Virus record (IMG/VR): IMGVR_UViG_3300027782_000078
Coordinates: 6,476-70,475 of that record
Source of the DNA: a virus
Reading direction: 5' to 3' (one strand)
Length of the DNA stretch: 64,000 nucleotides
Shown: in pieces, positions 1 to 64,000 of the stretch
Layout of the letters: every line of letters starts with the position of its first letter
How positions within the stretch are numbered: the first letter of the stretch is position 1
Notes under the pieces: generated by a model
Told to the model about the DNA's origin: nothing
Database searches by the model: none
Seen by the model: the letters and a program-made list of their open reading frames with translations, nothing else
Translations under genes and position numbers: made by a program

Positions 1-1026
1 ATTGCCAGATCGAATCAAATTGATATATTGACCAGAAGCAGTTGGTTTGGTAATGACTAAAGCCCCGTTATAGGCGTTATCTTTTCCTGTTCCGGAGGGA
101 GCAATGGACAACTTTCCAGTTATGCCAGCAACTCCGGAAACGTCAAGTTGGTATCCAGAAACAGGATTTCCGGAGAACCCCACTTCGCCCGTGTTGTTCA
201 TTCGCATGCCGCCCGTTCCGTTGAACCACGGAGCCAATACGAAATTTCCGGTTCCTGCCGATCCGGCGCTAAAGATAATCGCGTTGTCATTGGCGGAAAC
301 GAGATTATTAAATGACCCAGTTCCTGTTGTTCCGGGAAGAGCTAACATGAAGCGAGTTGAGTCAGTAAGAAATAATCCATCATTGCTTGCGGTGGTTCGC
401 ATATTCAATGCGTATCCGCCAGCACTAAGATCGGAAGTCCACGTTCCCACCAAGACTTGTCCGCCTCTTTTGATGCGAAATGGCGTAGCAATAAGTGTCG
501 ATCCATCATCAGCATACGTGCTGATGTAGAATTCCGACCCTGCATTTGCACCCGTCTCGGTAGTCAATGCTGTGCCTACTCGTATTCTAAGGGTCTGTGT
601 GCCAGTCTTGGTAAAACTTGAATATTCTTGAGATAGATTAGCAATAAGATTTGTGACCGTAAGAGTGGGAATGACTCCGGGAAGTCGAGCCGCGCTAATA
701 GTGCCAGACGTAATGTTTGTTGCTACCGTGGTGTCCGTAAATGCTGATGCGGAAAGTCCTACAGTATCCGCAATACGTTTCTCTGTTGCCGATGTTCCGG
801 ATTGGAAATAAAGATTTCCATCAGATTTGGCGTAAATCCTGCTCTTCGAAGCACCCGGTGCTGCCGGTGTCGTCATGGCGGACAGCACAAGTCCGGTATC
901 AAGAATATTGACGCCACTCGACACAGAAAGTCCGCCAGCAAGACTCACTGTTCCCGTATCAACAGATAGCGCAGTAATAGCCGAGCTTGCCGCGCTAATG
1001 CTTACTGACGTAGAAGATGCTGGCAT
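1..1026 (-). CDS. Tail fibre/virion structural protein, runs off the left edge
   Basis: ATG at 1026 (MPASSTSVSISAASS...); frame read at both ends and open at position 1 (...TASGQYINLIRSGN); Ser/Thr/Gly-rich like neighbouring fibre genes; absent from ORF track because it has no stop in the window. Confidence 0.7.
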   Translation of the reverse strand, partial: MPASSTSVSISAASSAITALSVDTGTVSLAGGLSVSSGVNILDTGLVLSAMTTPAAPGASKSRIYAKSDGNLYFQSGTSATEKRIADTVGLSASAFTDTTVATNITSGTISAARLPGVIPTLTVTNLIANLSQEYSSFTKTGTQTLRIRVGTALTTETGANAGSEFYISTYADDGSTLIATPFRIKRGGQVLVGTWTSDLSAGGYALNMRTTASNDGLFLTDSTRFMLALPGTTGTGSFNNLVSANDNAIIFSAGSAGTGNFVLAPWFNGTGGMRMNNTGEVGFSGNPVSGYQLDVSGVAGITGKLSIAPSGTGKDNAYNGALVITKPTASGQYINLIRSGN

Positions 1027-1032
1027 TACGTA

Positions 1033-1422
1033 TTACTCCGAAGGCTTTTGTAGAGTATCAATAATTTGTTTGTTATATGATGAAAGAAGTCTGGATGCTT
1101 CAAGTTGAAATAATTCTTCCGCACGCTGAATGGTGATCAGTCCTTTGCCTTCGCCGTTAGGAGGCAATCCACCAGAAAAATCTGGCATCTGAATTTCAGG
1201 TCCGGCATTTGCAATAAGTGATAACGAAGAAATGATGGATTGTTGCATTTCATTAATTTGCGATACTTTTTCTTGCAAGACAGAAAGTGCAGAAAGCAAT
1301 GCAGCAGATTCTTGCTGTGCAACAGATTCAATGATTGGAATTACATCGCTAGATTCCACCCATTCATCATGTTCAATTTCTTCAATTTCTCCCGTTTCGC
1401 AGTTTGCTACAATTTTTTTCAT
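1033..1422 (-). CDS. Hypothetical protein, fibre-associated
   Basis: 129-aa ORF with TAATG overlap to upstream gene. Confidence 0.65.
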   Translation of the reverse strand: MKKIVANCETGEIEEIEHDEWVESSDVIPIIESVAQQESAALLSALSVLQEKVSQINEMQQSIISSLSLIANAGPEIQMPDFSGGLPPNGEGKGLITIQRAEELFQLEASRLLSSYNKQIIDTLQKPSE

Positions 1423-2171
1423 TACAATAATCCATACAGCGTTAATTTAGTATCTGTTGTCCAGTATTGCGTTCCAGCATCACTTCCGACCGAGGTTGTC
1501 CAGTACAAATCAAATCTATCAAAACCCTGCCGTGATACTCCATTAACAAAAGAAAAATTTGATATGTGCGGGGCGGCGGAGTATCCATGATTATAAGACA
1601 TAGTGCCCTGAGATCCAATTTGATTTACATAATCAGCAAATAGTATTTGAATTGCTCCAGCCATGCCTGCTGATGTAGTATAACCGCCACCATACCAGAA
1701 ATATGCATAATTTTGACCGTTACCATAAGTTCCATTATACCCTGAAGTACTGTAAAACTGGTAAAACATCCAATTAAAAGGCAATCTGGAGCCATTTTTA
1801 TAGAAATCTACACAAAGATAGTAACTTTGCGCATTATATGTTGTAGCAACACTTCCCGTTAATTGCAAATTTTTATATGTTAGAGGAATGTTTGAAAACG
1901 ATATCCTGTTGGATAAATTTGTTCCGGCAATAGTGACAATGGATGCTATTGCTGCACTAGGAGTTGCAGCAAGTGCAGCGGAAATCGCCGATGATGTTCC
2001 TGAAGACACAGTTCTATCTTGTGAAAGTTCAAGCCACCTTGTTGTTGTTCCGCTATCAATAAGTCTTTTGTACAATTTATTTGTTGCAGTGTTGTACCAC
2101 TCATCACCGGCCTGAGCGTCAGATGGCTCATTCGGCGATGAGTAGTGCTTGATGTAATCCCTTTTTGACAT
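1422..2171 (-). CDS. Virion/tail fibre protein
   Basis: Start moved to ATG 2171 (TAATG overlap); N-terminal EPSDAQAGDEWYNT fibre motif; ISFSNIPLTYKNLQL-type C-terminal domain ending LTLYGL. Confidence 0.7.
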   Translation of the reverse strand: MSKRDYIKHYSSPNEPSDAQAGDEWYNTATNKLYKRLIDSGTTTRWLELSQDRTVSSGTSSAISAALAATPSAAIASIVTIAGTNLSNRISFSNIPLTYKNLQLTGSVATTYNAQSYYLCVDFYKNGSRLPFNWMFYQFYSTSGYNGTYGNGQNYAYFWYGGGYTTSAGMAGAIQILFADYVNQIGSQGTMSYNHGYSAAPHISNFSFVNGVSRQGFDRFDLYWTTSVGSDAGTQYWTTDTKLTLYGLL

Positions 2172-5002
2172 TACGCCTGTGCTTCCGTCCAAGACAGTCG
2201 AGAGATAAGCGACGCATTTGCTGTAGAAATAACCGGCGAAGCGCAAACGGTAATCACGTCAGGACCATCGGGAAATTTGTTCAACACACCCGCAAGCGAA
2301 GTGGTATTTCCTCCGCCAAGAATGCTGTTTCCCATATCCCGGACAAGTGCCAATTCCTGTTGTGTTACTCCGCCAAGATTGGTAAAAAATGTCAAAATGA
2401 TTTCTCCAGAGACAACAGTATTGTCGGTATTGGTAAAATATGCAACTTGCGCAAGGCTACTGCCGCCAACGGCTGTCCACACAGGGAGTGTTCCTCCAAA
2501 TGTTCCATTAAGAACAAGATCAATCTTGAAAGCGGCGAGCGTGGTATACACGTCCATTTGGCGCAAGATCAACTGCATGCGATTGACAATTTCTCTTTGG
2601 CCGAGAAGTCCAATAAATCCATTATCCACACTAGGGGAAACTCGTAGCGCAATAAGCGGACGACGAACAGTCGTGCTATTGAATATAGCCGGTGTGTTTA
2701 TACCAGCGGCAAACACAAGAGACTTGTCATCATCATATCTTCCGTCCATGGAAACGGCAGAACCCCAGTGAGAAATGGTGCTAGCCTGTGCAGGACTGTA
2801 CAATTCCACTTTTTGTGGAGCAACGGCAGAATACGTAAACGTTTGCGCCGATCCAGTTCCTCCGGCTGCTGCGCGGCCTGTAATATTTAGCGCAGTACTG
2901 GTTTTCCCAGAATAGGTGATGTATTCGATTGCACCGGTTGTTGCGGTGTTGCTAGACACGATCACTGTTCCCGATGCAGGAAAACGCGATGTATCGGAAA
3001 CAAAAAGATCTGATCCTGAAAGAGCAGTATTTGCCAGAGTTTGCGTCAAGTACGTATACGGAGCAATTGTATTTACTTCGTATCGGGCGGGAAGATTTCC
3101 AGATCGCATGTATGCTTCAGTGTTGACATTATTATTGACCATTCTATGCACATACATAACTTCACCGCGGTTATTCTTGAATCCAAATCGAATCGCTCCA
3201 GCACCATACCAAGAATAATCAATATAAAACATTTGCATTTTAGAAAGGTCAAGAGTAAATCCGCTATAGCCAGTTCCGTCCGCTTTGTCAATATTCCACT
3301 GCGACTGAGGAACGCGAATTTCGAGAGTTTTGGAAAGAATTCCTCTGGCAACAATGGTTGTACCTCGATATTCTGGATAAATATTCATGGCAGTATCAGT
3401 ACTGATATTTGAAACAAGATAGGACATTCCGCGAATTACGACATAATCTCCGGGCTTCAATTGAGTTGAAAATGCGGTTCCCGTCCCAACAATTGATGAA
3501 GATCCGTTGGTAGCAGCAATTGTTCCACTTAACTGAGTCGTACTACTTCTTTTTACAACATAAAGGGTTTGTCCATCAAATTCAAAAAAGAAACCATTTT
3601 GATAATCAAACATTCCGACACGGTTGGCGCTCCCGTACCATGACGATGGAGCAACCGTAAAAATGCCGCTTGTTGCGTTGGATGTGGCTGTAGCCGCCGA
3701 AGGAGTGGTGGCAGCGGTATACGTTAATGTAAGTACGTTAGCCACCGTGGCAACAAGGAATATGCCGTTATATGCGGTTTCAATACATCCTGAAACACTG
3801 ATATACGCTCCGGGAGCAAGTCCGTGTGGATATTTTGTCGTAATAGTGACAGTTGTTCCAGAACTGGTAATTGTATCAACTTGCAGAGAAGGCTTGAAAA
3901 TTGTTCCAGTAGAAAACTGAATACCTTTTCCTGATTGATATCGAAAATACCTTCTTGTTTGTCGTGTTACTTGATATCCATGTGATGCCAATTGATTGCT
4001 GAACTGCACACCACCATCAAATGCTCTGTGTGTGACATACCCTTGAGTTCTTGAGTAAAGCGAAGTTGTCGTGGTTGTAATTGTTCCTGTAAGAGCAGTG
4101 GAGATAGTGAAGGTATTTTTCGTAGGAGTCGTGGCAACAGCCCACGTTCCATTGACTCCAGTAACACCAGTTGTGCCTACAATAAATACATGATTGCCGA
4201 CATTCAGCCCATGCTCATTTGTTGTTGTGCAAGTCAGTATTGTTCCATTCAGCGTCATCGCAGTACCTGCATTTGCCGCAATAGGAATTGATGATCCAGT
4301 ATAAAAAGTTCCAGCAAATACATACGTTTTTGATGAATCAAGTAATGTAGAGGAAATTTGCGTAGGAGCAACGAATGTGCGATAGGTGAAAGAAACATTA
4401 GTTGAAATGGTATCTACTACCCACCATCCATCGGCGTTGGCCGTGTCATACGTGCCAATGATAAAAAAGGGAGTTCCAACGGCTAGTCCGAGTGTGCTAG
4501 TTGTCGTCACCGTTACGGTAGTTCCAGAGGATGTAATATTGGAAATGCCGAGCAGCGCAACGGTTGCATCATAAAATGCGCTTGGTCGCAAATTCAATGT
4601 AGAAATACTTTCCCACTTGGTTGGTTGCGTGCCATACTCAAAGTCTGTATCAATCAGCGACTGAGGAGTGCTTGTCCGCATTTTGCCAACAGGGTCCATG
4701 AGCGTTTCTGACGGAGTAATTTCAGAATACGTCTCCTCAAAAAGAATGCTTAACTTGTCAGTCGAAGAATGAGCAGTCGTGTTATATGCCAGCACGATGG
4801 TGGTTGTTTCCACACCCAGCGTCGCTGTTGGCGTGCATGCGGTAAACCCCAGATCTGGATCACTAAAATTATAAATGACAATATTTCTCGTAACATTTGT
4901 CACAAGGAGAAGTTGTTCGGCACGGATATATTTCCCATTTACTACAATGGTTCTTGTAGATGGAGTAAATGAGTATGATTCCAAAATTACATGCTTTGCC
5001 AT
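2171..5002 (-). CDS. Large virion structural protein with repeated beta modules
   Basis: 943 aa; repeated TVTxTTxxxHGLxxG modules; N-terminus (YSFTPS...LLLVTNVT...IYNFSDP) typical of phage virion proteins. Confidence 0.7.
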   Translation of the reverse strand: MAKHVILESYSFTPSTRTIVVNGKYIRAEQLLLVTNVTRNIVIYNFSDPDLGFTACTPTATLGVETTTIVLAYNTTAHSSTDKLSILFEETYSEITPSETLMDPVGKMRTSTPQSLIDTDFEYGTQPTKWESISTLNLRPSAFYDATVALLGISNITSSGTTVTVTTTSTLGLAVGTPFFIIGTYDTANADGWWVVDTISTNVSFTYRTFVAPTQISSTLLDSSKTYVFAGTFYTGSSIPIAANAGTAMTLNGTILTCTTTNEHGLNVGNHVFIVGTTGVTGVNGTWAVATTPTKNTFTISTALTGTITTTTTSLYSRTQGYVTHRAFDGGVQFSNQLASHGYQVTRQTRRYFRYQSGKGIQFSTGTIFKPSLQVDTITSSGTTVTITTKYPHGLAPGAYISVSGCIETAYNGIFLVATVANVLTLTYTAATTPSAATATSNATSGIFTVAPSSWYGSANRVGMFDYQNGFFFEFDGQTLYVVKRSSTTQLSGTIAATNGSSSIVGTGTAFSTQLKPGDYVVIRGMSYLVSNISTDTAMNIYPEYRGTTIVARGILSKTLEIRVPQSQWNIDKADGTGYSGFTLDLSKMQMFYIDYSWYGAGAIRFGFKNNRGEVMYVHRMVNNNVNTEAYMRSGNLPARYEVNTIAPYTYLTQTLANTALSGSDLFVSDTSRFPASGTVIVSSNTATTGAIEYITYSGKTSTALNITGRAAAGGTGSAQTFTYSAVAPQKVELYSPAQASTISHWGSAVSMDGRYDDDKSLVFAAGINTPAIFNSTTVRRPLIALRVSPSVDNGFIGLLGQREIVNRMQLILRQMDVYTTLAAFKIDLVLNGTFGGTLPVWTAVGGSSLAQVAYFTNTDNTVVSGEIILTFFTNLGGVTQQELALVRDMGNSILGGGNTTSLAGVLNKFPDGPDVITVCASPVISTANASLISRLSWTEAQA

Positions 5003-5023
5003 TTGTTTCTCCCCGAAATATTT

Positions 5024-7345
5024 TCAATCGCCCAGCACTATTGTACAAGAACTGAACGGATATTTTCTGCTTGATTGTGCAATGCTTATTTTATTTATGA
5101 CAGAATAGGAGCTTTCCCCAGCGTCGGGAGCATTGTATATCGTAATTCTACCATTTCTTACGCGATATCCACGAAATCCATCATAATCCATGATCCAAGG
5201 ATATGAGATTTGCTTCACGTATGGAGTCAGTCTTCTGCCGCTGATGTACAGTTCCAAATCTTTTGAGTCAACAATTGATAGTATGTCTGATTGATTTCTT
5301 TTTAATGAAAAAACGGTTGTTCTTCCGTCAAATTTTGAAGATATGTCGTCAGGAATAATGGAGTCATAGATCAATCCGGGCGAAGGAGAGGTGCTGGTAT
5401 TTCCCGAAATCCTGACTCCTGCACTGAAGTTCTGTTCAGCGGTCCATTGGTTTTGCGCCGAAAGAGAAATCTGTCCTTGGGTAACAGGATTGACGCCAAC
5501 CACAGTTCCCTGTGTTCCCGAAACAACGCCATCAGTTATTGTGGCATCTGGAATATAGACGAAATTCTGTGTTGTTCTTTGAAACCCAAAGAATCCCTTT
5601 TTTGCAATAGTTCCATTATGCCACTGAAAAGTAATTCCCTTGTCGTATCCATCATTTACGAGAGGGGTTAATCCACCGGTTCTTCCTCCAAGATCAATTG
5701 TAGGATTTTCAATAGCGGTTATTTGTACGCCATTGGTAATGAATCCGGAAGAGAACGTTTGCGCCGTTGTCCAAGTATTGGCATTGGCAAGATTGATCGA
5801 AATGGTTTTTGCAGCAGATCCGTCAAATGTTGTTCCGCTGTTAAAGAGTAATGAAGATCCAACAGAAAGGGATGCGCCTCCGCCACCTGTGCCGTTTGCC
5901 GCTGCGGTGATTCTTCCTTTTGCATCAACAGTGATGTTCGTATTGGTGTACGATCCCGCAGTCACTCCAGTACTGGGAAGGTCCAAAGTGATGGCCTGTG
6001 ATCCCGTCCATGTTGAAGTGGCTATGGAAGTTGCAGTGTCATATGCAGAGATTGCAGCAGCAAAAGTGACCGATAGATTTGAAGTGCTTTGCGCAGAAAC
6101 CAGCGATGACCAATATAAATTATTACTTCCATCAGAACGAAGGTATTGTCCAGCAGACGGTGCGGAAGCAGGAAGGGTATAGGTAGTGTTGTCTCCCGTT
6201 GCCGGAGAGACTAATCCTACATATCCTGCTGTAGAGCCAATGAAGCGAACTGCACCTTTTCCTGTAATTCGCAATCGTTCCGCAGCATTTCCAATGCCGC
6301 TATATGTTAAAAAAACCAAATCAGTAGTTCCGGATCCTGAAGAAACGTTGCCGGTAAATGCACTTACATCGGTTTGAATTGCGCGTATTTCGGCAGAAAA
6401 TGCGCTATTTAAAGCAAATCGTATTGCTACTGAACTTCCAGTAGATCCGTTAGTATTATTCAAAATCAAATTTGCGCCAAGTGTAGAAGAATTTTTGCGC
6501 ACCTCCAAGGATGAAGAAGGCGCTGTTGTTCCAATTCCAACGTCTCCGTCAGGAGTGATTCGCATGCGCTCATGCGCAGAAGTCTCTGTCGTGCCACTGG
6601 TTATGCCAGCAGCAGCGGTGCGGAAGATGATTGCACCACCGGCAGCAGTTCCAGTGCTGGTTCCGCCAAGGAGCGTCAAAGGACTGCCAGCAGTATCAGT
6701 GACTCCACTGCCTGCATTGGCCCCGGAGATTTGCGTAAATATTTGATTTGCATTGACTGAAAGAGTTTTTGCGGCCGACCCATTAAACGTAGTGCCAGAA
6801 TCAAAAGATAATCCAGTTCCAGCAGTGAGCGAGTTCGTTGTTGTGCCTACCGTACTTCCGCTAGTTGCTGAGGTAATGCGTCCTTTTGCGTCAACAGTGA
6901 TGTTCGTATTGGTGTACGATCCTGCGGTAACGTTCGTATTCGCCAGCGTCAAGGTAATCGCTGACGCTCCGGAACCCGTGGCATCTCCGTCAACGGTGAT
7001 GGACTGGTTTGCCGTCAGATACGTTGCGGTATCCAAGGCCCATGTATCAGCCGCGGTTTTCTTCAGGAAACCAGTCGTTCCTACGAGTCCTGCGATGGCA
7101 GTTAAATCAGCATCGAGAGACTGAGCATCCGTAATTCCGTAGCCCGATAGCGTCGTCGGATTTGTCGCGGCCGTGACTCTTCCCTTGGCATCTACCGTCA
7201 CGCTCCGGTATGTGCTGGCTGCAACTCCCGTATTCGCCAGAGACAGCGTTGTCGTTCCATTTGAAATGGACGCAGACAGCCCTGTTCCTGCCGCAATGTT
7301 TGCTGCAATAGTTAGCCCAGACGAAGAGAGCGTTCTGATCACCAT
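5024..7345 (-). CDS. Tail fibre protein
   Basis: 773 aa; GVTAGSYT..ITVDAKGRITAA repeats and ERMRIT..GDVGIGT fibre motif. Confidence 0.8.
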   Translation of the reverse strand: MVIRTLSSSGLTIAANIAAGTGLSASISNGTTTLSLANTGVAASTYRSVTVDAKGRVTAATNPTTLSGYGITDAQSLDADLTAIAGLVGTTGFLKKTAADTWALDTATYLTANQSITVDGDATGSGASAITLTLANTNVTAGSYTNTNITVDAKGRITSATSGSTVGTTTNSLTAGTGLSFDSGTTFNGSAAKTLSVNANQIFTQISGANAGSGVTDTAGSPLTLLGGTSTGTAAGGAIIFRTAAAGITSGTTETSAHERMRITPDGDVGIGTTAPSSSLEVRKNSSTLGANLILNNTNGSTGSSVAIRFALNSAFSAEIRAIQTDVSAFTGNVSSGSGTTDLVFLTYSGIGNAAERLRITGKGAVRFIGSTAGYVGLVSPATGDNTTYTLPASAPSAGQYLRSDGSNNLYWSSLVSAQSTSNLSVTFAAAISAYDTATSIATSTWTGSQAITLDLPSTGVTAGSYTNTNITVDAKGRITAAANGTGGGGASLSVGSSLLFNSGTTFDGSAAKTISINLANANTWTTAQTFSSGFITNGVQITAIENPTIDLGGRTGGLTPLVNDGYDKGITFQWHNGTIAKKGFFGFQRTTQNFVYIPDATITDGVVSGTQGTVVGVNPVTQGQISLSAQNQWTAEQNFSAGVRISGNTSTSPSPGLIYDSIIPDDISSKFDGRTTVFSLKRNQSDILSIVDSKDLELYISGRRLTPYVKQISYPWIMDYDGFRGYRVRNGRITIYNAPDAGESSYSVINKISIAQSSRKYPFSSCTIVLGD

Positions 7346-7710
7346 TACGACATTTCCACACCAAATGCACTAAACGACACTGAAGCGCTACTTGCTGAAA
7401 CAAGAAGATATTTATTCGTCGCGTCTAGAGTTACTCCGATGGTAAGGAATACCGAATCATTTGCGTTCACTGTTCCGTCATATGCAAGATATCCGTCATA
7501 AGCATTTGCTCCGGAACCTGTAGGAAAACTCGTGGACGCAGACACACAGACGCGATACGTAGCAGATGATCCGCTTGTATTGCATACAACGATGGTACTG
7601 GCAATGCTTGCTGTGCCAGTACATGTGTGCAGCAAGTTGGCGGTTGATCCAGCAGGACTACCGGTCGCTGTTGCGGTTATTGTTCCTAGTCTTTTGTATG
7701 CTTGCGCCAT
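7345..7710 (-). CDS. Small beta-rich virion protein (paralogue of 10074-10436)
   Basis: 121 aa; STIVVCN...ATYRV...YLAYD...SFSAFGVE pattern. Confidence 0.65.
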   Translation of the reverse strand: MAQAYKRLGTITATATGSPAGSTANLLHTCTGTASIASTIVVCNTSGSSATYRVCVSASTSFPTGSGANAYDGYLAYDGTVNANDSVFLTIGVTLDATNKYLLVSASSASVSFSAFGVEMS

Positions 7711-7786
7711 TTTGTTTCCCTTACTTTAAATATATCATTCTCGGTCAGACTAGAAATATCTTGCCTATCGTTTTAAAAGACAAAAC

Positions 7787-8224
7787 TTACAATAACTCTG
7801 CGGGTTTTAGTGGCCATTCAATGGAATATGGATCAGTCTGAAGAGTAATATCTCGCAATAATCTCCGATACTCAAGGATATCGGATCGTACAATTGACCC
7901 AGATTCCAAAGATTTAATGATCAGCCAATCACTTTGCATCAGCAGAATATTTCTATCTGAGCGAATTTGATGCCATTTATTGGAAATAATTATTGTTAAT
8001 TCTTCAGGAGATTTTGGCGAAATTTTCCAATGGTCAAGTTCCCATGAAATATTCTCTGTTTGATCATTGTATAATGGAGGATTGTGAACACGAACATATC
8101 CTGCCAGCAAAATTTCTTCGTTAGTAAATGTTGTGGAATCTGTGCGAGTTAATCCATTGGGCATTCGAATGCTCTCAGGAAGAACAGAAGGATATTGTCC
8201 ATTATAACTATACAATTCAATCAT
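7787..8224 (-). CDS. Tail fibre assembly chaperone
   Basis: C-terminal W..IRSDRNILL.QSDW...YRR.LRDIT.Q.DP..I.WP motif. Confidence 0.8.
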   Translation of the reverse strand: MIELYSYNGQYPSVLPESIRMPNGLTRTDSTTFTNEEILLAGYVRVHNPPLYNDQTENISWELDHWKISPKSPEELTIIISNKWHQIRSDRNILLMQSDWLIIKSLESGSIVRSDILEYRRLLRDITLQTDPYSIEWPLKPAELL

Positions 8225-8236
8225 TTTGTTTCTCTC

Positions 8237-9289
8237 TTATGTTGTAACAATATTGTATGCCGTTCCATCTGTAGGCACAGCAGAATTTCCTATAAATGTG
8301 GTGGAATTTTTTGCTACCACATATGATCCGCTTCCAGATGCATCTTTAGCATTAATTGTTCGTAATTCCAATTTGATTGTATTAGACGCAGAAGTAAAAG
8401 TCATGTCCCAAATTCGATTGACGGTGGTTGTAGTGTATGGATAGCCTCCTTTCCATCGTATTTGAAAAACACCTGAACTAACTGTCCTGTATCCAACAAA
8501 TTGATAATTTTCATCCGTAGAGCTGCCGGGATGAGCGCAAACTCCTATGCCCGGAAAAGCCGGTCCTGATGCGGTAAAAGAATAATAGGGATAAGTAAAA
8601 GCAGTAGCTGGTGAAGATACCCCAAAAACAACATACGAATTAGAATTAATGCCTACTCTACTGTATGTGCCGCCAAGAAAATTAAAACTAAACCCAACGT
8701 CCACCGATACATTTCCCTCATCTAACGCAGCACCAGAGTATAGGACAGTAAATGCAAGATCTCCGGGGTCACTGCTCAGGGTAGTAGAGGTAAACGTCGC
8801 CGATGTTGCTGATCCTGTTAAACTTGTATCAAGAATTGTAATTGTAGGTGTTGTGGCAATTATTGTTCCAGACACGCTTCCAGATCGGATAGTGACATTA
8901 AATTGTTCAGAGCCTTCAGTGAAGGCGTCAGTAGTCGTCGAAAGAGCAATTGTTCCAGATGATGAGGCATACGTTCCTGTCAAAGAAAACGAACCACTAA
9001 GGGCACCAATTGCAAAATCGCCAGCAGTAATAGTGCCACTTACTGTCTCAATGCTAAAATAATATGTTCCCACCGGATACGCTCCAGCAGTTACGCTTAT
9101 TAAAACTGTTATAGAATTGGTTTCATTTATAGAAGATAAATTCAGTGATGTATTAATAAATTTGTTTTGCCAAATTCCGGACTTGCTGTACATGCATTGA
9201 TCAAATAAATCAAAAATTCCAGAATCAGAGAGCTCTGATTGAGCAGAAGGATTTTTTAATCCTCCTATAATAGATGAATTTCTTCTCAT
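8237..9289 (-). CDS. Fibre/adhesin-like protein with Calx-beta/Ig-like domain
   Basis: ATGA overlap start at 9289; DAFTEGSEQFNVTIRSGSVSG Calx-beta-like motif. Confidence 0.65.
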   Translation of the reverse strand: MRRNSSIIGGLKNPSAQSELSDSGIFDLFDQCMYSKSGIWQNKFINTSLNLSSINETNSITVLISVTAGAYPVGTYYFSIETVSGTITAGDFAIGALSGSFSLTGTYASSSGTIALSTTTDAFTEGSEQFNVTIRSGSVSGTIIATTPTITILDTSLTGSATSATFTSTTLSSDPGDLAFTVLYSGAALDEGNVSVDVGFSFNFLGGTYSRVGINSNSYVVFGVSSPATAFTYPYYSFTASGPAFPGIGVCAHPGSSTDENYQFVGYRTVSSGVFQIRWKGGYPYTTTTVNRIWDMTFTSASNTIKLELRTINAKDASGSGSYVVAKNSTTFIGNSAVPTDGTAYNIVTT

Positions 9290-10074
9290 CCTGTTGCACC
9301 TTGAATTGCCCATCCAGCAACAGCCCAGTTGTCCGAATTACTATCCATGGTCCCGGATACCGAAAAACTCGTAGAGCCACTCGGGGGAACATATTCATAC
9401 TCCCACGTCCTCCATTGCGCGTCATAAAGAGCTGACCATTTTGCCGTCCCCCATCCACTCGGAGAAGTAATAACAAAATTTTTGTTCCATCCGTTTAAAT
9501 ATGACACGACTAAGTTATGAGCAGAGTTCATTCCTGTGGTAATAGAATAACTCCACGTTGTTCCTCCAGCACCTCTATTTGAACCCGGAGTGCTTACTGG
9601 ACTAGTTTGATGCACATTTTTCAAGCAATCAACCGCAGTTCCATAAAACGCACATCCATTTGTGTTAAATGTACAAGTACCAGAACTATCAGGATTAGCC
9701 AAATACCATGCAGCCATTCCTGCAACGCCTGATGATCCAGTCAAATCCAAGAATTTTGTCATGCTGGTTGCAACTCCGCCAACCGGATACGTTGGAGGAG
9801 TGACAAAAAAACCACTCTGATTGGAAAATTGATACGCAAACAACATTCGATTTGATGCGGCAGGAATAGTGATGGTCAATGTGTTTGTAACACTTTGTCC
9901 TGATCCGCCAGCGCCCACGTTTCCCATGCCAGAAACTGCTGGCGTAAATCCAGAAATTCTAGATACCTGAAGACTTCCTCCTACAGTTTGTGCATGCAAA
10001 ATGTCATGAACTCCAGTTCGCGGTACGTATTGCGATCCTATTATGCTTGATTGTTTTGTGTACCCAAAAGCCAT
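9286..10074 (-). CDS. Virion/receptor-binding-like protein
   Basis: 262-aa beta-rich ORF coupled to both neighbours. Confidence 0.6.
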   Translation of the reverse strand: MAFGYTKQSSIIGSQYVPRTGVHDILHAQTVGGSLQVSRISGFTPAVSGMGNVGAGGSGQSVTNTLTITIPAASNRMLFAYQFSNQSGFFVTPPTYPVGGVATSMTKFLDLTGSSGVAGMAAWYLANPDSSGTCTFNTNGCAFYGTAVDCLKNVHQTSPVSTPGSNRGAGGTTWSYSITTGMNSAHNLVVSYLNGWNKNFVITSPSGWGTAKWSALYDAQWRTWEYEYVPPSGSTSFSVSGTMDSNSDNWAVAGWAIQGATG

Positions 10075-10436
10075 TATGTAATTTCCTCATAACTTATTAC
10101 TGCTTCTAAGTATGAATTTGCGCTTGCAGTCAATCGAATGCTGTCATTTTCTTCAAGATATATTCCAGTATCTTTGGAAAGCACTACAAGCGTTGCCTTG
10201 GCAGGAACACTAATAATATATGCCAAGCGATACGAGGTAGCTTGATTTTTGTATATATCAACAGTTATGTCTGCCGCAGCCGTTCCATTAATATTTGAAA
10301 TAATTAACGAATTAGTCTTTAACACTTTGCCTGAAGATGCGCTATTCGTAAGTATGGCAGTTGCAGCCGTGGTAACTGCTAAACCAGCAGTTTTTCCATA
10401 TCCAGAAGCGGTATTGGCGATGTTTGGCGCTGTCAT
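10074..10436 (-). CDS. Small beta-rich virion protein
   Basis: 120 aa; NSLIISNINGT.AADITV...IYLEENDSIR...ISYEEI pattern. Confidence 0.7.
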   Translation of the reverse strand: MTAPNIANTASGYGKTAGLAVTTAATAILTNSASSGKVLKTNSLIISNINGTAAADITVDIYKNQATSYRLAYIISVPAKATLVVLSKDTGIYLEENDSIRLTASANSYLEAVISYEEIT

Positions 10437-10448
10437 TATTTTGTCCTT

Positions 10449-12053
10449 TTATGAAAAAATTGTTCGCATTCCAAAAACCTGCTGTTTTGTAACGCCGCTA
10501 CCACCCGTGCCGTTCGATGCTGCAGTGATTCGTCCTTTTGCGTCAACCGTAATGTTAGCTGCTGTGTACGAACCCGCAGTTACTGCCGTTGTAGCCAGTG
10601 TCAGGGTAATCGCGGTTGTACCCGAACCAGAAGCGTCTCCGCTCACGGTAATGGACTGGTTTCCTGTCAGGTACGTTGCGGTATCGAGCGACCACGTGTC
10701 GGCAGCCGTCTTCTTCAAGAGTCCCGATGTCCCGGCCAAACCGGCAATTGCCGTCAGGTCTGCATCCAGAGGCTGGGCATCGGTGATTCCGTACCCAGCC
10801 AGAGTGGTGGGGTTCGTTCCGGCAGTGACCCGACCCTTGGTGTCTACCGTGACGCTTCGGTATGTACTGGCGCTGACTCCCGTTGTAGCCAGTGTCAGGG
10901 TAATCGCGGTTGTACCCGAACCAGAAGCGTCTCCGCTCACGGTAATGGACTGGTTTCCTGTCAGATACGTTGCGGTATCCAGCGACCACGTGTCAGCAGC
11001 CGTCTTTTTCAAAAATCCCGATGTCCCGGTTAACGCGGCAATTGCTGTCAAGTCCGCGTCACCGGCCTGTTTTGCGTTGAACGTCGTCCAGTCGGCTGCA
11101 CTCAATGCGCCTCTGTTCTCAGCAGATGCTGTGGGAATGTTCAGCGTGATCACAGGAGTGGTAGTGCCGGTAGCAACCGACGATCCCACATCAGTACCTG
11201 TCGTACCGATGGTAAGTGCAGCCACGCTCGTAACGGTACCCTTGTTGTTGAACGTCGTCCAGTCGGCGGAGCTCAAATAACCATTTGCACTGCTTGTGGC
11301 TGAAGCCATGCTTATTGTTGCTGCGCCATTAGTGATTGCGACGGATACTGGGGCCGTACCAATGACATTTGATAAAGTTGTTTTCTCAAGTCCGATGATT
11401 AATCCATCGCTGCTAATCGAGAATACCGAACTATCGCCTGACCATGATGCTGTTCCGCTGGATGCAGAGGTGATTCTTCCTTGAGCATCAACGGTGATAT
11501 TTGCGGCTGTATACGAACCTGCAGCGACAGTAGTGCTTGCCAATGCAATCGTCACTGAAGCAGAGCCGTTAAAGCTTGTTCCCGACAGCCCTGTGCCTAT
11601 AGTCAATGCATTGGTGGTGGTGCCGGAACTTCCACCTCCGCCAGTGCCTGAAACCTGCGTCCATGTTCCCGGAGAGCCAGCAGTGGTGCATATCCATATC
11701 TTGCCTGTGCGATCAACGACCACATCACCGACGAGATATGTGCCTCCGAGTGGAGCGCCACTGGCAATACCGCCGACGAATCTGGCTCCCGCATTGACAT
11801 CAGAACTGATGCCAGTAAGAGACAGATAAGGAACAGTTGCTGCTCCGGCAGAAACCGTTAGCCCCCCAGCGGATACCGTGGCTCCACCAAGCGTAACAGT
11901 CAATCCGCCGGAGTCAATGGTTGCTCCGCCTGTCGTGACCTTGAGGCCCGCGGCGACTTCTGTGCCTTGAGCAATGGCACCGATAGTCAGGCCGCCGGTG
12001 ACTACCTGACTACCAACAACGTCAACGCTGTTTGTGGCCGTAAAACTCGGCAT
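10449..12053 (-). CDS. Tail fibre protein with internal repeats
   Basis: 534 aa; DADLTAIA, ITVDAKGRIT and GYLSSADWTTFNNK repeats. Confidence 0.8.
   Translation of the reverse strand: MPSFTATNSVDVVGSQVVTGGLTIGAIAQGTEVAAGLKVTTGGATIDSGGLTVTLGGATVSAGGLTVSAGAATVPYLSLTGISSDVNAGARFVGGIASGAPLGGTYLVGDVVVDRTGKIWICTTAGSPGTWTQVSGTGGGGSSGTTTNALTIGTGLSGTSFNGSASVTIALASTTVAAGSYTAANITVDAQGRITSASSGTASWSGDSSVFSISSDGLIIGLEKTTLSNVIGTAPVSVAITNGAATISMASATSSANGYLSSADWTTFNNKGTVTSVAALTIGTTGTDVGSSVATGTTTPVITLNIPTASAENRGALSAADWTTFNAKQAGDADLTAIAALTGTSGFLKKTAADTWSLDTATYLTGNQSITVSGDASGSGTTAITLTLATTGVSASTYRSVTVDTKGRVTAGTNPTTLAGYGITDAQPLDADLTAIAGLAGTSGLLKKTAADTWSLDTATYLTGNQSITVSGDASGSGTTAITLTLATTAVTAGSYTAANITVDAKGRITAASNGTGGSGVTKQQVFGMRTIFS
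10591..11050. repeat. Intragenic direct repeat, 294-bp period
   Basis: gtagccagtgtcagggtaatcgcggttgtacccgaaccagaagcg... at 10591 and 10885. Confidence 0.85.
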
Positions 12054-12061
12054 TATTAATC

Positions 12062-14890
12062 CTATCCGGCTTCAGTGGTCTGGATATTGACTGTCCAGTT
12101 GATTGTCTTGGATGCAATGCCCTTTACTTGAATATCAATGGAGTCCGAAACGACAGCATTATCCGATTGTACCGTAATTTCCAGCGCTGTCTGGCTTGCG
12201 TCAGCAGCAGCAATGACCACCGGGTCACCGAGCAACGTCAACGTTCCGCCAGTGGATGTCTTTCGAAACACTGCGGAGATTTCCCATGCGGCACCAGCGG
12301 AGTCGGTCGAATTCCACGCCGTAATATAAATCTTGGCAAACCACGTCGTGCCAACGGTAGTGGGTAGCGCAATGACGTTACTCGATGTTGGCGTCGTCAC
12401 ACCCGCACTTGTCAAACGAGTTACCGTTGCGTTTGTAGTTTGTCCATACAGAAGATAGACACCAACTCTGCGATAGCCTGCCGCAACGGTATTGCTGTTT
12501 GATCCCAAATTAAAGTACGTGGCGTTACCTGTGTGAAGAAGCTGATATTCCGCAGTGGTGTTTTGAACAAACAACGAGGAGGATTTGTTGTACAGTCGAA
12601 GATCGGTACTGGTCGGCGCTGCGACCGATGCCTGCGACTTGAATACCTCAAAGATATTCTGTGTTGAGGAAGTTGCAAATATTGGAGAAGTGATTGTAGG
12701 GCTTTGATCAAGAACTGCTTTTCCTGTACCGACAATATCGCTAATCTGAGTGCCATTAATGCGAAACACATTTCCAGCACCAACCGTGTCAAACGTCTTG
12801 TTGGTGAACGTATCGGTCGTCGCCTTACCGACGAGCGTATCAGTGCTTGTGGGAAGCGTCAGTGTTCCCGTATTGACAATGGACGAGAAATTCGGCGTTG
12901 TCAGGGAGGGGCTGGTTGCAAGCACTACCGATCCAGTTCCTGTTTTAGCGGTAATCGCCGTTCCAGCAATGCTGAATGAGTTGCCACTACCTCCGGTGTC
13001 GAACGTCTTGTTCGTGAACGTATCGGTCGTTGCCCTACCGACGAGCGTATCAGTGCTTATCGGAAGCGTCAGTGTTCCCGTATTGACAATGGACGAGAAA
13101 TTCGGCGTTGTCAGGGAAGGGCTGGTCGCAAGAACTACCGATCCAGTTCCTGTTTTAGCGGTAATCGCCGTTCCAGCAATGCTGAATGAGTTGCCACTAC
13201 CTCCGGTGTCGAACGTCTTGTTCGTGAATGTATCAGTCGTTGCCTTACCGACGAGCGTGTCTGTTGTTGACGGAAAGGTAATATTAATATTTGCCGCAAG
13301 CGAAGCGGGGGAAGCCAGTGTGATGGTCTTCGGCGTTCCTGTGTTGTCATTGAACAAAAGCCCGGAGTACGCAATGGTCTTTCCCGATAACGTCATCGTG
13401 TTGGAATTGGTTGCGACAACAGCGGTATCAATGCTCAGGGTATTTCCACTCTTGAGCAGGGGAGCAGTGACTTGTACCTGTCCCGCACCCGAGAACTGCG
13501 AGAAGGAGATAGCGGTTGTACCGACATTGATCGGTGCTTCTCCAGCCGTTTGCAGAACATAACCAATGGCCGCATTGACGGTACCGTATCCGGTGAAGAC
13601 GAATGCACCCGGCGCAACGAACGAAGAAATTCCCGCAGGAAAATCAGCAGCACGTACCCATGCAGTTGTTTGCGCAATGTAGATACCATTTTGCGTTGCA
13701 GTGGTCTGATCCTTAACCAAGACCCGCATACCAGATGTCAATGATGTGGAAGCAACAGTCTGACTAACTGAGACTTGGTACGTTCCTGTTCCTCCAACGG
13801 TGCCTGTCAACTGCTGGACAATGTATGTATTCGTCTGCGCAGAGCCGCCAAGAATAACATGTTCCGGCTCCAGTGTTCCTGCAGATATTGCCGTGACCGT
13901 CAGTGTTGTGCCACTGATCGCGCCAGTAAATACCGCCGCATAAATAACATGACCGTCGATGGTGAATGTTGACGCCGCTGCCGCGTTGGTGATAAGCGTA
14001 GAAATATCTGAAACCGTTGCAACGTGGACCGAGTCCTTGACATCAAGTCCTGTGCGATACGTATCCACATACGCCTTGTTGACGCCATCGGTGGATTGTG
14101 TAGGTGCGCCGACACTAGTGATTCTTGCTCCGCCGACATCAATCGTTCCGGTTCCGGTTGCAACAAGATTGACGTTCTGATTGCTTCCTCCTGCGGTGAA
14201 TGTCAATGCTCCTGTACCAGTGATCGATCCAGTCGAAGTGCCCGTTCCGCCATACGCAACTGCAACGGTGGTTCCTTGCCACACGCCTGTTGCAATGGTT
14301 CCAACACTGGTAAGCGACGAGCTGACAACAGCGGTGCCGAGTGCCGTTGCGGAAAGAGTGGTGACTCCGTTGATCTTGAACGTCTTGCCGGTAGCAATGC
14401 TCAGATCATTATTGACGGTAGTAGTTCCGCTAGACGCGCCAATGTTGAGTGTTGTTGCTGCTCCGGCGAAATTAATCGTGGTGGCATTTGTATTGACAAG
14501 ATTGAACGATGCAGATGCTGTGTCAATTGCTGTGCCAATTTTTGCGGCACCGGCAGCAAGTAGGGAATAATTGTCTGTTCCTGCTCCGGTTGGAGCGGCA
14601 AGAGCCAGCGTGTACGCATTGGTTCGTGTGCCTGCTCCAGCAGGAGCGGCAATGTACGCACCATATGCGTTCGTCAAGGTAAACGTAGAAGCAATGGCTG
14701 GACTATTTACATAGAGACCATAGGCATCAGCGATACTTGCTCCAACCGCAAGGCTATTGACGGTCAATACCGCACTGCCAGTGGTATTCTGACTTGCCCG
14801 TGTTACTGTCAACCCACCTAGTGCATCTGAACCTTCAATAGGTGTGGTAAATGTTGTTTGTTTTGCGGCGCTAAATGTTACGACAGCCAT
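12062..14890 (-). CDS. Tail fibre protein
   Basis: 942 aa; DGVNKAYVD...RVLVKDQT...QNGIY..W.RA.D fibre domain; TDTLVG.ATTDTFTNKT repeats. Confidence 0.8.
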   Translation of the reverse strand: MAVVTFSAAKQTTFTTPIEGSDALGGLTVTRASQNTTGSAVLTVNSLAVGASIADAYGLYVNSPAIASTFTLTNAYGAYIAAPAGAGTRTNAYTLALAAPTGAGTDNYSLLAAGAAKIGTAIDTASASFNLVNTNATTINFAGAATTLNIGASSGTTTVNNDLSIATGKTFKINGVTTLSATALGTAVVSSSLTSVGTIATGVWQGTTVAVAYGGTGTSTGSITGTGALTFTAGGSNQNVNLVATGTGTIDVGGARITSVGAPTQSTDGVNKAYVDTYRTGLDVKDSVHVATVSDISTLITNAAAASTFTIDGHVIYAAVFTGAISGTTLTVTAISAGTLEPEHVILGGSAQTNTYIVQQLTGTVGGTGTYQVSVSQTVASTSLTSGMRVLVKDQTTATQNGIYIAQTTAWVRAADFPAGISSFVAPGAFVFTGYGTVNAAIGYVLQTAGEAPINVGTTAISFSQFSGAGQVQVTAPLLKSGNTLSIDTAVVATNSNTMTLSGKTIAYSGLLFNDNTGTPKTITLASPASLAANINITFPSTTDTLVGKATTDTFTNKTFDTGGSGNSFSIAGTAITAKTGTGSVVLATSPSLTTPNFSSIVNTGTLTLPISTDTLVGRATTDTFTNKTFDTGGSGNSFSIAGTAITAKTGTGSVVLATSPSLTTPNFSSIVNTGTLTLPTSTDTLVGKATTDTFTNKTFDTVGAGNVFRINGTQISDIVGTGKAVLDQSPTITSPIFATSSTQNIFEVFKSQASVAAPTSTDLRLYNKSSSLFVQNTTAEYQLLHTGNATYFNLGSNSNTVAAGYRRVGVYLLYGQTTNATVTRLTSAGVTTPTSSNVIALPTTVGTTWFAKIYITAWNSTDSAGAAWEISAVFRKTSTGGTLTLLGDPVVIAAADASQTALEITVQSDNAVVSDSIDIQVKGIASKTINWTVNIQTTEAG
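12786..13262. repeat. Intragenic tandem repeat, 210-bp (70-aa) period
   Basis: gtgtc(a/g)aacgtcttgtt... recurs at 12786, 12996 and 13206. Confidence 0.85.
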
Positions 14891-14891
14891 G

Positions 14892-15338
14892 CTAGACCTC
14901 CGTCAATACAATTGTTGCAATCCAATTAATTACAGTATATTGAACTATTCCAGTACACTGTATGCTTAATGATCCATACGTGGTATTTTCAGAAAGCCGA
15001 ACCTGCAATGCGGAGAGTTCCACATCTGACATGGCATCAACCATCGAAACACCAACGATGCGTACACTGCTTTCGTTCACATAACGATGCACAAGCGCAT
15101 TCATATTCCAACGAGCGGAATATTTGGGATTTGTATCGGTAGAAGCAACAATGGTTATTTGGCATGCATACGCAGCATTTGATCTAATGATTAATGAATT
15201 TAAACTGTTTTCAATGGCGTTCCCATTTTTTGTAAGAAAAGTTGTGCCAGATCCTTGCGTTATTCCAGTAAGAATCAAGCCTTGATTACTTGCACTGGAG
15301 TCACTTGTGGCGCTTGTTACTCCATAAATTTTAATCAT
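14892..15338 (-). CDS. Virion protein, member of a four-copy paralogous domain family
   Basis: Start MIKIYGVTS at 15338 by TAATG overlap. Confidence 0.7.
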   Translation of the reverse strand: MIKIYGVTSATSDSSASNQGLILTGITQGSGTTFLTKNGNAIENSLNSLIIRSNAAYACQITIVASTDTNPKYSARWNMNALVHRYVNESSVRIVGVSMVDAMSDVELSALQVRLSENTTYGSLSIQCTGIVQYTVINWIATIVLTEV

Positions 15339-16071
15339 TATTTCATTTCCTTTATCCGGAAGTTTGCATTCCAATATAATTCGATATTTGGAGTTCCAGA
15401 AACGGAAATCATCAATGCGCCAATGCTGATATCCTCGTACACCTCTACGTATGTTGCAGCAAATTGCGGATCAGCAATAACGGCGGGAGGTGTCACGCCA
15501 ACCAGCTTGGTGGAATAGGTTGTCGTTTCCCTTCGGATTACGCCCGAAAATCTCCACAGACCAGCAGCACTTCCCGATGTTGTCACTGCGCCAATGCTTA
15601 CGTCAAAGATCAGTGCAGTATTGGATCCAATAACAAATGTATTGCAAAGTTTTTCAAAAGTATCTCCGCCTGTCGTAAGAAACGTGGATCCAGTTCCTTG
15701 TGTTTTTCCACGAAGGAACACTCCCTCATTAACTCCATTGAAGCAATCTGCATTTGTGACGCTTGTTACTCCATAGATCCTAGCCATTATTTTATTTCCT
15801 TTATCTGGACGTTTGCATTCCAATATAATTCAATATTTGGAGTTCCAGAAACGGAAATCATCAATGCGCCAATGCTGGTATCCTCGTACACCTCTACGTA
15901 TGTTGCAGAAAATTGCCAATCAGCAACAACAGTGGGAGTTGTCACGCCAATTAGCTTGGTGGAATAGGTTGTCGTTTCCCTTCGGATTACGCCCGCAAAT
16001 CTCCACAGACCAGCAGCACTTCCCGATGTTGTCACTGCGCCAATGCTCGCGTCAAAGATCAGTGCAGTATT
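15336..16071. repeat. ~290-bp direct repeat, copies 449 bp apart
   Basis: 15336-15622 and 15785-16071 align closely by eye with scattered substitutions. Confidence 0.9.
15338..15787 (-). CDS. Virion protein, member of the same domain family
   Basis: Start MARIYGVTS at 15787 by TAATG overlap. Confidence 0.7.
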   Translation of the reverse strand: MARIYGVTSVTNADCFNGVNEGVFLRGKTQGTGSTFLTTGGDTFEKLCNTFVIGSNTALIFDVSIGAVTTSGSAAGLWRFSGVIRRETTTYSTKLVGVTPPAVIADPQFAATYVEVYEDISIGALMISVSGTPNIELYWNANFRIKEMK

Positions 16072-16917
16072 CTGTGGCACAAAAATCAAATTATCAATGC
16101 AAGGAATGTTTCCATTGGTCGTCATGATAACCGGAGCGAGTGATCCAAACGTCACTGCCGAGAGACTTACTCCCGGCGAATCTTTATAAACAGCGCTTTC
16201 AGATGAATCGAGAACTCTTTCGCCATTTACAATCAGAGGATTTTGTTGCTCTTGTATTCCGTCCTCATAAATATCGCCAAAATCAACAGAGAACGCATAA
16301 CCGTCTGTACCAAAAATTCTTCCTGACCAATTGTGCGGATAGGTACAAGACACACTGAGCGTGCGAGCAAATGTTGATGTAGGAGCGTAGTTCTGGTCAG
16401 GACGTATGTCGCTTCCGCTATAACTTAATTCAGTTATTCCATAATGTTCAAAACTTATTATTCCCGTTTCATTGATAGGCGCAGATTCACCCTCATAAAG
16501 TGCTCGTTCCAGAAGACAGTACATGGCATTGAGCATGTCTGAATTTGGCGCAATCAAAACAAACAGGAATGTTCCTGTTTTCAATCGAACATTCTGCTGC
16601 CAATATTCCTGAGCAATTCCATCTTCGTTGTATGAGATGCCGTCATCAGCATAATTGCCAAGGACTTGTCCGGAAGGTCGGTCGTGATCTCCATCAACAA
16701 CGAGGCTGATAAGCGGAGGAGGCTGCGTCAGGACAGAGTAACCACGACCGAGTGTCCATTTGTATCGTTCGTCCTGAATCCATCGCTTGACGATTTCCCT
16801 GCCTTTTTCGTCAATGAAATTCAGTGTTTCGTCGATTTTCCAAAGATTTTTTCCAGCACGAAGTTGGTCATAGAATTCCTGAACTCTGTGTATGAAGACA
16901 TATTCCGGAATGGACAT
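15787..16917 (-). CDS. Putative neck/tail-completion protein fused to the repeated C-terminal domain
   Basis: 376 aa; position after the capsid gene; C-terminal ~95 aa nearly identical to the next gene. Confidence 0.55.
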   Translation of the reverse strand: MSIPEYVFIHRVQEFYDQLRAGKNLWKIDETLNFIDEKGREIVKRWIQDERYKWTLGRGYSVLTQPPPLISLVVDGDHDRPSGQVLGNYADDGISYNEDGIAQEYWQQNVRLKTGTFLFVLIAPNSDMLNAMYCLLERALYEGESAPINETGIISFEHYGITELSYSGSDIRPDQNYAPTSTFARTLSVSCTYPHNWSGRIFGTDGYAFSVDFGDIYEDGIQEQQNPLIVNGERVLDSSESAVYKDSPGVSLSAVTFGSLAPVIMTTNGNIPCIDNLIFVPQNTALIFDASIGAVTTSGSAAGLWRFAGVIRRETTTYSTKLIGVTTPTVVADWQFSATYVEVYEDTSIGALMISVSGTPNIELYWNANVQIKEIK

Positions 16918-16935
16918 ATTATGACCTTATTGCTT

Positions 16936-17355
16936 TCATTCGCAGAACGCGAATCCCGAACGATGAGTGACAAGATACTCTGCAACAGATTCTGGAACTT
17001 CCGATTTTCCATTCGAGTCGATATTCAGGCAAAATCCCACACCATTTGGCATGTCAAACATCCATGTAGTTGCAGACGCATCAGCGCTCCAGTCAACAAG
17101 ACGGACTTGTTTCATTGATTGACCGGTAAAGTCGTGGCGCAACGGCTCCACATATGGAGCAACAGGAGCTTCCTCCACAACAGGATTGGAGACAGCATTG
17201 GCTGCTTGCATCGCCAACGTAGCGACCAATTCGGGATCTGCTCCGTTATCAATGGCCTTGATTGCTTGCTTCGCAATCTCTGCCTGAGCCCTTGCGGATT
17301 CCTCTAATTCTGCCTTTGCCCTTGCTGCACGAACAACTGCGCTTTCCCTTGCCAT
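16936..17355 (-). CDS. Hypothetical protein downstream of the capsid gene
   Basis: 139-aa ORF with AAGGA RBS. Confidence 0.65.
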   Translation of the reverse strand: MARESAVVRAARAKAELEESARAQAEIAKQAIKAIDNGADPELVATLAMQAANAVSNPVVEEAPVAPYVEPLRHDFTGQSMKQVRLVDWSADASATTWMFDMPNGVGFCLNIDSNGKSEVPESVAEYLVTHRSGFAFCE

Positions 17356-17380
17356 GATAATTTTCCTTTTTCTTTTGACT

Positions 17381-17424
17381 AAAGCAAAGCCGCCGACACG
17401 CCTCGTGTTGAGGGCATCGGCGGC
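17381..17424 (-). terminator. Intrinsic terminator after the major capsid gene
   Basis: Minus-strand GCCGCCGA...TCGGCGGC stem followed by TTTGCTTT. Confidence 0.6.
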
Positions 17425-17461
17425 ATAGCCCGGTATGAATTATACCGCATTCAGAAGAATG

Positions 17462-19363
17462 TTATGTGAGCAGACCAACGTTCTTGAAGATGATCTGACG
17501 CTCCGGAGCCTTCACGACAAGCGTGTGATACAGGAGAAGCAGATATTCAAACGTCGTGCTGACAGGCGCCAACGGCATCTTGAGCAGCGGAGACATCTGA
17601 GCAACTACAAGGTCCGCAGGATTACGGCACAGAAGTGGCGCAAGATTTGTATCAGGCATCGAGTTGTTGTACAACTCCGACGTGCCATTACGATCAATCC
17701 AAACCTGACGCGTTGTTGTGCTGCTCGCCTTACCGTCAATGTCGTATCCGACATAACGCCAATCGGGATCTGTAGCCGATGGCGTAATACCAGTCTTCTT
17801 GGTAATCCGGTAAATACGATAGACGCGAGCAGCTGAGGTGCCAGTTGATGCGCTGCGAGCATACTGCACGCGAACTTGCTTGTTGCTTCCACTCACAGTG
17901 ACGCCGGTGGACGAAACGGTCATTAATGATTCGCCTGAATCATTCACCGCAGAAACTCCATACCAGTACTTATCAGTACCACTGTAGGTCGAGAAATTGC
18001 TGGTATTGGCGTACGAGACCGCCACAGATCCCTGATAGATGTTAGCATCCAGAACAGGCTTCACAGTACCACCAGTTACGCCCGCTCCGGTAGCAACAAA
18101 CACCTTTCCAACTGCAGTACCATCTGCAGTCCCCACCAGTCCGGGGAATGTGGCGCTTCCACTAAAAGCCGTAACAATATACGTCGTGTCTGCAACAAGA
18201 CTGCTGCTGCCAACGGGATCTGCTGAGCCGCTTACAAGAAGTCCCGGAATCGTGGATCCCATCGCAACAGAAGAGAGTGCATCAATGACGGTGGGAGCAC
18301 TAGGAGATCCGGGATCAGCAGCACCACCGGCGACATCCAGAGGCAGACCGCCCTCGACCGGCTCAGTGAAGATGGACCACTCGAAAGGAATGACTCCGAA
18401 CGATGTCGCCTGACCAACCACCGAAAGACCGGCGATCAAATCGGTACGTGCTGAAGTAGTCAGGTCCGCACGATCAACACGGGTTCCGGGACCGTCAATG
18501 CTGTTGATGCCACTGAGAGCACCTTGGGCATCTCTGCCCTGCGAATAGATCGTGCTGTAGCGCAGCTTGCCAAGATCCTCGATGTTGCGAGGCGACATGA
18601 AAAGCGTCACATCATTGAAGGAAAGCAGCTTGCCTTCCGTCACCAGCCGTGTCGCCGCATTGGCAATCGCATCAAGCGTCAACGGCCTGCCCTGCAAGTC
18701 AATGATGCTCTTTGTGCGCTGAGTCGTGAGCTGCTTGAGGATTCCATCGTAGTTGGATTCCGTGCCGTCGCCGTCCTTGATGTCATCATCTCCATACATG
18801 ATCGCGCGTTCGACGCGCTGCATGAAGTCCATCGTGCGGCCGAGCTGATCTTCAGCGACGGGATCCATGGACATTCCACCAAGAATGTTCGTCAAAACGA
18901 CCGGATGAGTCACTCCACCCTTCGTTCCGAGGAACTTGATGTATGCCCCGTTTCTCGACCACTGACCCTTGCCACCATTGGGCAACCCACCTTCACGGAA
19001 TCCGAAGAAACCACGGGTCGAACCGTAGCTCTCACGGCGATTCCACTGATAGAATGGCTGCTTGCTAGGCTCCTTGTGAAGGAATCGGAAGATCTTGAGA
19101 TGCTCGGCCGTCGCGAGAACCGAGGTCATGGTGTTGTCAAGGTTTTCAAGACGCAACGCGCTGGCTTCGCCAGCGGGAAACGATCCGCCTGTTGTAATAG
19201 CTCCGTAGGTGTTGATACCGGTGCCAAGTGCCTTGCGAATTTCGTCAACAACCTCATCGCCACCGAACTGCTGACGCGACCAGTCCCGCACGATCATGTC
19301 AAACGACTTGTTGAGCGGTTCCGGCTTCTTATAGTGCTGGGGGAATTGTGTCAAAAGGGCCAT
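17462..19363 (-). CDS. Major capsid protein, SPO1/Twort-like
   Basis: ALRLENLD..M......H..IF..L...P motif, ERAIMYGD, IIDLQGRPL, LLKMPLA; follows protease and scaffold; AGGAGGA RBS. Confidence 0.85.
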   Translation of the reverse strand: MALLTQFPQHYKKPEPLNKSFDMIVRDWSRQQFGGDEVVDEIRKALGTGINTYGAITTGGSFPAGEASALRLENLDNTMTSVLATAEHLKIFRFLHKEPSKQPFYQWNRRESYGSTRGFFGFREGGLPNGGKGQWSRNGAYIKFLGTKGGVTHPVVLTNILGGMSMDPVAEDQLGRTMDFMQRVERAIMYGDDDIKDGDGTESNYDGILKQLTTQRTKSIIDLQGRPLTLDAIANAATRLVTEGKLLSFNDVTLFMSPRNIEDLGKLRYSTIYSQGRDAQGALSGINSIDGPGTRVDRADLTTSARTDLIAGLSVVGQATSFGVIPFEWSIFTEPVEGGLPLDVAGGAADPGSPSAPTVIDALSSVAMGSTIPGLLVSGSADPVGSSSLVADTTYIVTAFSGSATFPGLVGTADGTAVGKVFVATGAGVTGGTVKPVLDANIYQGSVAVSYANTSNFSTYSGTDKYWYGVSAVNDSGESLMTVSSTGVTVSGSNKQVRVQYARSASTGTSAARVYRIYRITKKTGITPSATDPDWRYVGYDIDGKASSTTTRQVWIDRNGTSELYNNSMPDTNLAPLLCRNPADLVVAQMSPLLKMPLAPVSTTFEYLLLLYHTLVVKAPERQIIFKNVGLLT

Positions 19364-19392
19364 TTTTTTCTCCTCCTAGTTTAAGACGTTGA

Positions 19393-21411
<2,019 letters not shown>

Positions 21412-21428
21412 CGGTTTCTCCTTTATGC

Positions 21429-22379
21429 CTAGTGCAAGATTTTTAGTGCCAATGCCAGAATATCTGCTGCTTCATTTGGATCCATATTAGCACAATGTAC
21501 CAAATGATCAAGTGCGCCACGTTTTCCAAAAACAAACCGGTCATTCTTTTTACAGTTTCTACCGTCTTTGCATTCAGTATAAAGTTTAGAAAGAATATAT
21601 TCAGGGCTTGTTTTTTTATCTCTTGAGCTAGCAAGATATTCTTTTTTAAGCGCCCCAATATCTCCCAATCCGATTGTTTTTCTTATATTAGGTTCTATTG
21701 ATTGTACCAAATGACCAAAGCTTTTGAAGATAAAATGCGGCACATTATTATCAATAACATCAACAAGAACGCTATCGTGAACTTTGAATCCTTGACTCTT
21801 GGCGACAACGCAGCGTGCAACTGACTGGGCGTTGACGGGCTCGTGTGTTGCCGCCATGTGACGGACAACGGTCTCGACAAGCATGTGACCCTGTCTCATG
21901 CGAACGCCGCCTTCAACAGAAAATCCCAATGATCGGTCATTGCCAACACCCTGCGTGTCAGACAGCGCCTTGGCAAGTTGCCAAACAGCGTCGGCACGAG
22001 GAACTCCATCGAAGAGCAACGCACGAAAAAATGTGCACGGCTTGCCATTCGGTGTTGTTGGGCCACCTTCCATCTTGATGACTTCCAGCGGCTTGCCGAT
22101 CTGATCCTCAGGAGAATGCGAGTGATTCCAGTTCAAGTATCCCTTTTCCAACAAGTACGAGCAGTCCATCTTGTCCTGCATGACTATTTCGCCTTGCTGG
22201 TCCTTGTCCTCTGTTGATGCAATTCCTTCAATAATTTTTCCATGCTTCTTTTCGCCAGTATCATTGGTGTATTCACCAACATACGACTTTGAAAATCGCA
22301 ATGGAAATTCAAACGTTGCATTCATTCCTTCTGAAAGCAAAGTCTTACGATGTTGTTGAAGAGAAATTTGTGTAATCAT
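21429..22379 (-). CDS. Prohead protease
   Basis: IIEGIASTEDKDQQGEIV...GYLNWNH...IGKP...LGFSVEG...PVN motifs. Confidence 0.85.
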   Translation of the reverse strand: MITQISLQQHRKTLLSEGMNATFEFPLRFSKSYVGEYTNDTGEKKHGKIIEGIASTEDKDQQGEIVMQDKMDCSYLLEKGYLNWNHSHSPEDQIGKPLEVIKMEGGPTTPNGKPCTFFRALLFDGVPRADAVWQLAKALSDTQGVGNDRSLGFSVEGGVRMRQGHMLVETVVRHMAATHEPVNAQSVARCVVAKSQGFKVHDSVLVDVIDNNVPHFIFKSFGHLVQSIEPNIRKTIGLGDIGALKKEYLASSRDKKTSPEYILSKLYTECKDGRNCKKNDRFVFGKRGALDHLVHCANMDPNEAADILALALKILH

Positions 22380-22393
22380 GATTTTATTATACA

Positions 22394-22443
22394 CAAAAAA
22401 ATGCCATCGTTCCCTTTGTTTTTACAAAAGGAAAGCGATGGCA
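22394..22443 (-). terminator. Intrinsic terminator abutting a TATAAT box (22386-22391)
   Basis: TGCCATCG...CGATGGCA stem plus a T run on the minus strand. Confidence 0.65.
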
Positions 22444-22467
22444 CTATGAAAACGGAACAGCAGTTAT

Positions 22468-23067
22468 TTAAGAAGCGTTCTTCTCGTTATGATCACGCAC
22501 TATTGCTGCTGCTTGGCGTCGTGTAAGCTCTCGCGCTTCATCAAGGGAAAGCGATGAGATCTTTATGATCTTTGCCGCAATTTCTTCGGTAACACGATCA
22601 TCAGGACTTGAGACCTGAGCGGGCACAGGAAGAGCCGCAACCGATAGCGCAGTAGTCTTGGCGCGTTCCGCGAAAACTTCCGAACGAATATTCTCTTCAA
22701 GCCCGTCGCCTCTGCCAAGCGCATCCATCCAAGCACGCTTCTTGGCGCGTGACTCAGCAACGTGCATGTAGAAAGCGGGATTGCTGACACCATGAATCAC
22801 GCCAGCCCCGTTCTTGCGAGGATAGGCGGCTCCAAGTGACGTGTATCGACGAAGCGGATCGCCCTCGCGCAATGCAGGCATGACGCATACCGCCTTCACG
22901 ACGCAAAGATACTCGTTATCCGCAACAGGAGATACCTCAACAGAGGTTGCCGTCTCGATCATACCGGCCGTCCGAATCTCTTCCAGAACCTGATTATAGG
23001 AAGGGCCAGAATCACGAGGAGAATACTGAGGCCGGGAAGAAGGAGAATAGGGAGTGCGTTGAGTCAT
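22468..23067 (-). CDS. Putative Rad52/Sak-like single-strand annealing protein
   Basis: VVKA.......YTSLG.A...AESRAKKRAWMDALG resembles the AETRA..RAL motif; GGAG RBS before ATG 23067. Confidence 0.5.
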   Translation of the reverse strand: MTQRTPYSPSSRPQYSPRDSGPSYNQVLEEIRTAGMIETATSVEVSPVADNEYLCVVKAVCVMPALREGDPLRRYTSLGAAYPRKNGAGVIHGVSNPAFYMHVAESRAKKRAWMDALGRGDGLEENIRSEVFAERAKTTALSVAALPVPAQVSSPDDRVTEEIAAKIIKISSLSLDEARELTRRQAAAIVRDHNEKNAS

Positions 23068-23121
23068 AGGATGGCTCCCGTAAAAATGCAGGCATTGTTG
23101 CCTGCGAACAGCGTAACACAT

Positions 23122-23150
23122 TTGACGGACGGCGACAATCGTGGTACGAT
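23122..23150 (+). promoter_or_regulatory. Sigma70-type promoter of the tRNA island
   Basis: TTGACG-N17-TACGAT with TGn extension, 8 nt before tRNA-Gly. Confidence 0.7.
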
Positions 23151-23158
23151 GTGGCCAT

Positions 23159-23234
23159 GCGGGGGTAGCTCAGTTGGTAGAGCATCTGCCTTCCAAGCAG
23201 ATTGTCGCGGGTTCGAGTCCCGTCTCCCGCTCCA
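23159..23234 (+). tRNA. tRNA-Gly(UCC)
   Basis: Cloverleaf; loop CTTCCAA; GTTCGAG T-arm; encoded CCA. Confidence 0.95.
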
Positions 23235-23235
23235 C

Positions 23236-23310
23236 GGCCCCGTAGCTCAGTGGATTACGAGCAGCAGGTTTCTACCCTGTAGGTCGCAAGTTCGAATCTT
23301 GCCGGGGTCG
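23236..23310 (+). tRNA. tRNA-Arg(UCU)
   Basis: GCAGG-TTTCTAC-CCTGT anticodon arm; GTTCGAATC. Confidence 0.9.
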
Positions 23311-23525
23311 CCCACTATATTCACGAGAAGAAAAGAGCATAAATGAGCACCTCGACAATCATGGTTTCCCTTGCTTGCATGATCTTTTTTCTCTTGTGGA
23401 TTTCTCACTCACCAAAAGAGGAATGATGATGCTTTTTGTTTATCTTATGTTGTTTTTCAACGTTGTTACTCCATCACTACTAATTGTTTTTTTAAAAATT
23501 ATCTCATCGAAACAAGTAAAAAATA

Positions 23526-23780
23526 ATGAATAATTCTCTTCGTATTGAATTTAATGAAGTTTCTACAGAATTTGCGAGTTATTTGATTAATAATAGAGAA
23601 AAATTATTCAATCAATTTTTTGCGAATATTGGCCCGCAAGACATCAAGAGAATTGACTGGTCACATAATGTGAGAGAAAAAACCGTCATATTTGTTATAT
23701 TTGATATTCAATGGCCGTATTCATCCGAACAACGTGTCATGGAAATGAAAGATGAAAGTGAAGTCCTGAGTTTCCAATAA
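23526..23780 (+). CDS. Hypothetical protein
   Basis: 84-aa AT-rich ORF between tRNAs. Confidence 0.5.
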   Translation: MNNSLRIEFNEVSTEFASYLINNREKLFNQFFANIGPQDIKRIDWSHNVREKTVIFVIFDIQWPYSSEQRVMEMKDESEVLSFQ

Positions 23781-23793
23781 TGCAATTCAACAT

Positions 23794-23869
23794 GCCGCTG
23801 TAGCTCAGGGGTTAGAGTAGCTGTTTTGTAAACAGCGGGTCGTGGGTTCGAATCCCACTGGCGGCTCCA
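23794..23869 (+). tRNA. tRNA-Thr(UGU)
   Basis: GCTGT-TTTGTAA-ACAGC arm; encoded CCA. Confidence 0.95.
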
Positions 23870-24033
23870 TGATGAAAATAAAAAGTCCATGTATTAACGT
23901 ATGTCGAGCCAAGAACGGAGTGTGCGTCGGATGCAAGCGCACCGTCGAGGAAATCAAGCACTGGCGAAGCTACTCAAATGCCGAGAAGCGAGCTATAATT
24001 GATCGTGTACAGAAAGAAGGACAATCATCATGA
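23869..24033 (+). CDS. DUF1289-like small Cys-rich protein
   Basis: SPCINVC...CVGCKRTVEEI..W motif. Confidence 0.75.
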   Translation: MMKIKSPCINVCRAKNGVCVGCKRTVEEIKHWRSYSNAEKRAIIDRVQKEGQSS

Positions 24034-24116
24034 CTGATCCGCCAAAGCAATTGACACCCGGCAAGCCGTACCCCAAGCCGGAGAAGAAAGTCAAGAAAGG
24101 CAAGAAGTAAATTGTT

Positions 24117-24443
24117 ATGCTGGTGCTGTTTTACGTAGCGATTGCCTTGGCGGTAATGCTCTTTGCAGCACCAGTCATCCGACACATCTATGAGCAACCC
24201 ATGTCCACCACGCCGGTCATTGTTCGAGGAAGAATTCGCGACAAAACCCTTGTGGTAGATTCTGTCAGGGACGGCAAGATTCGTTTGGGAGATCAGATTC
24301 TCGGAACCCAGTCCGCTCTGTGTTACATTGTCGGATTTGAATCCGGAAACGGCGAATTCGGAACGTACCTTATTGATATCTGGCAGTTTACTCCCAGAGA
24401 TTCCTCGTTTATCGCTACCAGACCAGTGAAACTCATAATATAA
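24117..24443 (+). CDS. Hypothetical protein with N-terminal TM segment
   Basis: 108-aa ORF with hydrophobic N-terminus. Confidence 0.55.
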   Translation: MLVLFYVAIALAVMLFAAPVIRHIYEQPMSTTPVIVRGRIRDKTLVVDSVRDGKIRLGDQILGTQSALCYIVGFESGNGEFGTYLIDIWQFTPRDSSFIATRPVKLII

Positions 24444-24581
24444 GGATGACCGTAATAGTGTATGAATCATGGACGGGTTCGTGGTACCTCTGGATGGATG
24501 ATGCCCCGCGAATGCGCATGGATATCAGCGAGGAACCTGCATTGTTTCACATGGATATTACCGGAATGAAGGATCGTTGTC

Positions 24582-25184
24582 ATGCCTCACGGATTTCCTG
24601 AAAACTTCTCTCCTATTCCCGCTCATGTTGAGCATGATGTGACCTTTGATGTTCATGCTTCTGAGATGGAGCGGGTCGGACCTTTTTGGAATCGCAAAAT
24701 TACTTTGCGTCATTGCGGCTGTGTAGTCACTCTTCCTGCGAAAGCGGCCTTTTACGGTGTGACAGCCACATGGCATTTTATTTTTGCCGACATTGAACAC
24801 AAGGATTGTCCGGTCAAGCATAGAAATTCCGGGTTTGCGACCATTGCCCCCGAAGCGTTTAAGCCCACCAAGGAAGAGATTGGGCACATGATGAGGCATG
24901 ATGATCCGTTTCAGTCGCATGCACTTCGTGCAATGGACGGATGCAAAATAGCGGAACTTGAGGCTGTCTGCGAGCATGGCCTACCCTCTTGGCCACTCTA
25001 TCTGGATTATCTTCCAACAAAATGGAGTGATGTTCATTCGTTGCTGCCAAAGGGCAAGGAACATCCCGACGATGTTGCGAAACGAGCTTTTCGTGAGGCA
25101 TCCGAATCCGAGAAGCGATTTGCAGAGTCTTTGGATGTATCAACTGATATCATTCTGCAGACCGAGCAATCATTCGATCAATAA
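24582..25184 (+). CDS. Hypothetical protein
   Basis: 200-aa ORF with AAGGA RBS. Confidence 0.6.
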   Translation: MPHGFPENFSPIPAHVEHDVTFDVHASEMERVGPFWNRKITLRHCGCVVTLPAKAAFYGVTATWHFIFADIEHKDCPVKHRNSGFATIAPEAFKPTKEEIGHMMRHDDPFQSHALRAMDGCKIAELEAVCEHGLPSWPLYLDYLPTKWSDVHSLLPKGKEHPDDVAKRAFREASESEKRFAESLDVSTDIILQTEQSFDQ

Positions 25185-25189
25185 GTCAC

Positions 25190-25260
25190 TGGGGTGTGGC
25201 CAAGCGGTAAGGCTCGGGACTTTGAATCCCGTATCCGAGGTTCGAATCCTCGCGCCCCAG
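25190..25260 (+). tRNA. tRNA-Gln(UUG)
   Basis: CGGGA-CTTTGAA-TCCCG arm; U1-A72 acceptor typical of Gln. Confidence 0.93.
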
Positions 25261-25283
25261 CCGGTTCCTGAAAGGAGCAGTCA

Positions 25284-25505
25284 ATGACCGTCACGAAAAA
25301 GATGCAGAACTTTTTTGAACATGAGTTGCGTGACCTTGTTCTCAAATACGTTCGTCGCCACAAGCAAAAGAAAGACGTTCACGAGCGTTTTCTCGACACC
25401 ATGAGAAACATTCCGTGGAAGCTCAAGACGTTGCGCGTACGAAACACAAAGCCGTATGCTGGGGCGTATCGCAAAGGTCGGGCAAAGTCTGCACGCAAGG
25501 ACTGA
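25284..25505 (+). CDS. Small basic hypothetical protein
   Basis: AAGGAG RBS; 73 aa. Confidence 0.6.
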   Translation: MTVTKKMQNFFEHELRDLVLKYVRRHKQKKDVHERFLDTMRNIPWKLKTLRVRNTKPYAGAYRKGRAKSARKD

Positions 25506-25508
25506 TCT

Positions 25509-26138
25509 GTGAATCTTTTGATCTCAAATCGCACAACACTGGAATTTCCCGAAGTTTCTCATAAAATCATGTTGATTGGCAGTGCTGGCTCAGGCAAGGA
25601 CACCATGGCTTCGATTCTTTGCGAAAAGATTCCCAATTGCTTTCGTGTCGCATTTGCCGATCAACTCAAGCAGATTTGCCAATCCATGGTTGAGCATGCA
25701 ATCAAGGAAAACGCAATTCCATTTCCTGTTTTTGACGACATGAGTGAAGTTCACCGTGATTTATTCCGTCCATTATGGCAATGGATGGGAACAGATTTTA
25801 TTCGCAACAGGGTAAGTCCGAATTTCTGGATTGCACGTGTTGAGGATCGTGTGCATAGCATGGTGGATTACAATTTTTCGCAAGATCCAGTATCCATAGT
25901 CATAACCGACTGTCGTTTTCGGAATGAGTACGAATGGGGAGTGAAGAACGGATATGCCATCGTGCGAATCAGTGGGTCTTGGAGAACGGGAAGCATGATT
26001 CCTGCACACTCCAGCGAAACCAGTCATCTTAATCTTCAGGAAGATCTTCATTATGAAAATCATGAGGATATCGCTTCAATGGAAAAATGGATAGACACCA
26101 TTTTGTTGCCGTACATGAAGAAAAGGATTCATTCCTGA
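25509..26138 (+). CDS. Deoxynucleoside monophosphate kinase
   Basis: P-loop GSAGSGKDT, FADQLK, Q.MGTD.IR, VITDCRF.NE and H.SE motifs. Confidence 0.88.
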   Translation: MNLLISNRTTLEFPEVSHKIMLIGSAGSGKDTMASILCEKIPNCFRVAFADQLKQICQSMVEHAIKENAIPFPVFDDMSEVHRDLFRPLWQWMGTDFIRNRVSPNFWIARVEDRVHSMVDYNFSQDPVSIVITDCRFRNEYEWGVKNGYAIVRISGSWRTGSMIPAHSSETSHLNLQEDLHYENHEDIASMEKWIDTILLPYMKKRIHS

Positions 26139-26146
26139 TTTCTTAC

Positions 26147-26218
26147 GAGCCGGTAGCTCAATGGTAGAGCAACGGACTTTTAATCCGTTGGTTGAGGGTT
26201 CGAGCCCCTCCCGGCTCA
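26147..26218 (+). tRNA. tRNA-Lys(UUU)
   Basis: ACGGA-CTTTTAA-TCCGT arm; complete cloverleaf. Confidence 0.95.
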
Positions 26219-26393
26219 CCGAGCAAGACATGAAGCGTCCAAGCATCAATCTTATCGGCTGATTGCCTAGTATTTCAAAGGAGGGCTTTTCTGTTGATAT
26301 ATGAAGATCAAATCCTGCATGGCGCAATAATATTGCTTGTGTTCGCAATAGTTCTTGTTCTTTCGTATTTTGCCCCATAAGTAAGGACTCTCG

Positions 26394-26681
26394 ATGAATC
26401 TGAAGGAAAAAAATGAAAAACAAATTACCGATTTGCAAGCAGCTTCGGTAGCAAACGCCATCAATCAAATGATGGAGCTTGACATATTGCTTCGCAGTGG
26501 CGAAACAGAAAAAGCGCAAGAATTCGCACAGTCATCCACAATTACTTCAGCGGTCATTCATCTGGTTGAGCATTTTCACAACACACATCCTGACCTTGAT
26601 TTTGTGGCCACGAATCTTTATCAGATTGCGATGACCAAGAAAGCGGAAATCGAGGGAATGGACAGCAGGAGCTGGAATTGA
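26394..26681 (+). CDS. Hypothetical protein
   Basis: 95 aa; TAAGGA RBS. Confidence 0.6.
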   Translation: MNLKEKNEKQITDLQAASVANAINQMMELDILLRSGETEKAQEFAQSSTITSAVIHLVEHFHNTHPDLDFVATNLYQIAMTKKAEIEGMDSRSWN

Positions 26682-27118
26682 TTGTCACATGGCGTATTGG
26701 CGGTACGCGTTCTTCTGCACAATTCAGCACTTGGGTTCCAGCAGATGGCAGAACAGGATTTGTCAAAGGAACGCGAACCATTGAAGAGCCAAATCCACTG
26801 AGCATTGCCATTCGTGCGCAGCTCTCAAAAGGATCAAAGGCTTTTCTTGGACACAAGATATCCACCAATCTGCTGGATAAATCAGACGAGATTATCGAGC
26901 AGATTCTTGCAACATATTTTGCGCAATCCGATAAGGACGCACCAATATTGGTACGTTTTGTTCCCGCCATCTGGCATTCGTCAAAAATTGTCGATACGCT
27001 TGAAGAATCTGACATGACGCTATTGCCTCATCTATGGATTTTGCCGAAGGGCAGAATGACTCTTCGGGAAAGTTGGATAATTAGCTCCAATTTCCTTGAC
27101 ATGCCTTCGCAGGACTGA
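26678..27118 (+). CDS. Hypothetical protein
   Basis: 146 aa; 4-bp overlap with upstream gene. Confidence 0.55.
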   Translation: MIVTWRIGGTRSSAQFSTWVPADGRTGFVKGTRTIEEPNPLSIAIRAQLSKGSKAFLGHKISTNLLDKSDEIIEQILATYFAQSDKDAPILVRFVPAIWHSSKIVDTLEESDMTLLPHLWILPKGRMTLRESWIISSNFLDMPSQD

Positions 27119-27153
27119 TACGATACTCTCGAATACGGACGGATTCGTGCAAA

Positions 27154-27243
27154 TGGCGGAGGAAGTGGGATTTGAACCCACGAATCCTTTCGGATTATCC
27201 GTTTTCAAGACGGACGCTTTCAACCAGACTCAGCCACCCCTCC
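27154..27243 (-). tRNA. tRNA-Ser(UGA)
   Basis: Minus-strand cloverleaf with long variable arm; loop CTTGAAA; encoded CCA. Confidence 0.93.
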
Positions 27244-27263
27244 ATTACGGAAGTAATCTTACC

Positions 27264-27758
27264 ATGAATAGATTTGTACTTGATCTCGATCCCAAATTGG
27301 CGGCAGAATATCATTGCAACAAACACGTTGTGAAAATGATTGTCGAAGAATGCCAGATGCTTTCCACTGCACATCGCTTGTTGTCTGACGATCTTTCTTC
27401 CGAAGAAGACAAGATACTGTACAACGCCGTATATATGAATCATCCTTGTGCAATTTGGGTCAGGCAAACGTCTGGAAATTATGAGTGGGCATACGCATTG
27501 TTGGAAAATCTATGTCAAGAATATACGTTGCGCTATGAGCGCGTGCACAAGTCCTCTTTGCTTCTGCCTTATCTGCAATATCTTCCCAAAGGCATTGCAA
27601 AAAGTCCACTCACCGACTTTGCCCAAGCGGTTCCTGAAGACTGCAAGCACGACAATCCCGTTATTGCGTATCAGAAGTATTATCGTGAGCACAAGAGTTC
27701 ATTTGCAAAATGGACTAAGCGTTCCGTGCCGACATGGTTTGGAGAACAAAATGTTTGA
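27264..27758 (+). CDS. Pyrimidine-dimer DNA glycosylase/endonuclease V-like protein
   Basis: MN.FVLD.DP..AA.YHC.KHVVKMI.E..QMLSTAH...NHPC..W...EY..RY...H motif. Confidence 0.8.
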   Translation: MNRFVLDLDPKLAAEYHCNKHVVKMIVEECQMLSTAHRLLSDDLSSEEDKILYNAVYMNHPCAIWVRQTSGNYEWAYALLENLCQEYTLRYERVHKSSLLLPYLQYLPKGIAKSPLTDFAQAVPEDCKHDNPVIAYQKYYREHKSSFAKWTKRSVPTWFGEQNV

Positions 27759-28047
27759 TAAGGGCGGAATAGCAAATCCTATCTGGACACGAACCCTTGA
27801 CAGCGGAGATGATGATGACGCACCTGATCCGCAAGCATTCTGGGGTGTTCAATTCGGACTCCTGATTTTTATCATAGGAATAACTGCAGTTCTAGTATTG
27901 CGCTTGCCATTTACACTGCTGTTTCTAGTGGCTGGCTCCGCAGGCATTGGAGCGCTCATTCTGCCAACTTCAGTGACTCGCGCAGTGTCCGTATTGATTT
28001 ATGTGGTAATAGCGATGCTTTGCGTGACGTGCGTTGCGTATTCGTAA
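27751..28047 (+). CDS. Small multi-pass membrane protein
   Basis: ATG at 27751; three hydrophobic segments. Confidence 0.6.
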   Translation: MFDKGGIANPIWTRTLDSGDDDDAPDPQAFWGVQFGLLIFIIGITAVLVLRLPFTLLFLVAGSAGIGALILPTSVTRAVSVLIYVVIAMLCVTCVAYS

Positions 28048-28058
28048 AGGATAAATAA

Positions 28059-28370
28059 ATGAATAACAAGTTTGAAGAAAAAGTGCTGTTTGAGTCCCGA
28101 AAAGATCTGATCGATTTTCTCTACTTTCACGTTTGCGCCATCATCACGGACTCGGAGAACGTGCACGGAGCACACAATCCCGTTAAGGTTATGGAAATTT
28201 GCAGGGATGTTTCCAACCAGTATGCGTATTTGTCATTCGCAGTGGTGGGCATGAATCGGTCTTCAGAATTACGGGCAATCGTGATGAATGCCTACAGGGC
28301 AGTCACTGGAAAGGAATGTCCACTCTCGGGGAGATATCCCTCAGCGTGGGATACGCTTCGCCAAAACTAA
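28059..28370 (+). CDS. Hypothetical protein
   Basis: 103 aa; AAGGA RBS. Confidence 0.6.
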   Translation: MNNKFEEKVLFESRKDLIDFLYFHVCAIITDSENVHGAHNPVKVMEICRDVSNQYAYLSFAVVGMNRSSELRAIVMNAYRAVTGKECPLSGRYPSAWDTLRQN

Positions 28371-28372
28371 GG

Positions 28373-28400
28373 AAAAGCCCCGCGGTTGCGGGGCTTTTTT
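28373..28400. terminator. Bidirectional intrinsic terminator
   Basis: AAAAGCCCCGC-GGTT-GCGGGGCTTTTTT between convergent genes. Confidence 0.85.
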
Positions 28401-28786
28401 CATGCCTCTTGAGCAACTACTTTCTGCGTGATGGGAAGAACCATTTGAGGTTCATATCCCGAAGCAGGAACAGTCACCACCCAAGAAGCCGTGTACAATG
28501 TACCCACCTTGGAAAAGATGGCTGTGCTTGAAGCAGTGACTGTGTATGATCCCGGATAGACAGGGTCTGCAGGAACTGTCAACGCGCCTGTTGGAGGATA
28601 CACTTGAACTCCAAGATCATTCTTCACACGAAGCGTGACCGTGGCCCCCGAAACCGGAGAGCCACGGCGTGAAACAGAAATCGTGAACATGGGAGTTGCC
28701 CCAACAATCGGAAGGGCAGTCCATGTTGTCGCGCTTAATGCTGGTCCAATTTGCGGATGAACCAAAAGGCTCAAGGTATCTGGCAT
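28400..28786 (-). CDS. Ig-like/beta-sandwich virion protein
   Basis: 128 aa; PVSGATVTLRV...GSYTV...GTLYTASW pattern; AAGGA RBS. Confidence 0.55.
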   Translation of the reverse strand: MPDTLSLLVHPQIGPALSATTWTALPIVGATPMFTISVSRRGSPVSGATVTLRVKNDLGVQVYPPTGALTVPADPVYPGSYTVTASSTAIFSKVGTLYTASWVVTVPASGYEPQMVLPITQKVVAQEA

Positions 28787-28803
28787 GTCAAATCATTCCT
28801 TTC

Positions 28804-31401
28804 CTAAATCGAACAGACTCCATCCTTGCATCCATAAGTAGGCATTTCAATCGCCTCTGCAGATTCGTATTCGGAAGCATCCAGAAATTGAATGGCAACC
28901 TCAGGTTGCCGATGAACAAAGGCTGGCTGCTCTGAAGCTTCCTCGATACGATGCATGGGATTGACGCTCTTGCGGAAAATGGCTTCCACATCAAATTCCC
29001 TGCTTCCAAGATCGATGTTCTGCCGTTGCCGCAGGGCATCAGCCGAAGTGAACATCACCGATGCTGCCTTGCTGTTTGCTCGATACACGGCAATCGCCTT
29101 GAGTCCCAGATCATATCCATACAAATATGCATCAGAGATGTCCTCTTCGGTTGCCTCTTCGGGAAGATTGACCGTCTTGGAAATAGCGCCGGAAAGAAAT
29201 GGCTGGCATGCTGCCATCATCTCAATATGAGCGCGTGGAGAAAGGAAACGCGCTCCCTTCTTGGCAGGAACGGCCGTATCGAAGACCGAATAGTGTCGAC
29301 GAAGAAGACCCGGAGCGTTTTCCACAACACCGTGCACATTGACATAAGCAAGAATGCCTGCAATGACTGAATCGGAATATCCGAGTCGCTTCAGGGAAGG
29401 TTCGATCAAGCGATTGACAATGACCGCATGACCACCGCCTGCCAGCGCCTTGTATTTGATCAGCGCGTAGTCAGGCTCGATGCCAAAAGTGTCGGCATCC
29501 ATTGCAAAGCTGATCGTGCCAGTGGGGGCAAGAACCGTGACTTGAGCATTGCGGAATCCCCATGCGGTGCCGAGAGTCAATGCGGTATTCCAGCTCTCTT
29601 CAGCGTCATTGATGAGATCCCAATGATCGCGAGGACAGATGTTCATGTCGAGCTCTTTCGGTCGCTTGGTAATGCGCTCGTATCCGAAAAGCTTGTTCAA
29701 TGAATCAACACGACCGTGTGCTGCTTGACGATGGTTGCGAATGACACGAAGATGATCTTCGCGATTGCGCATGAACGCAGGATACGTGCCGAGTTCACGG
29801 GCAATGATTGAAGAAGCAACATAGGATTCTCCTCCGAGAATCGCCGTGATTGCGCCAGCAATCTGCTGGCCTTCCTTGGATGCGTATCCATGGCCCATGA
29901 GCATCAATAATCCGCCGAGGTTGGTGTACCCCAATCCTGTAGTGCGATATTGCATGCTCTTCTGGCAAATGTCCTCAGCAGGATATTGTGCCATCGAAAC
30001 GGTAATATCCAGTGCAATCTGCCAAATGTGAATGGCATGCTTGAATCCGACGCGGTCGAATGCGTCTGGAGAACTCTTGGTGAGATCATAGAAACGAACA
30101 AGATTCAGCGAAGCAAGATTGCACGCGGTTTCGTTTAGAAAAAGATATTCCGAGCAGGGATTGCTTGCGACAATTCGGCCGTCCTTGGGGCAGGTATGCC
30201 ACTCGTTGATAGTGTCAGTCACATGAATTCCCGGATCAGCCGAGAACCACGTTGAATACACTACAGTCTCCCAAAGCTCGCGAGCTGGCAGTGTGCGGGT
30301 AATGACGCTGGGGTCCGTAACCCGACGCAAATGCCAATCGTCATTGTTCCGCAATGCGGCAAAGAAAGCATTTGAAAAAGAAATGGTATTGTTGGAATTC
30401 ATGCCACGGACGGTGCGGTATGCTTCGTCTTCAAATCCGCCGGACATTCCAGCTTCGATGAGAATACGCACCATTTTTTCCTGACGCATCTTCCATTCGG
30501 CAAATTCGAGCACTTCGGGATGATTGTCGTCGCAGATATCCATCTTCGCAGCGCGACGAGTCTTGCCTCCGCTCTTGATCACTCCTCCGCCAACATCAAA
30601 GACATCAAGAAAGGACAGCATTCCACTGGACACGCCTCCTCCGGTAACAGGCTCTCCCTTGCCTCGAAGCGAGCTGTAGTTTGATCCTGAGCCGCTACCG
30701 AAATAGAAGATCTGTGCCTCACGGCGAGCAGTATCAAAAATGCCGTTTGCTCCAAAAAGATCATCCTTAATACCAAGAATGAAACAAGCATGTGCTTGCG
30801 GATGCTCAAAACTGTCAGTAGACTGAACCGACTTGTCTTGCGCAAAATCGTAATACCATTGACCCTTTGCGTCGGAGGAAATGCCGTAAGCCCAATGAAT
30901 GCCGGTATTGAACCATTGAGGAGAATTCAGCGCACCGTACTGATGAATCATCATGTAGGCAATCTCATTGAAAAACGACAACGCTGATTCCTTGTTGCCG
31001 AAATAGCCGTATTGAATTCCCCAATAGGTCAGCGCACCGGCCAAGCGATTGATTACCTGCTTCAACGACTTTTCCGGGCCAGATGGAAGCGACTTCCAGT
31101 CGATGCCAAGGGCTTCGGCCTTGTGCCGATCATAAACTCCCTTGGGAAATTGCGGAACATCTGCACGTCGGAAATACTTTTCGGCAACTTGAATGCGTGC
31201 GTTCTCACTCCAAAAAGTTGGAAATTCTACATTTTCAATAACTTTGCCAGACCCTGTTGTGACAGACATGGTCTCCCATTCGACAGAGTCGAAAACATCC
31301 TTGACGTGCTCGGTATAGACTGGCTTGATAGTCAGCCCTCCGTGTTTCCGAAACGTTACATCGCCGTATTCCATGATTTCCTCCCCGAAAAAATTTGCCA
31401 C
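28804..31401 (-). CDS. nrdJ: Class II (adenosylcobalamin-dependent) ribonucleotide reductase
   Basis: NSPQWFN, HACFI, KSGGKTRRAAKM, SNPCSEY, CNLASLNL, APTGTI, QPFLSGAISKTVNLP motifs. Confidence 0.93.
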   Translation of the reverse strand: MANFFGEEIMEYGDVTFRKHGGLTIKPVYTEHVKDVFDSVEWETMSVTTGSGKVIENVEFPTFWSENARIQVAEKYFRRADVPQFPKGVYDRHKAEALGIDWKSLPSGPEKSLKQVINRLAGALTYWGIQYGYFGNKESALSFFNEIAYMMIHQYGALNSPQWFNTGIHWAYGISSDAKGQWYYDFAQDKSVQSTDSFEHPQAHACFILGIKDDLFGANGIFDTARREAQIFYFGSGSGSNYSSLRGKGEPVTGGGVSSGMLSFLDVFDVGGGVIKSGGKTRRAAKMDICDDNHPEVLEFAEWKMRQEKMVRILIEAGMSGGFEDEAYRTVRGMNSNNTISFSNAFFAALRNNDDWHLRRVTDPSVITRTLPARELWETVVYSTWFSADPGIHVTDTINEWHTCPKDGRIVASNPCSEYLFLNETACNLASLNLVRFYDLTKSSPDAFDRVGFKHAIHIWQIALDITVSMAQYPAEDICQKSMQYRTTGLGYTNLGGLLMLMGHGYASKEGQQIAGAITAILGGESYVASSIIARELGTYPAFMRNREDHLRVIRNHRQAAHGRVDSLNKLFGYERITKRPKELDMNICPRDHWDLINDAEESWNTALTLGTAWGFRNAQVTVLAPTGTISFAMDADTFGIEPDYALIKYKALAGGGHAVIVNRLIEPSLKRLGYSDSVIAGILAYVNVHGVVENAPGLLRRHYSVFDTAVPAKKGARFLSPRAHIEMMAACQPFLSGAISKTVNLPEEATEEDISDAYLYGYDLGLKAIAVYRANSKAASVMFTSADALRQRQNIDLGSREFDVEAIFRKSVNPMHRIEEASEQPAFVHRQPEVAIQFLDASEYESAEAIEMPTYGCKDGVCSI

Positions 31402-31462
31402 TTCTTCCGAAGTGGCTTAGTGAATAGTGCCAATCGTATCAAAATTCCGCGCAAAAAAAAGG

Positions 31463-32140
31463 CTAGGTCCAGTTTCCGCTAGGCCACGGGAGGTGCACTT
31501 TGCGTAGTAGCACTCTGAATCCCAAATCTCGTCCCAACTCCCATCTCGGTGCGGGCGGAGCCCAGCAAACGAACTCGAACCGCGGATCATATACAACCGA
31601 ATATACCGTATCGTATTGGGGACCATGGAGCGGCGTCCAGATCATTTGCTTACCGTTTGGACCACCGACCGTGAAGTCAACATCCTGCTTCCAGAGCGTT
31701 TCAATTCCGGTGTTGGGATCAACCGCATACACGCGCACGATCTTTCCTACTGGCTTGTACAGCAACGTGTCCTTCAATCCGCGCCTGAGCAATTCTCCGG
31801 GATATGGAAATCCCCGTTTCCATGTTGGAATCACCTTGTCGTAATCCCGAAATCCACGCGCATAACCGGGAAGTGGAGAGCAAGACATGTCTTCCGGCAA
31901 TGCCACTCCATTCTGCAACCACATGCGTCCCATCCGGTCGGAATCAAGACCGGTAATCACTGCGGTGATGGTGACTGGATCATTCCAGAAAACACCCAAT
32001 CCACTGCATTTCAGGCATTCAGGATTGGCTTCTTCCGGCAATCCGGAATCCGAGCAAGGGCAAATTCTTCCCTTGTAATGAATGATCTTTTCTCCATGCG
32101 TCATGATAAGACGATTGTGCTGCGGAATGCTGATGGTCAT
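31463..32140 (-). CDS. Head completion/neck protein
   Basis: CPC....ANPECLKCSGLG motif as in SPO1/Twort-like neck proteins; TAATG-coupled start 32140. Confidence 0.65.
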   Translation of the reverse strand: MTISIPQHNRLIMTHGEKIIHYKGRICPCSDSGLPEEANPECLKCSGLGVFWNDPVTITAVITGLDSDRMGRMWLQNGVALPEDMSCSPLPGYARGFRDYDKVIPTWKRGFPYPGELLRRGLKDTLLYKPVGKIVRVYAVDPNTGIETLWKQDVDFTVGGPNGKQMIWTPLHGPQYDTVYSVVYDPRFEFVCWAPPAPRWELGRDLGFRVLLRKVHLPWPSGNWT

Positions 32141-33585
32141 TACGATGACCCAATGGTGCTGAAGAGCAGTCCGCCAAGCTTCTGCTTGATACGGGGACTT
32201 TCCGTGATGAGCCACTGACGATGTTCTGCGAGCGTCGACGCATACGGACCACCCGCATTGTAGGAGAATGAATTCGACAGTCCGTCACGTCCCGTGGACT
32301 GAGAGCCAAGACCTCCCTGATATCCACGCTGCGCCTCAAGCAGAACGCTGATCGCAGCATGTCTGGCAATGAATTCCCGCATGATCATTCGATCAGAATC
32401 CTTGAGGTCTGGCAGCCCGAATGTTGCATCGTATTGCCAGAATCCTTGAATGTCGCGATGCATGTAAAATGGTGCAAGCATTGGATGAGTGAAGACGGTC
32501 CATCTGGCAAAGCTGGCCAGTGCGGGCACAAGCGTGACAAATCCGCTCATGCGATCCGTCGTGTTGTTCCACCAGTCTCCTTCCACTTCAATGATCTTGT
32601 CAACAGAGTGGAATCCATACAGTTTGTGAATCTTGATGCACCATTGGTAAGCCATACGGAAACTCGGCCACGCATATCCGTTGGTGGGCACAATATAGTC
32701 CGAAGGTCTGGCAACGCGATCCCAATGATCGGTCTGGTGATTGTGCTCGCGAACCATTCCCGGATACATGGGCATGGTGGTATACAATGTCGGCTCAAGC
32801 GGAAAGCCCATGGTTGATTCCGCCAGATTTGCAGCGTTACGAATCTTTCTTGCAATGGATCCTTCTGTCATTTCTCCTTGCACGACCAGAATGCGTTCCG
32901 TCACATTGGCTTGCGGCAGCGCAGTGGCTGTTACTGTTGCCAATATGTATGAACTGTCCATTTCGTCCATGAGAAGATATTGTTTCTTTAAAAGAGGTGT
33001 AATGATGACAGGAAGCCCGTTATCCCAAGATAGAGTCCAAGCATTCGGTGATACATACGTAAGCGCAAGGGTTTTTGGCCCTGCGATAGTGTCGGAAGAA
33101 ATTTCATCAATAACTACTCCTGTGACGTTCTTTGGCTGAAACTTGGGTGAGAGTCCTTCGATTGAGCGAAGCGGCGCACCGAAGCACCAGTCCGTTTTCA
33201 TTTCGGCAACAGTGACAAGCACAATACGAATGGACGTTGTCATTTCCCAAGAAAGCGTGCTATTTGCGTTGGAAACACGAACGTTGTATGATCCACTGAT
33301 CGCTCGGGCAATGCCATCAGGATCGACATCGTCGATGCCAATCTGAAAGGATGCCATGAGGAATGTCGCACCACTGCCTGAAGCAGTAACGGTTTTGGTC
33401 ATGACTGACCGGTATTGTTCGGGCCAATTCGGCTGCGCTGCACGCAAAATTGAAAAGACATACCGCTCTCCGGAAACAATGGAGCCGCCAGTCGCATCAA
33501 TGCGAACCGTTATTACATCCATTCCGGGATAATATCGACAATATTCCGTTGCGTCAGTAGTGACTATTCCTGTCGTGATTGCCAT
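32140..33585 (-). CDS. Head-tail connector-like protein
   Basis: 481 aa; C-terminal GLGSQSTGRDGLSNSFSY adaptor-like motif; directly upstream of the neck gene. Confidence 0.55.
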   Translation of the reverse strand: MAITTGIVTTDATEYCRYYPGMDVITVRIDATGGSIVSGERYVFSILRAAQPNWPEQYRSVMTKTVTASGSGATFLMASFQIGIDDVDPDGIARAISGSYNVRVSNANSTLSWEMTTSIRIVLVTVAEMKTDWCFGAPLRSIEGLSPKFQPKNVTGVVIDEISSDTIAGPKTLALTYVSPNAWTLSWDNGLPVIITPLLKKQYLLMDEMDSSYILATVTATALPQANVTERILVVQGEMTEGSIARKIRNAANLAESTMGFPLEPTLYTTMPMYPGMVREHNHQTDHWDRVARPSDYIVPTNGYAWPSFRMAYQWCIKIHKLYGFHSVDKIIEVEGDWWNNTTDRMSGFVTLVPALASFARWTVFTHPMLAPFYMHRDIQGFWQYDATFGLPDLKDSDRMIMREFIARHAAISVLLEAQRGYQGGLGSQSTGRDGLSNSFSYNAGGPYASTLAEHRQWLITESPRIKQKLGGLLFSTIGSS

Positions 33586-34215
33586 TTATGTCTTGCCTCC
33601 GAAGGAAAATCCTCCCGATACCCACGCATCGTAATCATCCGCCGGACTTTCCACAATTACCTCAACCATTTCTGGAAAATCCTCTTCTTCGTCTTCTTCA
33701 AGTTCTGCTTGATTATTTTCTTCTTCAATCATAGAATATACTTGCTTGGCAATTTGCTCTACCTTGTTTTCCAATGATTTCATGAGGCGACTGACACAAT
33801 AGTCAGCATCTTGAATGATTTCCTTGCCATCAAAATGAAAAACGGTATAGCCCTTGTTCTGTAGCCATGCGTCTTTTCTTCGATCCTTCATTCTCGCTTT
33901 CATGCTACTGTGCCAATATTCTCCATCGGCCTCAACGCATGCCATGTAATCCGGAAGCAAAAAATCAATCGACCATGGTCCAATAGATGCCTGTTCGATA
34001 AAATTAATGCCCTTGCGAAGAAGGGCATAACGAAGTTTGTTTTCAATTCCGGTTGCTTTTTGTGCTGCCGGATTCTTTGCGGAAGAAGCCATCCATGGAT
34101 TTCCGCTCAAGTTCCGCTGTCGTGATCGTTCCTGATCTTTCTTTGGAATGGATGCCATGCCGTATTTCGGAATGGATCTGGGTGAGCGAAATCCGGGTTT
34201 CTGACTATCTTCCAT
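33586..34215 (-). CDS. DUF559/Vsr-like endonuclease
   Basis: TGIE..L...L...F.EQ..IG.W.IDF....VEADGEYWH...D..KD..L...GY.V.HF motif. Confidence 0.85.
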   Translation of the reverse strand: MEDSQKPGFRSPRSIPKYGMASIPKKDQERSRQRNLSGNPWMASSAKNPAAQKATGIENKLRYALLRKGINFIEQASIGPWSIDFLLPDYMACVEADGEYWHSSMKARMKDRRKDAWLQNKGYTVFHFDGKEIIQDADYCVSRLMKSLENKVEQIAKQVYSMIEEENNQAELEEDEEEDFPEMVEVIVESPADDYDAWVSGGFSFGGKT

Positions 34216-37200
34216 ATAGGAATGTTCCTTCCCTTGCTTTCTTGGATCCAAATGCACGCTCGACATTTCGGTGCAATTTTGCGTACATCAATGCCTTTTT
34301 GAGCGCAATCGATTCCTTGCTCTTACGCAATGCAAATGCCAACGTTGGAATTGAAAAACTCATGGAACGAATAACTCTCAAGGGGGTGGTTGCTGTTGGC
34401 GGACGTTTAATTGGATCAAGAACTATGTCTGCATGCGTTTTTCCAGCTACAGGATGCAGTGCAAGCTGCGGACGTTGTATTTCTGTTGGGCTAGCGAAAG
34501 TTGTATCTACTCTTCCGTGCATATCTATGCAAGGAGTGTCCAAAGTCTCTTCTGGTGTTGCAATGCCATCTTTCAATAAATATTTAAGTTTTCCATCTGT
34601 GTCATCAGCTTTTTTCCCCAAATTTTCGTGCACATGATTGTGAAGTGCTCTTGCCTCGTCAGTAAGGTACGTTGTTCCGCTCGATATTGTTTCAAACATT
34701 GGAACACTGTCTTTTACTTTTCCAGCCAAAAATTTTGCATTATTCGATCTTGTACTGCGTCCAAAACCGGTACTAGGAAGAATCTGTGATTTAGGGCCAT
34801 TTGGCGAACCATTTTGTTCGCGCAACCATCCTAATTGATAGCCCTTCCATGGATGACCATCATCAAATTCAAATTTTGTATCTTTCACAGTCATATCGTT
34901 GCCAGCGCTGTCCTTGATGGGAACTGGCGTTCCATCTCCGTCCTCGCCTACATGAAGTTCAGGAGGACCAGATGTTCCATCTAGCTTTTTTGTCAGTTTA
35001 TCGTGTTCTATAGGTTTTGCGTCAATAATTGACGTAAAAGTATCCTCACCGTCTTTTCCAAAAAGTCTGCCCAATTCTTTAAGCTTCTCAACATGCGCGT
35101 CTTTTTCTTGGTCAGTTGCCTCCGACCACGGGCCGTGCGCATAAACAGCAGCCTCAAGAGCTGGATGAATCATGTCAAACACATGTCGCTTAACTTCTAT
35201 AATGGGTGCTCGGGATCCCCTAGCGTCAAGGGGTCTCCTGTCTATTCTTGGAAAGGTTAATTTTATTTCAGAATCATTATTAATTCTTCCTGCTCGTACA
35301 GGCACACCGCCATTTAAAGTAATGCCAATTTTTCTGTTTTGATCATGCAATATTCTTTGCCAAGCATTGAGTGAATGATCTTCTGCCAAAGCAGTACTAA
35401 ATTGTGCAGGAGCAATAACGTCTTCTGTGTCTTTTTTGTCGTGATCTGCAGGATTTCCCCAGAAGTGACGGACTAAATATTGTATGCCTTGAGTTGCTTG
35501 TATGTGAGAAGAAGTTTTTCCTACAAATTGATCTTGATCAAATTTGCCGTCAAAGTCTTTATTGGTATCATTTCTCATACTTTCATTAAATACATAATTG
35601 CCTTCTTGGTCTTTTGCGTTTTTAATAAAATTTTGTGCAGCAACACGGAATCCATATGGAGTGGTTGTTGTGGTTCTTTTAGAGTCAAAAGGATTTCCCA
35701 CCAATCTTGCAGATCTTTCCGGCGCATGAAACGCTTTTAAAGAAGAATCAATTTTATCTGCTATTGTTCCAAGTTCTGCTTGTCTAGCCCGATAACTCAA
35801 AGTGCTAAAAAAATCATATGCAGATTGATAATCACCGTTTAAAATATCTTTTTTTGCTTTTTCAAGTTTGGCCTCAGTTATTGCTGCTTCGTATGGTCCT
35901 CTTTTCTTTATTGATTTATCTGGACTTAAATGATTTAATCTTTTCATTGCTTGTAATGCAGGAGCATTGATTTGATCCAATAGAGTAAAAAAATGATCTC
36001 TTATTGCTGGATGCAAATTTTCAACATGATTGTAAAAATTAACTTTCCTAATTTCGGTCGTGGGTGAAGGAGCGCTAGCGCTTGGCACATGGTATTGACT
36101 AATTGCGTCGGAAGTGCCCATTTTTGTTGCAGGATCGATTTTTATTTCTGATGTATCAGCTCCCGGATGAGGATGACTTCTTATTAAATCGTACGTGGAC
36201 AACGACTTAGGGAAAAAATCTTTAATTGATTCTAAACCTGCCGTTATTTTTTTTCCATCATCTATTTTAGTAAGGGGATTAAGTTCTTCATTATGTAAAT
36301 AATTTCCTAATTCGTCTTTGTGTAATTCTATGTATTTTCCAATGAAGGAATTTGATGTTTTAAGTTCTGGAGCAATATCAATTCTAGAGAAGGCAGTAGT
36401 ATTGCTGATTTTTTTGGCAACCATGGCGCCGCTCATTGCTGCAGCAAAAACTTTTCCTCCTTTTTTGATTAAAGATTCATCAAAAGTAGGAAAATAAGTT
36501 CTGCTGTCACGTTTAATGAATTGTGCTATCTCTGAATTTTTAGCGCCTGCCATCTTCATATTTGTTGCAATAATATATAGCATTCTTATGTTTTTTGATA
36601 TATCATTGTTTCTTGGAGCACGAAGAATATCAGTTTCTGAATTTAATGAGATTCCATGAGTTCCTGTAAATATATCAGGGAATATTCTTTTAAATTGCCC
36701 AACACTTAGTCCCAGACTTAAATCAGCACGTGTGGGTCCGGTCCCCGTACGTGCGCCACCGCTTCCCGGCCCTATTGTCCCATTTGAACTTACACTATAA
36801 TTATTGAATTGACCAACAACTGCGTGCTGAGAGGCTAAAGATGGAGTACCAGCTCTAATTGATGCACTAGGATTTGCTGTTACTGCAGCACCTCCTGAAA
36901 TATAGTCATTCATTTTTTTATTAAGTTCTGCATGCTGCTCAGAGGTCATTCGATTTCGCCTAACAGCTCCTGCAGTTCCAAGCGAATCTACTCTCATTGG
37001 TATAATTTCGGATAAATTTCTTGTTCGAGCTTCTGCGAGAAGACTGTTGATTGAAGTTATTTGATCAGCATGAATATTGTCAAAACGGCCAGTTTTGTTA
37101 AACATGTGCAGTAGCCGATTTTTAATCTGATAATCCGGCAATCTTGCAACTGCTTCGGCTGCATGCCCCTTAAGCGCATCTGCGTCCCATGTGCCTGACT

Positions 37201-39313
37201 GAGCAAGAGCAAGATCTCCTATTGTTGGCTTATATCCTCCGGATCCTCCGGATGTTGTTGCAGGTTTTTTCTTCGTAAGTATGCTGTCTGCATCAATAAT
37301 GGATGCCAATTCACGATGTTCGGGAAGATGAAGTTTTGTTGCTACGGAAGGATTAAGTATATTCACTCCCGCTTCATCAGCAGTTTCTTGCCAACCGAGT
37401 AATTTTTTTACCTTTAATGCAGCTTCCGTCTTTGCTTTAATTTTTTCAGCGTCACTTGCACTAGCAGTGCTAAGTCCTGAAATTCTTGTGTCATAATCTT
37501 TTTTTATTTTTGCGAGCTCGGCGTCAACATTCATGCCCTTTTTTGTTACGTATGAAGGAAGCGGATCTTTTGCAAACGAGAATTTTGCCGCTAGTGCATC
37601 TGCGGCTGTTCGAGTAGTGCCTTCTGAAGGAATTTCGGCTTCTTCGGTCCCTGTGGATTCTTCGGTCTCTGCGGGATCACGACGACGAGAAGGAGTTGCA
37701 GGCGCAAATTTTCTAATGTGATCGCCAGTTATAAAAATTCCCGCTAGTGCCATAGCACTCAATCTTGGTTGAGAAAATAGAGGATGTTTTGTATCCGGAT
37801 CTGAAGATGTTTTGTCTCCTAATCCAAAAACTTCTTCAATATGTTGCAATTCGTTCAACGTTGCGCCGTCTCGCTCTGTATATATTTTTCGTATATATCT
37901 CCGAAAGTCATCAAATGTCATTTTAGTGTAATAAGAATAATCCTTATGTGCATACTCGCCGGAGGGAGATGCAGGCGCTGCTGTACGCGCTGCTTCTTCA
38001 CGAGCAGTTCTTTCGGCTTCTTCACGAGCAGTTCTTTCGGCTTCTTCACGAGCAGTTCTTTCGGCTTCTTCACGAGCAGTTCTTTCGGCTGCTTCACGAG
38101 CAGTTCTTTCGGCTGCTTCACGAGCAGTTCTTTCGGCTGCTTCACGAGTAGTTCTTTCGGCTGCTTCCTCTGCTGTTCTACGCGCTGCTTCGGCAGTATC
38201 CGGACCATCGCCCGGACCATCGCCCGCACCAGCGCCCGGACCATCGCCTGTTGATGTCGATGCAGAACTTAAAGAAGCAAGGTGATTCCTAATGGCATCA
38301 GCATGTTCAGTGTTAATTTTTCCAGATTTAATTATTGCTTGTCTTTGTTTAAAAGAAATTCCTGAATTTTGCAAAATTGTAGATACTTGTTCTCTTATTT
38401 GATGTTTTTCTTCCGTTCCCTCATCTTCATCGGTTGCAAGATAATGAATAGCAAGCCCAAGGTCAGGTAAACTTTTGATGTCAGTAGCAGGAGGCACATC
38501 TGTTTCAGTAGCAGGAGTCTCAACAGGCACAGCAGGAGGCACATCTGTTTCAGTAGCAGGAGGCACAACAGGCACAGCAGGAGGCACAACAGGCACAGCA
38601 GGAGGCACAACAGGCACAGCAGGAGTCTCAACAGAAGGCCCAGCAGGAGCCTCAACAGGTGCAGCAGGAGTCTCAACAGAGGTCGAAGACTCAACAGGCC
38701 CAGCAGGAGTCACGGCAGGAGTAGTCACTTTACGCAGATAACGCATAATTTCCACAGGATCAATCTCGTTTCGTGAAGCATTATCTCCTTCGTAAACACT
38801 TCGTGCCTTTTTGGTGATATATGGGACAATAGAATCCAATGCCTTTTTTCTGTCTCCTCCAAACAAACCTACAATTCCATGTTTTTCTAAAGTTGGATAT
38901 AAAAAATCTGGCGTTTCCTCTGATGTTCGATTAACATATGCCTTCGCGCGAAGCCTGTTTTCCTCGTTGTTCAATGCTTCAGTAATATCTTTTGTTAATT
39001 GGTGCGCATCAATGCCAAGAGATTTCTTTAAGTATTTTTCACCTTGCTGTTTGTTTTCCACTGCATCAATGCGTTGTTCGATATTTTGACTAAAAAGTTT
39101 TACTGGAAAGTAGTCATATCCTCTGTATTGCTTGGGTGCGACATTATCGCGAACGCAGAGAAGATGGGCAAGATCATACTTGCCTTTCTTTGCAAGTTGC
39201 ATGATGGTATTTTGATCATCACGTTTTTCCTCAGGAAGCCGTGATGCTACTCCGGAAAAATAACTGACAATTGCTGAATGCAAACGAGGCATTGTTTCGC
39301 GAATGTTTTTCAT
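34205..39313 (-). CDS. Very large hypothetical protein, probably packaged in the head
   Basis: 1702-aa ORF; PAVPVV and EEAAERTAR repeats; no recognisable catalytic motif. Confidence 0.7.
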   Translation of the reverse strand: MKNIRETMPRLHSAIVSYFSGVASRLPEEKRDDQNTIMQLAKKGKYDLAHLLCVRDNVAPKQYRGYDYFPVKLFSQNIEQRIDAVENKQQGEKYLKKSLGIDAHQLTKDITEALNNEENRLRAKAYVNRTSEETPDFLYPTLEKHGIVGLFGGDRKKALDSIVPYITKKARSVYEGDNASRNEIDPVEIMRYLRKVTTPAVTPAGPVESSTSVETPAAPVEAPAGPSVETPAVPVVPPAVPVVPPAVPVVPPATETDVPPAVPVETPATETDVPPATDIKSLPDLGLAIHYLATDEDEGTEEKHQIREQVSTILQNSGISFKQRQAIIKSGKINTEHADAIRNHLASLSSASTSTGDGPGAGAGDGPGDGPDTAEAARRTAEEAAERTTREAAERTAREAAERTAREAAERTAREEAERTAREEAERTAREEAERTAREEAARTAAPASPSGEYAHKDYSYYTKMTFDDFRRYIRKIYTERDGATLNELQHIEEVFGLGDKTSSDPDTKHPLFSQPRLSAMALAGIFITGDHIRKFAPATPSRRRDPAETEESTGTEEAEIPSEGTTRTAADALAAKFSFAKDPLPSYVTKKGMNVDAELAKIKKDYDTRISGLSTASASDAEKIKAKTEAALKVKKLLGWQETADEAGVNILNPSVATKLHLPEHRELASIIDADSILTKKKPATTSGGSGGYKPTIGDLALAQSGTWDADALKGHAAEAVARLPDYQIKNRLLHMFNKTGRFDNIHADQITSINSLLAEARTRNLSEIIPMRVDSLGTAGAVRRNRMTSEQHAELNKKMNDYISGGAAVTANPSASIRAGTPSLASQHAVVGQFNNYSVSSNGTIGPGSGGARTGTGPTRADLSLGLSVGQFKRIFPDIFTGTHGISLNSETDILRAPRNNDISKNIRMLYIIATNMKMAGAKNSEIAQFIKRDSRTYFPTFDESLIKKGGKVFAAAMSGAMVAKKISNTTAFSRIDIAPELKTSNSFIGKYIELHKDELGNYLHNEELNPLTKIDDGKKITAGLESIKDFFPKSLSTYDLIRSHPHPGADTSEIKIDPATKMGTSDAISQYHVPSASAPSPTTEIRKVNFYNHVENLHPAIRDHFFTLLDQINAPALQAMKRLNHLSPDKSIKKRGPYEAAITEAKLEKAKKDILNGDYQSAYDFFSTLSYRARQAELGTIADKIDSSLKAFHAPERSARLVGNPFDSKRTTTTTPYGFRVAAQNFIKNAKDQEGNYVFNESMRNDTNKDFDGKFDQDQFVGKTSSHIQATQGIQYLVRHFWGNPADHDKKDTEDVIAPAQFSTALAEDHSLNAWQRILHDQNRKIGITLNGGVPVRAGRINNDSEIKLTFPRIDRRPLDARGSRAPIIEVKRHVFDMIHPALEAAVYAHGPWSEATDQEKDAHVEKLKELGRLFGKDGEDTFTSIIDAKPIEHDKLTKKLDGTSGPPELHVGEDGDGTPVPIKDSAGNDMTVKDTKFEFDDGHPWKGYQLGWLREQNGSPNGPKSQILPSTGFGRSTRSNNAKFLAGKVKDSVPMFETISSGTTYLTDEARALHNHVHENLGKKADDTDGKLKYLLKDGIATPEETLDTPCIDMHGRVDTTFASPTEIQRPQLALHPVAGKTHADIVLDPIKRPPTATTPLRVIRSMSFSIPTLAFALRKSKESIALKKALMYAKLHRNVERAFGSKKAREGTFLYGR
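37980..38190. repeat. 24-bp tandem repeat encoding E(E/A)AERTAR
   Basis: ttcacgagcagttctttcggct(t/g)c repeated about seven times. Confidence 0.9.
38478..38722. repeat. Pro/Val/Ala/Thr linker repeats (21-bp units and variants)
   Basis: caacaggcacagcaggagg units. Confidence 0.85.
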
Positions 39314-39348
39314 GCTATTCCATCTTTTCTGGGCAACGGTCTGTATTT

Positions 39349-39954
39349 TTATCGACTACGTCTGCGCGATAAATATGGCGCATTTAATTCCAATTTTGCA
39401 ATTTTCATCGCTTTTGATAATAACGCAGAAGAGTAATTTTGCGAAAGTACGGAAAACAATCTTGGCGTGATCCGCACAGATCCTGACGCAACAGCTTTCA
39501 CTTCCTCCACCGCCTGCCGAAGCAAGTTGGATGATTTTGAAAAACTTCCATTGGCAGCGAGTGGTCCATTCGGAAGTTCTGCAATGTCTTCCTCAAAATT
39601 TGCGCGATCCTGATCGTCGTAATCGATGTTGGCATCTACATCGTTTTCCATGTCTTCGGTGTCAGCATCCTCGTCTTTTTCGAGCTTTGACGTATCCAAG
39701 TCGCGATTTGCAACATGCTTCGTGTGAGAATCATCTTCCGCAATCGAGTACAATCCATTCTGCATGCGATGCAACACAACAACGCGCCCCTTGAGTGGTC
39801 CATTGTCAATTGCATAACTGACATATGCACCAACATCCGGAGCTTCCCAGTCAGGCATTCCCTCCGGAGTCATTGGCATCGGAAGAGGCTGAGAATACGA
39901 ATGTCCCAGAGACATTGATTTTTGCATGCGTCTTTTACGAGATTTCAGAGTCAT
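39349..39954 (-). CDS. Hypothetical protein, putative head component
   Basis: 201 aa; MQKS, FSKS, LSKA motifs. Confidence 0.6.
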   Translation of the reverse strand: MTLKSRKRRMQKSMSLGHSYSQPLPMPMTPEGMPDWEAPDVGAYVSYAIDNGPLKGRVVVLHRMQNGLYSIAEDDSHTKHVANRDLDTSKLEKDEDADTEDMENDVDANIDYDDQDRANFEEDIAELPNGPLAANGSFSKSSNLLRQAVEEVKAVASGSVRITPRLFSVLSQNYSSALLSKAMKIAKLELNAPYLSRRRSR

Positions 39955-39960
39955 GATTGT

Positions 39961-41163
39961 TCAGTCCTCTTGCGGAACTGAATTCCGCAGTGTTTCACGG
40001 AGAACCATGATGGCTTCCTTGGGAGAAAATCCGGGATACCTGCTAGCCATCGCTTGCGACGCACGTTGCTTCAACTCATACTTGGCTCGTCGGTCCTTTG
40101 CGTCAAAGCCAACCGATTCCTTGACCTTCAATGACTTGCCGATAGGCTTGTGCTCACCCTTGTCCGGAATGACCTTGCCTGTATCAGCAGCTGGACGATT
40201 CTTTTCTGTAGATGCCTTGGTTCCGGGCTGAACCTTGTCATCCCGATATCGTTCCGTAATTTTCTTTGTACCCGCAGATCCCATCAGGGTCTTCTTTCGC
40301 ATGGATTCGACACTGGCAACATCATCCGACTTGCCTTGTTCCTTCATCTTGTCAGCCCATGCCGTAAATTTCTGCTGCTGTCCGGGCCTAAGCCACGGAA
40401 ACACCTTCCATTGCTTTTGTCCATTCTTGATAGCGGGAACTTGCTTGCGCCCAGTCATTTTCTCGGCAATGCGCACAGCCATCCAGTCATCCTTTGTCAG
40501 TTCGCTTTCCTTCATGTGCACGGGCTCGATGTACTCATGAGCGCTCTTGGGATTTGCAAATCCCGAAGTCTTGCCTGATGATGAAACTTTTCCAAGATTC
40601 TTTTGGGCAAACTTCTTCCATGTTTCCGTTTTGTACAAAGGAGTCACCCACGCTGCAGCGCCACTTTTGGATACCGCACGATGAAGCTGATAAATTCGCT
40701 TGGCCATGAGCAACTCGAACGACTGGTCTCCCGGAGATCCTCCCCGCTCGTTGGAGCCAAGTGCATCGGCCAGAGCCTTGCGAGAAACACCTGCGGGAGC
40801 AAGTCGCTGCAAAAGGTCTGCGGTCACCATTCTTCCCGGAGCAAGGCTCTTCTTGATCTGTTTTTCAATCTTGAGAATCTGGGTTTGCTCTTCGTCAAGT
40901 TGAATGCCAAGTTGCTTCCATTCGGAAAGCTTCTTGCCATCAACTGCTGGATTGATCATGGGAAGCCGTGTTGATTCAGACCATATCCACACAATTGGAT
41001 CAAGTTCCTTGAACTTTTGCTTGTGTTCCTTGTATGCATTCTTGTGCTTGGAATATCTTGTCAGAAGATCAATCCAATCTTCATCACTCTTGATGTCGTG
41101 AATTGTTTTCTCCGGCTTTTTGTCAAGGTCTTGTTTCTTCAGTGTGATCGATAAAAAGATCAT
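39961..41163 (-). CDS. Hypothetical protein, putative head component
   Basis: 400 aa; GGAGG RBS. Confidence 0.65.
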   Translation of the reverse strand: MIFLSITLKKQDLDKKPEKTIHDIKSDEDWIDLLTRYSKHKNAYKEHKQKFKELDPIVWIWSESTRLPMINPAVDGKKLSEWKQLGIQLDEEQTQILKIEKQIKKSLAPGRMVTADLLQRLAPAGVSRKALADALGSNERGGSPGDQSFELLMAKRIYQLHRAVSKSGAAAWVTPLYKTETWKKFAQKNLGKVSSSGKTSGFANPKSAHEYIEPVHMKESELTKDDWMAVRIAEKMTGRKQVPAIKNGQKQWKVFPWLRPGQQQKFTAWADKMKEQGKSDDVASVESMRKKTLMGSAGTKKITERYRDDKVQPGTKASTEKNRPAADTGKVIPDKGEHKPIGKSLKVKESVGFDAKDRRAKYELKQRASQAMASRYPGFSPKEAIMVLRETLRNSVPQED

Positions 41164-41174
41164 GGCTTCCTCCG

Positions 41175-41441
41175 TTATTCCTTTACAATTTTATCATAGT
41201 CTTTCATGGTTGCAGTTTTGCCATTTAAAGTCATTTGAAGAAGCCGCTCCGTGACATCATGCAAGTTCATGTCGGTCTTTGCGTCTTCTCGTGCGTACTC
41301 AAGAAGACGGATGAAAAGCGGAATGTCGCATTTGATTACATCAGGAATGTTCTCGTTCTGGCTTTTTTGAAATGTATCAATAATGCTCAATGTGCTTAGA
41401 GGAAAAGGTTTGCGTAATTTTTGATAAAAATCTTCTGCCAC
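41175..41441 (-). CDS. Conserved phage hypothetical protein
   Basis: DIPLFIRLLEYAREDAKTDM.LHDVTE motif; GGAG RBS. Confidence 0.7.
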   Translation of the reverse strand: MAEDFYQKLRKPFPLSTLSIIDTFQKSQNENIPDVIKCDIPLFIRLLEYAREDAKTDMNLHDVTERLLQMTLNGKTATMKDYDKIVKE

Positions 41442-41516
41442 TTATTTTCTCCAAGCAAAGTTTTTTTTATTGTATCATATGATTATTGACCATGATTGCT
41501 TGAAAGGAACAACAAC

Positions 41517-41702
41517 ATGAGTACTACAGAAGCACCAAAATGCCGAAGCTGCGGAGAGGTGGCCGTCAAGGTCGTTCGCGTCGAGTCGAAGTTCAATCCC
41601 GAAATGGTGACCATTCACTATGCCTGTGATCCGTGCGTTCCTGAACTGACTCATCGGTTTGGCGGACGATCAGACCGGCAGATCATTGTCAAAAGCATTT
41701 GA
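41517..41702 (+). CDS. Small zinc-finger protein
   Basis: CRSC...CDPC; AAGGA RBS. Confidence 0.55.
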   Translation: MSTTEAPKCRSCGEVAVKVVRVESKFNPEMVTIHYACDPCVPELTHRFGGRSDRQIIVKSI

Positions 41703-41911
41703 AAGAAAGGATTACTGTCATGTCACAGCTCGGAAAATGCTCATGCGGAACAACGTTGATCAAGTCTCGCGCCAAGGAGCCGTCATCGGGAAGAATGATC
41801 GAAGTGGATATCTGTCCACGTTGCGTCACTGAAGAATTACGCAAGGATATTGTTTCTCTGGTGAAAACCGTTCGTACTGACAAGTATGGAATGGAAGTTC
41901 TAGAAAAGTAA
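41699..41911 (+). CDS. Small zinc-finger protein
   Basis: CSCG...CPRC; alternative ATG at 41720. Confidence 0.55.
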   Translation: MKERITVMSQLGKCSCGTTLIKSRAKEPSSGRMIEVDICPRCVTEELRKDIVSLVKTVRTDKYGMEVLEK

Positions 41912-41914
41912 CGG

Positions 41915-42814
41915 ATGCATCTGATGCCTATTCGACAGATCACCAATCAGGAAAGTGCAATGTTCTTGCAATCCGAAAGTATCGCTGGCACAACCATGCT
42001 TTCCGATAGGCATCCCAAAGCAGAAAATATTGGAAAAAGAGTGTACTTTGTTTCCGAATCCACGAGGGTGTACGGAAGAATCACCGCCATTTCAGGACGC
42101 AATGTCTCGATCAAACTTGAAACACGATGGAATTACCGCACAAAGATCACCATGAATTGGACGCATTTGCGCATTTCAACAGATCAATCCGAAAAAAAGA
42201 TAAAAGTTGCCAACGAAAATAACGAGGAACGCATACAGCAATTGAGAAGTTACGTTCAGAAAGCAACAGGGCGTGTCGAGATCACTGCAGAAACTGCGGA
42301 AAAACTTGCAGTGGCCGTGCATGCGTATCAGGAAATGCATGAATCGCTCATTCAGCAATTGCGGCAACTTGAAAATATCAAGACGCAGATTCGGGAAAAC
42401 GCCGAGAAAACAAAAGCAAAGCATCAGGAATGTCTCATGCTGGGAGCAAGCGAGCACTCCCTGCTTCCCATGGTCGATTTTGAAACGGAATACGGCCTTG
42501 CAAGAAAAGGAAAACGACAGAAGAACATGGAGCAGAAACGCAAGCTCCAGACAATCCGGGAGGAAACACGCAAGATGCTCGCTGCGCTATTGATTGCAGC
42601 AGGCGATCAAGGAGTGACCAGTACCGAGGTAATCGCCTCCATCTGCTCCATGTCGCCATTATTTGAAGGAAACATGGCGGTCACACAACATCGCGTCATG
42701 GGAATGCTGTCCGCGTTCTCCCGAAGGCAAGAAGCGGAACTGACGAACTCGAACCGATGGAAAGCCACAAATGCGCTTCGGGAATCCGGCAATTTTCCTC
42801 CTTCTGTGGCATAA
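41915..42814 (+). CDS. Coiled-coil protein with possible C-terminal winged helix
   Basis: 299-aa ORF. Confidence 0.6.
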   Translation: MHLMPIRQITNQESAMFLQSESIAGTTMLSDRHPKAENIGKRVYFVSESTRVYGRITAISGRNVSIKLETRWNYRTKITMNWTHLRISTDQSEKKIKVANENNEERIQQLRSYVQKATGRVEITAETAEKLAVAVHAYQEMHESLIQQLRQLENIKTQIRENAEKTKAKHQECLMLGASEHSLLPMVDFETEYGLARKGKRQKNMEQKRKLQTIREETRKMLAALLIAAGDQGVTSTEVIASICSMSPLFEGNMAVTQHRVMGMLSAFSRRQEAELTNSNRWKATNALRESGNFPPSVA

Positions 42815-42853
42815 TGTAGTAGCAAAAAATTGCCCAAGGAGGGTTGTTCCAGA

Positions 42854-43441
42854 ATGAGCACGCAGGCATTGTCCGAAGACTCGGTTCGCAAGATCGTTGA
42901 ATTGGCATTACGTGAATTTGCCAGTTCCGATGTCGAAATACAGATCAATTCGTTGCAGCAGGAGGCGCTGCAGATTGACGCCGACATTGAGAATGTCGAA
43001 GCCATGCACGTCAAGTTGTTGCAGATCATCGAAGCGTATCTGCCAGAAGGCGAGGACGGCGAAGTGATCCGGCAGATCATGGAGGAATGGGTCAACCTTG
43101 GCAGGCAGGCAAAGCTTGGCGAGATGATTCTGCGTCGTGATTCATTGTGGCGCTTGACCGAGCAACAGGTTTCGGATTTCTCCAAGAGCGATTCGTTACT
43201 GGATTTTGCGTCTGACTGGTCATCGTTGATTGCCCAGAGGGATCGTCGCGACAATATCGGGACACCCATTATTATCGAGCCACTTCCGGCTGCGGTGATC
43301 GAGGAACTGCCTCCGGCAACCAAGCCATTCTGGGGCAAGGGACCAAACCTGACGGATCATCATGCCAGCGGGGCAATTGCTGGGTTCGTCATGTCGCTGC
43401 TGGTTTGCCTGATCACGCTTTCGGTGCTGCTCGTCCGGTAA
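42854..43441 (+). CDS. Hypothetical protein with C-terminal TM anchor
   Basis: AAGGAGG RBS; hydrophobic C-terminus. Confidence 0.6.
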   Translation: MSTQALSEDSVRKIVELALREFASSDVEIQINSLQQEALQIDADIENVEAMHVKLLQIIEAYLPEGEDGEVIRQIMEEWVNLGRQAKLGEMILRRDSLWRLTEQQVSDFSKSDSLLDFASDWSSLIAQRDRRDNIGTPIIIEPLPAAVIEELPPATKPFWGKGPNLTDHHASGAIAGFVMSLLVCLITLSVLLVR

Positions 43442-43593
43442 CACGGTACGGACGTTTCGGGATACATCCTGATAAAACTAGAAAAAAAGGTAATTCCGTT
43501 ACGGATTATAACGGAGGTTTTTGTAATTTTCGGTTTCTGCAACATTTTTTGCAGAAATTTAACCGAATTGTAATGTGAAGGAGTCCGTTCGGC

Positions 43594-44523
43594 ATGCCTC
43601 CAATTGTTGCGGGAGAAGCCCGTTACCTGTCGAATTCCCAAGTGGAACTGTTGCTGGAATGTTCGTGGAAACACAAGCTCAAGTACATTGACGACATTCC
43701 GGAGCCGATGAACGACCATCTCATTGTTGGCTCTGCGGTTCACAAGGCTGTTGAGGCATATCGTCATGCACAGATTTCTGGTGAGTCATTATTCTGGACT
43801 GAAACCGAGCGAAACGAAATCGTCCGAAAGTCTCTGGACGAAGAATTCGACAAGCTCGTTTCCGATGCACAGAACGGCTATGAGCGTGATGGAAAAATGT
43901 TGCCTCCTCCGGGAATGATCTGGAGCAAAGGCATTCACAAGGAAAATGCCCGCAAGCTCGGGCACAAGCTTGCGGAAGCGTATTTCTATCGCGCGGCGGA
44001 GAGCGACATACCGGGAACGCCGCGTGTTCCTCTTGCGCAAATTGATACTCCGGTTTCCATCGAGGAGGAGTTTTACGTTCCGATTCCGGGAACAAACAAC
44101 TGGCACGCGCGAGGGCGATTCGACATGCGAACCAAGGATGCGCTTGTCGATCTCAAGACGGCGAAGCAGCGCTATTCCCAGCGTGACATGAACAAGAAGA
44201 CCCAGCCGAGTTTCTACCAGTTCGCATGGAGGGAGATGACTGGTGAGTTTCTGCCGGAATTCCGGTATCACTTGCTGATCAAGCCGACACCGACGAACTG
44301 GTCACCGGCATCGGGAGATGCTCCTCCGGAGAGCATGAATGCCTATCGAGCAGCGTTGCAGCGCACTCACCGAATGAGTGCGGAGATCGACTGGTTTGGG
44401 GATTATCTTCGGCGCCAGATACGCCAGATCGAGCTTGGTGCGCAGGTGCCACGACAGAACGCGGATTTCTGCGATTTCTGCGGTGTCGCCCAGTTTTGCA
44501 AGCCGTGGCTGAAAAGGCATTGA
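43594..44523 (+). CDS. PD-(D/E)XK nuclease (RecB/Cas4-like, Fe-S cysteines)
   Basis: LSNSQV...C, GSAVH, GRFD...VDLKT, Q..FY and C-terminal CDFC....C. Confidence 0.88.
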   Translation: MPPIVAGEARYLSNSQVELLLECSWKHKLKYIDDIPEPMNDHLIVGSAVHKAVEAYRHAQISGESLFWTETERNEIVRKSLDEEFDKLVSDAQNGYERDGKMLPPPGMIWSKGIHKENARKLGHKLAEAYFYRAAESDIPGTPRVPLAQIDTPVSIEEEFYVPIPGTNNWHARGRFDMRTKDALVDLKTAKQRYSQRDMNKKTQPSFYQFAWREMTGEFLPEFRYHLLIKPTPTNWSPASGDAPPESMNAYRAALQRTHRMSAEIDWFGDYLRRQIRQIELGAQVPRQNADFCDFCGVAQFCKPWLKRH

Positions 44524-44529
44524 CATCGC

Positions 44530-44558
44530 TTGCGTTTCGTTTCCGGGTGGTGTATGCT
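44530..44558 (+). promoter_or_regulatory. Sigma70-type promoter for ssb
   Basis: TTGCGT-N17-TATGCT. Confidence 0.5.
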
Positions 44559-44622
44559 TGAGGTGTCACAAGGCAGCGCGGTCACAAAGACGAGGCTGCA
44601 GGATGACAAGGGAGGTTTTAGT

Positions 44623-45075
44623 ATGGGTTCCTTGAACAAGATCATGTTGATCGGCAACGTCGGAAAGGATCCGGAGTTGCGCTTCTCGAAGACTGGGGAT
44701 GCGTTCACCACGTTCTCCTTGGCCACTTCGTACAATTACAAGCCTGCTGATGGCGAGCGTCAGGAGCAGACTGAGTGGCACCGCGTCGTGGCATGGCGTC
44801 AGCTTGCAGAGCAGGCTGGAAAGTATGTCAAGAAGGGCCGGAAGGTGTACGTTGAGGGTCGGGTCCAGTCCCGCCAGTATACGGACAACAACAATCTGCC
44901 GAAGACAGCTTACGAGATTGTCGCAACGCAGATCGAGTTCCTTGACTCGCCCAAGGATGCCGTTGCGAGTAATGGCGGATCAGAGATGCCATCGCGTGGC
45001 ACTCATGTTTCCAAGTCGAAGTTCTCTTCCGACGAGGACAACATGCTTGCCGATCTGGACGACCTGCCCTTCTAG
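44623..45075 (+). CDS. ssb: Single-stranded DNA-binding protein
   Basis: LNKIMLIGNVGKDPELR...TEWHRVVAW...VYVEGR; acidic DDLPF tail; GGAGG RBS. Confidence 0.95.
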   Translation: MGSLNKIMLIGNVGKDPELRFSKTGDAFTTFSLATSYNYKPADGERQEQTEWHRVVAWRQLAEQAGKYVKKGRKVYVEGRVQSRQYTDNNNLPKTAYEIVATQIEFLDSPKDAVASNGGSEMPSRGTHVSKSKFSSDEDNMLADLDDLPF

Positions 45076-45098
45076 GGATAAGTGCGGAGAAGGAGAGA

Positions 45099-45133
45099 GG
45101 GGAGGGGTCTTCGGACCTCTCCCCTTTTTTTTT
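45099..45133 (+). terminator. Intrinsic terminator after ssb
   Basis: GC stem with cUUCGg loop and nine Ts. Confidence 0.9.
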
Positions 45134-45194
45134 GTGTCATCACAAAGTCCATGACTGTCATAGTGTTCTGTTATCATTCCAAAAGGAATGATGT

Positions 45195-45551
45195 ATGAAT
45201 ACTGAAAACAATTATGACGAAGTCGTTATTAAAGTTCACGGAAAAGTTCCCGCAATTCCGGATAAAGCTTGCAGGTCATGCAAGAAGCTTCAGGATTGTG
45301 GAATATTGCGGTTTTCCTTGAATTCCATGGATGCCATCGGATTGATTCCGAGAAGTCCTTCGTCATTATCGCATATTTCTGAAATGCCTTTTCCCATGCC
45401 TTGCCGAGGAGAGCAATGGGAAGCCATGCCGTCACGATTGCTTGCCACCAATCCATTGGTGCAGCGACTGGGTCTTGTTGATGTAGGAGAACCCATGATG
45501 GAAAACACACGCTTTTCGGCGGCGCAAGAAGAAAATGAAAAAAAGGTGTGA
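45195..45551 (+). CDS. Hypothetical protein with CxxC
   Basis: 118 aa; AAGGA RBS. Confidence 0.6.
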   Translation: MNTENNYDEVVIKVHGKVPAIPDKACRSCKKLQDCGILRFSLNSMDAIGLIPRSPSSLSHISEMPFPMPCRGEQWEAMPSRLLATNPLVQRLGLVDVGEPMMENTRFSAAQEENEKKV

Positions 45552-46006
45552 CGATTATGGCATGGGAAGAATTGCTGGGAGCGAGCGTCACTGGTGCGGT
45601 ATTTACATTCATTGCGAACATGATCATTTCGATCATACGCAAGTATCGTTCACAGACGACTCAGGAGAATGTTCTTGACAGAAAATTTTCCATAGAGGAA
45701 AAAAAGACACTTACCGAGCAATTCCGTACCTTGCTGAATGCCAGCGAGTCGTATCGTGAAGAGGTCCGGGTGGACATGGCACGCATCAAGAGTGATTTCG
45801 AAGCGTTGCAAGTTCATCATGAACGAGAAATGAACAAAATGAAAATTCATTATGAGTCCGAGATGTCTTCGATGAAACAGAAGATCACCAATTTGACGGA
45901 AGAAGTGCTGTCCTACCGCAGGGAGAACGGTGCATTGCATCTCTTGTTGCAGGACAGGAACATTGAAGTGCCCGATTGGGTCAAGGCTCCGAAAGCAGGA
46001 GAATGA
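45548..46006 (+). CDS. Membrane-anchored coiled-coil protein (possible lysis accessory)
   Basis: One N-terminal TM segment then coiled coil. Confidence 0.55.
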   Translation: MTIMAWEELLGASVTGAVFTFIANMIISIIRKYRSQTTQENVLDRKFSIEEKKTLTEQFRTLLNASESYREEVRVDMARIKSDFEALQVHHEREMNKMKIHYESEMSSMKQKITNLTEEVLSYRRENGALHLLLQDRNIEVPDWVKAPKAGE

Positions 46007-46009
46007 TAA

Positions 46010-47632
46010 ATGGTTACTCCCGCACCCGGATCACGCAGGCTTGATCCAAGAGACCAGAATCTGGAAGAACGGTCCAATCCCGAAGTGCTTGTTTCTCCGG
46101 ATTCCATCCGAAACCGTGACGTACAGCGTCCGGGAGCGCGTGGTGGTCATTTCCGCAGAGTGTGGAGTCCGCGTCTTCACAAGTTCTACATCAAGTATGG
46201 CTCTGCGCCTGAATCCCATGGAGAAGTGAAGAATAGGGAAGCAGACGCAACTGGGCCTGCGTACAAGGAGGACGAGGGAGAGACTCGGGAATTGAAACAG
46301 CGATTTCGCAAGCCTGATCCGCACGGAACGCGCCACCTTGAGGAAGGAATATTCCAGAAGCTTCTTCATCATGTTCAATTTGAAGAGCCTCAGGAAAGCC
46401 GCGATATTACCATAATTCCCGTATCATTTGGAGATATCACTCCGTTGCGAGCGGAGATCATTGTCAATGACAAGATGACCAAGTTCACATTGTTGAACAA
46501 GCGGGGAGAAGAGGTTGATTCGCAAGAGCGGAAAGTTCCCAAGCCAGAAGCTCAGGCACAATTTGTCAGTTTCATGGCGGCTGAATATGTCACTCGCGAG
46601 TATGTTCGCAAGACTACTGAGAAATCGTTGTCGTTGCGCGTATCTGCGCATGAAATTCCTGTGGCTGACGAACTTCGAAAGGCGCTTCTCATGACAAGAC
46701 TGAAGGAATTCACGGGTGCTCCTGATGAAAATGATGATGACAGTGTGGAGTTTTCGGACGATGCATTTCGCAGTCTTGAAAAGAGTATTCGCAGATTAGA
46801 GAACGATACCGTTAGACATTCCATGGATGAGGATGATTTTGAAAATTCCAGATTGAAAAAGGCGGGAATGTCCGACGGGCAGCTAACAGCGAGTCGGTAT
46901 TCGGGAAGGCGTTTCGGGCATGTTGGCAGTGGGCGGAAGTCTCCGCGATTGCCGGGTCGGCCGATTGGATCGAGCAAGGGGGCGAGCATGACTTCGCCGA
47001 ACATGCCGTTCTCGGATTCGTCTACGCCGCAGCCGAGGCCGAAGGCAGCGAGTGCGGAGAACTGGCAACATTCGAAGGCAGTGCGGGTTGGTTCATTCGT
47101 GCTTGTCCAGCATCCGTACCGACATGAAACGCCGATCTGGGCAAGAGTGATTTCGTTGGGTAATCATGGAGTGTGTGTGCAGGAGGATGATGGTCGCCAG
47201 CATTACATTCGGTGGGCAGACATTCACAAGGCCGAGCCTCCGGTGGAGAGCACTCGGGAGAATGCGAAGCATCTGGCGGCGTTGTCAATTCCGGTTGATG
47301 GATTGCCGAAGGTGCCGCATTACCTGAGGCAGCAGGCTGAGGATCGTATTCGCCAGCAGGGTATTCCGCTGTCTCGTGACCAGATTCATTCCAAGCATCC
47401 GGATCGGGTCGAGACCTACTCGCATCTGATCGAGAGTGCCGTTCCCGTGGATCACATCGAGGCAACAACGCTGACGACACCGAGTGATGCAATCCTTGAT
47501 CCATACAAGCGGAATATCATTCAGCAGGCACTTGCACAGCAATTACCGATTTCACCAGAATTGCTGGAAAAATTGCCACTAGAAAAAATTGTTGAAGTAC
47601 TCAGTTATCATTTCCAGAACAAGAATACCTAA
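46010..47632 (+). CDS. Hypothetical protein, putative internal head protein
   Basis: 540 aa; TEKS, LRKA, LEKS, LKKA, HSKA motifs. Confidence 0.65.
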   Translation: MVTPAPGSRRLDPRDQNLEERSNPEVLVSPDSIRNRDVQRPGARGGHFRRVWSPRLHKFYIKYGSAPESHGEVKNREADATGPAYKEDEGETRELKQRFRKPDPHGTRHLEEGIFQKLLHHVQFEEPQESRDITIIPVSFGDITPLRAEIIVNDKMTKFTLLNKRGEEVDSQERKVPKPEAQAQFVSFMAAEYVTREYVRKTTEKSLSLRVSAHEIPVADELRKALLMTRLKEFTGAPDENDDDSVEFSDDAFRSLEKSIRRLENDTVRHSMDEDDFENSRLKKAGMSDGQLTASRYSGRRFGHVGSGRKSPRLPGRPIGSSKGASMTSPNMPFSDSSTPQPRPKAASAENWQHSKAVRVGSFVLVQHPYRHETPIWARVISLGNHGVCVQEDDGRQHYIRWADIHKAEPPVESTRENAKHLAALSIPVDGLPKVPHYLRQQAEDRIRQQGIPLSRDQIHSKHPDRVETYSHLIESAVPVDHIEATTLTTPSDAILDPYKRNIIQQALAQQLPISPELLEKLPLEKIVEVLSYHFQNKNT

Positions 47633-47646
47633 CAAGGACCATACCG

Positions 47647-48018
47647 ATGATGGATAGCAACAATGTCGAAACGTGGGAGATCACCTTGCCGGACGGAACG
47701 CGGATTGCGGATGAGATCGAGTACCGGTATGCGATGGATGTTACGGGAATCGTCTTGTCTCCGTACCTGAATCGCCGTGTCATCACTCATCCCGATGAGA
47801 CCATCGATGTGGTTCCAGTCCCTGAGAACTTCAAGCAGAATCGTGCCGATCTGGAACAGTTGTGCAAGGAGTGGAAAGAGGCAGAGCAGGTGTTCAGCAA
47901 GAGAATCGAGGTACGGGAGAACCTGTATCCGTTGTACAAGATCTGGCTGGAAGAACACCTGAAGGGAAATGCGCTTTCCTCGCTCCTCTTCGCTTCGGCG
48001 GCAAAAAAAGAAACCTAG
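47647..48018 (+). CDS. Hypothetical protein
   Basis: 123 aa; AAGGA RBS. Confidence 0.6.
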   Translation: MMDSNNVETWEITLPDGTRIADEIEYRYAMDVTGIVLSPYLNRRVITHPDETIDVVPVPENFKQNRADLEQLCKEWKEAEQVFSKRIEVRENLYPLYKIWLEEHLKGNALSSLLFASAAKKET

Positions 48019-48044
48019 AATGTTGCTCCCTCTCACCAAAACCA

Positions 48045-48293
48045 ATGAAAACCACTATAGAGATACCACGAAACGGAAAACTCCACCGCATCCAGTTACG
48101 GTATCACGGAGATCACTTGATCACGACAGGATGGGCTGCAAGACGCATGACCATCCGTCCCTCGGAACACGGCTGGATGTGCGCATCTGACGGATTGCCC
48201 TCAACCTACGGGCCAACCATCCGCTCTGTCGTGCTGTCCATGATGCATGCCATCGCACGCTTTCATGAACAGCACGGACGAAAGGTGCTATAG
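48045..48293 (+). CDS. Hypothetical protein
   Basis: ATG 48045 within the 47862-48293 frame; weak RBS. Confidence 0.4.
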   Translation: MKTTIEIPRNGKLHRIQLRYHGDHLITTGWAARRMTIRPSEHGWMCASDGLPSTYGPTIRSVVLSMMHAIARFHEQHGRKVL

Positions 48294-48506
48294 CGGACGA
48301 ATCCGCGTCGCCTTCATGTTGCGTGCAGATTTCTGCATTGGAAAGATCAGTTCCTTTTCGTAGGACACGCGCTGGTTCATGTAGAGCCGCTCGAATCCTC
48401 CGCTGACAACCGATTCCGAGAAGAATGGCACCGTCATGCCGTCATCTCCAAGCACTCTTCCGAATTGCCTGTCCATGTCCATCTCCACAATTGTTCCATG
48501 ATGCAT
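48288..48506 (-). CDS. Cold-shock-domain-like protein
   Basis: GTIV...RQFG.V..DDG..V.F..E.V...GF..L...QRVSYE; AAGGA RBS. Confidence 0.65.
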   Translation of the reverse strand: MHHGTIVEMDMDRQFGRVLGDDGMTVPFFSESVVSGGFERLYMNQRVSYEKELIFPMQKSARNMKATRIRPL

Positions 48507-48844
48507 TTCCTTGTTCCTTTCAATATCAAAACCCCCCATCCACAACAGGCGGATGAGGGGTCTTGACAATCGGATTCCCGCATTTCCACTTCATCGTTAT
48601 CATGAAGCAGTGGCTTGGACTCCACTTCATCATCGTATCATCGCGCCAGCCAGATTGTCAAGGTTTGATTCTTCTCAATATCCCGATACATCTTTCCGGA
48701 TTTATTATTGTTACGGGGTGTTCTTTGTGTTGCGATCTTCCCCAATGCTGCGGGGTGTTCTTTGTGTTACGGGTCAAACCCCTCCCGTTCTCCCGTGCGC
48801 GTACGGGAAAAATTTCGTATAATGAAGTATAGGAGGAATGCATA

Positions 48845-49414
48845 ATGCGTATTTGGCTCACAGTGGTGGCATTTGTGGGAATAGTGCTGGGAAAGACGTA
48901 TCAGGCATTTTTCGAAGGAATGACGTTATCCCTGAAGAAGGGACGTGGTGAGGGAACAGAGGTTTCTGCGTTACAGATGATGGGACAGCAGAACATGATG
49001 TTGATACAGGGGTTGATTGAAGCAAACAAGAGTATCATGAAGGAGTTGGTATTTGAGGCAGTAGACAAGGATGATGAGAAGTCGCATGAGATTTCGTGCA
49101 AGACCGAGCATATTGATGTGGTGCGGGCGATGATGGATAATGATGCAGAGTCGATTGTGCGTGAAGTGGCGTCATGGGCACACGGAGTACTGGGGCAGTA
49201 TGACTTGAAGTTGCGTTCGGTGTCATTGGAGCCGGAGATGTCGTCTGATCCGGGAATGAGGACAAACGACATTGCGTTGATATTCCACGTAACGGGAATT
49301 GGGGATGATGCGTTGCGGTTTCAGGCAGAGGCATCGCGGAAGTTACGGGAGATTGTGCAGTCATCCGATGTCAAGTCGGGTGAGATTCTGCGTACCGATG
49401 TACGTTGGAATTAA
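48845..49414 (+). CDS. Hypothetical protein with N-terminal hydrophobic segment
   Basis: TATAAT box and AGGAGG RBS upstream. Confidence 0.65.
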   Translation: MRIWLTVVAFVGIVLGKTYQAFFEGMTLSLKKGRGEGTEVSALQMMGQQNMMLIQGLIEANKSIMKELVFEAVDKDDEKSHEISCKTEHIDVVRAMMDNDAESIVREVASWAHGVLGQYDLKLRSVSLEPEMSSDPGMRTNDIALIFHVTGIGDDALRFQAEASRKLREIVQSSDVKSGEILRTDVRWN

Positions 49415-49444
49415 ATAAAAACATAATGTTGATATAAAAAGAAA

Positions 49445-49506
49445 ACATAAATGCCCCGAAACGTCGCGTTTTGCCGGGAAAACGTGACGCTCCGGGGCAT
49501 TTATGT
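49445..49506. terminator. Long inverted repeat between convergent genes
   Basis: ACATAAATGCCCCG...CGGGGCATTTATGT with inner stem. Confidence 0.7.
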
Positions 49507-49528
49507 CTAATATGATGAATTCTTTTAA

Positions 49529-49939
49529 TTATTCAATCATGAATTGTGGATCACAGACACCCGAAGCGCAGGTAAGTTTGCTGCAGGTGGGAAGTTTGCG
49601 ATGGACGATATAGGCCATGGTGCGCATGAGCGAGGATTGTTGTTGTTCGGTGAGGCCGTCGATGTGATGGATGGCCATGGAGATGGCGCGACGGAGACCC
49701 ATGAGGCGAATGGAGGCATCATCCAGCGGAGGCTTTTCCATGCCGAAGTACCATTGGGATGCGCAGTATTCGATTCCCTGCCGCGTTGACAGCGTGGTGG
49801 CGTATCGCAGGGTTGTTTCGATGAGATGAAACGACGGCCATTTGCGACAATAGGATTTCCACTGGCGATTGAGACTTTCGTCATCATCGCCTTCCGGCTC
49901 GAAGCGGTCAGCAGTCAACATGGTGAAATCCGTTGACAT
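49529..49939 (-). CDS. Hypothetical protein
   Basis: AGGAGG RBS; ATG 49939. Confidence 0.6.
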   Translation of the reverse strand: MSTDFTMLTADRFEPEGDDDESLNRQWKSYCRKWPSFHLIETTLRYATTLSTRQGIEYCASQWYFGMEKPPLDDASIRLMGLRRAISMAIHHIDGLTEQQQSSLMRTMAYIVHRKLPTCSKLTCASGVCDPQFMIE

Positions 49940-49941
49940 TC

Positions 49942-50268
49942 CTATTCCTCCTGTGTTTCTTTCTTGTCCTGCATGCGCCACGGCACGGGACGGCGGCCGC
50001 GGGTGCTACTCTGGGGAAGCATGATATACTCGATGATATCCTCGCGTCGCATGTAGAGGGACTTCTTGTTGATGCCGCCGATCCACAGGCCGGAGAGCTT
50101 CTTGGTCAGGACGGCGTCACGCAGTGCGGTACGGCTTACTCCATACCGGTCCATTGCGTCATACAGGGAGAGCATGTCTTCCATGTTCTCTCCTTCGACG
50201 AGTTGGACGCGGTCCTTCATTTCTTCTGGCGTGCGTGTGGGCTTGGATATGGTGTCAGAGGTACGCAT
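49942..50268 (-). CDS. Excisionase/MerR-like HTH DNA-binding protein
   Basis: LSLYDAMDRYGVSRTALRDAV...LYMRREDI pattern; AAGGAG RBS. Confidence 0.65.
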   Translation of the reverse strand: MRTSDTISKPTRTPEEMKDRVQLVEGENMEDMLSLYDAMDRYGVSRTALRDAVLTKKLSGLWIGGINKKSLYMRREDIIEYIMLPQSSTRGRRPVPWRMQDKKETQEE

Positions 50269-50292
50269 CTTATTCTCCTTGGAGGTTGTTGA

Positions 50293-50712
50293 GTGGAAAA
50301 GCATCAGGCGATGGTACGGGAGTTCATGCAGGTCTTCGGACAGGAAACACCGGAGTCCTTTTCGCCGGACAGGTTTCCCAAGTCATTGCGGGCAAACCTG
50401 ATCATTGAGGAAGTGAAAGAGTTGGTTGCGGCGATTAACGCAGAGGACTGGGTCGAAGTCGTTGACGCACTGTGTGACATTCTGTATGTCACGTATGGTG
50501 CGGCAGTCGCACTTGGTGTAGACATCGAACCATTCCTTGCGGAAGTGCACCGTTCCAACATGTCGAAGCTTGATCCCGAAACCGGACGGCCAATCTACCG
50601 TGAGGACGGCAAGGTCATCAAGCCGCCCACATGGTCACCACCAGATCTTGTCCGCATTCTTCTTTTGCAAACATCACGGGACTTCCTGAATTCCGCGATG
50701 AATGAATTGTAA
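50293..50712 (+). CDS. MazG/PRA-PH-like NTP pyrophosphohydrolase
   Basis: LIIEEVKEL...VDALCDILYVTYG...EVHRSNMSK...REDGKVIKP. Confidence 0.88.
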   Translation: MEKHQAMVREFMQVFGQETPESFSPDRFPKSLRANLIIEEVKELVAAINAEDWVEVVDALCDILYVTYGAAVALGVDIEPFLAEVHRSNMSKLDPETGRPIYREDGKVIKPPTWSPPDLVRILLLQTSRDFLNSAMNEL

Positions 50713-50730
50713 CGGTTTCGTCTCTACGTG

Positions 50731-51573
50731 TCAACTCGTCGTCGGGGGTAGCTCGGGTTTGTAGCCCATTGCCATGCAGGTTCGCATGATGAGCATCCGC
50801 ACTCTCTGGAGACTGCGGATGCCTCCCTCATGGCATCGTAGCGTGCGTCGACTCATTCCTGTTTTCTTTGCCAGTTTGGTCTGACTGAGATTCAGGTCTG
50901 TGCGGGCACGGAGAATGTCGTCGGCAGATGGCCAGTCCGGATCGTTGACAACGAACTCGGAAACTGGTTCGACGATGTCTCCCTCCCGTGTGGCAGGAAG
51001 TGGATCGGAACGAATGGGTGCTGGCTTTTTCGGGCCAGTAGAAAAAAGATACCGTGTGGTCATTCCGATGTTGCCACCGAAATGACGGTCAGCAATTTCC
51101 ACCAGTTTCTCATGTTCCTCTGCGTTGACACGAATCATGATGGTGCAGACGGAATCGCGATCCGGTGGCGCTACCGAATCGTTGACAGGCTTGCGCAGCG
51201 CAAGTCGCAACACTTCAACAGCCAGTTCGTTGACGAGCGTGCTGCGTGCCTGCAGGCGCTTGTAGGTAGTGACGGGAATGAGTGCGGAGATGAGCCGTGA
51301 TGGCCTTGGCTGCGTAGACAGCAGAACCTTTCCGAGCTCAGGCCGGACATGCTGGTAATGATCCGTTGACTCAGTCCACTTTGAGAAATCGATGTTCTCT
51401 GAGGAAGACTTCCTTGTCAATGGAGTAGATTTTTTCTCTATGTTGATGGACCAGCTTCGATAGGCTGCGGACCCTGAGGCTGGTTCCGTTTTTGTTGACG
51501 CCGACGATTTTGCGGATGTGCCCTTTGTGGCTTTTGGTTCTGGTTTCCCAGATGCTGCCGATCTCGGGTTCAT
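50731..51573 (-). CDS. Transcriptional regulator (ribbon-helix-helix-like segments plus C-terminal XRE HTH); true start probably downstream of 51371
   Basis: ILRARTDLNLSQTKLAKKTGMSRRTLRCHEGG HTH; 5' part overlaps another credible ORF. Confidence 0.65.
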   Translation of the reverse strand: MNPRSAASGKPEPKATKGTSAKSSASTKTEPASGSAAYRSWSINIEKKSTPLTRKSSSENIDFSKWTESTDHYQHVRPELGKVLLSTQPRPSRLISALIPVTTYKRLQARSTLVNELAVEVLRLALRKPVNDSVAPPDRDSVCTIMIRVNAEEHEKLVEIADRHFGGNIGMTTRYLFSTGPKKPAPIRSDPLPATREGDIVEPVSEFVVNDPDWPSADDILRARTDLNLSQTKLAKKTGMSRRTLRCHEGGIRSLQRVRMLIMRTCMAMGYKPELPPTTS

Positions 51574-51625
51574 ACGTCGTGATTACCTCGCTCTCCGGTT
51601 TGTTGACAAATCTTCGTTGACCCAT
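51371..51625 (-). CDS. Hypothetical protein
   Basis: GGAGCAGGA RBS; globular-looking 84 aa. Confidence 0.55.
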   Translation of the reverse strand: MGQRRFVNKPESEVITTYEPEIGSIWETRTKSHKGHIRKIVGVNKNGTSLRVRSLSKLVHQHREKIYSIDKEVFLREHRFLKVD

Positions 51626-51675
51626 TGTCCTGCTCCATCGGAAATGTTTCTGTTGACAATCATTCGTTGACAGTA

Positions 51676-52077
51676 TCAGAAACTGAATGTCTTTGGAACG
51701 GTTACCCAGAATCCGTAGTCACCGGATCCTTCCTCGCGAATTCCAAAGCGGTAATTGGGAGGACAGTGTTCGTTGATACTCTGGATGACTTTCGGCATTG
51801 CCCGAGTCTCGGTCTCGAATTCCCACGCGATCATCGCATAGGCCGTCATCTTGTTCTCTGTTGTCATCGCCGTCTCGGCAGTGATCTCCTTTCCTCGCAA
51901 GGCAAGGAAGATATAGAAATCAATATGATTCACCACCCTTTCGAACAACTCGTCATTGGTGATGTAATCCGCACAGGCAAGCAACTGTTCTGCCGGTCCC
52001 ATCTTTTTCGTGAACACTGTTCCCTGCGAGGGAATTGCATCCAGTGCAATCAGTCGTCCTTCATCTGTTGACATCAT
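51676..52077 (-). CDS. Hypothetical protein
   Basis: GGAGG RBS right after tRNA-Leu; FG..EG.GDYGFW motif. Confidence 0.65.
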   Translation of the reverse strand: MMSTDEGRLIALDAIPSQGTVFTKKMGPAEQLLACADYITNDELFERVVNHIDFYIFLALRGKEITAETAMTTENKMTAYAMIAWEFETETRAMPKVIQSINEHCPPNYRFGIREEGSGDYGFWVTVPKTFSF

Positions 52078-52086
52078 GCCTCCAAG

Positions 52087-52172
52087 TGCCGGAAGTGGGA
52101 GTCGAACCCACACGGCGGATTAGCCGCCTCCTGATTTTAAGTCAGGTATGTCTGCCATTTCATCATTCCGGC
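52087..52172 (-). tRNA. tRNA-Leu(UAA)
   Basis: CCTGA-CTTAAAA-TCAGG arm; long variable arm; no intron. Confidence 0.92.
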
Positions 52173-52185
52173 ATGTGCCTGCTAC

Positions 52186-52434
52186 CTACGCCTTGGGCGG
52201 ACTGTCCGGAGCCGGAGTGGGTCCGGACTTTCCTTCCCGCTGAGCCTTCGTCTCGTTGCCATAGGATTTTGGTGTAAGGAAGTAAGAAGACACCGCACCC
52301 GTCAACCCCACCAGCGCTACTTGCGCCTGCTCGCTTCCATTCCACACCGCCGCGTAAATCGTTGCCACAATGGTCAGAATGGCAATCGTTGACGCAATCA
52401 CCTCGACGATTGACGGATCATCATGCAGCTTCAT
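52186..52434 (-). CDS. Small two-TM protein (holin-like)
   Basis: GGAGGT RBS; two hydrophobic helices and a charged tail. Confidence 0.55.
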   Translation of the reverse strand: MKLHDDPSIVEVIASTIAILTIVATIYAAVWNGSEQAQVALVGLTGAVSSYFLTPKSYGNETKAQREGKSGPTPAPDSPPKA

Positions 52435-52565
52435 TCGTTGACACCTCCCAATGAATCAATGATAAAGGGAGTTGACAATTCGACGCGGCTGTTGACACGA
52501 CTCCGGTTGACCCAAGCCGTACCGTTGACAGCCCGGATCGTTGACACGTCCGGGCCGTCTTGCGG

Positions 52566-52883
52566 CTACTCCGCCTTGGCCTTCGCCGCCACGGTTGCCT
52601 TTGCCTTGGCCACTCGACGGGCAATCTCCTCGGCAGGAATGTTGAGCTTCCGGCGCTCCGTGCGTCCGATCCGGAATACCACCTTGGTCGAATCGGAAGG
52701 AATCCGGACCAGTCTCTTGCTCAGCCTGTCCGCTGCACGGTTCAGACTGCGCATCACCTTGCGTGTCGTCTCGCCGCTCTCAATCGTCTGCTCAACCCGC
52801 TGCCCGTACACCAGTGGCTCCAGAAACTTCATGTATGACGTGAGATCTTCCGAGCTATTGGAGATCTTCGCCTTCTCAAACAT
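52566..52883 (-). CDS. Basic hypothetical protein
   Basis: AAGGA RBS; upstream promoter. Confidence 0.6.
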   Translation of the reverse strand: MFEKAKISNSSEDLTSYMKFLEPLVYGQRVEQTIESGETTRKVMRSLNRAADRLSKRLVRIPSDSTKVVFRIGRTERRKLNIPAEEIARRVAKAKATVAAKAKAE

Positions 52884-52951
52884 TGGCACGTTCGTGCTTC
52901 CTTTCTTGTTGTGACAGCTGCCCGTGTTGGCAACCATCCTTCTGCAAGGTA

Positions 52952-52980
52952 ATGGTAGACGATCCCGGCGAACCTGTCAA
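52952..52980 (-). promoter_or_regulatory. Sigma70-type promoter
   Basis: TTGACA-N17-TACCAT on the minus strand. Confidence 0.7.
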
Positions 52981-53177
52981 GCCGTAGGACCATTCATGTT
53001 GACTCCGTTCGGATTTGCAATCCGTTGGCAGTCAGCACTTTTTTCCAATTGTCATTTTCTTTGCCTGCATGCTTTTCCATTGCGCTCTTTTGCGCGTTGA
53101 CTGCAGCTCCGGAAATGACACGATGACCATTTCACCTTGCCCGCATGTTCCGTTGATACACCGGATCACCACGTTGA

Positions 53178-53253
53178 GTTGATACTCTCGGTTGGCACAT
53201 TCCGTTGATATATCTGGTTGGCACATGTAGTTGGCACATCCTAGTTGATATGC
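53178..53253. repeat. 13-bp-period array of GTTG(AT/GC)A units
   Basis: Units at 53178, 53191, 53204, 53217, 53230 and 53244. Confidence 0.75.
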
Positions 53254-53440
53254 ACTTTCTTTATGAAGTTGTCAATGTGCAATTTGCCCATGAAGGTTTG
53301 TGGTATGCAATTCAGCTAACCACAAATTCCTCGAACAGGCTTTCTAGTCCGGACGCTTCCGTTCGAACCGATGTTCTAGTATACCAGCTCCAGCTCAGTT
53401 GTCAATGACGGAATTGCATAAATGATTGAATAGAGGAACG

Positions 53441-53493
53441 GCACCTACGACATTAACGACTCGGGAGCCGAAGGTCGTTAATGTCGTAGGTGC
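53441..53493. repeat. Variant module hairpin (20-bp perfect inverted repeat)
   Basis: GCACCTACGACATTAACGAC...GTCGTTAATGTCGTAGGTGC. Confidence 0.8.
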
Positions 53494-53509
53494 GATCTTT
53501 GTAAAGAAA

Positions 53510-53538
53510 CCCTCCGGGTAAGGGGGTTACCCGGAGGG
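53510..53538. terminator. GC-rich hairpin, possible terminator
   Basis: CCCTCCGGGTAA-GGGGG-TTACCCGGAGGG. Confidence 0.5.
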
Positions 53539-53717
53539 CGGCGGGAAAATCGCATCATGCACATCAATCACTACAGGTGCAGAGATGTGACAAGGTAGGC
53601 AGTTCCTGCCATCGTTATCATGACAGGAAGGCTTCGCTTGCGTTCATGATGCTAGCCTGTCACTACATGCCACAAGGCGGCAGCATGATTGGTGGGGGAA
53701 GCACCTGTGACAGATTT

Positions 53718-54050
53718 CTATGGGGACTCGGCCCCGAAATGTTGTTCCTCAGTTTTCTTGCGAAGAAAGAATGTCTCAATTTCAACATTGAGTTGTTCTA
53801 CTATCTGAGGGGTAACGTAGTCAGACAACGCTTCTTCGGCTGCGTTGCATATTTCACGCTTGTCATCATATGAAAACGGATAATTTTCATATTCGTCAGG
53901 AACAGAGGCAGATGAAACCAAGTCATCCCAAGTGTGGAATACCATTACCGCTGGAATCTTGTGATACAAATACAATACCTGAATAATGTCCACCACTTCA
54001 TCGTGTGACATCTCGGACAATTGTTTCTTGAGGGCTTCCAAGTCAAACAT
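53718..54050 (-). CDS. Hypothetical acidic protein
   Basis: ORF; start uncertain (54050 or 54092). Confidence 0.55.
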   Translation of the reverse strand: MFDLEALKKQLSEMSHDEVVDIIQVLYLYHKIPAVMVFHTWDDLVSSASVPDEYENYPFSYDDKREICNAAEEALSDYVTPQIVEQLNVEIETFFLRKKTEEQHFGAESP

Positions 54051-54057
54051 TTTCTTC

Positions 54058-54354
54058 TCAATCGGAATGCTTATCTTGCTTGTTTGCGACATGTTCGCCG
54101 TAGTTTCCCATGAGCAGCAAGTTGTGTTTTTGCATTTCATGAGTCATCATTTTTGATGACAAGACGAGTTCTTCCATTCCCGCTATGTAATCAAACTCAT
54201 CGTCATCAGCAGAACGTTCATTAATCAATGAAAAATCAGCGATAAGATTGACAATCTGATTGAGCAACACCGTTGCATCGTAATCTTGTTGCAGATATTT
54301 CTCGCAGAGAATGGCAACGTTGCTGTTTTGTTGGTTAAGATCTAGTTCTTCCAT
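54058..54354 (-). CDS. Hypothetical acidic protein
   Basis: TAATG-coupled start. Confidence 0.55.
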   Translation of the reverse strand: MEELDLNQQNSNVAILCEKYLQQDYDATVLLNQIVNLIADFSLINERSADDDEFDYIAGMEELVLSSKMMTHEMQKHNLLLMGNYGEHVANKQDKHSD

Positions 54355-54617
54355 TATTCTATCCTCATGATTCTGCAAGTATTCACGCACCATCCGTGCG
54401 CGTCGCTGAGTTGATCAACAACGTCTTCAATAATTTCTTCGTACATGCGCTCATTACTAAGCACGGTGTCCAATGGAGGAATCGAATCATAGTTGTCATC
54501 GAGTTTTACCAACAATGTCTTTGGCAAGTCACTAAAATGATGACACGAACAACATTCTGGCGCGTCACCATCATCAGTCTCAGTGTCCCAGTAAATCTCT
54601 GTTACCTTGAATATCAC
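54354..54617 (-). CDS. Hypothetical protein
   Basis: VTEIYWDT.....LP....D.LSD.HGWCV pattern; GTGA overlap. Confidence 0.6.
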   Translation of the reverse strand: MIFKVTEIYWDTETDDGDAPECCSCHHFSDLPKTLLVKLDDNYDSIPPLDTVLSNERMYEEIIEDVVDQLSDAHGWCVNTCRIMRIE

Positions 54618-54904
54618 TGTGATTTTTTCTCCATTTTTGACAAACCAAAGCGGTCAAGGTATTCTATCTGATTTTCCAAGACATCCTGCCCCTGATCTCC
54701 GCATATCTCTTGCAACAGTTCGGCGCATTCCATGAGAATGCTGATTGCAGCCTCGTGAGTAATTGGCTTGTACCCTAAGACCGCTATGCTTTTATGCACA
54801 TCTTCTGCCGACCAGACAATTGCAACAAGATCGTTTTTCTCTGCAATCCTGAAGATTCTGTCACTTGCCTCGTTGGCATCCTTCTCTGTTGATACGTCGG
54901 ACAT
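54614..54904 (-). CDS. Hypothetical protein
   Basis: AIVWSAEDV motif shared with 57590-57862; AAGGA RBS. Confidence 0.6.
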   Translation of the reverse strand: MSDVSTEKDANEASDRIFRIAEKNDLVAIVWSAEDVHKSIAVLGYKPITHEAAISILMECAELLQEICGDQGQDVLENQIEYLDRFGLSKMEKKSQ

Positions 54905-54927
54905 GAGTCCAGATCCTTTCTGCCTTA

Positions 54928-55021
54928 AGTATACAGACGGCAGCGATTGACAACAAGTTGCAATCCGGTTGCAGTCACTCTCTCCCACCTACGACACTTT
55001 CGAGAGAAAGTGTCGTAGGGG
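54928..55021 (-). repeat. Cassette-boundary module, short variant copy
   Basis: TTGTTG-N17-TATACT promoter, GTTGCAATCCGGTTGCA, CCTACGACAC hairpin at 54988-55019. Confidence 0.8.
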
Positions 55022-55052
55022 CGACACTTCTCGAACTATTGGAGCTGTGGTT

Positions 55053-55454
55053 TTAATTCAACACAAACGGCACAAGATCAGCATCATCATCCTGCATATC
55101 GGAAATGATATGCATGAATAATTCCTGAAAGATCTTTTCCATTTGCATGTGAGCAAGAAGATGTCCTTCGGCGATGGTCTTGGCGCACATTGCATCATCA
55201 CGAAGTCGGATCATTGTATCGGACATCTTGTCTGCCGACTCTTGCAATTCTTCGATGCCATCATCAACATTGGCTTCTTCAACAATCTTGCAAAACATGT
55301 CGTGACGAGCGAGAGCCGCAGTAAGTCCGATGCGCTTATAGGTATCTTTCGGATTGGAAGGATCGGTTTCCATAAGCATGCTGCGCATTTCTTCCCTCGT
55401 CTTTGAGGCAAGCGTCAAAAATCTGTGGAATGTGGTATCTGAGTTACTGTTCAT
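55053..55454 (-). CDS. Hypothetical protein
   Basis: 133-aa helical ORF. Confidence 0.6.
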   Translation of the reverse strand: MNSNSDTTFHRFLTLASKTREEMRSMLMETDPSNPKDTYKRIGLTAALARHDMFCKIVEEANVDDGIEELQESADKMSDTMIRLRDDAMCAKTIAEGHLLAHMQMEKIFQELFMHIISDMQDDDADLVPFVLN

Positions 55455-55821
55455 TGCGATTCTCGGAGCTTTCTAAATCCGACTTGATTGATTCAAGCTC
55501 AAGCAATGCATTCTTCATTGCGTTCATTGTGCGGTCATTGTCAGGGTGAATACTGATCGTAACCCAGACTTGCACCATTTCGTCGTTTTTTCTGTCACGA
55601 TGAAATACCTTGGGCATTGACTGTGCTTTCTGAATGTGATATGCGCCAACTCCGGGGCCATCAATAAACTTTGACGGAGTGAACTTGGAGCGATAGATCG
55701 CGTGCTTCTTGTTCTCAATACGATGATATAGCGTGTCTGCTATTCTCTCGTATTTTTTTGGATCGTTATTCCACATAATGCGCTTTCCATTTTGATTGGC
55801 AGTTTTGGAGGGGTCTGCCAA
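55444..55821 (-). CDS. Hypothetical protein
   Basis: 125-aa ORF. Confidence 0.55.
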   Translation of the reverse strand: MADPSKTANQNGKRIMWNNDPKKYERIADTLYHRIENKKHAIYRSKFTPSKFIDGPGVGAYHIQKAQSMPKVFHRDRKNDEMVQVWVTISIHPDNDRTMNAMKNALLELESIKSDLESSENRNEQ

Positions 55822-55830
55822 CCCTGTGTC

Positions 55831-56481
55831 TTACTGAACAACCTTCCAGTTGTCTTCGGTCTTGACCCATGTCCTTGGCAACATCACGTCGATCATCTGC
55901 TGTTGCTTCTCTGGAGTGACGCCGCTTGCCCTGTGCAAGTCGTTGAGAATGCCGCGAATTTCCCGTAGCGACATTTCAATGCGCTCAAGTGTTTCCGTGT
56001 GTGCGTTGACGGTGCTGCTCATCTCGGCAATGGCCGTGCTGGTGTTGTCAACTTCGGTACTCATGGCATCAAGGGAGTGACCGTAATCGTCAGCAAAGCT
56101 GCAACTGACAGAGCTGTCTTCGAGAACATCTCGAAATGAGAAATCGTTCAATGTGGATTCGACACTGGCTGCAACGGTTCGCCTGATTGCACTCAGGTCA
56201 ACAAGGTCTCGTTCATACAAGTTGTCAACGATCTTTTGTACGGTCGTGTCAATCTCTGCCAGCGCGGGAGCATTTTGAATGAAGTCGTGCAAGGTGACAT
56301 CAACCTGAAACAAGCGATCCTTGACAACCGAAACATTGCGTCCAAGGTTCTCGATTTTTTCGTTAGCAGCAACGATTGACGTTTCGTACTTGGTAAAGGT
56401 TTTCGTCAAATCGGTGATGCCGACAAACGATGATACCTTTGCGCGGATGCTGCTAAGACTTCCGGTAAGCGTAGAGAGCAT
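55831..56481 (-). CDS. Coiled-coil hypothetical protein
   Basis: AAGGAGG RBS after the module promoter. Confidence 0.65.
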   Translation of the reverse strand: MLSTLTGSLSSIRAKVSSFVGITDLTKTFTKYETSIVAANEKIENLGRNVSVVKDRLFQVDVTLHDFIQNAPALAEIDTTVQKIVDNLYERDLVDLSAIRRTVAASVESTLNDFSFRDVLEDSSVSCSFADDYGHSLDAMSTEVDNTSTAIAEMSSTVNAHTETLERIEMSLREIRGILNDLHRASGVTPEKQQQMIDVMLPRTWVKTEDNWKVVQ

Positions 56482-56526
56482 TTTGCCCCTCCTTGTTGTT
56501 TCTGGTCACATCCTGACCACACATGA

Positions 56527-56660
56527 ATAATACCAACGGCAGAGACAGAACGCCAGTTGCCAGTGGTTGCAATCCGGTTGCACCGTTATGTGCGCAACGG
56601 AATAATCGTGACCACCGACGACGCGCATGCGTCGTCGGGGCCGGTCTCCCGGCCCCTTTT
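56527..56660 (-). repeat. Cassette-boundary module copy 1
   Basis: TGGCGT-N17-TATTAT promoter; boxes; palindrome 56615-56638; GC hairpin. Confidence 0.9.
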
Positions 56661-56661
56661 G

Positions 56662-56889
56662 TCATTGCGCTTTTTGTCGATTGATCCATTTCTGACAGAC
56701 AATTGCAGTGTATTTTTCGAAGTCAGAATAGGCAACGTCTACGATGTCGTCATATCCTCCGTACTCTTCTATCTCGTGCATGATCGCTGCAACCATCGCT
56801 GGAGGAATATCGAGTTCGTATTTATGAACGAAATCATCAATGCTGTCCGTGTCCCAGACAAGTTCTTTTTGGAACAGTACTTTGTCCAT
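56662..56889 (-). CDS. Hypothetical acidic protein
   Basis: AAGGAAGGA RBS. Confidence 0.6.
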   Translation of the reverse strand: MDKVLFQKELVWDTDSIDDFVHKYELDIPPAMVAAIMHEIEEYGGYDDIVDVAYSDFEKYTAIVCQKWINRQKAQ

Positions 56890-56890
56890 G

Positions 56891-57121
56891 TCATCCTTCC
56901 TTGTTGAACGAAATGCCCACATCGGCATGCTTTACCCACAAGTCGAAAATCTTACCTTCGGTACCATCGACGATTTCTTTGATTTCCGTCAAGCGATGCT
57001 CAATGTTCTCAATGCGATCATCATTGACAATCGCGTCCTCGATCATATTGAGTTGTTGGGAAATCTTGTCGATTGCCTTGGTAAGTTCCAGTACGGCATG
57101 CGCTAATTCATCGTTACTCAT
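56891..57121 (-). CDS. Hypothetical coiled-coil protein
   Basis: GAGGA RBS; ATG 57121. Confidence 0.6.
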   Translation of the reverse strand: MSNDELAHAVLELTKAIDKISQQLNMIEDAIVNDDRIENIEHRLTEIKEIVDGTEGKIFDLWVKHADVGISFNKEG

Positions 57122-57386
57122 CTGTTTCGTCCTCTGCCTCGTCGTCCGTAATCCAGTTGTCAAACGCTGCCTGTGCAAGTTCGGCGTTGGGAAAAGCTTG
57201 CACGTCCTTGAACCCGTAGTTGTCCACAGCGAGGATGAACGACAAACCCTTCCACTCCGGCCAATCAACTGGCTCTATCAACAAGGTGGCGTGTCCGTCA
57301 CCATACTGCACGTCTCCGGTTGTGGGCCATGAGCCATCAAGTGACAACTCATACAAGTGATCCATGAGCGTTGAAAAGTTGTTCAT
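57114..57386 (-). CDS. Hypothetical acidic protein
   Basis: GGAGGA RBS; ATG 57386. Confidence 0.65.
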   Translation of the reverse strand: MNNFSTLMDHLYELSLDGSWPTTGDVQYGDGHATLLIEPVDWPEWKGLSFILAVDNYGFKDVQAFPNAELAQAAFDNWITDDEAEDETDE

Positions 57387-57417
57387 TGTCAGTCCTCCGC
57401 GTTGATGTCCTGTCATA

Positions 57418-57553
57418 AGTATACAGACGGATGCGTTCAGACGCTAGCAAATGAGGTCTCAGTTTGGTTGCATCGCTATATGCGCAACGGAATAATCGTG
57501 ACCACCGACGACGCGCATGCGTCGTCGGGGCCGGTTTCCCGGCCCCCTTTTTT
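57418..57553 (-). repeat. Cassette-boundary module copy 2
   Basis: TAGCGT-N17-TATACT; palindrome 57505-57528; GC hairpin. Confidence 0.9.
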
Positions 57554-57589
57554 GTTCTCCGCGATCATTATTCTTCAAGTGCTTGTTCG

Positions 57590-57862
57590 TCAGTCATTGG
57601 ACAATTCCTTTCGTGCTAATTCAAAGTATCGTCTTGCGCTAATCCAAAGAAATTCTTGAATATCTTCTTCGGCCGCAAGAAGAATTACCTGTGCTTGTTC
57701 AGTAGTTACTGTTGAATCATTGCTCAATGATGTTGCAAGTATTTGTTGCACATCTTCTGGCGTCCAGATAAGTGTGACAAACTTGTTCTTTTTTGCCCAA
57801 TCGTGCATTTCCGCAGCAATGTCTTTTGCAGGAAGCGTAATGCCAATTTCTCCATCAGTCAT
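57590..57862 (-). CDS. Hypothetical protein
   Basis: LIWTPEDV motif shared with 54614-54904. Confidence 0.6.
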   Translation of the reverse strand: MTDGEIGITLPAKDIAAEMHDWAKKNKFVTLIWTPEDVQQILATSLSNDSTVTTEQAQVILLAAEEDIQEFLWISARRYFELARKELSND

Positions 57863-58043
57863 TGTTCAGTTCCATGTTATCGTTATCCTCTTCGTCGTCA
57901 TCGTCGGCGACCTCAACACCGAGGTAACGCTTCGCATCCAAGATTGCGTCCTTCAGATGCCTAGACATGGCATCTGATGAAACGTCTTCTTCGATCTGCT
58001 CGACAAGGTTCGTTAGCAAATCGATGGCTTCCTCAACCTTCAT
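57855..58043 (-). CDS. Small acidic protein
   Basis: AAGGAG RBS; TAATG-coupled start. Confidence 0.6.
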   Translation of the reverse strand: MKVEEAIDLLTNLVEQIEEDVSSDAMSRHLKDAILDAKRYLGVEVADDDDEEDNDNMELNND

Positions 58044-58381
58044 TAGTCTTCTCCTTCTCGAAGCCATGCTTCGGCTCTTGCCAGTCCCGATACAATCGCC
58101 GGAACATCCGCAAGCATTTCCTCGTTCCAGTTGACGGTCAACGACGCAAACGCGGCGCATGCTGCCCGGACAAGCACCGTGACAATGAGTTCGGTGGTTG
58201 CCCCGGCATCATCCGTCAGGCGTTCGATGATGCAGTTTGCAAAATCCTGCTCTGCCTGTAGGATGTCAATGCGTTGCCAGTCATCACCATCATGGGTGGA
58301 TGATGAACCCCACTGATCCACTCCGTCTACCAGCAAGCCACGGACGATTTCTCGTCCCTCTTTGATCCGTGTGTCACTCAT
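58043..58381 (-). CDS. Hypothetical protein
   Basis: AAGGA RBS after the module promoter. Confidence 0.6.
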   Translation of the reverse strand: MSDTRIKEGREIVRGLLVDGVDQWGSSSTHDGDDWQRIDILQAEQDFANCIIERLTDDAGATTELIVTVLVRAACAAFASLTVNWNEEMLADVPAIVSGLARAEAWLREGED

Positions 58382-58400
58382 TCTGCATCCTTTTCTCTTT

Positions 58401-58574
58401 ATTATACAGACATAGCCGTCTACATGCATGTACGTAGGGTTGCAGTGAGGTTGCAAGAATATGTTGACAATGGAGTAATTGCGACCACCGACGACGCGCA
58501 TGCGTCGTCGGGGCTGCTGATTATTTATTGACGCAACAGGATAACCGGACGGGATTCCCCGTCCGGTTATTGCG
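58401..58574 (-). repeat. Cassette-boundary module copy 3 (second hairpin replaced by a different one at 58541-58570)
   Basis: ATGCAT-N17-TATAAT; palindrome 58488-58511. Confidence 0.88.
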
Positions 58575-59438
58575 TTATTGAATAACTGTGAGTTGCCTGA
58601 TCATTTTCCGCTCGGACTTGATCTTGGCATGACCCTTGTACATAACTGGTACATCAGGGTTATCCCAACATGTCCTGCATTCACCACATTCGTTATTTTG
58701 AAGTGATGATGGACAAGTGTATTCGCCACGGGTGGACACTCCGGTTCCTGCACTCAATCCATTTACAGTCGGAGCGGGAATGTTGGCTGGTAATGCACTG
58801 GGTCGCACGGTGGTATTTCCTACTGCGTTCATTTCTTTCATGATGTTCAGAATGACGGTCGCCCGTTCCTTTTTCTCCATAGTCCACTTTTTGTTTATGT
58901 ACCATCCTCTTGTTGGTATCCAGAAGCGAACGGATGGATCAATGGCATACACACGACGGATGACACGTAACCAAGCGTTGGCATATTCTGGACTGTACAT
59001 ATCTCCGCTATCATGGATGCGGAAATACTTGATTTTTTTGGTAGACAGAATAATTGCACCAACCATGTAGTTGACCCATGCGTCAACATTATCGCGCAAC
59101 ATTATTTCTGTCCAAACCAAACGTTCCAATTGTGCGTTTTTGACAACGTCAGTGTTGTACCGTCCGCTTCTGGCATAGCAACCGGCGCAAATAAATACAA
59201 GCAAATCAATAATCTGATCAAACATGGAACGTGTTTCGTCGTCGACTGCGTTGACATGAGTGACGGCACTCGGACAAGTAACAAACGATCCGCCCAGACG
59301 GTCATCCTTTACGCCTAGAGCGGGAATACTAAACGACTGTCCGGGCATCTTGGACGGCGTTGTGAGCAATTTTGTTGTCGTTTCTGGAACAATGATGTTT
59401 CCATGACGACGAACAAACGTTTCGTGCTTGGCAACCAT
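58575..59438 (-). CDS. Gp88-family Fe-S/radical-SAM-like phage protein
   Basis: SKMPG..FSIPA, CP...C.GCYA, FRIHDSGD, W.PTR, CP......CGECRTCW. Confidence 0.8.
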   Translation of the reverse strand: MVAKHETFVRRHGNIIVPETTTKLLTTPSKMPGQSFSIPALGVKDDRLGGSFVTCPSAVTHVNAVDDETRSMFDQIIDLLVFICAGCYARSGRYNTDVVKNAQLERLVWTEIMLRDNVDAWVNYMVGAIILSTKKIKYFRIHDSGDMYSPEYANAWLRVIRRVYAIDPSVRFWIPTRGWYINKKWTMEKKERATVILNIMKEMNAVGNTTVRPSALPANIPAPTVNGLSAGTGVSTRGEYTCPSSLQNNECGECRTCWDNPDVPVMYKGHAKIKSERKMIRQLTVIQ

Positions 59439-59458
59439 TACGGTTTCCTCCTGCACTA

Positions 59459-59587
59459 ATAATACCAACGATGCAGGCTATTATCAACGTCCCGAGGTAT
59501 CAATTCGGTTGCAGGAATATGGCAACAACGGAATAATCGATACCACCGACGACGCGCATGCGTCGTCGGGGCTGGTTTCCCAACCCC
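59459..59587 (-). repeat. Cassette-boundary module copy 4
   Basis: TTGATA-N17-TATTAT; palindrome 59546-59569. Confidence 0.9.
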
Positions 59588-59593
59588 GGCGCG

Positions 59594-59800
59594 TTACCGC
59601 CAATCTTCGACACCCATATAATGGATTACGCGGGTCTGGCCCTCGTCAATGAGAGCCTCCATGTCAGCAGTTTCGTACCGCATCGTCTCGCTAACGAGTT
59701 CTTCGATGACTGCTTCAACCTTGTCCGCGTCTCCCTCAATGCCATCACGAAGTATTTTTTCAAAGTCGCTTCTTGTAGTTGCTACTTGTTTTCGTTTCAT
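59594..59800 (-). CDS. Small hypothetical protein
   Basis: ATGA overlap with upstream gene. Confidence 0.55.
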   Translation of the reverse strand: MKRKQVATTRSDFEKILRDGIEGDADKVEAVIEELVSETMRYETADMEALIDEGQTRVIHYMGVEDWR

Positions 59801-60384
59801 TTTTCTTCTTCCGTGTTTTCTTCAAGCATTTTCCCGAACTCTTTGGCTGAGTTGATAATGTCAAACTCATTGATAATATCTTCAGGAATATCAGATATGT
59901 CTTCAATCTGATAATGTGCATCGTGGTCGTTTTTCCATTTGCCGCAGAACATCATTCCCCATTCAATGTAATAAGCGATAATCTCGTATCCGTTTTTCAC
60001 TGCATGTTCGTAGGCAGGAATGGGGGGTGCCCAAGCAGTATCAAACGAAATGTTGACAGTATACATTTCGCCGTCGTGGTGTATTGGAGCAAGACCGGAC
60101 TGGTCTGCGTCGTAAGCAAAATCGGGATTGATATCCCACTTGGTGCCCCAGTTGTTGATACGCCAAGTGTATCCATCGACTGCACCGTACTTCTCGATAT
60201 GAGACTTGTCTTCTTCGGTGTATTCATCGACTGACCTGAACGACGTTGACTTCTCCATGAGTTCCTTGGGAACAGGATGCCAATACTCAAGCAGACTGCC
60301 GTCAAGGTAAGCGGCCCTTGCTTTCTCCAGTTCGCTTTTGTCTGCATGGGATAATTCAACATTGTTGTTGCACCAATTGGGCAT
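59797..60384 (-). CDS. Api92/YubB ferredoxin-like (DUF1281) family protein
   Basis: MPNWC.N...WRINNWGTKWD...FDTAWAPP...E.GM.FCG. Confidence 0.85.
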   Translation of the reverse strand: MPNWCNNNVELSHADKSELEKARAAYLDGSLLEYWHPVPKELMEKSTSFRSVDEYTEEDKSHIEKYGAVDGYTWRINNWGTKWDINPDFAYDADQSGLAPIHHDGEMYTVNISFDTAWAPPIPAYEHAVKNGYEIIAYYIEWGMMFCGKWKNDHDAHYQIEDISDIPEDIINEFDIINSAKEFGKMLEENTEEEK

Positions 60385-60405
60385 TTCGGTTCGCCTCCTG
60401 ACATA

Positions 60406-60534
60406 ATTATACAGACATAGCCGTCTACATGCATGTACGCAGGGTTGCAGTCCGGTTGCAACGATATGATGACAGCGGAGTAATCTCGACCCCCGACGAC
60501 GCGAACGCGTCGTCGGGGCCGGTTTCCCGGCCCC
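60406..60534 (-). repeat. Cassette-boundary module copy 5
   Basis: ATGCAT-N17-TATAAT; palindrome 60493-60516 with loop GAAC. Confidence 0.9.
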
Positions 60535-60542
60535 AACCTATC

Positions 60543-60710
60543 TCAGCGGGACATTTCCTTGTACTGGTATTCAGCAATGGTCTTGCGTGCTTCGTAGTAC
60601 ATCTGACGCCAACGGTCTGCTTCTTTGGTTTCCCAGATGCACAATTTACCAAGCACAAACAGGGATGCCAGAAAAAGCGCGAAGAGCAAAATATCAATCC
60701 ACATCGCCAT
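60543..60710 (-). CDS. 55-aa single-TM protein (below ORF-track cutoff)
   Basis: MAMWIDILLFALFLASLFVLGKLCIW...; TAAGGA RBS. Confidence 0.6.
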   Translation of the reverse strand: MAMWIDILLFALFLASLFVLGKLCIWETKEADRWRQMYYEARKTIAEYQYKEMSR

Positions 60711-60716
60711 TCGTCC

Positions 60717-61115
60717 TTATGGTTGATCTTCGAAAGGTACAGTATTGTAGAACGATGTCCAAGGATGACCAACACTTTCGGAACCATCATATTCCGATAT
60801 GATGTATTCTCTCCCCAAAGCGCGATCCCATTCATGAATGTACAGTGTTGATATTCCTTTCATTCCAGCATTTTCTCCGAGTGCTTCGACGCAAGCAATC
60901 AGCAGCGGATTTGTCCGGCTTTCAGAATAACTGAAATCCCATATGACGCGATCCATCAACTGTTCTGTCGTCTCGTCTGGCTTGACAGTAAAGCCACGTT
61001 GGATCAGAAACGCCTTCGGATCAAGGCCGCTAGCAAAAAACCACGCCTTTGCTTGATCCGACAAGTGAAATCCCCCGAACTGGATGTTGATAACTACCTT
61101 GTAGGTTGCCGTCAT
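60717..61115 (-). CDS. Conserved phage hypothetical protein
   Basis: KVVIN..FGGF.LS...R..P.LI..VE.LG...I.EYDG.E motif. Confidence 0.75.
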   Translation of the reverse strand: MTATYKVVINIQFGGFHLSDQAKAWFFASGLDPKAFLIQRGFTVKPDETTEQLMDRVIWDFSYSESRTNPLLIACVEALGENAGMKGISTLYIHEWDRALGREYIISEYDGSESVGHPWTSFYNTVPFEDQP

Positions 61116-61141
61116 TTCCGCCCCTTTCGTGTCCTGTCATA

Positions 61142-61270
61142 AGTATACAGACGCATGCGTCTATTGTCACGGGTTGACGGTTGCAATCCGGTTGCACCGT
61201 TATGTTGGCAACGGAATAATCGAGATCACCGACGACGCGTATGCGTCGTCGGGGCCGGTTTCCCGGCCCC
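61142..61270 (-). repeat. Cassette-boundary module copy 6
   Basis: GTGACA-N17-TATACT; palindrome 61229-61252. Confidence 0.9.
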
Positions 61271-61276
61271 GATCAT

Positions 61277-61696
61277 TTACACCACAAGAAAGATTTCTTC
61301 AGGAGGATTTGGAAGCAATTCCGCATTGGCCTGTTGCTCGCGGATTTTTTCAGCAAGCATGTCCTCAATCTTCATGCAAAAATCCAGATGAATGTTTTCG
61401 GCAACTTCGATCACGACCGGCTTGCCCATTCCAAGTTTTCCATCCAGCAAAGGAGAGATGCGTTTGATGAACTGCATGTGAACCCTTGGGTCAGCATAGT
61501 GAACCCAGTCGGGCGATATTTTCCATGAAAAATAAGGAGAATACCACGGCAATTCAAATGCCGGAGCATCGGCGGGAACTTTGGTGTCCTTCCAGAGTTC
61601 CAGAAACTCACGTTCAATAGAACGCAAATCACATTGCTGAAAAAAAGCATGGCTCTGTGGAGCGTTGGCAAAGTCAATCGTTACCCTAAAGTACAT
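61277..61696 (-). CDS. Hypothetical protein
   Basis: GGAAGGA RBS; ATG 61696. Confidence 0.6.
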   Translation of the reverse strand: MYFRVTIDFANAPQSHAFFQQCDLRSIEREFLELWKDTKVPADAPAFELPWYSPYFSWKISPDWVHYADPRVHMQFIKRISPLLDGKLGMGKPVVIEVAENIHLDFCMKIEDMLAEKIREQQANAELLPNPPEEIFLVV

Positions 61697-61988
61697 CGTT
61701 ATTTCCTTCCGTTGGAATAAGGTCTCCGTACCCATCTGCCTTGAATGCCTTGATCAATTTGACAGCATCCCAATATGCCGTCTCGGTGATATTTTGCAGC
61801 ACCAGATCAAGATGATGATACCCTTGCCCGTACGCATCGTCATATTCGCGACGGTATCTCTCAACCGCGCGAATTGTTACTGGTATCAATCCAACAGGCC
61901 CATCCATGTAGGGCCTGTTGTCCTTGACCACGACGCCCTTGAATGTTGACCGATACGCAGCGTCTTCGTCAAAGCGATGAAAGTCCAT
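61686..61988 (-). CDS. Hypothetical protein
   Basis: AAGGAGG RBS; ATG 61988. Confidence 0.65.
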   Translation of the reverse strand: MDFHRFDEDAAYRSTFKGVVVKDNRPYMDGPVGLIPVTIRAVERYRREYDDAYGQGYHHLDLVLQNITETAYWDAVKLIKAFKADGYGDLIPTEGNNDVL

Positions 61989-62016
61989 GATCTTTGCCCT
62001 CCTTCGTGTTGCTACT

Positions 62017-62151
62017 AGTATATATCCGTTACCGTTGGCTTGCAAGATGTTGGCGGTTTCAATTCGGTTGCACCGTTATGTTCGTAACGGAATAATCGAG
62101 ACCACCGACGACGCGCATGCGTCGTCGGGGCCGGTCTCCCGGCCCCTTTTT
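62017..62151 (-). repeat. Cassette-boundary module copy 7
   Basis: TTGCAA-N17-TATACT; palindrome 62105-62128. Confidence 0.9.
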
Positions 62152-62244
62152 TCATTGCGCTAATGAAACGCCAGCCATTACGGCACCCAATCCTATTAGG
62201 GAAGAAATTGCCATGTATGCTAAAAACGCAATCAAGTATTTCAT
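62152..62244 (-). CDS. 30-aa hydrophobic peptide
   Basis: MKYLIAFLAYMAISSLIGLGAVMAGVSLAQ; AAAGGA RBS. Confidence 0.55.
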   Translation of the reverse strand: MKYLIAFLAYMAISSLIGLGAVMAGVSLAQ

Positions 62245-62261
62245 GCATTTTTCCTTTTGTG

Positions 62262-62550
62262 ATACAAGCAATCCCCTGTCGCCTGTGCTGTCAAGCGTGA
62301 TCTTCTCTCAATAAAGAAGATCCGGGCATCAACCATCCTCGCGGATGTCCGCCGCGTTGCTTGCTATCTCGCTTGTTTTTCAATACTTTCCCGTTAGGGT
62401 AAACAGCGTGTGAGATGCCTCTCAGCGGCCACACTGTTATTTATGTATCGTTGGATACCATGCACCACGAACTAGTATCGTGTCTCATGCACATGGTTTA
62501 CAATCCCAAGTCCGATATGGGCAGCACAGGCGACAGTCGATTGCCTGTGT
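62262..62550. ncRNA. Candidate structured RNA, family unrecognised
   Basis: ~30-bp imperfect closing stem enclosing at least four hairpins; no credible CDS. Confidence 0.45.
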
Positions 62551-62629
62551 GGTTGGCAGTTTTCACTGGAGTTCTGCCAACTCCAGAACGACCAAGATAT
62601 TTAGCGTCGATCCTGTAACGACGTTGCGT

Positions 62630-62971
62630 TTACGCTTCGCTAATTGGAGCGAAAATGTCGCCGGAGTGTGTAACGATCTTTCCGTCCCGATGACTGTTGA
62701 TAATGGTCTCGATAGTGTTGATGCACTCGCTCGGATTGTAGATCGGCGCGTACTGGCACACGGTGACAATGGAATTACGGTAGAGAATTACGTAGGAGCC
62801 GTCCTGTCGCGAATAGGACGCACCCGTTTGCTCTGGCTTGAGTTCTGGAGCGATGGTGATGATGCCCATATAATCCCCATCGGAGTAATTCCAGTTGAGC
62901 GAACCGTTCGTGTGGTTCTGGGTTCGCGTCCACACGGTAACTTCTGGAGCCGCCTTTTTCGGAGTTGCCAT
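62630..62971 (-). CDS. Hypothetical protein
   Basis: 113 aa; AAAGGGA RBS after the module promoter. Confidence 0.6.
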   Translation of the reverse strand: MATPKKAAPEVTVWTRTQNHTNGSLNWNYSDGDYMGIITIAPELKPEQTGASYSRQDGSYVILYRNSIVTVCQYAPIYNPSECINTIETIINSHRDGKIVTHSGDIFAPISEA

Positions 62972-63019
62972 CCGAGTTTCCCTTTCCTGTCGGGTGGCTT
63001 CACCATCCGATCTGCTATA

Positions 63020-63149
63020 AGCATATAGCCTGCACCGTCTGCATGCAAGGACTTTCTGGTTTCATTTCGGTTGCAACGATAATCGCATAATGCAATAATC
63101 TCCCACACCGACGACGCTTGCGCGTCGTCGGGGCCGGTTTCCCGACCCC
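63020..63149 (-). repeat. Cassette-boundary module copy 8
   Basis: TTGCAT-N17-TATGCT; palindrome 63108-63131. Confidence 0.88.
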
Positions 63150-63156
63150 GACCAAT

Positions 63157-63495
63157 TTACCGTTGCCTATTTGCGATGTACTCATACATCTTCATGGCGT
63201 CTGCGGTTTCCTGATCGCGAAGACGTTTGCGCTCTTCGTCTTTTTCCTTGGCGGTCTTGAACCATCCGTCCATGAAGGTCACCAATTGCGTATTGGCAAT
63301 TTCAGGGTCATCAGAAGCAATCTCGCAAAGACTTTCGTATTCGGTGATAAACTGCACTGCTTCATGATTTTCAAGAACCATTTCAATGCCTGCTTCACTA
63401 TCATCAACAATGACGTTATGCCGTGATGTGATATTGCGATAGAATAGCCCCAGTCCGCCTGTAAGAATGCTGTAGCGTTGTTTCTTCTCGGTCAT
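63157..63495 (-). CDS. Hypothetical protein
   Basis: AAGGAG RBS; ATGA overlap. Confidence 0.6.
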   Translation of the reverse strand: MTEKKQRYSILTGGLGLFYRNITSRHNVIVDDSEAGIEMVLENHEAVQFITEYESLCEIASDDPEIANTQLVTFMDGWFKTAKEKDEERKRLRDQETADAMKMYEYIANRQR

Positions 63496-63854
63496 GACAA
63501 TTGCTCCTTCGGTGGCAATAACAATTTCTGAAGCGTTGGCAGAAACAGTGGTTCGCGGTCTGGATTGAACTCCGCGTCAATTGGCGCATCACTGTCGGGC
63601 AACAGTCTCCCTGTTGTTTGTGGACTAAACTCGTAGAGACATGATGCAGGAGAAATATCAAGAATGAACATTCTGCCATTATGCCTAATGGCAAACTCTC
63701 CACTAATATGAGATATCTGTCGTGTCTTATACAGTCGTTGTGTCTTCAACGTTCTGCAATTTGCAAGAAACATCATGTAGACATTTTCGTCATGGTTGAT
63801 AGCGTTTTCCAGTAAAGCGCGAACCTTATTCTGTTTTGTCCATTCGTCACTCAT
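63492..63854 (-). CDS. Hypothetical protein
   Basis: AGGAG RBS after the module promoter. Confidence 0.6.
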   Translation of the reverse strand: MSDEWTKQNKVRALLENAINHDENVYMMFLANCRTLKTQRLYKTRQISHISGEFAIRHNGRMFILDISPASCLYEFSPQTTGRLLPDSDAPIDAEFNPDREPLFLPTLQKLLLPPKEQLS

Positions 63855-63872
63855 GACTTGCTCCTACCCTCT

Positions 63873-63991
63873 AGTATATAGACGCATGTGTCTATAAGCA
63901 AGTTACAATCCGGTTGCGGAGATAATGTCGCAATGCAGTAATCGGAAACACCGACGACGCCCCAAGCGTCGTCGGGGCGGAAAAATACCCC
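63873..63991 (-). repeat. Cassette-boundary module copy 9
   Basis: TTGCTT-N17-TATACT; palindrome 63951-63975 with 5-nt loop. Confidence 0.88.
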
Positions 63992-64000
63992 ACTGCCGGA

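What the first reader, a model, noticed from the sequence alone, without database searches (positions are those of the whole stretch)
53441..64000. Regular array of promoter-plus-hairpin modules dividing small genes into ~0.9-kb cassettes (candidate gene-shuffling system)
Seen: the hairpin CCGACGACGC-N4/5-GCGTCGTCGG starts at 56615, 57505, 58488, 59546, 60493, 61229, 62105, 63108 and 63951, with variants at 54988 and 53443. All copies are intergenic and co-oriented. The nine full copies are 736-1058 bp apart whether the unit holds one, two or three genes. In the direction of transcription each boundary reads: stop codon, GC hairpin, palindrome, ATTAYT box, TGCAACC boxes, -35/N17/-10 promoter, RBS of the next gene. 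The array probably continues past the window edge. Known: T4-type PeSL elements (promoter early stem-loops) and integron attC arrays are partial precedents, but I do not recognise this sequence or architecture. Inference: each unit is a self-contained expression cassette that can be gained, lost or reordered through the module. No dedicated recombinase is visible in this window.
Basis: partly seen in the sequence, partly recalled or inferred. Interest (0 to 1): 0.88.

Follow-up and report, generated by a model that had tools for sequence, protein, structure and literature searches.

The report
Repeated terminator-promoter modules in a phage
An uncultured large freshwater phage splits a block of small genes of unknown function into units of about 0.9 kb with a repeated 140-base hairpin-plus-promoter module, much like the promoter/stem-loop cassettes known from T4-like phages, so it is a new variant of a known design.

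Summary
Nine exact CCGACGACGC-N4/5-GCGTCGTCGG hairpins (0 in 100 shuffles) each sit in a co-oriented module of about 147 nt on the minus strand. Each module reads: stop codon, GC hairpin H1, hairpin H2, ATTAYT box, two TGCAACC boxes 11 bp apart, -35/N17/-10, RBS. There are two variants downstream. A 97%-identical metagenome contig carries three more copies beyond the window, giving at least 14.

The window is a 41%-complete viral contig from an uncultured myovirus with a distant SPO1-type capsid. Array genes are almost all ORFans.

The closest known kind is the PeSL (promoter-early stem-loop) cassette of T4-like phages. No integrase, resolvase or Y1/HUH transposase was found in this contig or in a 97%-complete relative.

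The shuffling idea is partly supported.
- The region is hyperplastic: gene order is scrambled in relatives, and patches are 95% identical between otherwise distant phages.
- Modules recombine with each other: one gene-conversion patch and chimeric halves.
- However, all indels seen among near-identical genomes are single genes with breakpoints at gene boundaries.
- Module positions are conserved, and no module-to-module joint was found.

Still unexplained are the invariant H2 stem and the very even spacing (among the 2 most even of 19,448 placements).

The parts
63860..63996 (-). Module m63951. It has an alternative upstream hairpin, H2 (loop of 5 nt), an ATTACT box, boxes, and TTGCTT-N17-TATACT.
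   Evidence: R1 match of 104.6 bits; alignment A2. Its 5' half is shared with L125 module 8975, which includes a terminator hairpin with a T-rich tail.
63007..63154 (-). Module m63108: H1, H2, boxes, TTGCAT-N17-TATGCT.
   Evidence: R1 match of 134.8 bits; alignment; RNA fold -37.6 kcal/mol, z -3.6.
62004..62151 (-). Module m62105: H1, H2, boxes, TTGCAA-N17-TATACT.
   Evidence: R1 match of 149.1 bits. The promoter scan lists 62045-62017. The H1/H2 segment is 100% identical to m56615.
61129..61275 (-). Module m61229: H1, H2, boxes, GTGACA-N17-TATACT, with the palindrome AGACGCATGCGTCT in the spacer.
   Evidence: R1 match of 155.7 bits. The promoter scan lists 61170-61142. Sequence.
60393..60539 (-). 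Module m60493. Its centre carries a patch like the paralogous module m58488.
   Evidence: R1 match of 151.9 bits. Against its L125 orthologue there are 22 of 81 differences in the centre, and 4 of 55 and 0 of 57 in the flanks. It is 1 of 25 different from m58488.
59446..59592 (-). Module m59546: H1 (with G-U pairs), H2, boxes, TTGATA-N17-TATTAT with TG.
   Evidence: R1 match of 140.6 bits. The promoter scan lists 59487-59459.
58388..58539 (-). Module m58488. It lacks H1. A separate long hairpin lies upstream at about 58571-58535, followed by H2, boxes and ATGCAT-N17-TATAAT.
   Evidence: R1 match of 122.9 bits; fold -56.6 kcal/mol, z -7.5; sequence.
57405..57551 (-). Module m57505: H1, H2, boxes (second box degenerate), weak -35, TATACT.
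   Evidence: R1 match of 150.7 bits; alignment. It is 100% identical to its L076 orthologue.
56514..56661 (-). Module m56615: H1, H2, boxes, weak -35, TG-TATTAT.
   Evidence: R1 match of 141 bits; sequence; fold -39.9 kcal/mol, z -4.2.
54915..55042 (-). Variant module v54988. H2-type hairpin of 14 bp with compensatory changes; no ATTAYT box; boxes; TATACT.
   Evidence: R1 match of 78.3 bits; sequence. The L076 orthologue has two further compensatory pair changes.
53378..53540 (-). Variant v53443. A canonical terminator (53539-53509) is followed by a long H2-type hairpin (53490-53444) and TTGACA-N16-TATACT (53405-53378).
   Evidence: Sequence. The terminator and the promoter are both listed. 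The hairpin was found by pattern. R1 does not find this copy.
53718..63854 (-). About 25 small genes (30-287 aa) in ten units between the modules. Examples are 63854-63492 with 63495-63157; 61988-61686 with 61696-61277; 60384-59797; 59438-58575; 58381-58043 with 58043-57855 and 57862-57590; and 56481-55831 with 55776-55444 and 55388-55053.
   Evidence: My own ORF/RBS calls. Of 20 proteins scanned, 1 has a Pfam family above its cut-off (GP88, PF17338, on 59438-58575) and 4 have a PHROG of unknown function at E below 1e-5.

Best explanation
The array is a set of composite regulatory modules of the PeSL type (promoter-early stem-loop). It lies in the ORFan-rich, presumably early or host-takeover, region of an uncultured myovirus of roughly 170-185 kb from lakes.

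How each module is read, in the direction of transcription:
- The preceding unit ends 5-24 nt after its stop codon in a very stable hairpin. This is H1 in 7 of 9 copies, and otherwise another hairpin, twice with a U-rich tail. I infer that it terminates or attenuates transcription, or protects the mRNA 3' end.
- H1 is followed at once by a second hairpin, H2. Its 10-bp stem is invariant in sequence while its loop is free.
- About 90 nt further on, the module starts the next unit from a sigma-70-type promoter (17-bp spacer, TATnnT -10, often a weak -35).
- That promoter is preceded, at about -61 to -44, by two TGCAACC boxes in 11-bp phase. This is the layout of a class-I activator or UP-type site.

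Shown: the anatomy, the conservation, the base-pair covariation, the restriction to this lineage, and recombination between modules.

Inferred: promoter, terminator and activator-site activity, early timing, and use of the host RNA polymerase.

The modules are long enough (about 100-147 nt at 60-100% identity) to be substrates for general homologous recombination. Conversion and chimeric modules show that this happens. Cassette gain or loss through the modules is plausible, as in the PeSL model, but was not observed. The turnover actually seen is gene by gene, at gene boundaries.
For: Anatomy and fixed register of all parts in 10 copies. All 10 full-length model matches lie on the gene strand.

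Hairpins: H1 and H2 fold as two adjacent 8-bp hairpins, at -36 to -44 kcal/mol and z -3.3 to -5.0. H2 is 100% paired in 24 distinct copies. Eight pairs are invariant and 2 pairs carry changes on both sides. Zero of 500 shuffles reach the observed covariation score. The orthologous variant in L076 changes CCT...AGG to CCC...GGG and C-G to T-A. H2 loops range from 4 to 12 nt. This argues for a folded hairpin rather than a fixed-spacing double-stranded operator.

Where H1 is missing, a separate hairpin precedes H2. It has a U-rich tail in v53443 and in the m63951/L125-8975 type.

The array genes are small ORFans and are not paralogues of each other.

The PeSL definition and model were read in PMC2839356 (sections 13 and 16) and PMC4122927 (abstract and passages): a sigma-70-like promoter plus a stem-loop, about 100 bp, repeated in hyperplastic regions upstream of ORFans, with lineage-specific stem-loop consensus and recombination between copies.

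Recombination between modules: a conversion patch, chimeric halves, and nearest neighbours that differ by segment.

No tyrosine recombinase, serine recombinase or Y1 transposase was found in G000, G001 (97% complete), G002 or G003.

The module is lineage-specific. There are 0 matches at E<0.01 in 5 relatives and 0 box pairs in relatives. There is no match in 50,697 phage records and no Rfam family.
Against: No canonical intrinsic terminator is called on the sense strand at any of the 9 full modules. H2 is followed by UGGUC, not a U-run. In 3 modules, H1 plus a T-run reads as a terminator only on the antisense strand.

Only 3 of 9 full modules pass the promoter scanner. Several -35 hexamers are poor.

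The AT-rich upstream region that PeSLs have is replaced here by GC-neutral boxes. Module G+C is 0.47-0.58.

The host is unknown, so 'sigma-70-type' is an assumption about its polymerase.

There is no usable transcript evidence. The one RNA run gave eight small contigs, which cannot show ends or strand.

A plain terminator does not need the perfect sequence invariance of the H2 stem, seen in 12 exact-stem copies while neighbouring module segments differ by 10-50%. Nor does simple promoter/terminator logic need the very even spacing.

All 5 structural differences among near-identical genomes have breakpoints outside the modules.
Confidence: 0.7

Rival explanations
1. H2 is not a terminator part but a sequence-specific protein target. 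This reading also covers the ATTAYT box and the GCAAC-type boxes. The protein could be a phage or host regulator, an insulator, or a roadblock comparable to mycobacteriophage stoperators. Alternatively it could be an RNA-binding factor acting on the 3' ends of early transcripts. The array would then be a regulon switched on or off as a block. This overlaps with the best explanation rather than excluding it.
For: Eight of 10 H2 pairs never vary in 24 distinct copies, while the loop and the flanking module segments vary. Wherever H1 is absent, another terminator-type hairpin is supplied upstream, and H2 stays attached to the downstream ATTAYT box. This holds even in the promoter-less partial copy at L125 8378. 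The boxes form direct repeats in 11-bp phase at about -61 to -44. A related inverted CCGTTGC lies further upstream in several copies. Weak -35 elements suggest dependence on an activator. A gene with a weak HTH_3 match lies just downstream of the array at 50731-51573 (E 2.7e-4, below the Pfam cut-off).
Against: No binding protein has been identified. The variants keep pairing while changing sequence, which fits structure better than sequence read-out. Loop lengths of 4-12 nt exclude a simple dimer operator on duplex DNA. Gene conversion among copies, which was observed, can also keep a stem identical without any binding protein.
Confidence: 0.3
2. A dedicated hairpin-directed recombination system moves whole units. 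It would be integron-like (attC-type folded hairpins with an integrase) or REP/RAYT-like (a Y1 HUH transposase acting on hairpins). The enzyme would be encoded in the roughly 59% of the genome missing from this contig.
For: The hairpins are co-oriented and evenly spaced and flank unrelated gene sets. The module family is confined to one lineage, as if it had spread recently. The contig is only 41% complete, so an enzyme gene could be missing from it.
Against: Phage_integrase, Resolvase and Y1_Tnp give 0 matches in G000, in the 97%-complete relative G001, in G002 and in G003, and the positive controls rang. G001 lacks the modules, however, so its lack of an enzyme is weak evidence. Each unit has its own promoter, unlike integron cassettes. 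H2 is a 24-nt perfect hairpin without the extrahelical bases and two-box arms of attC (attC features recalled, not tested). No whole-unit gain, loss or reordering and no module-to-module joint was seen in L125, L076 or the contigs of 3 DNA runs.
Confidence: 0.05
3. The module is itself a small non-autonomous mobile element (MITE-like). It has inserted into many intergenic sites, bringing a promoter with it.
For: There are 14 copies in one lineage and none in relatives at 54-78% capsid identity. The genes between copies are unrelated. In two pairs of copies the shared sequence extends a few codons into the upstream gene end.
Against: No terminal inverted repeats or target-site duplications are visible at module edges in the alignments. 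No empty site is available for comparison. All copies point the same way and sit in one array, which fits local duplication or recombination better than transposition. No transposase was found.
Confidence: 0.07
4. The array is an assembly or chance artefact.
For: Repeats do break assemblies here. Logan contigs end at modules, and the viral contig itself ends inside the array.
Against: Two independent metagenome contigs, L125 and L076, carry the same array at 95-98% identity with the same module order. Contigs of three DNA runs from three studies cover it. The exact pattern occurred 0 times in 100 shuffles.
Confidence: 0.01

Closest known systems
PeSLs (promoter-early stem-loop cassettes) of T4-like phages (Arbiol et al. 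2010, PMC2839356; Comeau et al. 2014, PMC4122927)
   Same: Both are composite repeated intergenic motifs of about 100 bp or more. Both combine a sigma-70-like promoter, a GC stem-loop, the stop codon of the upstream gene, and the RBS and start of the next gene. Both are concentrated in a hyperplastic region upstream of ORFans and have a lineage-specific stem-loop sequence. In both, copies recombine with each other and no dedicated recombinase is required.
   Different: The phage here is not T4-like; its capsid protein is distantly SPO1-type. The stem-loop lies about 90 nt upstream of the -35, not within or next to the promoter. There are two tandem hairpins, one with an invariant stem. GC-neutral boxes (ATTAYT, and two TGCAACC boxes in 11-bp phase) replace the AT-rich upstream region. 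The copies form one regular co-oriented array. Mini-circles and PeSL-to-PeSL deletions, which were shown for phi1/RB49, were not observed here. The supplementary figures of these papers, which hold the activity assays, could not be seen.
Host-takeover module of Bacillus phage SPO1 (passages of PMC6873191; Stewart et al. 1998 is cited there and was not read)
   Same: Both are terminal-region clusters of about two dozen small early genes. Both are organised in many short operons, each with its own strong promoter and RBS, in a large myovirus. The capsid protein here is distantly related to SPO1's.
   Different: From what I read, SPO1's promoters are not described as embedded in a long conserved repeat with hairpins. 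No protein homology between the two gene sets was found: array proteins gave only unknown-function PHROG hits.
Integron attC cassette arrays
   Same: Both have co-oriented hairpin-forming sites that separate unrelated small gene cassettes of roughly 0.5-1 kb.
   Different: No integrase was found. Each unit here has its own promoter. The hairpin is short and perfect. No cassette movement was observed. The attC features used for comparison are recalled, not tested.
REP/BIME elements with RAYT transposases; mycobacteriophage stoperators and SAS/ESAS repeats (all recalled, none read here)
   Same: All are short conserved palindromic or asymmetric intergenic repeats. They are oriented with transcription and act on mRNA 3' ends, on gyrase or protein binding, or on elongating polymerase.
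   Different: No Y1 transposase was found. The module here is much longer and carries a promoter. The phage shows no integrase, and I did not search for a repressor.

Membership tests
PeSL-type composite promoter/stem-loop cassette (a functional class, not a homology family) | Sigma-70-like -35/-10 promoter inside the repeated motif | tested here: inconclusive
   TATnnT is invariant and the spacer is 17 bp in 10 of 10 aligned copies. Only 3 of 9 full copies and 1 variant pass the consensus scanner. Activity was not tested and the host is unknown.
PeSL-type composite promoter/stem-loop cassette (a functional class, not a homology family) | Stable stem-loop within the same motif | tested here: met
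   H1 and H2 fold at -36 to -44 kcal/mol, z -3.3 to -5.0. H2 is 100% paired in 24 distinct copies, with 2 compensatory pairs.
PeSL-type composite promoter/stem-loop cassette (a functional class, not a homology family) | AT-rich tract upstream of the -35 | tested here: not met
   The region upstream of the -35 holds the TGCAACC boxes and the ATTAYT box. Module G+C is 0.47-0.58.
PeSL-type composite promoter/stem-loop cassette (a functional class, not a homology family) | Many copies concentrated in a hyperplastic region, upstream of ORFans | tested here: met
   There are 11 copies in 53.4-64 kb and none elsewhere in the contig. The genes are ORFans. Gene order is scrambled in relatives.
PeSL-type composite promoter/stem-loop cassette (a functional class, not a homology family) | Genes that differ between close relatives lie next to a cassette; exchanges occur in or near it | tested here: inconclusive
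   Three of 5 events abut the 5' edge of a module, with breakpoints 10-30 nt upstream of H1. Two events lie inside a unit. One conversion patch lies inside a module.
PeSL-type composite promoter/stem-loop cassette (a functional class, not a homology family) | Deletion between two cassettes and a mini-circle carrying a chimeric cassette | not testable with these tools
   Only assembled contigs of the runs could be laid, not raw reads. Among the listed joints, none joins two modules of the window. The 61196>63937 joint is an extra module lying beyond the window.
PeSL-type composite promoter/stem-loop cassette (a functional class, not a homology family) | Occurs in a T4-like myovirus | tested here: not met
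   The capsid protein's best matches are SPO1-like Bacillus phages at 28-29% identity over 32% of its length. It matches PHROG 752.
Integron (attC array with IntI) | Tyrosine recombinase gene | tested here: not met
   PF00589 gives 0 matches in G000, G001, G002 and G003, and the controls rang in 14 of 14 genomes. G000 is only 41% complete.
Integron (attC array with IntI) | Promoterless cassettes read from one common promoter | tested here: not met
   Every unit has its own -10 and spacer at a fixed distance from the hairpin.
REP/RAYT system | Y1 (HUH) transposase gene | tested here: not met
   PF01797 gives 0 matches in the 4 records, and the controls rang in 6 genomes.
Canonical intrinsic terminator | GC hairpin followed within 0-2 nt by a U-run on the transcribed strand | tested here: not met
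   No minus-strand terminator is called at the 9 full modules. One is called only at v53443 (53539-53509). H1 followed by a T-run is called on the plus strand at 3 modules.
Any curated RNA family (Rfam 15) | Match at or above the gathering score | tested here: not met
   Only tRNAs reach the gathering score. The long variant hairpin gives a sub-threshold chance match to a microRNA model.

The most novel reading that the evidence does not exclude
The invariant-stem hairpin H2 may be the recognition site of an as yet unseen, structure-specific phage enzyme, encoded in the missing 59% of the genome. The evenly spaced array would then be a hairpin-based cassette capture and exchange system of a lytic phage, a 'phage integron' in which every cassette brings its own promoter.

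A weaker version of the same idea keeps the array regulatory. The evenly spaced, inward-pointing promoter array would have a mechanical role, such as transcription-driven genome entry. That would explain both the spacing and the orientation.
Probability: 0.07. Interest if true: 0.85.

Novelty: new variant of a known kind. Interest (0 to 1): 0.45.

Why it matters
Composite promoter/stem-loop cassettes (PeSLs) have been described under that name only in T4-like phages. In the paper library, the only phage papers among the 25 listed for that name were the two founding ones, and one search listed two more phage papers that mention it.

Finding the same design in an unrelated, uncultured freshwater myovirus suggests that repeated regulatory cassettes in ORFan-rich regions are a convergent, general solution of large lytic phages. 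The design here has its own sequence, a stricter architecture, and direct traces of recombination between copies.

The module is also a practical handle:
- It marks early transcription units in a genome where almost no protein has a known family.
- Its invariant hairpin and phased boxes are concrete targets for finding the regulator of this phage group.
- The four co-existing arrangements of one unit, within and between lakes, give a natural system for measuring how phage accessory genes turn over.

Tried and rejected
Searches for the module elsewhere:
- The exact hairpin in IMG/VR contigs gave only two unrelated single hits, L005 and L006. Neither matches R1.
- Megablast of the 10.5-kb array and blastn of one module against 50,697 phage records found nothing.
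- R1 run on five relatives gave no match at E<0.01.
- The 16-nt box pair in IMG/VR gave 11 single hits. Only L168 and L170 (the same sequence) resemble the boxes, and they have no H2.
- A relative search with the 287-aa array protein in IMG/VR found none.

Leads that proved irrelevant:
- The repeated 14-mers in G002 and G003 are 138-bp coding tandem repeats, not intergenic modules.
- Repeat searches in the homologous regions of G001, G002 and G003 showed no module of this kind. G001 has different repeats of its own.

Laid contigs:
- The joint 61196>63937 (X4; shorter side only 20 nt) and the loose end at 61177 were first considered a three-unit deletion. I rejected this because the 27 letters between the sides and the loose end both match the extra module at L125 7362-7528, which lies beyond the window.
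- The 'goes back 465' joint in X4 was considered a circle junction. One end of that 386-nt record reads like a sequencing adapter (recognised from memory). Together with the 57829>58041 joint it reads more simply as a swapped order of two genes. I could not decide between the two readings.
- The RNA run X20 gave eight small contigs that are 100% identical to the window. They show neither transcript ends nor strand, and they may be DNA carry-over.
- Parts of the stretch without contig cover in some runs are not taken as absence.

Other negatives:
- Sigma70_r2 gave no match in G000, G001 or G002.
- The T7-type RNA polymerase family gave no match, but its control rang nowhere, so that answer is void.
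- A tandem-duplication origin of the units was rejected, because the genes of different units are not paralogous.
- The supplements of the PeSL papers, which hold the promoter and terminator assays, are closed and were not seen.

Full report
1. WHAT IS THERE

It occurred in none of 100 shuffles.

The genes of 52-64 kb lie on the minus strand. Read on that strand, each hairpin is part of a conserved module of about 147 nt. The module reads in this order:
- the stop codon of the upstream gene;
- 5-24 nt later, a GC hairpin H1 (GGGGCCGG-GAAA/GAGA-CCGGCCCC), present in 7 of 9 copies;
- directly abutting H1 and sharing two C's with it, the hairpin H2 of the finding;
- TGGTCnCGATTAYTCCGTTG;
- CATA;
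- TGCAACC-N4-TGCAACC (two 7-mers in 11-bp phase);
- a -35-like hexamer, a 17-bp spacer, and TATACT, TATAAT or TATTAT;
- a strong RBS and the start codon.

From the -10, the boxes lie at about -61 to -44.

A covariance model of the module (R1) finds 10 full-length copies in the 70,475-bp record, all on the minus strand and all inside 54.9-64 kb. A further, looser variant lies at 53378-53540. It has a canonical terminator, a long hairpin with the same outer arms, and TTGACA-N16-TATACT.

As RNA, H1 and H2 fold into two adjacent 8-bp hairpins (-36 to -44 kcal/mol, z -3.3 to -5.0).

2. WHERE IT LIES

The window is bases 6476-70475 of an IMG/VR viral contig. The contig is estimated to be 41% complete, and it ends where the window ends.
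- The virion genes include a major head protein distantly like that of SPO1-type phages (28-29% identity over a third of its length) and structural PHROGs.
- Most large proteins have no Pfam or PHROG family.
- There are 7 tRNA genes.
- Thirteen related IMG/VR contigs share the head protein at 54-78% identity. One, G001, is 184 kb and 97% complete.
- Public runs that hold the array are mostly labelled freshwater or lake metagenomes (14 studies). Three of them carry it at 90-99% identity in long contigs.

3. THE ARRAY IS LONGER THAN THE WINDOW

It returned many single chance hits and two multi-copy contigs.
- L125 is 97.2% identical to window 57876-64000. It runs 3.4 kb further upstream and has three more H2 hairpins, two in full modules and one in a partial module without an obvious promoter.
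- L076 is 95-98% identical to 54388-60426.

The lineage therefore has at least 14 copies over about 17 kb.

4. THE HAIRPIN IS SELECTED AS A HAIRPIN, AND ITS STEM SEQUENCE IS FROZEN

Twenty-six module copies from the three sources were aligned (24 distinct rows).
- H2 is paired in 100% of cells.
- Eight pairs never vary and two carry changes on both sides.
- 0 of 500 shuffles reach the observed covariation score, and sliding the partner by 1-3 columns destroys the pairing. The alignment was fitted to the model's structure, which favours it.

Independently, the orthologous variant hairpins of the window and L076 differ by two compensatory pair changes.

Loops range from 4 to 12 nt and vary freely. 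That speaks against a fixed-spacing operator on duplex DNA.

Where H1 is missing, another hairpin sits upstream of H2. Twice it has a U-rich tail. H1 and its substitutes therefore look like the terminator part. H2 looks like a separate element that stays attached to the downstream boxes.

On the sense strand, neither H1 nor H2 is followed by a U-run, and the scanner calls no sense-strand terminator at the nine full modules.

5. THE GENES

My ORF/RBS calls give 1-3 small genes per unit. Of 20 proteins scanned:
- one has a Pfam family above its cut-off (GP88, unknown function);
- four have unknown-function PHROGs at E below 1e-5.

Genes of different units are not paralogues; there is one weak pair at E 4e-5. 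The repeats are therefore the modules, not the units.

6. SPACING

I took the 17 internal gene boundaries that I called between the first and last full copy. The seven that carry a module are among the 2 most even of all 19,448 possible choices (CV 0.108).

This depends on my gene calls. It also weakens when the variants, the L125 extension and the relatives' units are added, where spacings run from 631 to 1641 bp. I have no tested explanation for the evenness.

7. TEST OF THE SHUFFLING IDEA

(a) Distant relatives.
- G001 has homologues of 9 of the 26 array-region proteins within 161-178 kb, in a different order.
- Three patches are 91-96% identical in DNA, although the head proteins are only 57% identical. 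The patches are one gene and two non-coding stretches.
- The g61988 homologue has a different upstream neighbour in each of G002, G003 and G004.
- None of these relatives has the module or its boxes. G001 has other repeated intergenic elements of its own.
- The region is therefore a hot spot of exchange, and the module family is specific to this lineage.

(b) Near-identical genomes.
- All shared modules sit at the same places in the same order.
- The differences are single genes:
  - g57862 is absent in L125;
  - g56889 is absent in L076, with a 5-bp microhomology at the junction;
  - g58043 is replaced by 30 nt in L076, X2 and X9;
  - an 85-codon gene present in L076 and G001 is reduced to a 9-codon remnant in the window;
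  - two genes are in swapped order in X4.
- Three of the five breakpoints lie 10-30 nt upstream of H1, and none lies inside a module.
- One unit (58.4-57.5 kb) exists in four arrangements. Two of them occur together in one sample.
- No joint between two modules of the window was found. The one candidate is an extra module beyond the window.

(c) Recombination between modules does occur.
- Module 60493 differs from its L125 orthologue at 22 of 81 central positions, against 4 of 55 and 0 of 57 in the flanks. There it matches the paralogous module 58488 at 24 of 25 positions.
- Module 63951 and L125 module 8975 share about 110 nt of their 5' half but have unrelated promoter halves.
- The nearest neighbour of a module changes from segment to segment.

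(d) No tyrosine recombinase, serine recombinase or Y1 transposase was found in this contig or in three relatives. A PD-(D/E)XK nuclease gene at 43594-44523 could belong to a general recombination system. That is inference only.

8. COMPARISON WITH WHAT IS KNOWN

PeSLs of T4-like phages are repeated motifs of about 100 bp. They combine a sigma-70-like early promoter, an AT-rich upstream tract and a Gn-loop-Cn stem-loop, and they are concentrated upstream of ORFans in hyperplastic regions. Reporter assays showed that they are strong promoters and terminators. They are proposed to mediate insertion, deletion and mini-circle formation by recombination between copies. In that work, 10 of 14 differential ORFans were contiguous to a PeSL (PMC2839356, sections 13 and 16). 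Other T4-like lineages have their own stem-loop consensus (PMC4122927, abstract and passages).

The present array works like that class and shares most of its descriptive features. It differs in these ways:
- the phage group;
- the position and number of the hairpins;
- the invariant H2 stem;
- the replacement of the AT tract by phased boxes;
- the regular single array;
- the absence, so far, of any observed cassette-to-cassette event.

The SPO1 host-takeover module has 26 small early genes in several short operons with strong promoters and RBSs (PMC6873191, passages). It is the nearest analogue in gene organisation.

Integron attC arrays and REP/RAYT systems fail the tests that could be run (see the membership table).

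The module matches no Rfam family and no deposited phage genome.

9. VERDICT

The most likely function is a composite hairpin-plus-promoter regulatory cassette, of which there are at least 14 copies. It divides an ORFan-rich, probably early, region into short transcription units (confidence about 0.7). Activity, timing and the role of H2 and the boxes are inferred, not shown.

The gene-shuffling interpretation is partly supported. The region turns over fast and the modules do recombine with one another. However, the turnover actually seen is gene by gene at gene boundaries. A dedicated recombination system is unlikely (about 0.05) but cannot be excluded for a contig that is only 41% complete.

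I rate it a new variant of a known kind, of moderate interest. The open points worth following are the frozen H2 stem, the phased boxes and the even spacing.

Noticed in passing
window 62248-62590 (minus strand), with the ORF at 62244-62152: A stretch of about 340 nt with no convincing ORF is 95.9% identical to G001 177766-178099, although the head proteins are only 57% identical. It begins with a copy of a repeat that occurs four times in G001 (the GGAGTTGGCAGA...CTGCCAAC type, with two alternative hairpins). In the window it is followed by a 30-codon hydrophobic ORF; in G001 a different gene follows. It may be a structured leader or a small RNA.
   Followed up: partly
window 53510-53720 (minus strand): A non-coding stretch is 91-92% identical to G001 169132-169286 and ends in a canonical terminator (53539-53509). 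The deepest contig of the one RNA run lies on 53539-53806. It is a candidate small RNA.
   Followed up: no
window 53150-53254 (minus strand): Iteron-like short repeats lie downstream of the variant promoter: TGTGCCAAC three times, interleaved with TATCAAC four times. They overlap a doubtful 64-codon ORF. This could be an origin or a regulatory site.
   Followed up: no
window 57560-58381, with L125, L076 and runs X2, X4, X9: One unit exists in four gene arrangements among genomes that are 95-98% identical. These are 58381|58043|57862; 58381|58043; 58381|57862|85-aa gene; and 58381|57862|58043. Two of them co-occur in run X9.
   Followed up: partly
G001 160-184 kb (L041, L042): The complete relative has its own, unrelated repeated intergenic elements in the homologous region. 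One, of about 60-130 nt with the hairpins CCGC-TTCG-GCGG and GCACATGC-TCCC-GCATGTGC just before the RBS, occurs five times. Two families of short hairpin elements occur four and three times. None has an obvious sigma-70-type promoter.
   Followed up: partly
L168 3534-3610 (= L170 4992-5071): An unrelated IMG/VR contig has four TTGCAA(C) repeats in 11-bp phase directly after a terminator-type hairpin. The first two equal the box pair of the module. It may be the same kind of factor-binding site in another phage.
   Followed up: no
G003 23.0-36.3 kb and G002 81.1-84.5 kb: Relatives carry up to 30 tandem 138-bp coding repeats in very large genes. I first mistook these for intergenic modules.
   Followed up: no
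window 34205-39313 (minus strand) and other large ORFs: A 1702-aa ORF has no Pfam or PHROG match. The ORFs of 672, 540, 481, 400, 376, 358 and 299 aa have no Pfam match, and the three of those also scanned against PHROGs (672, 540 and 376 aa) have no PHROG match. The phage group is largely uncharacterised.
   Followed up: no
window 43594-44523 (+) and 50731-51573 (-): The first is a PD-(D/E)XK nuclease gene (E 1e-17). The second is a 280-aa protein with a weak HTH_3 match below the Pfam cut-off, lying just downstream of the array. They are possible recombination and regulatory proteins respectively.
   Followed up: no
window 23159-27243 and 52086-52172: There are seven tRNA genes: Gly, Arg, Thr, Gln, Lys and Ser in a cluster, and tRNA-Leu(taa) at the downstream edge of the array. 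The tRNA-Leu is 90-96% identical in G001, G002 and G003.
   Followed up: no
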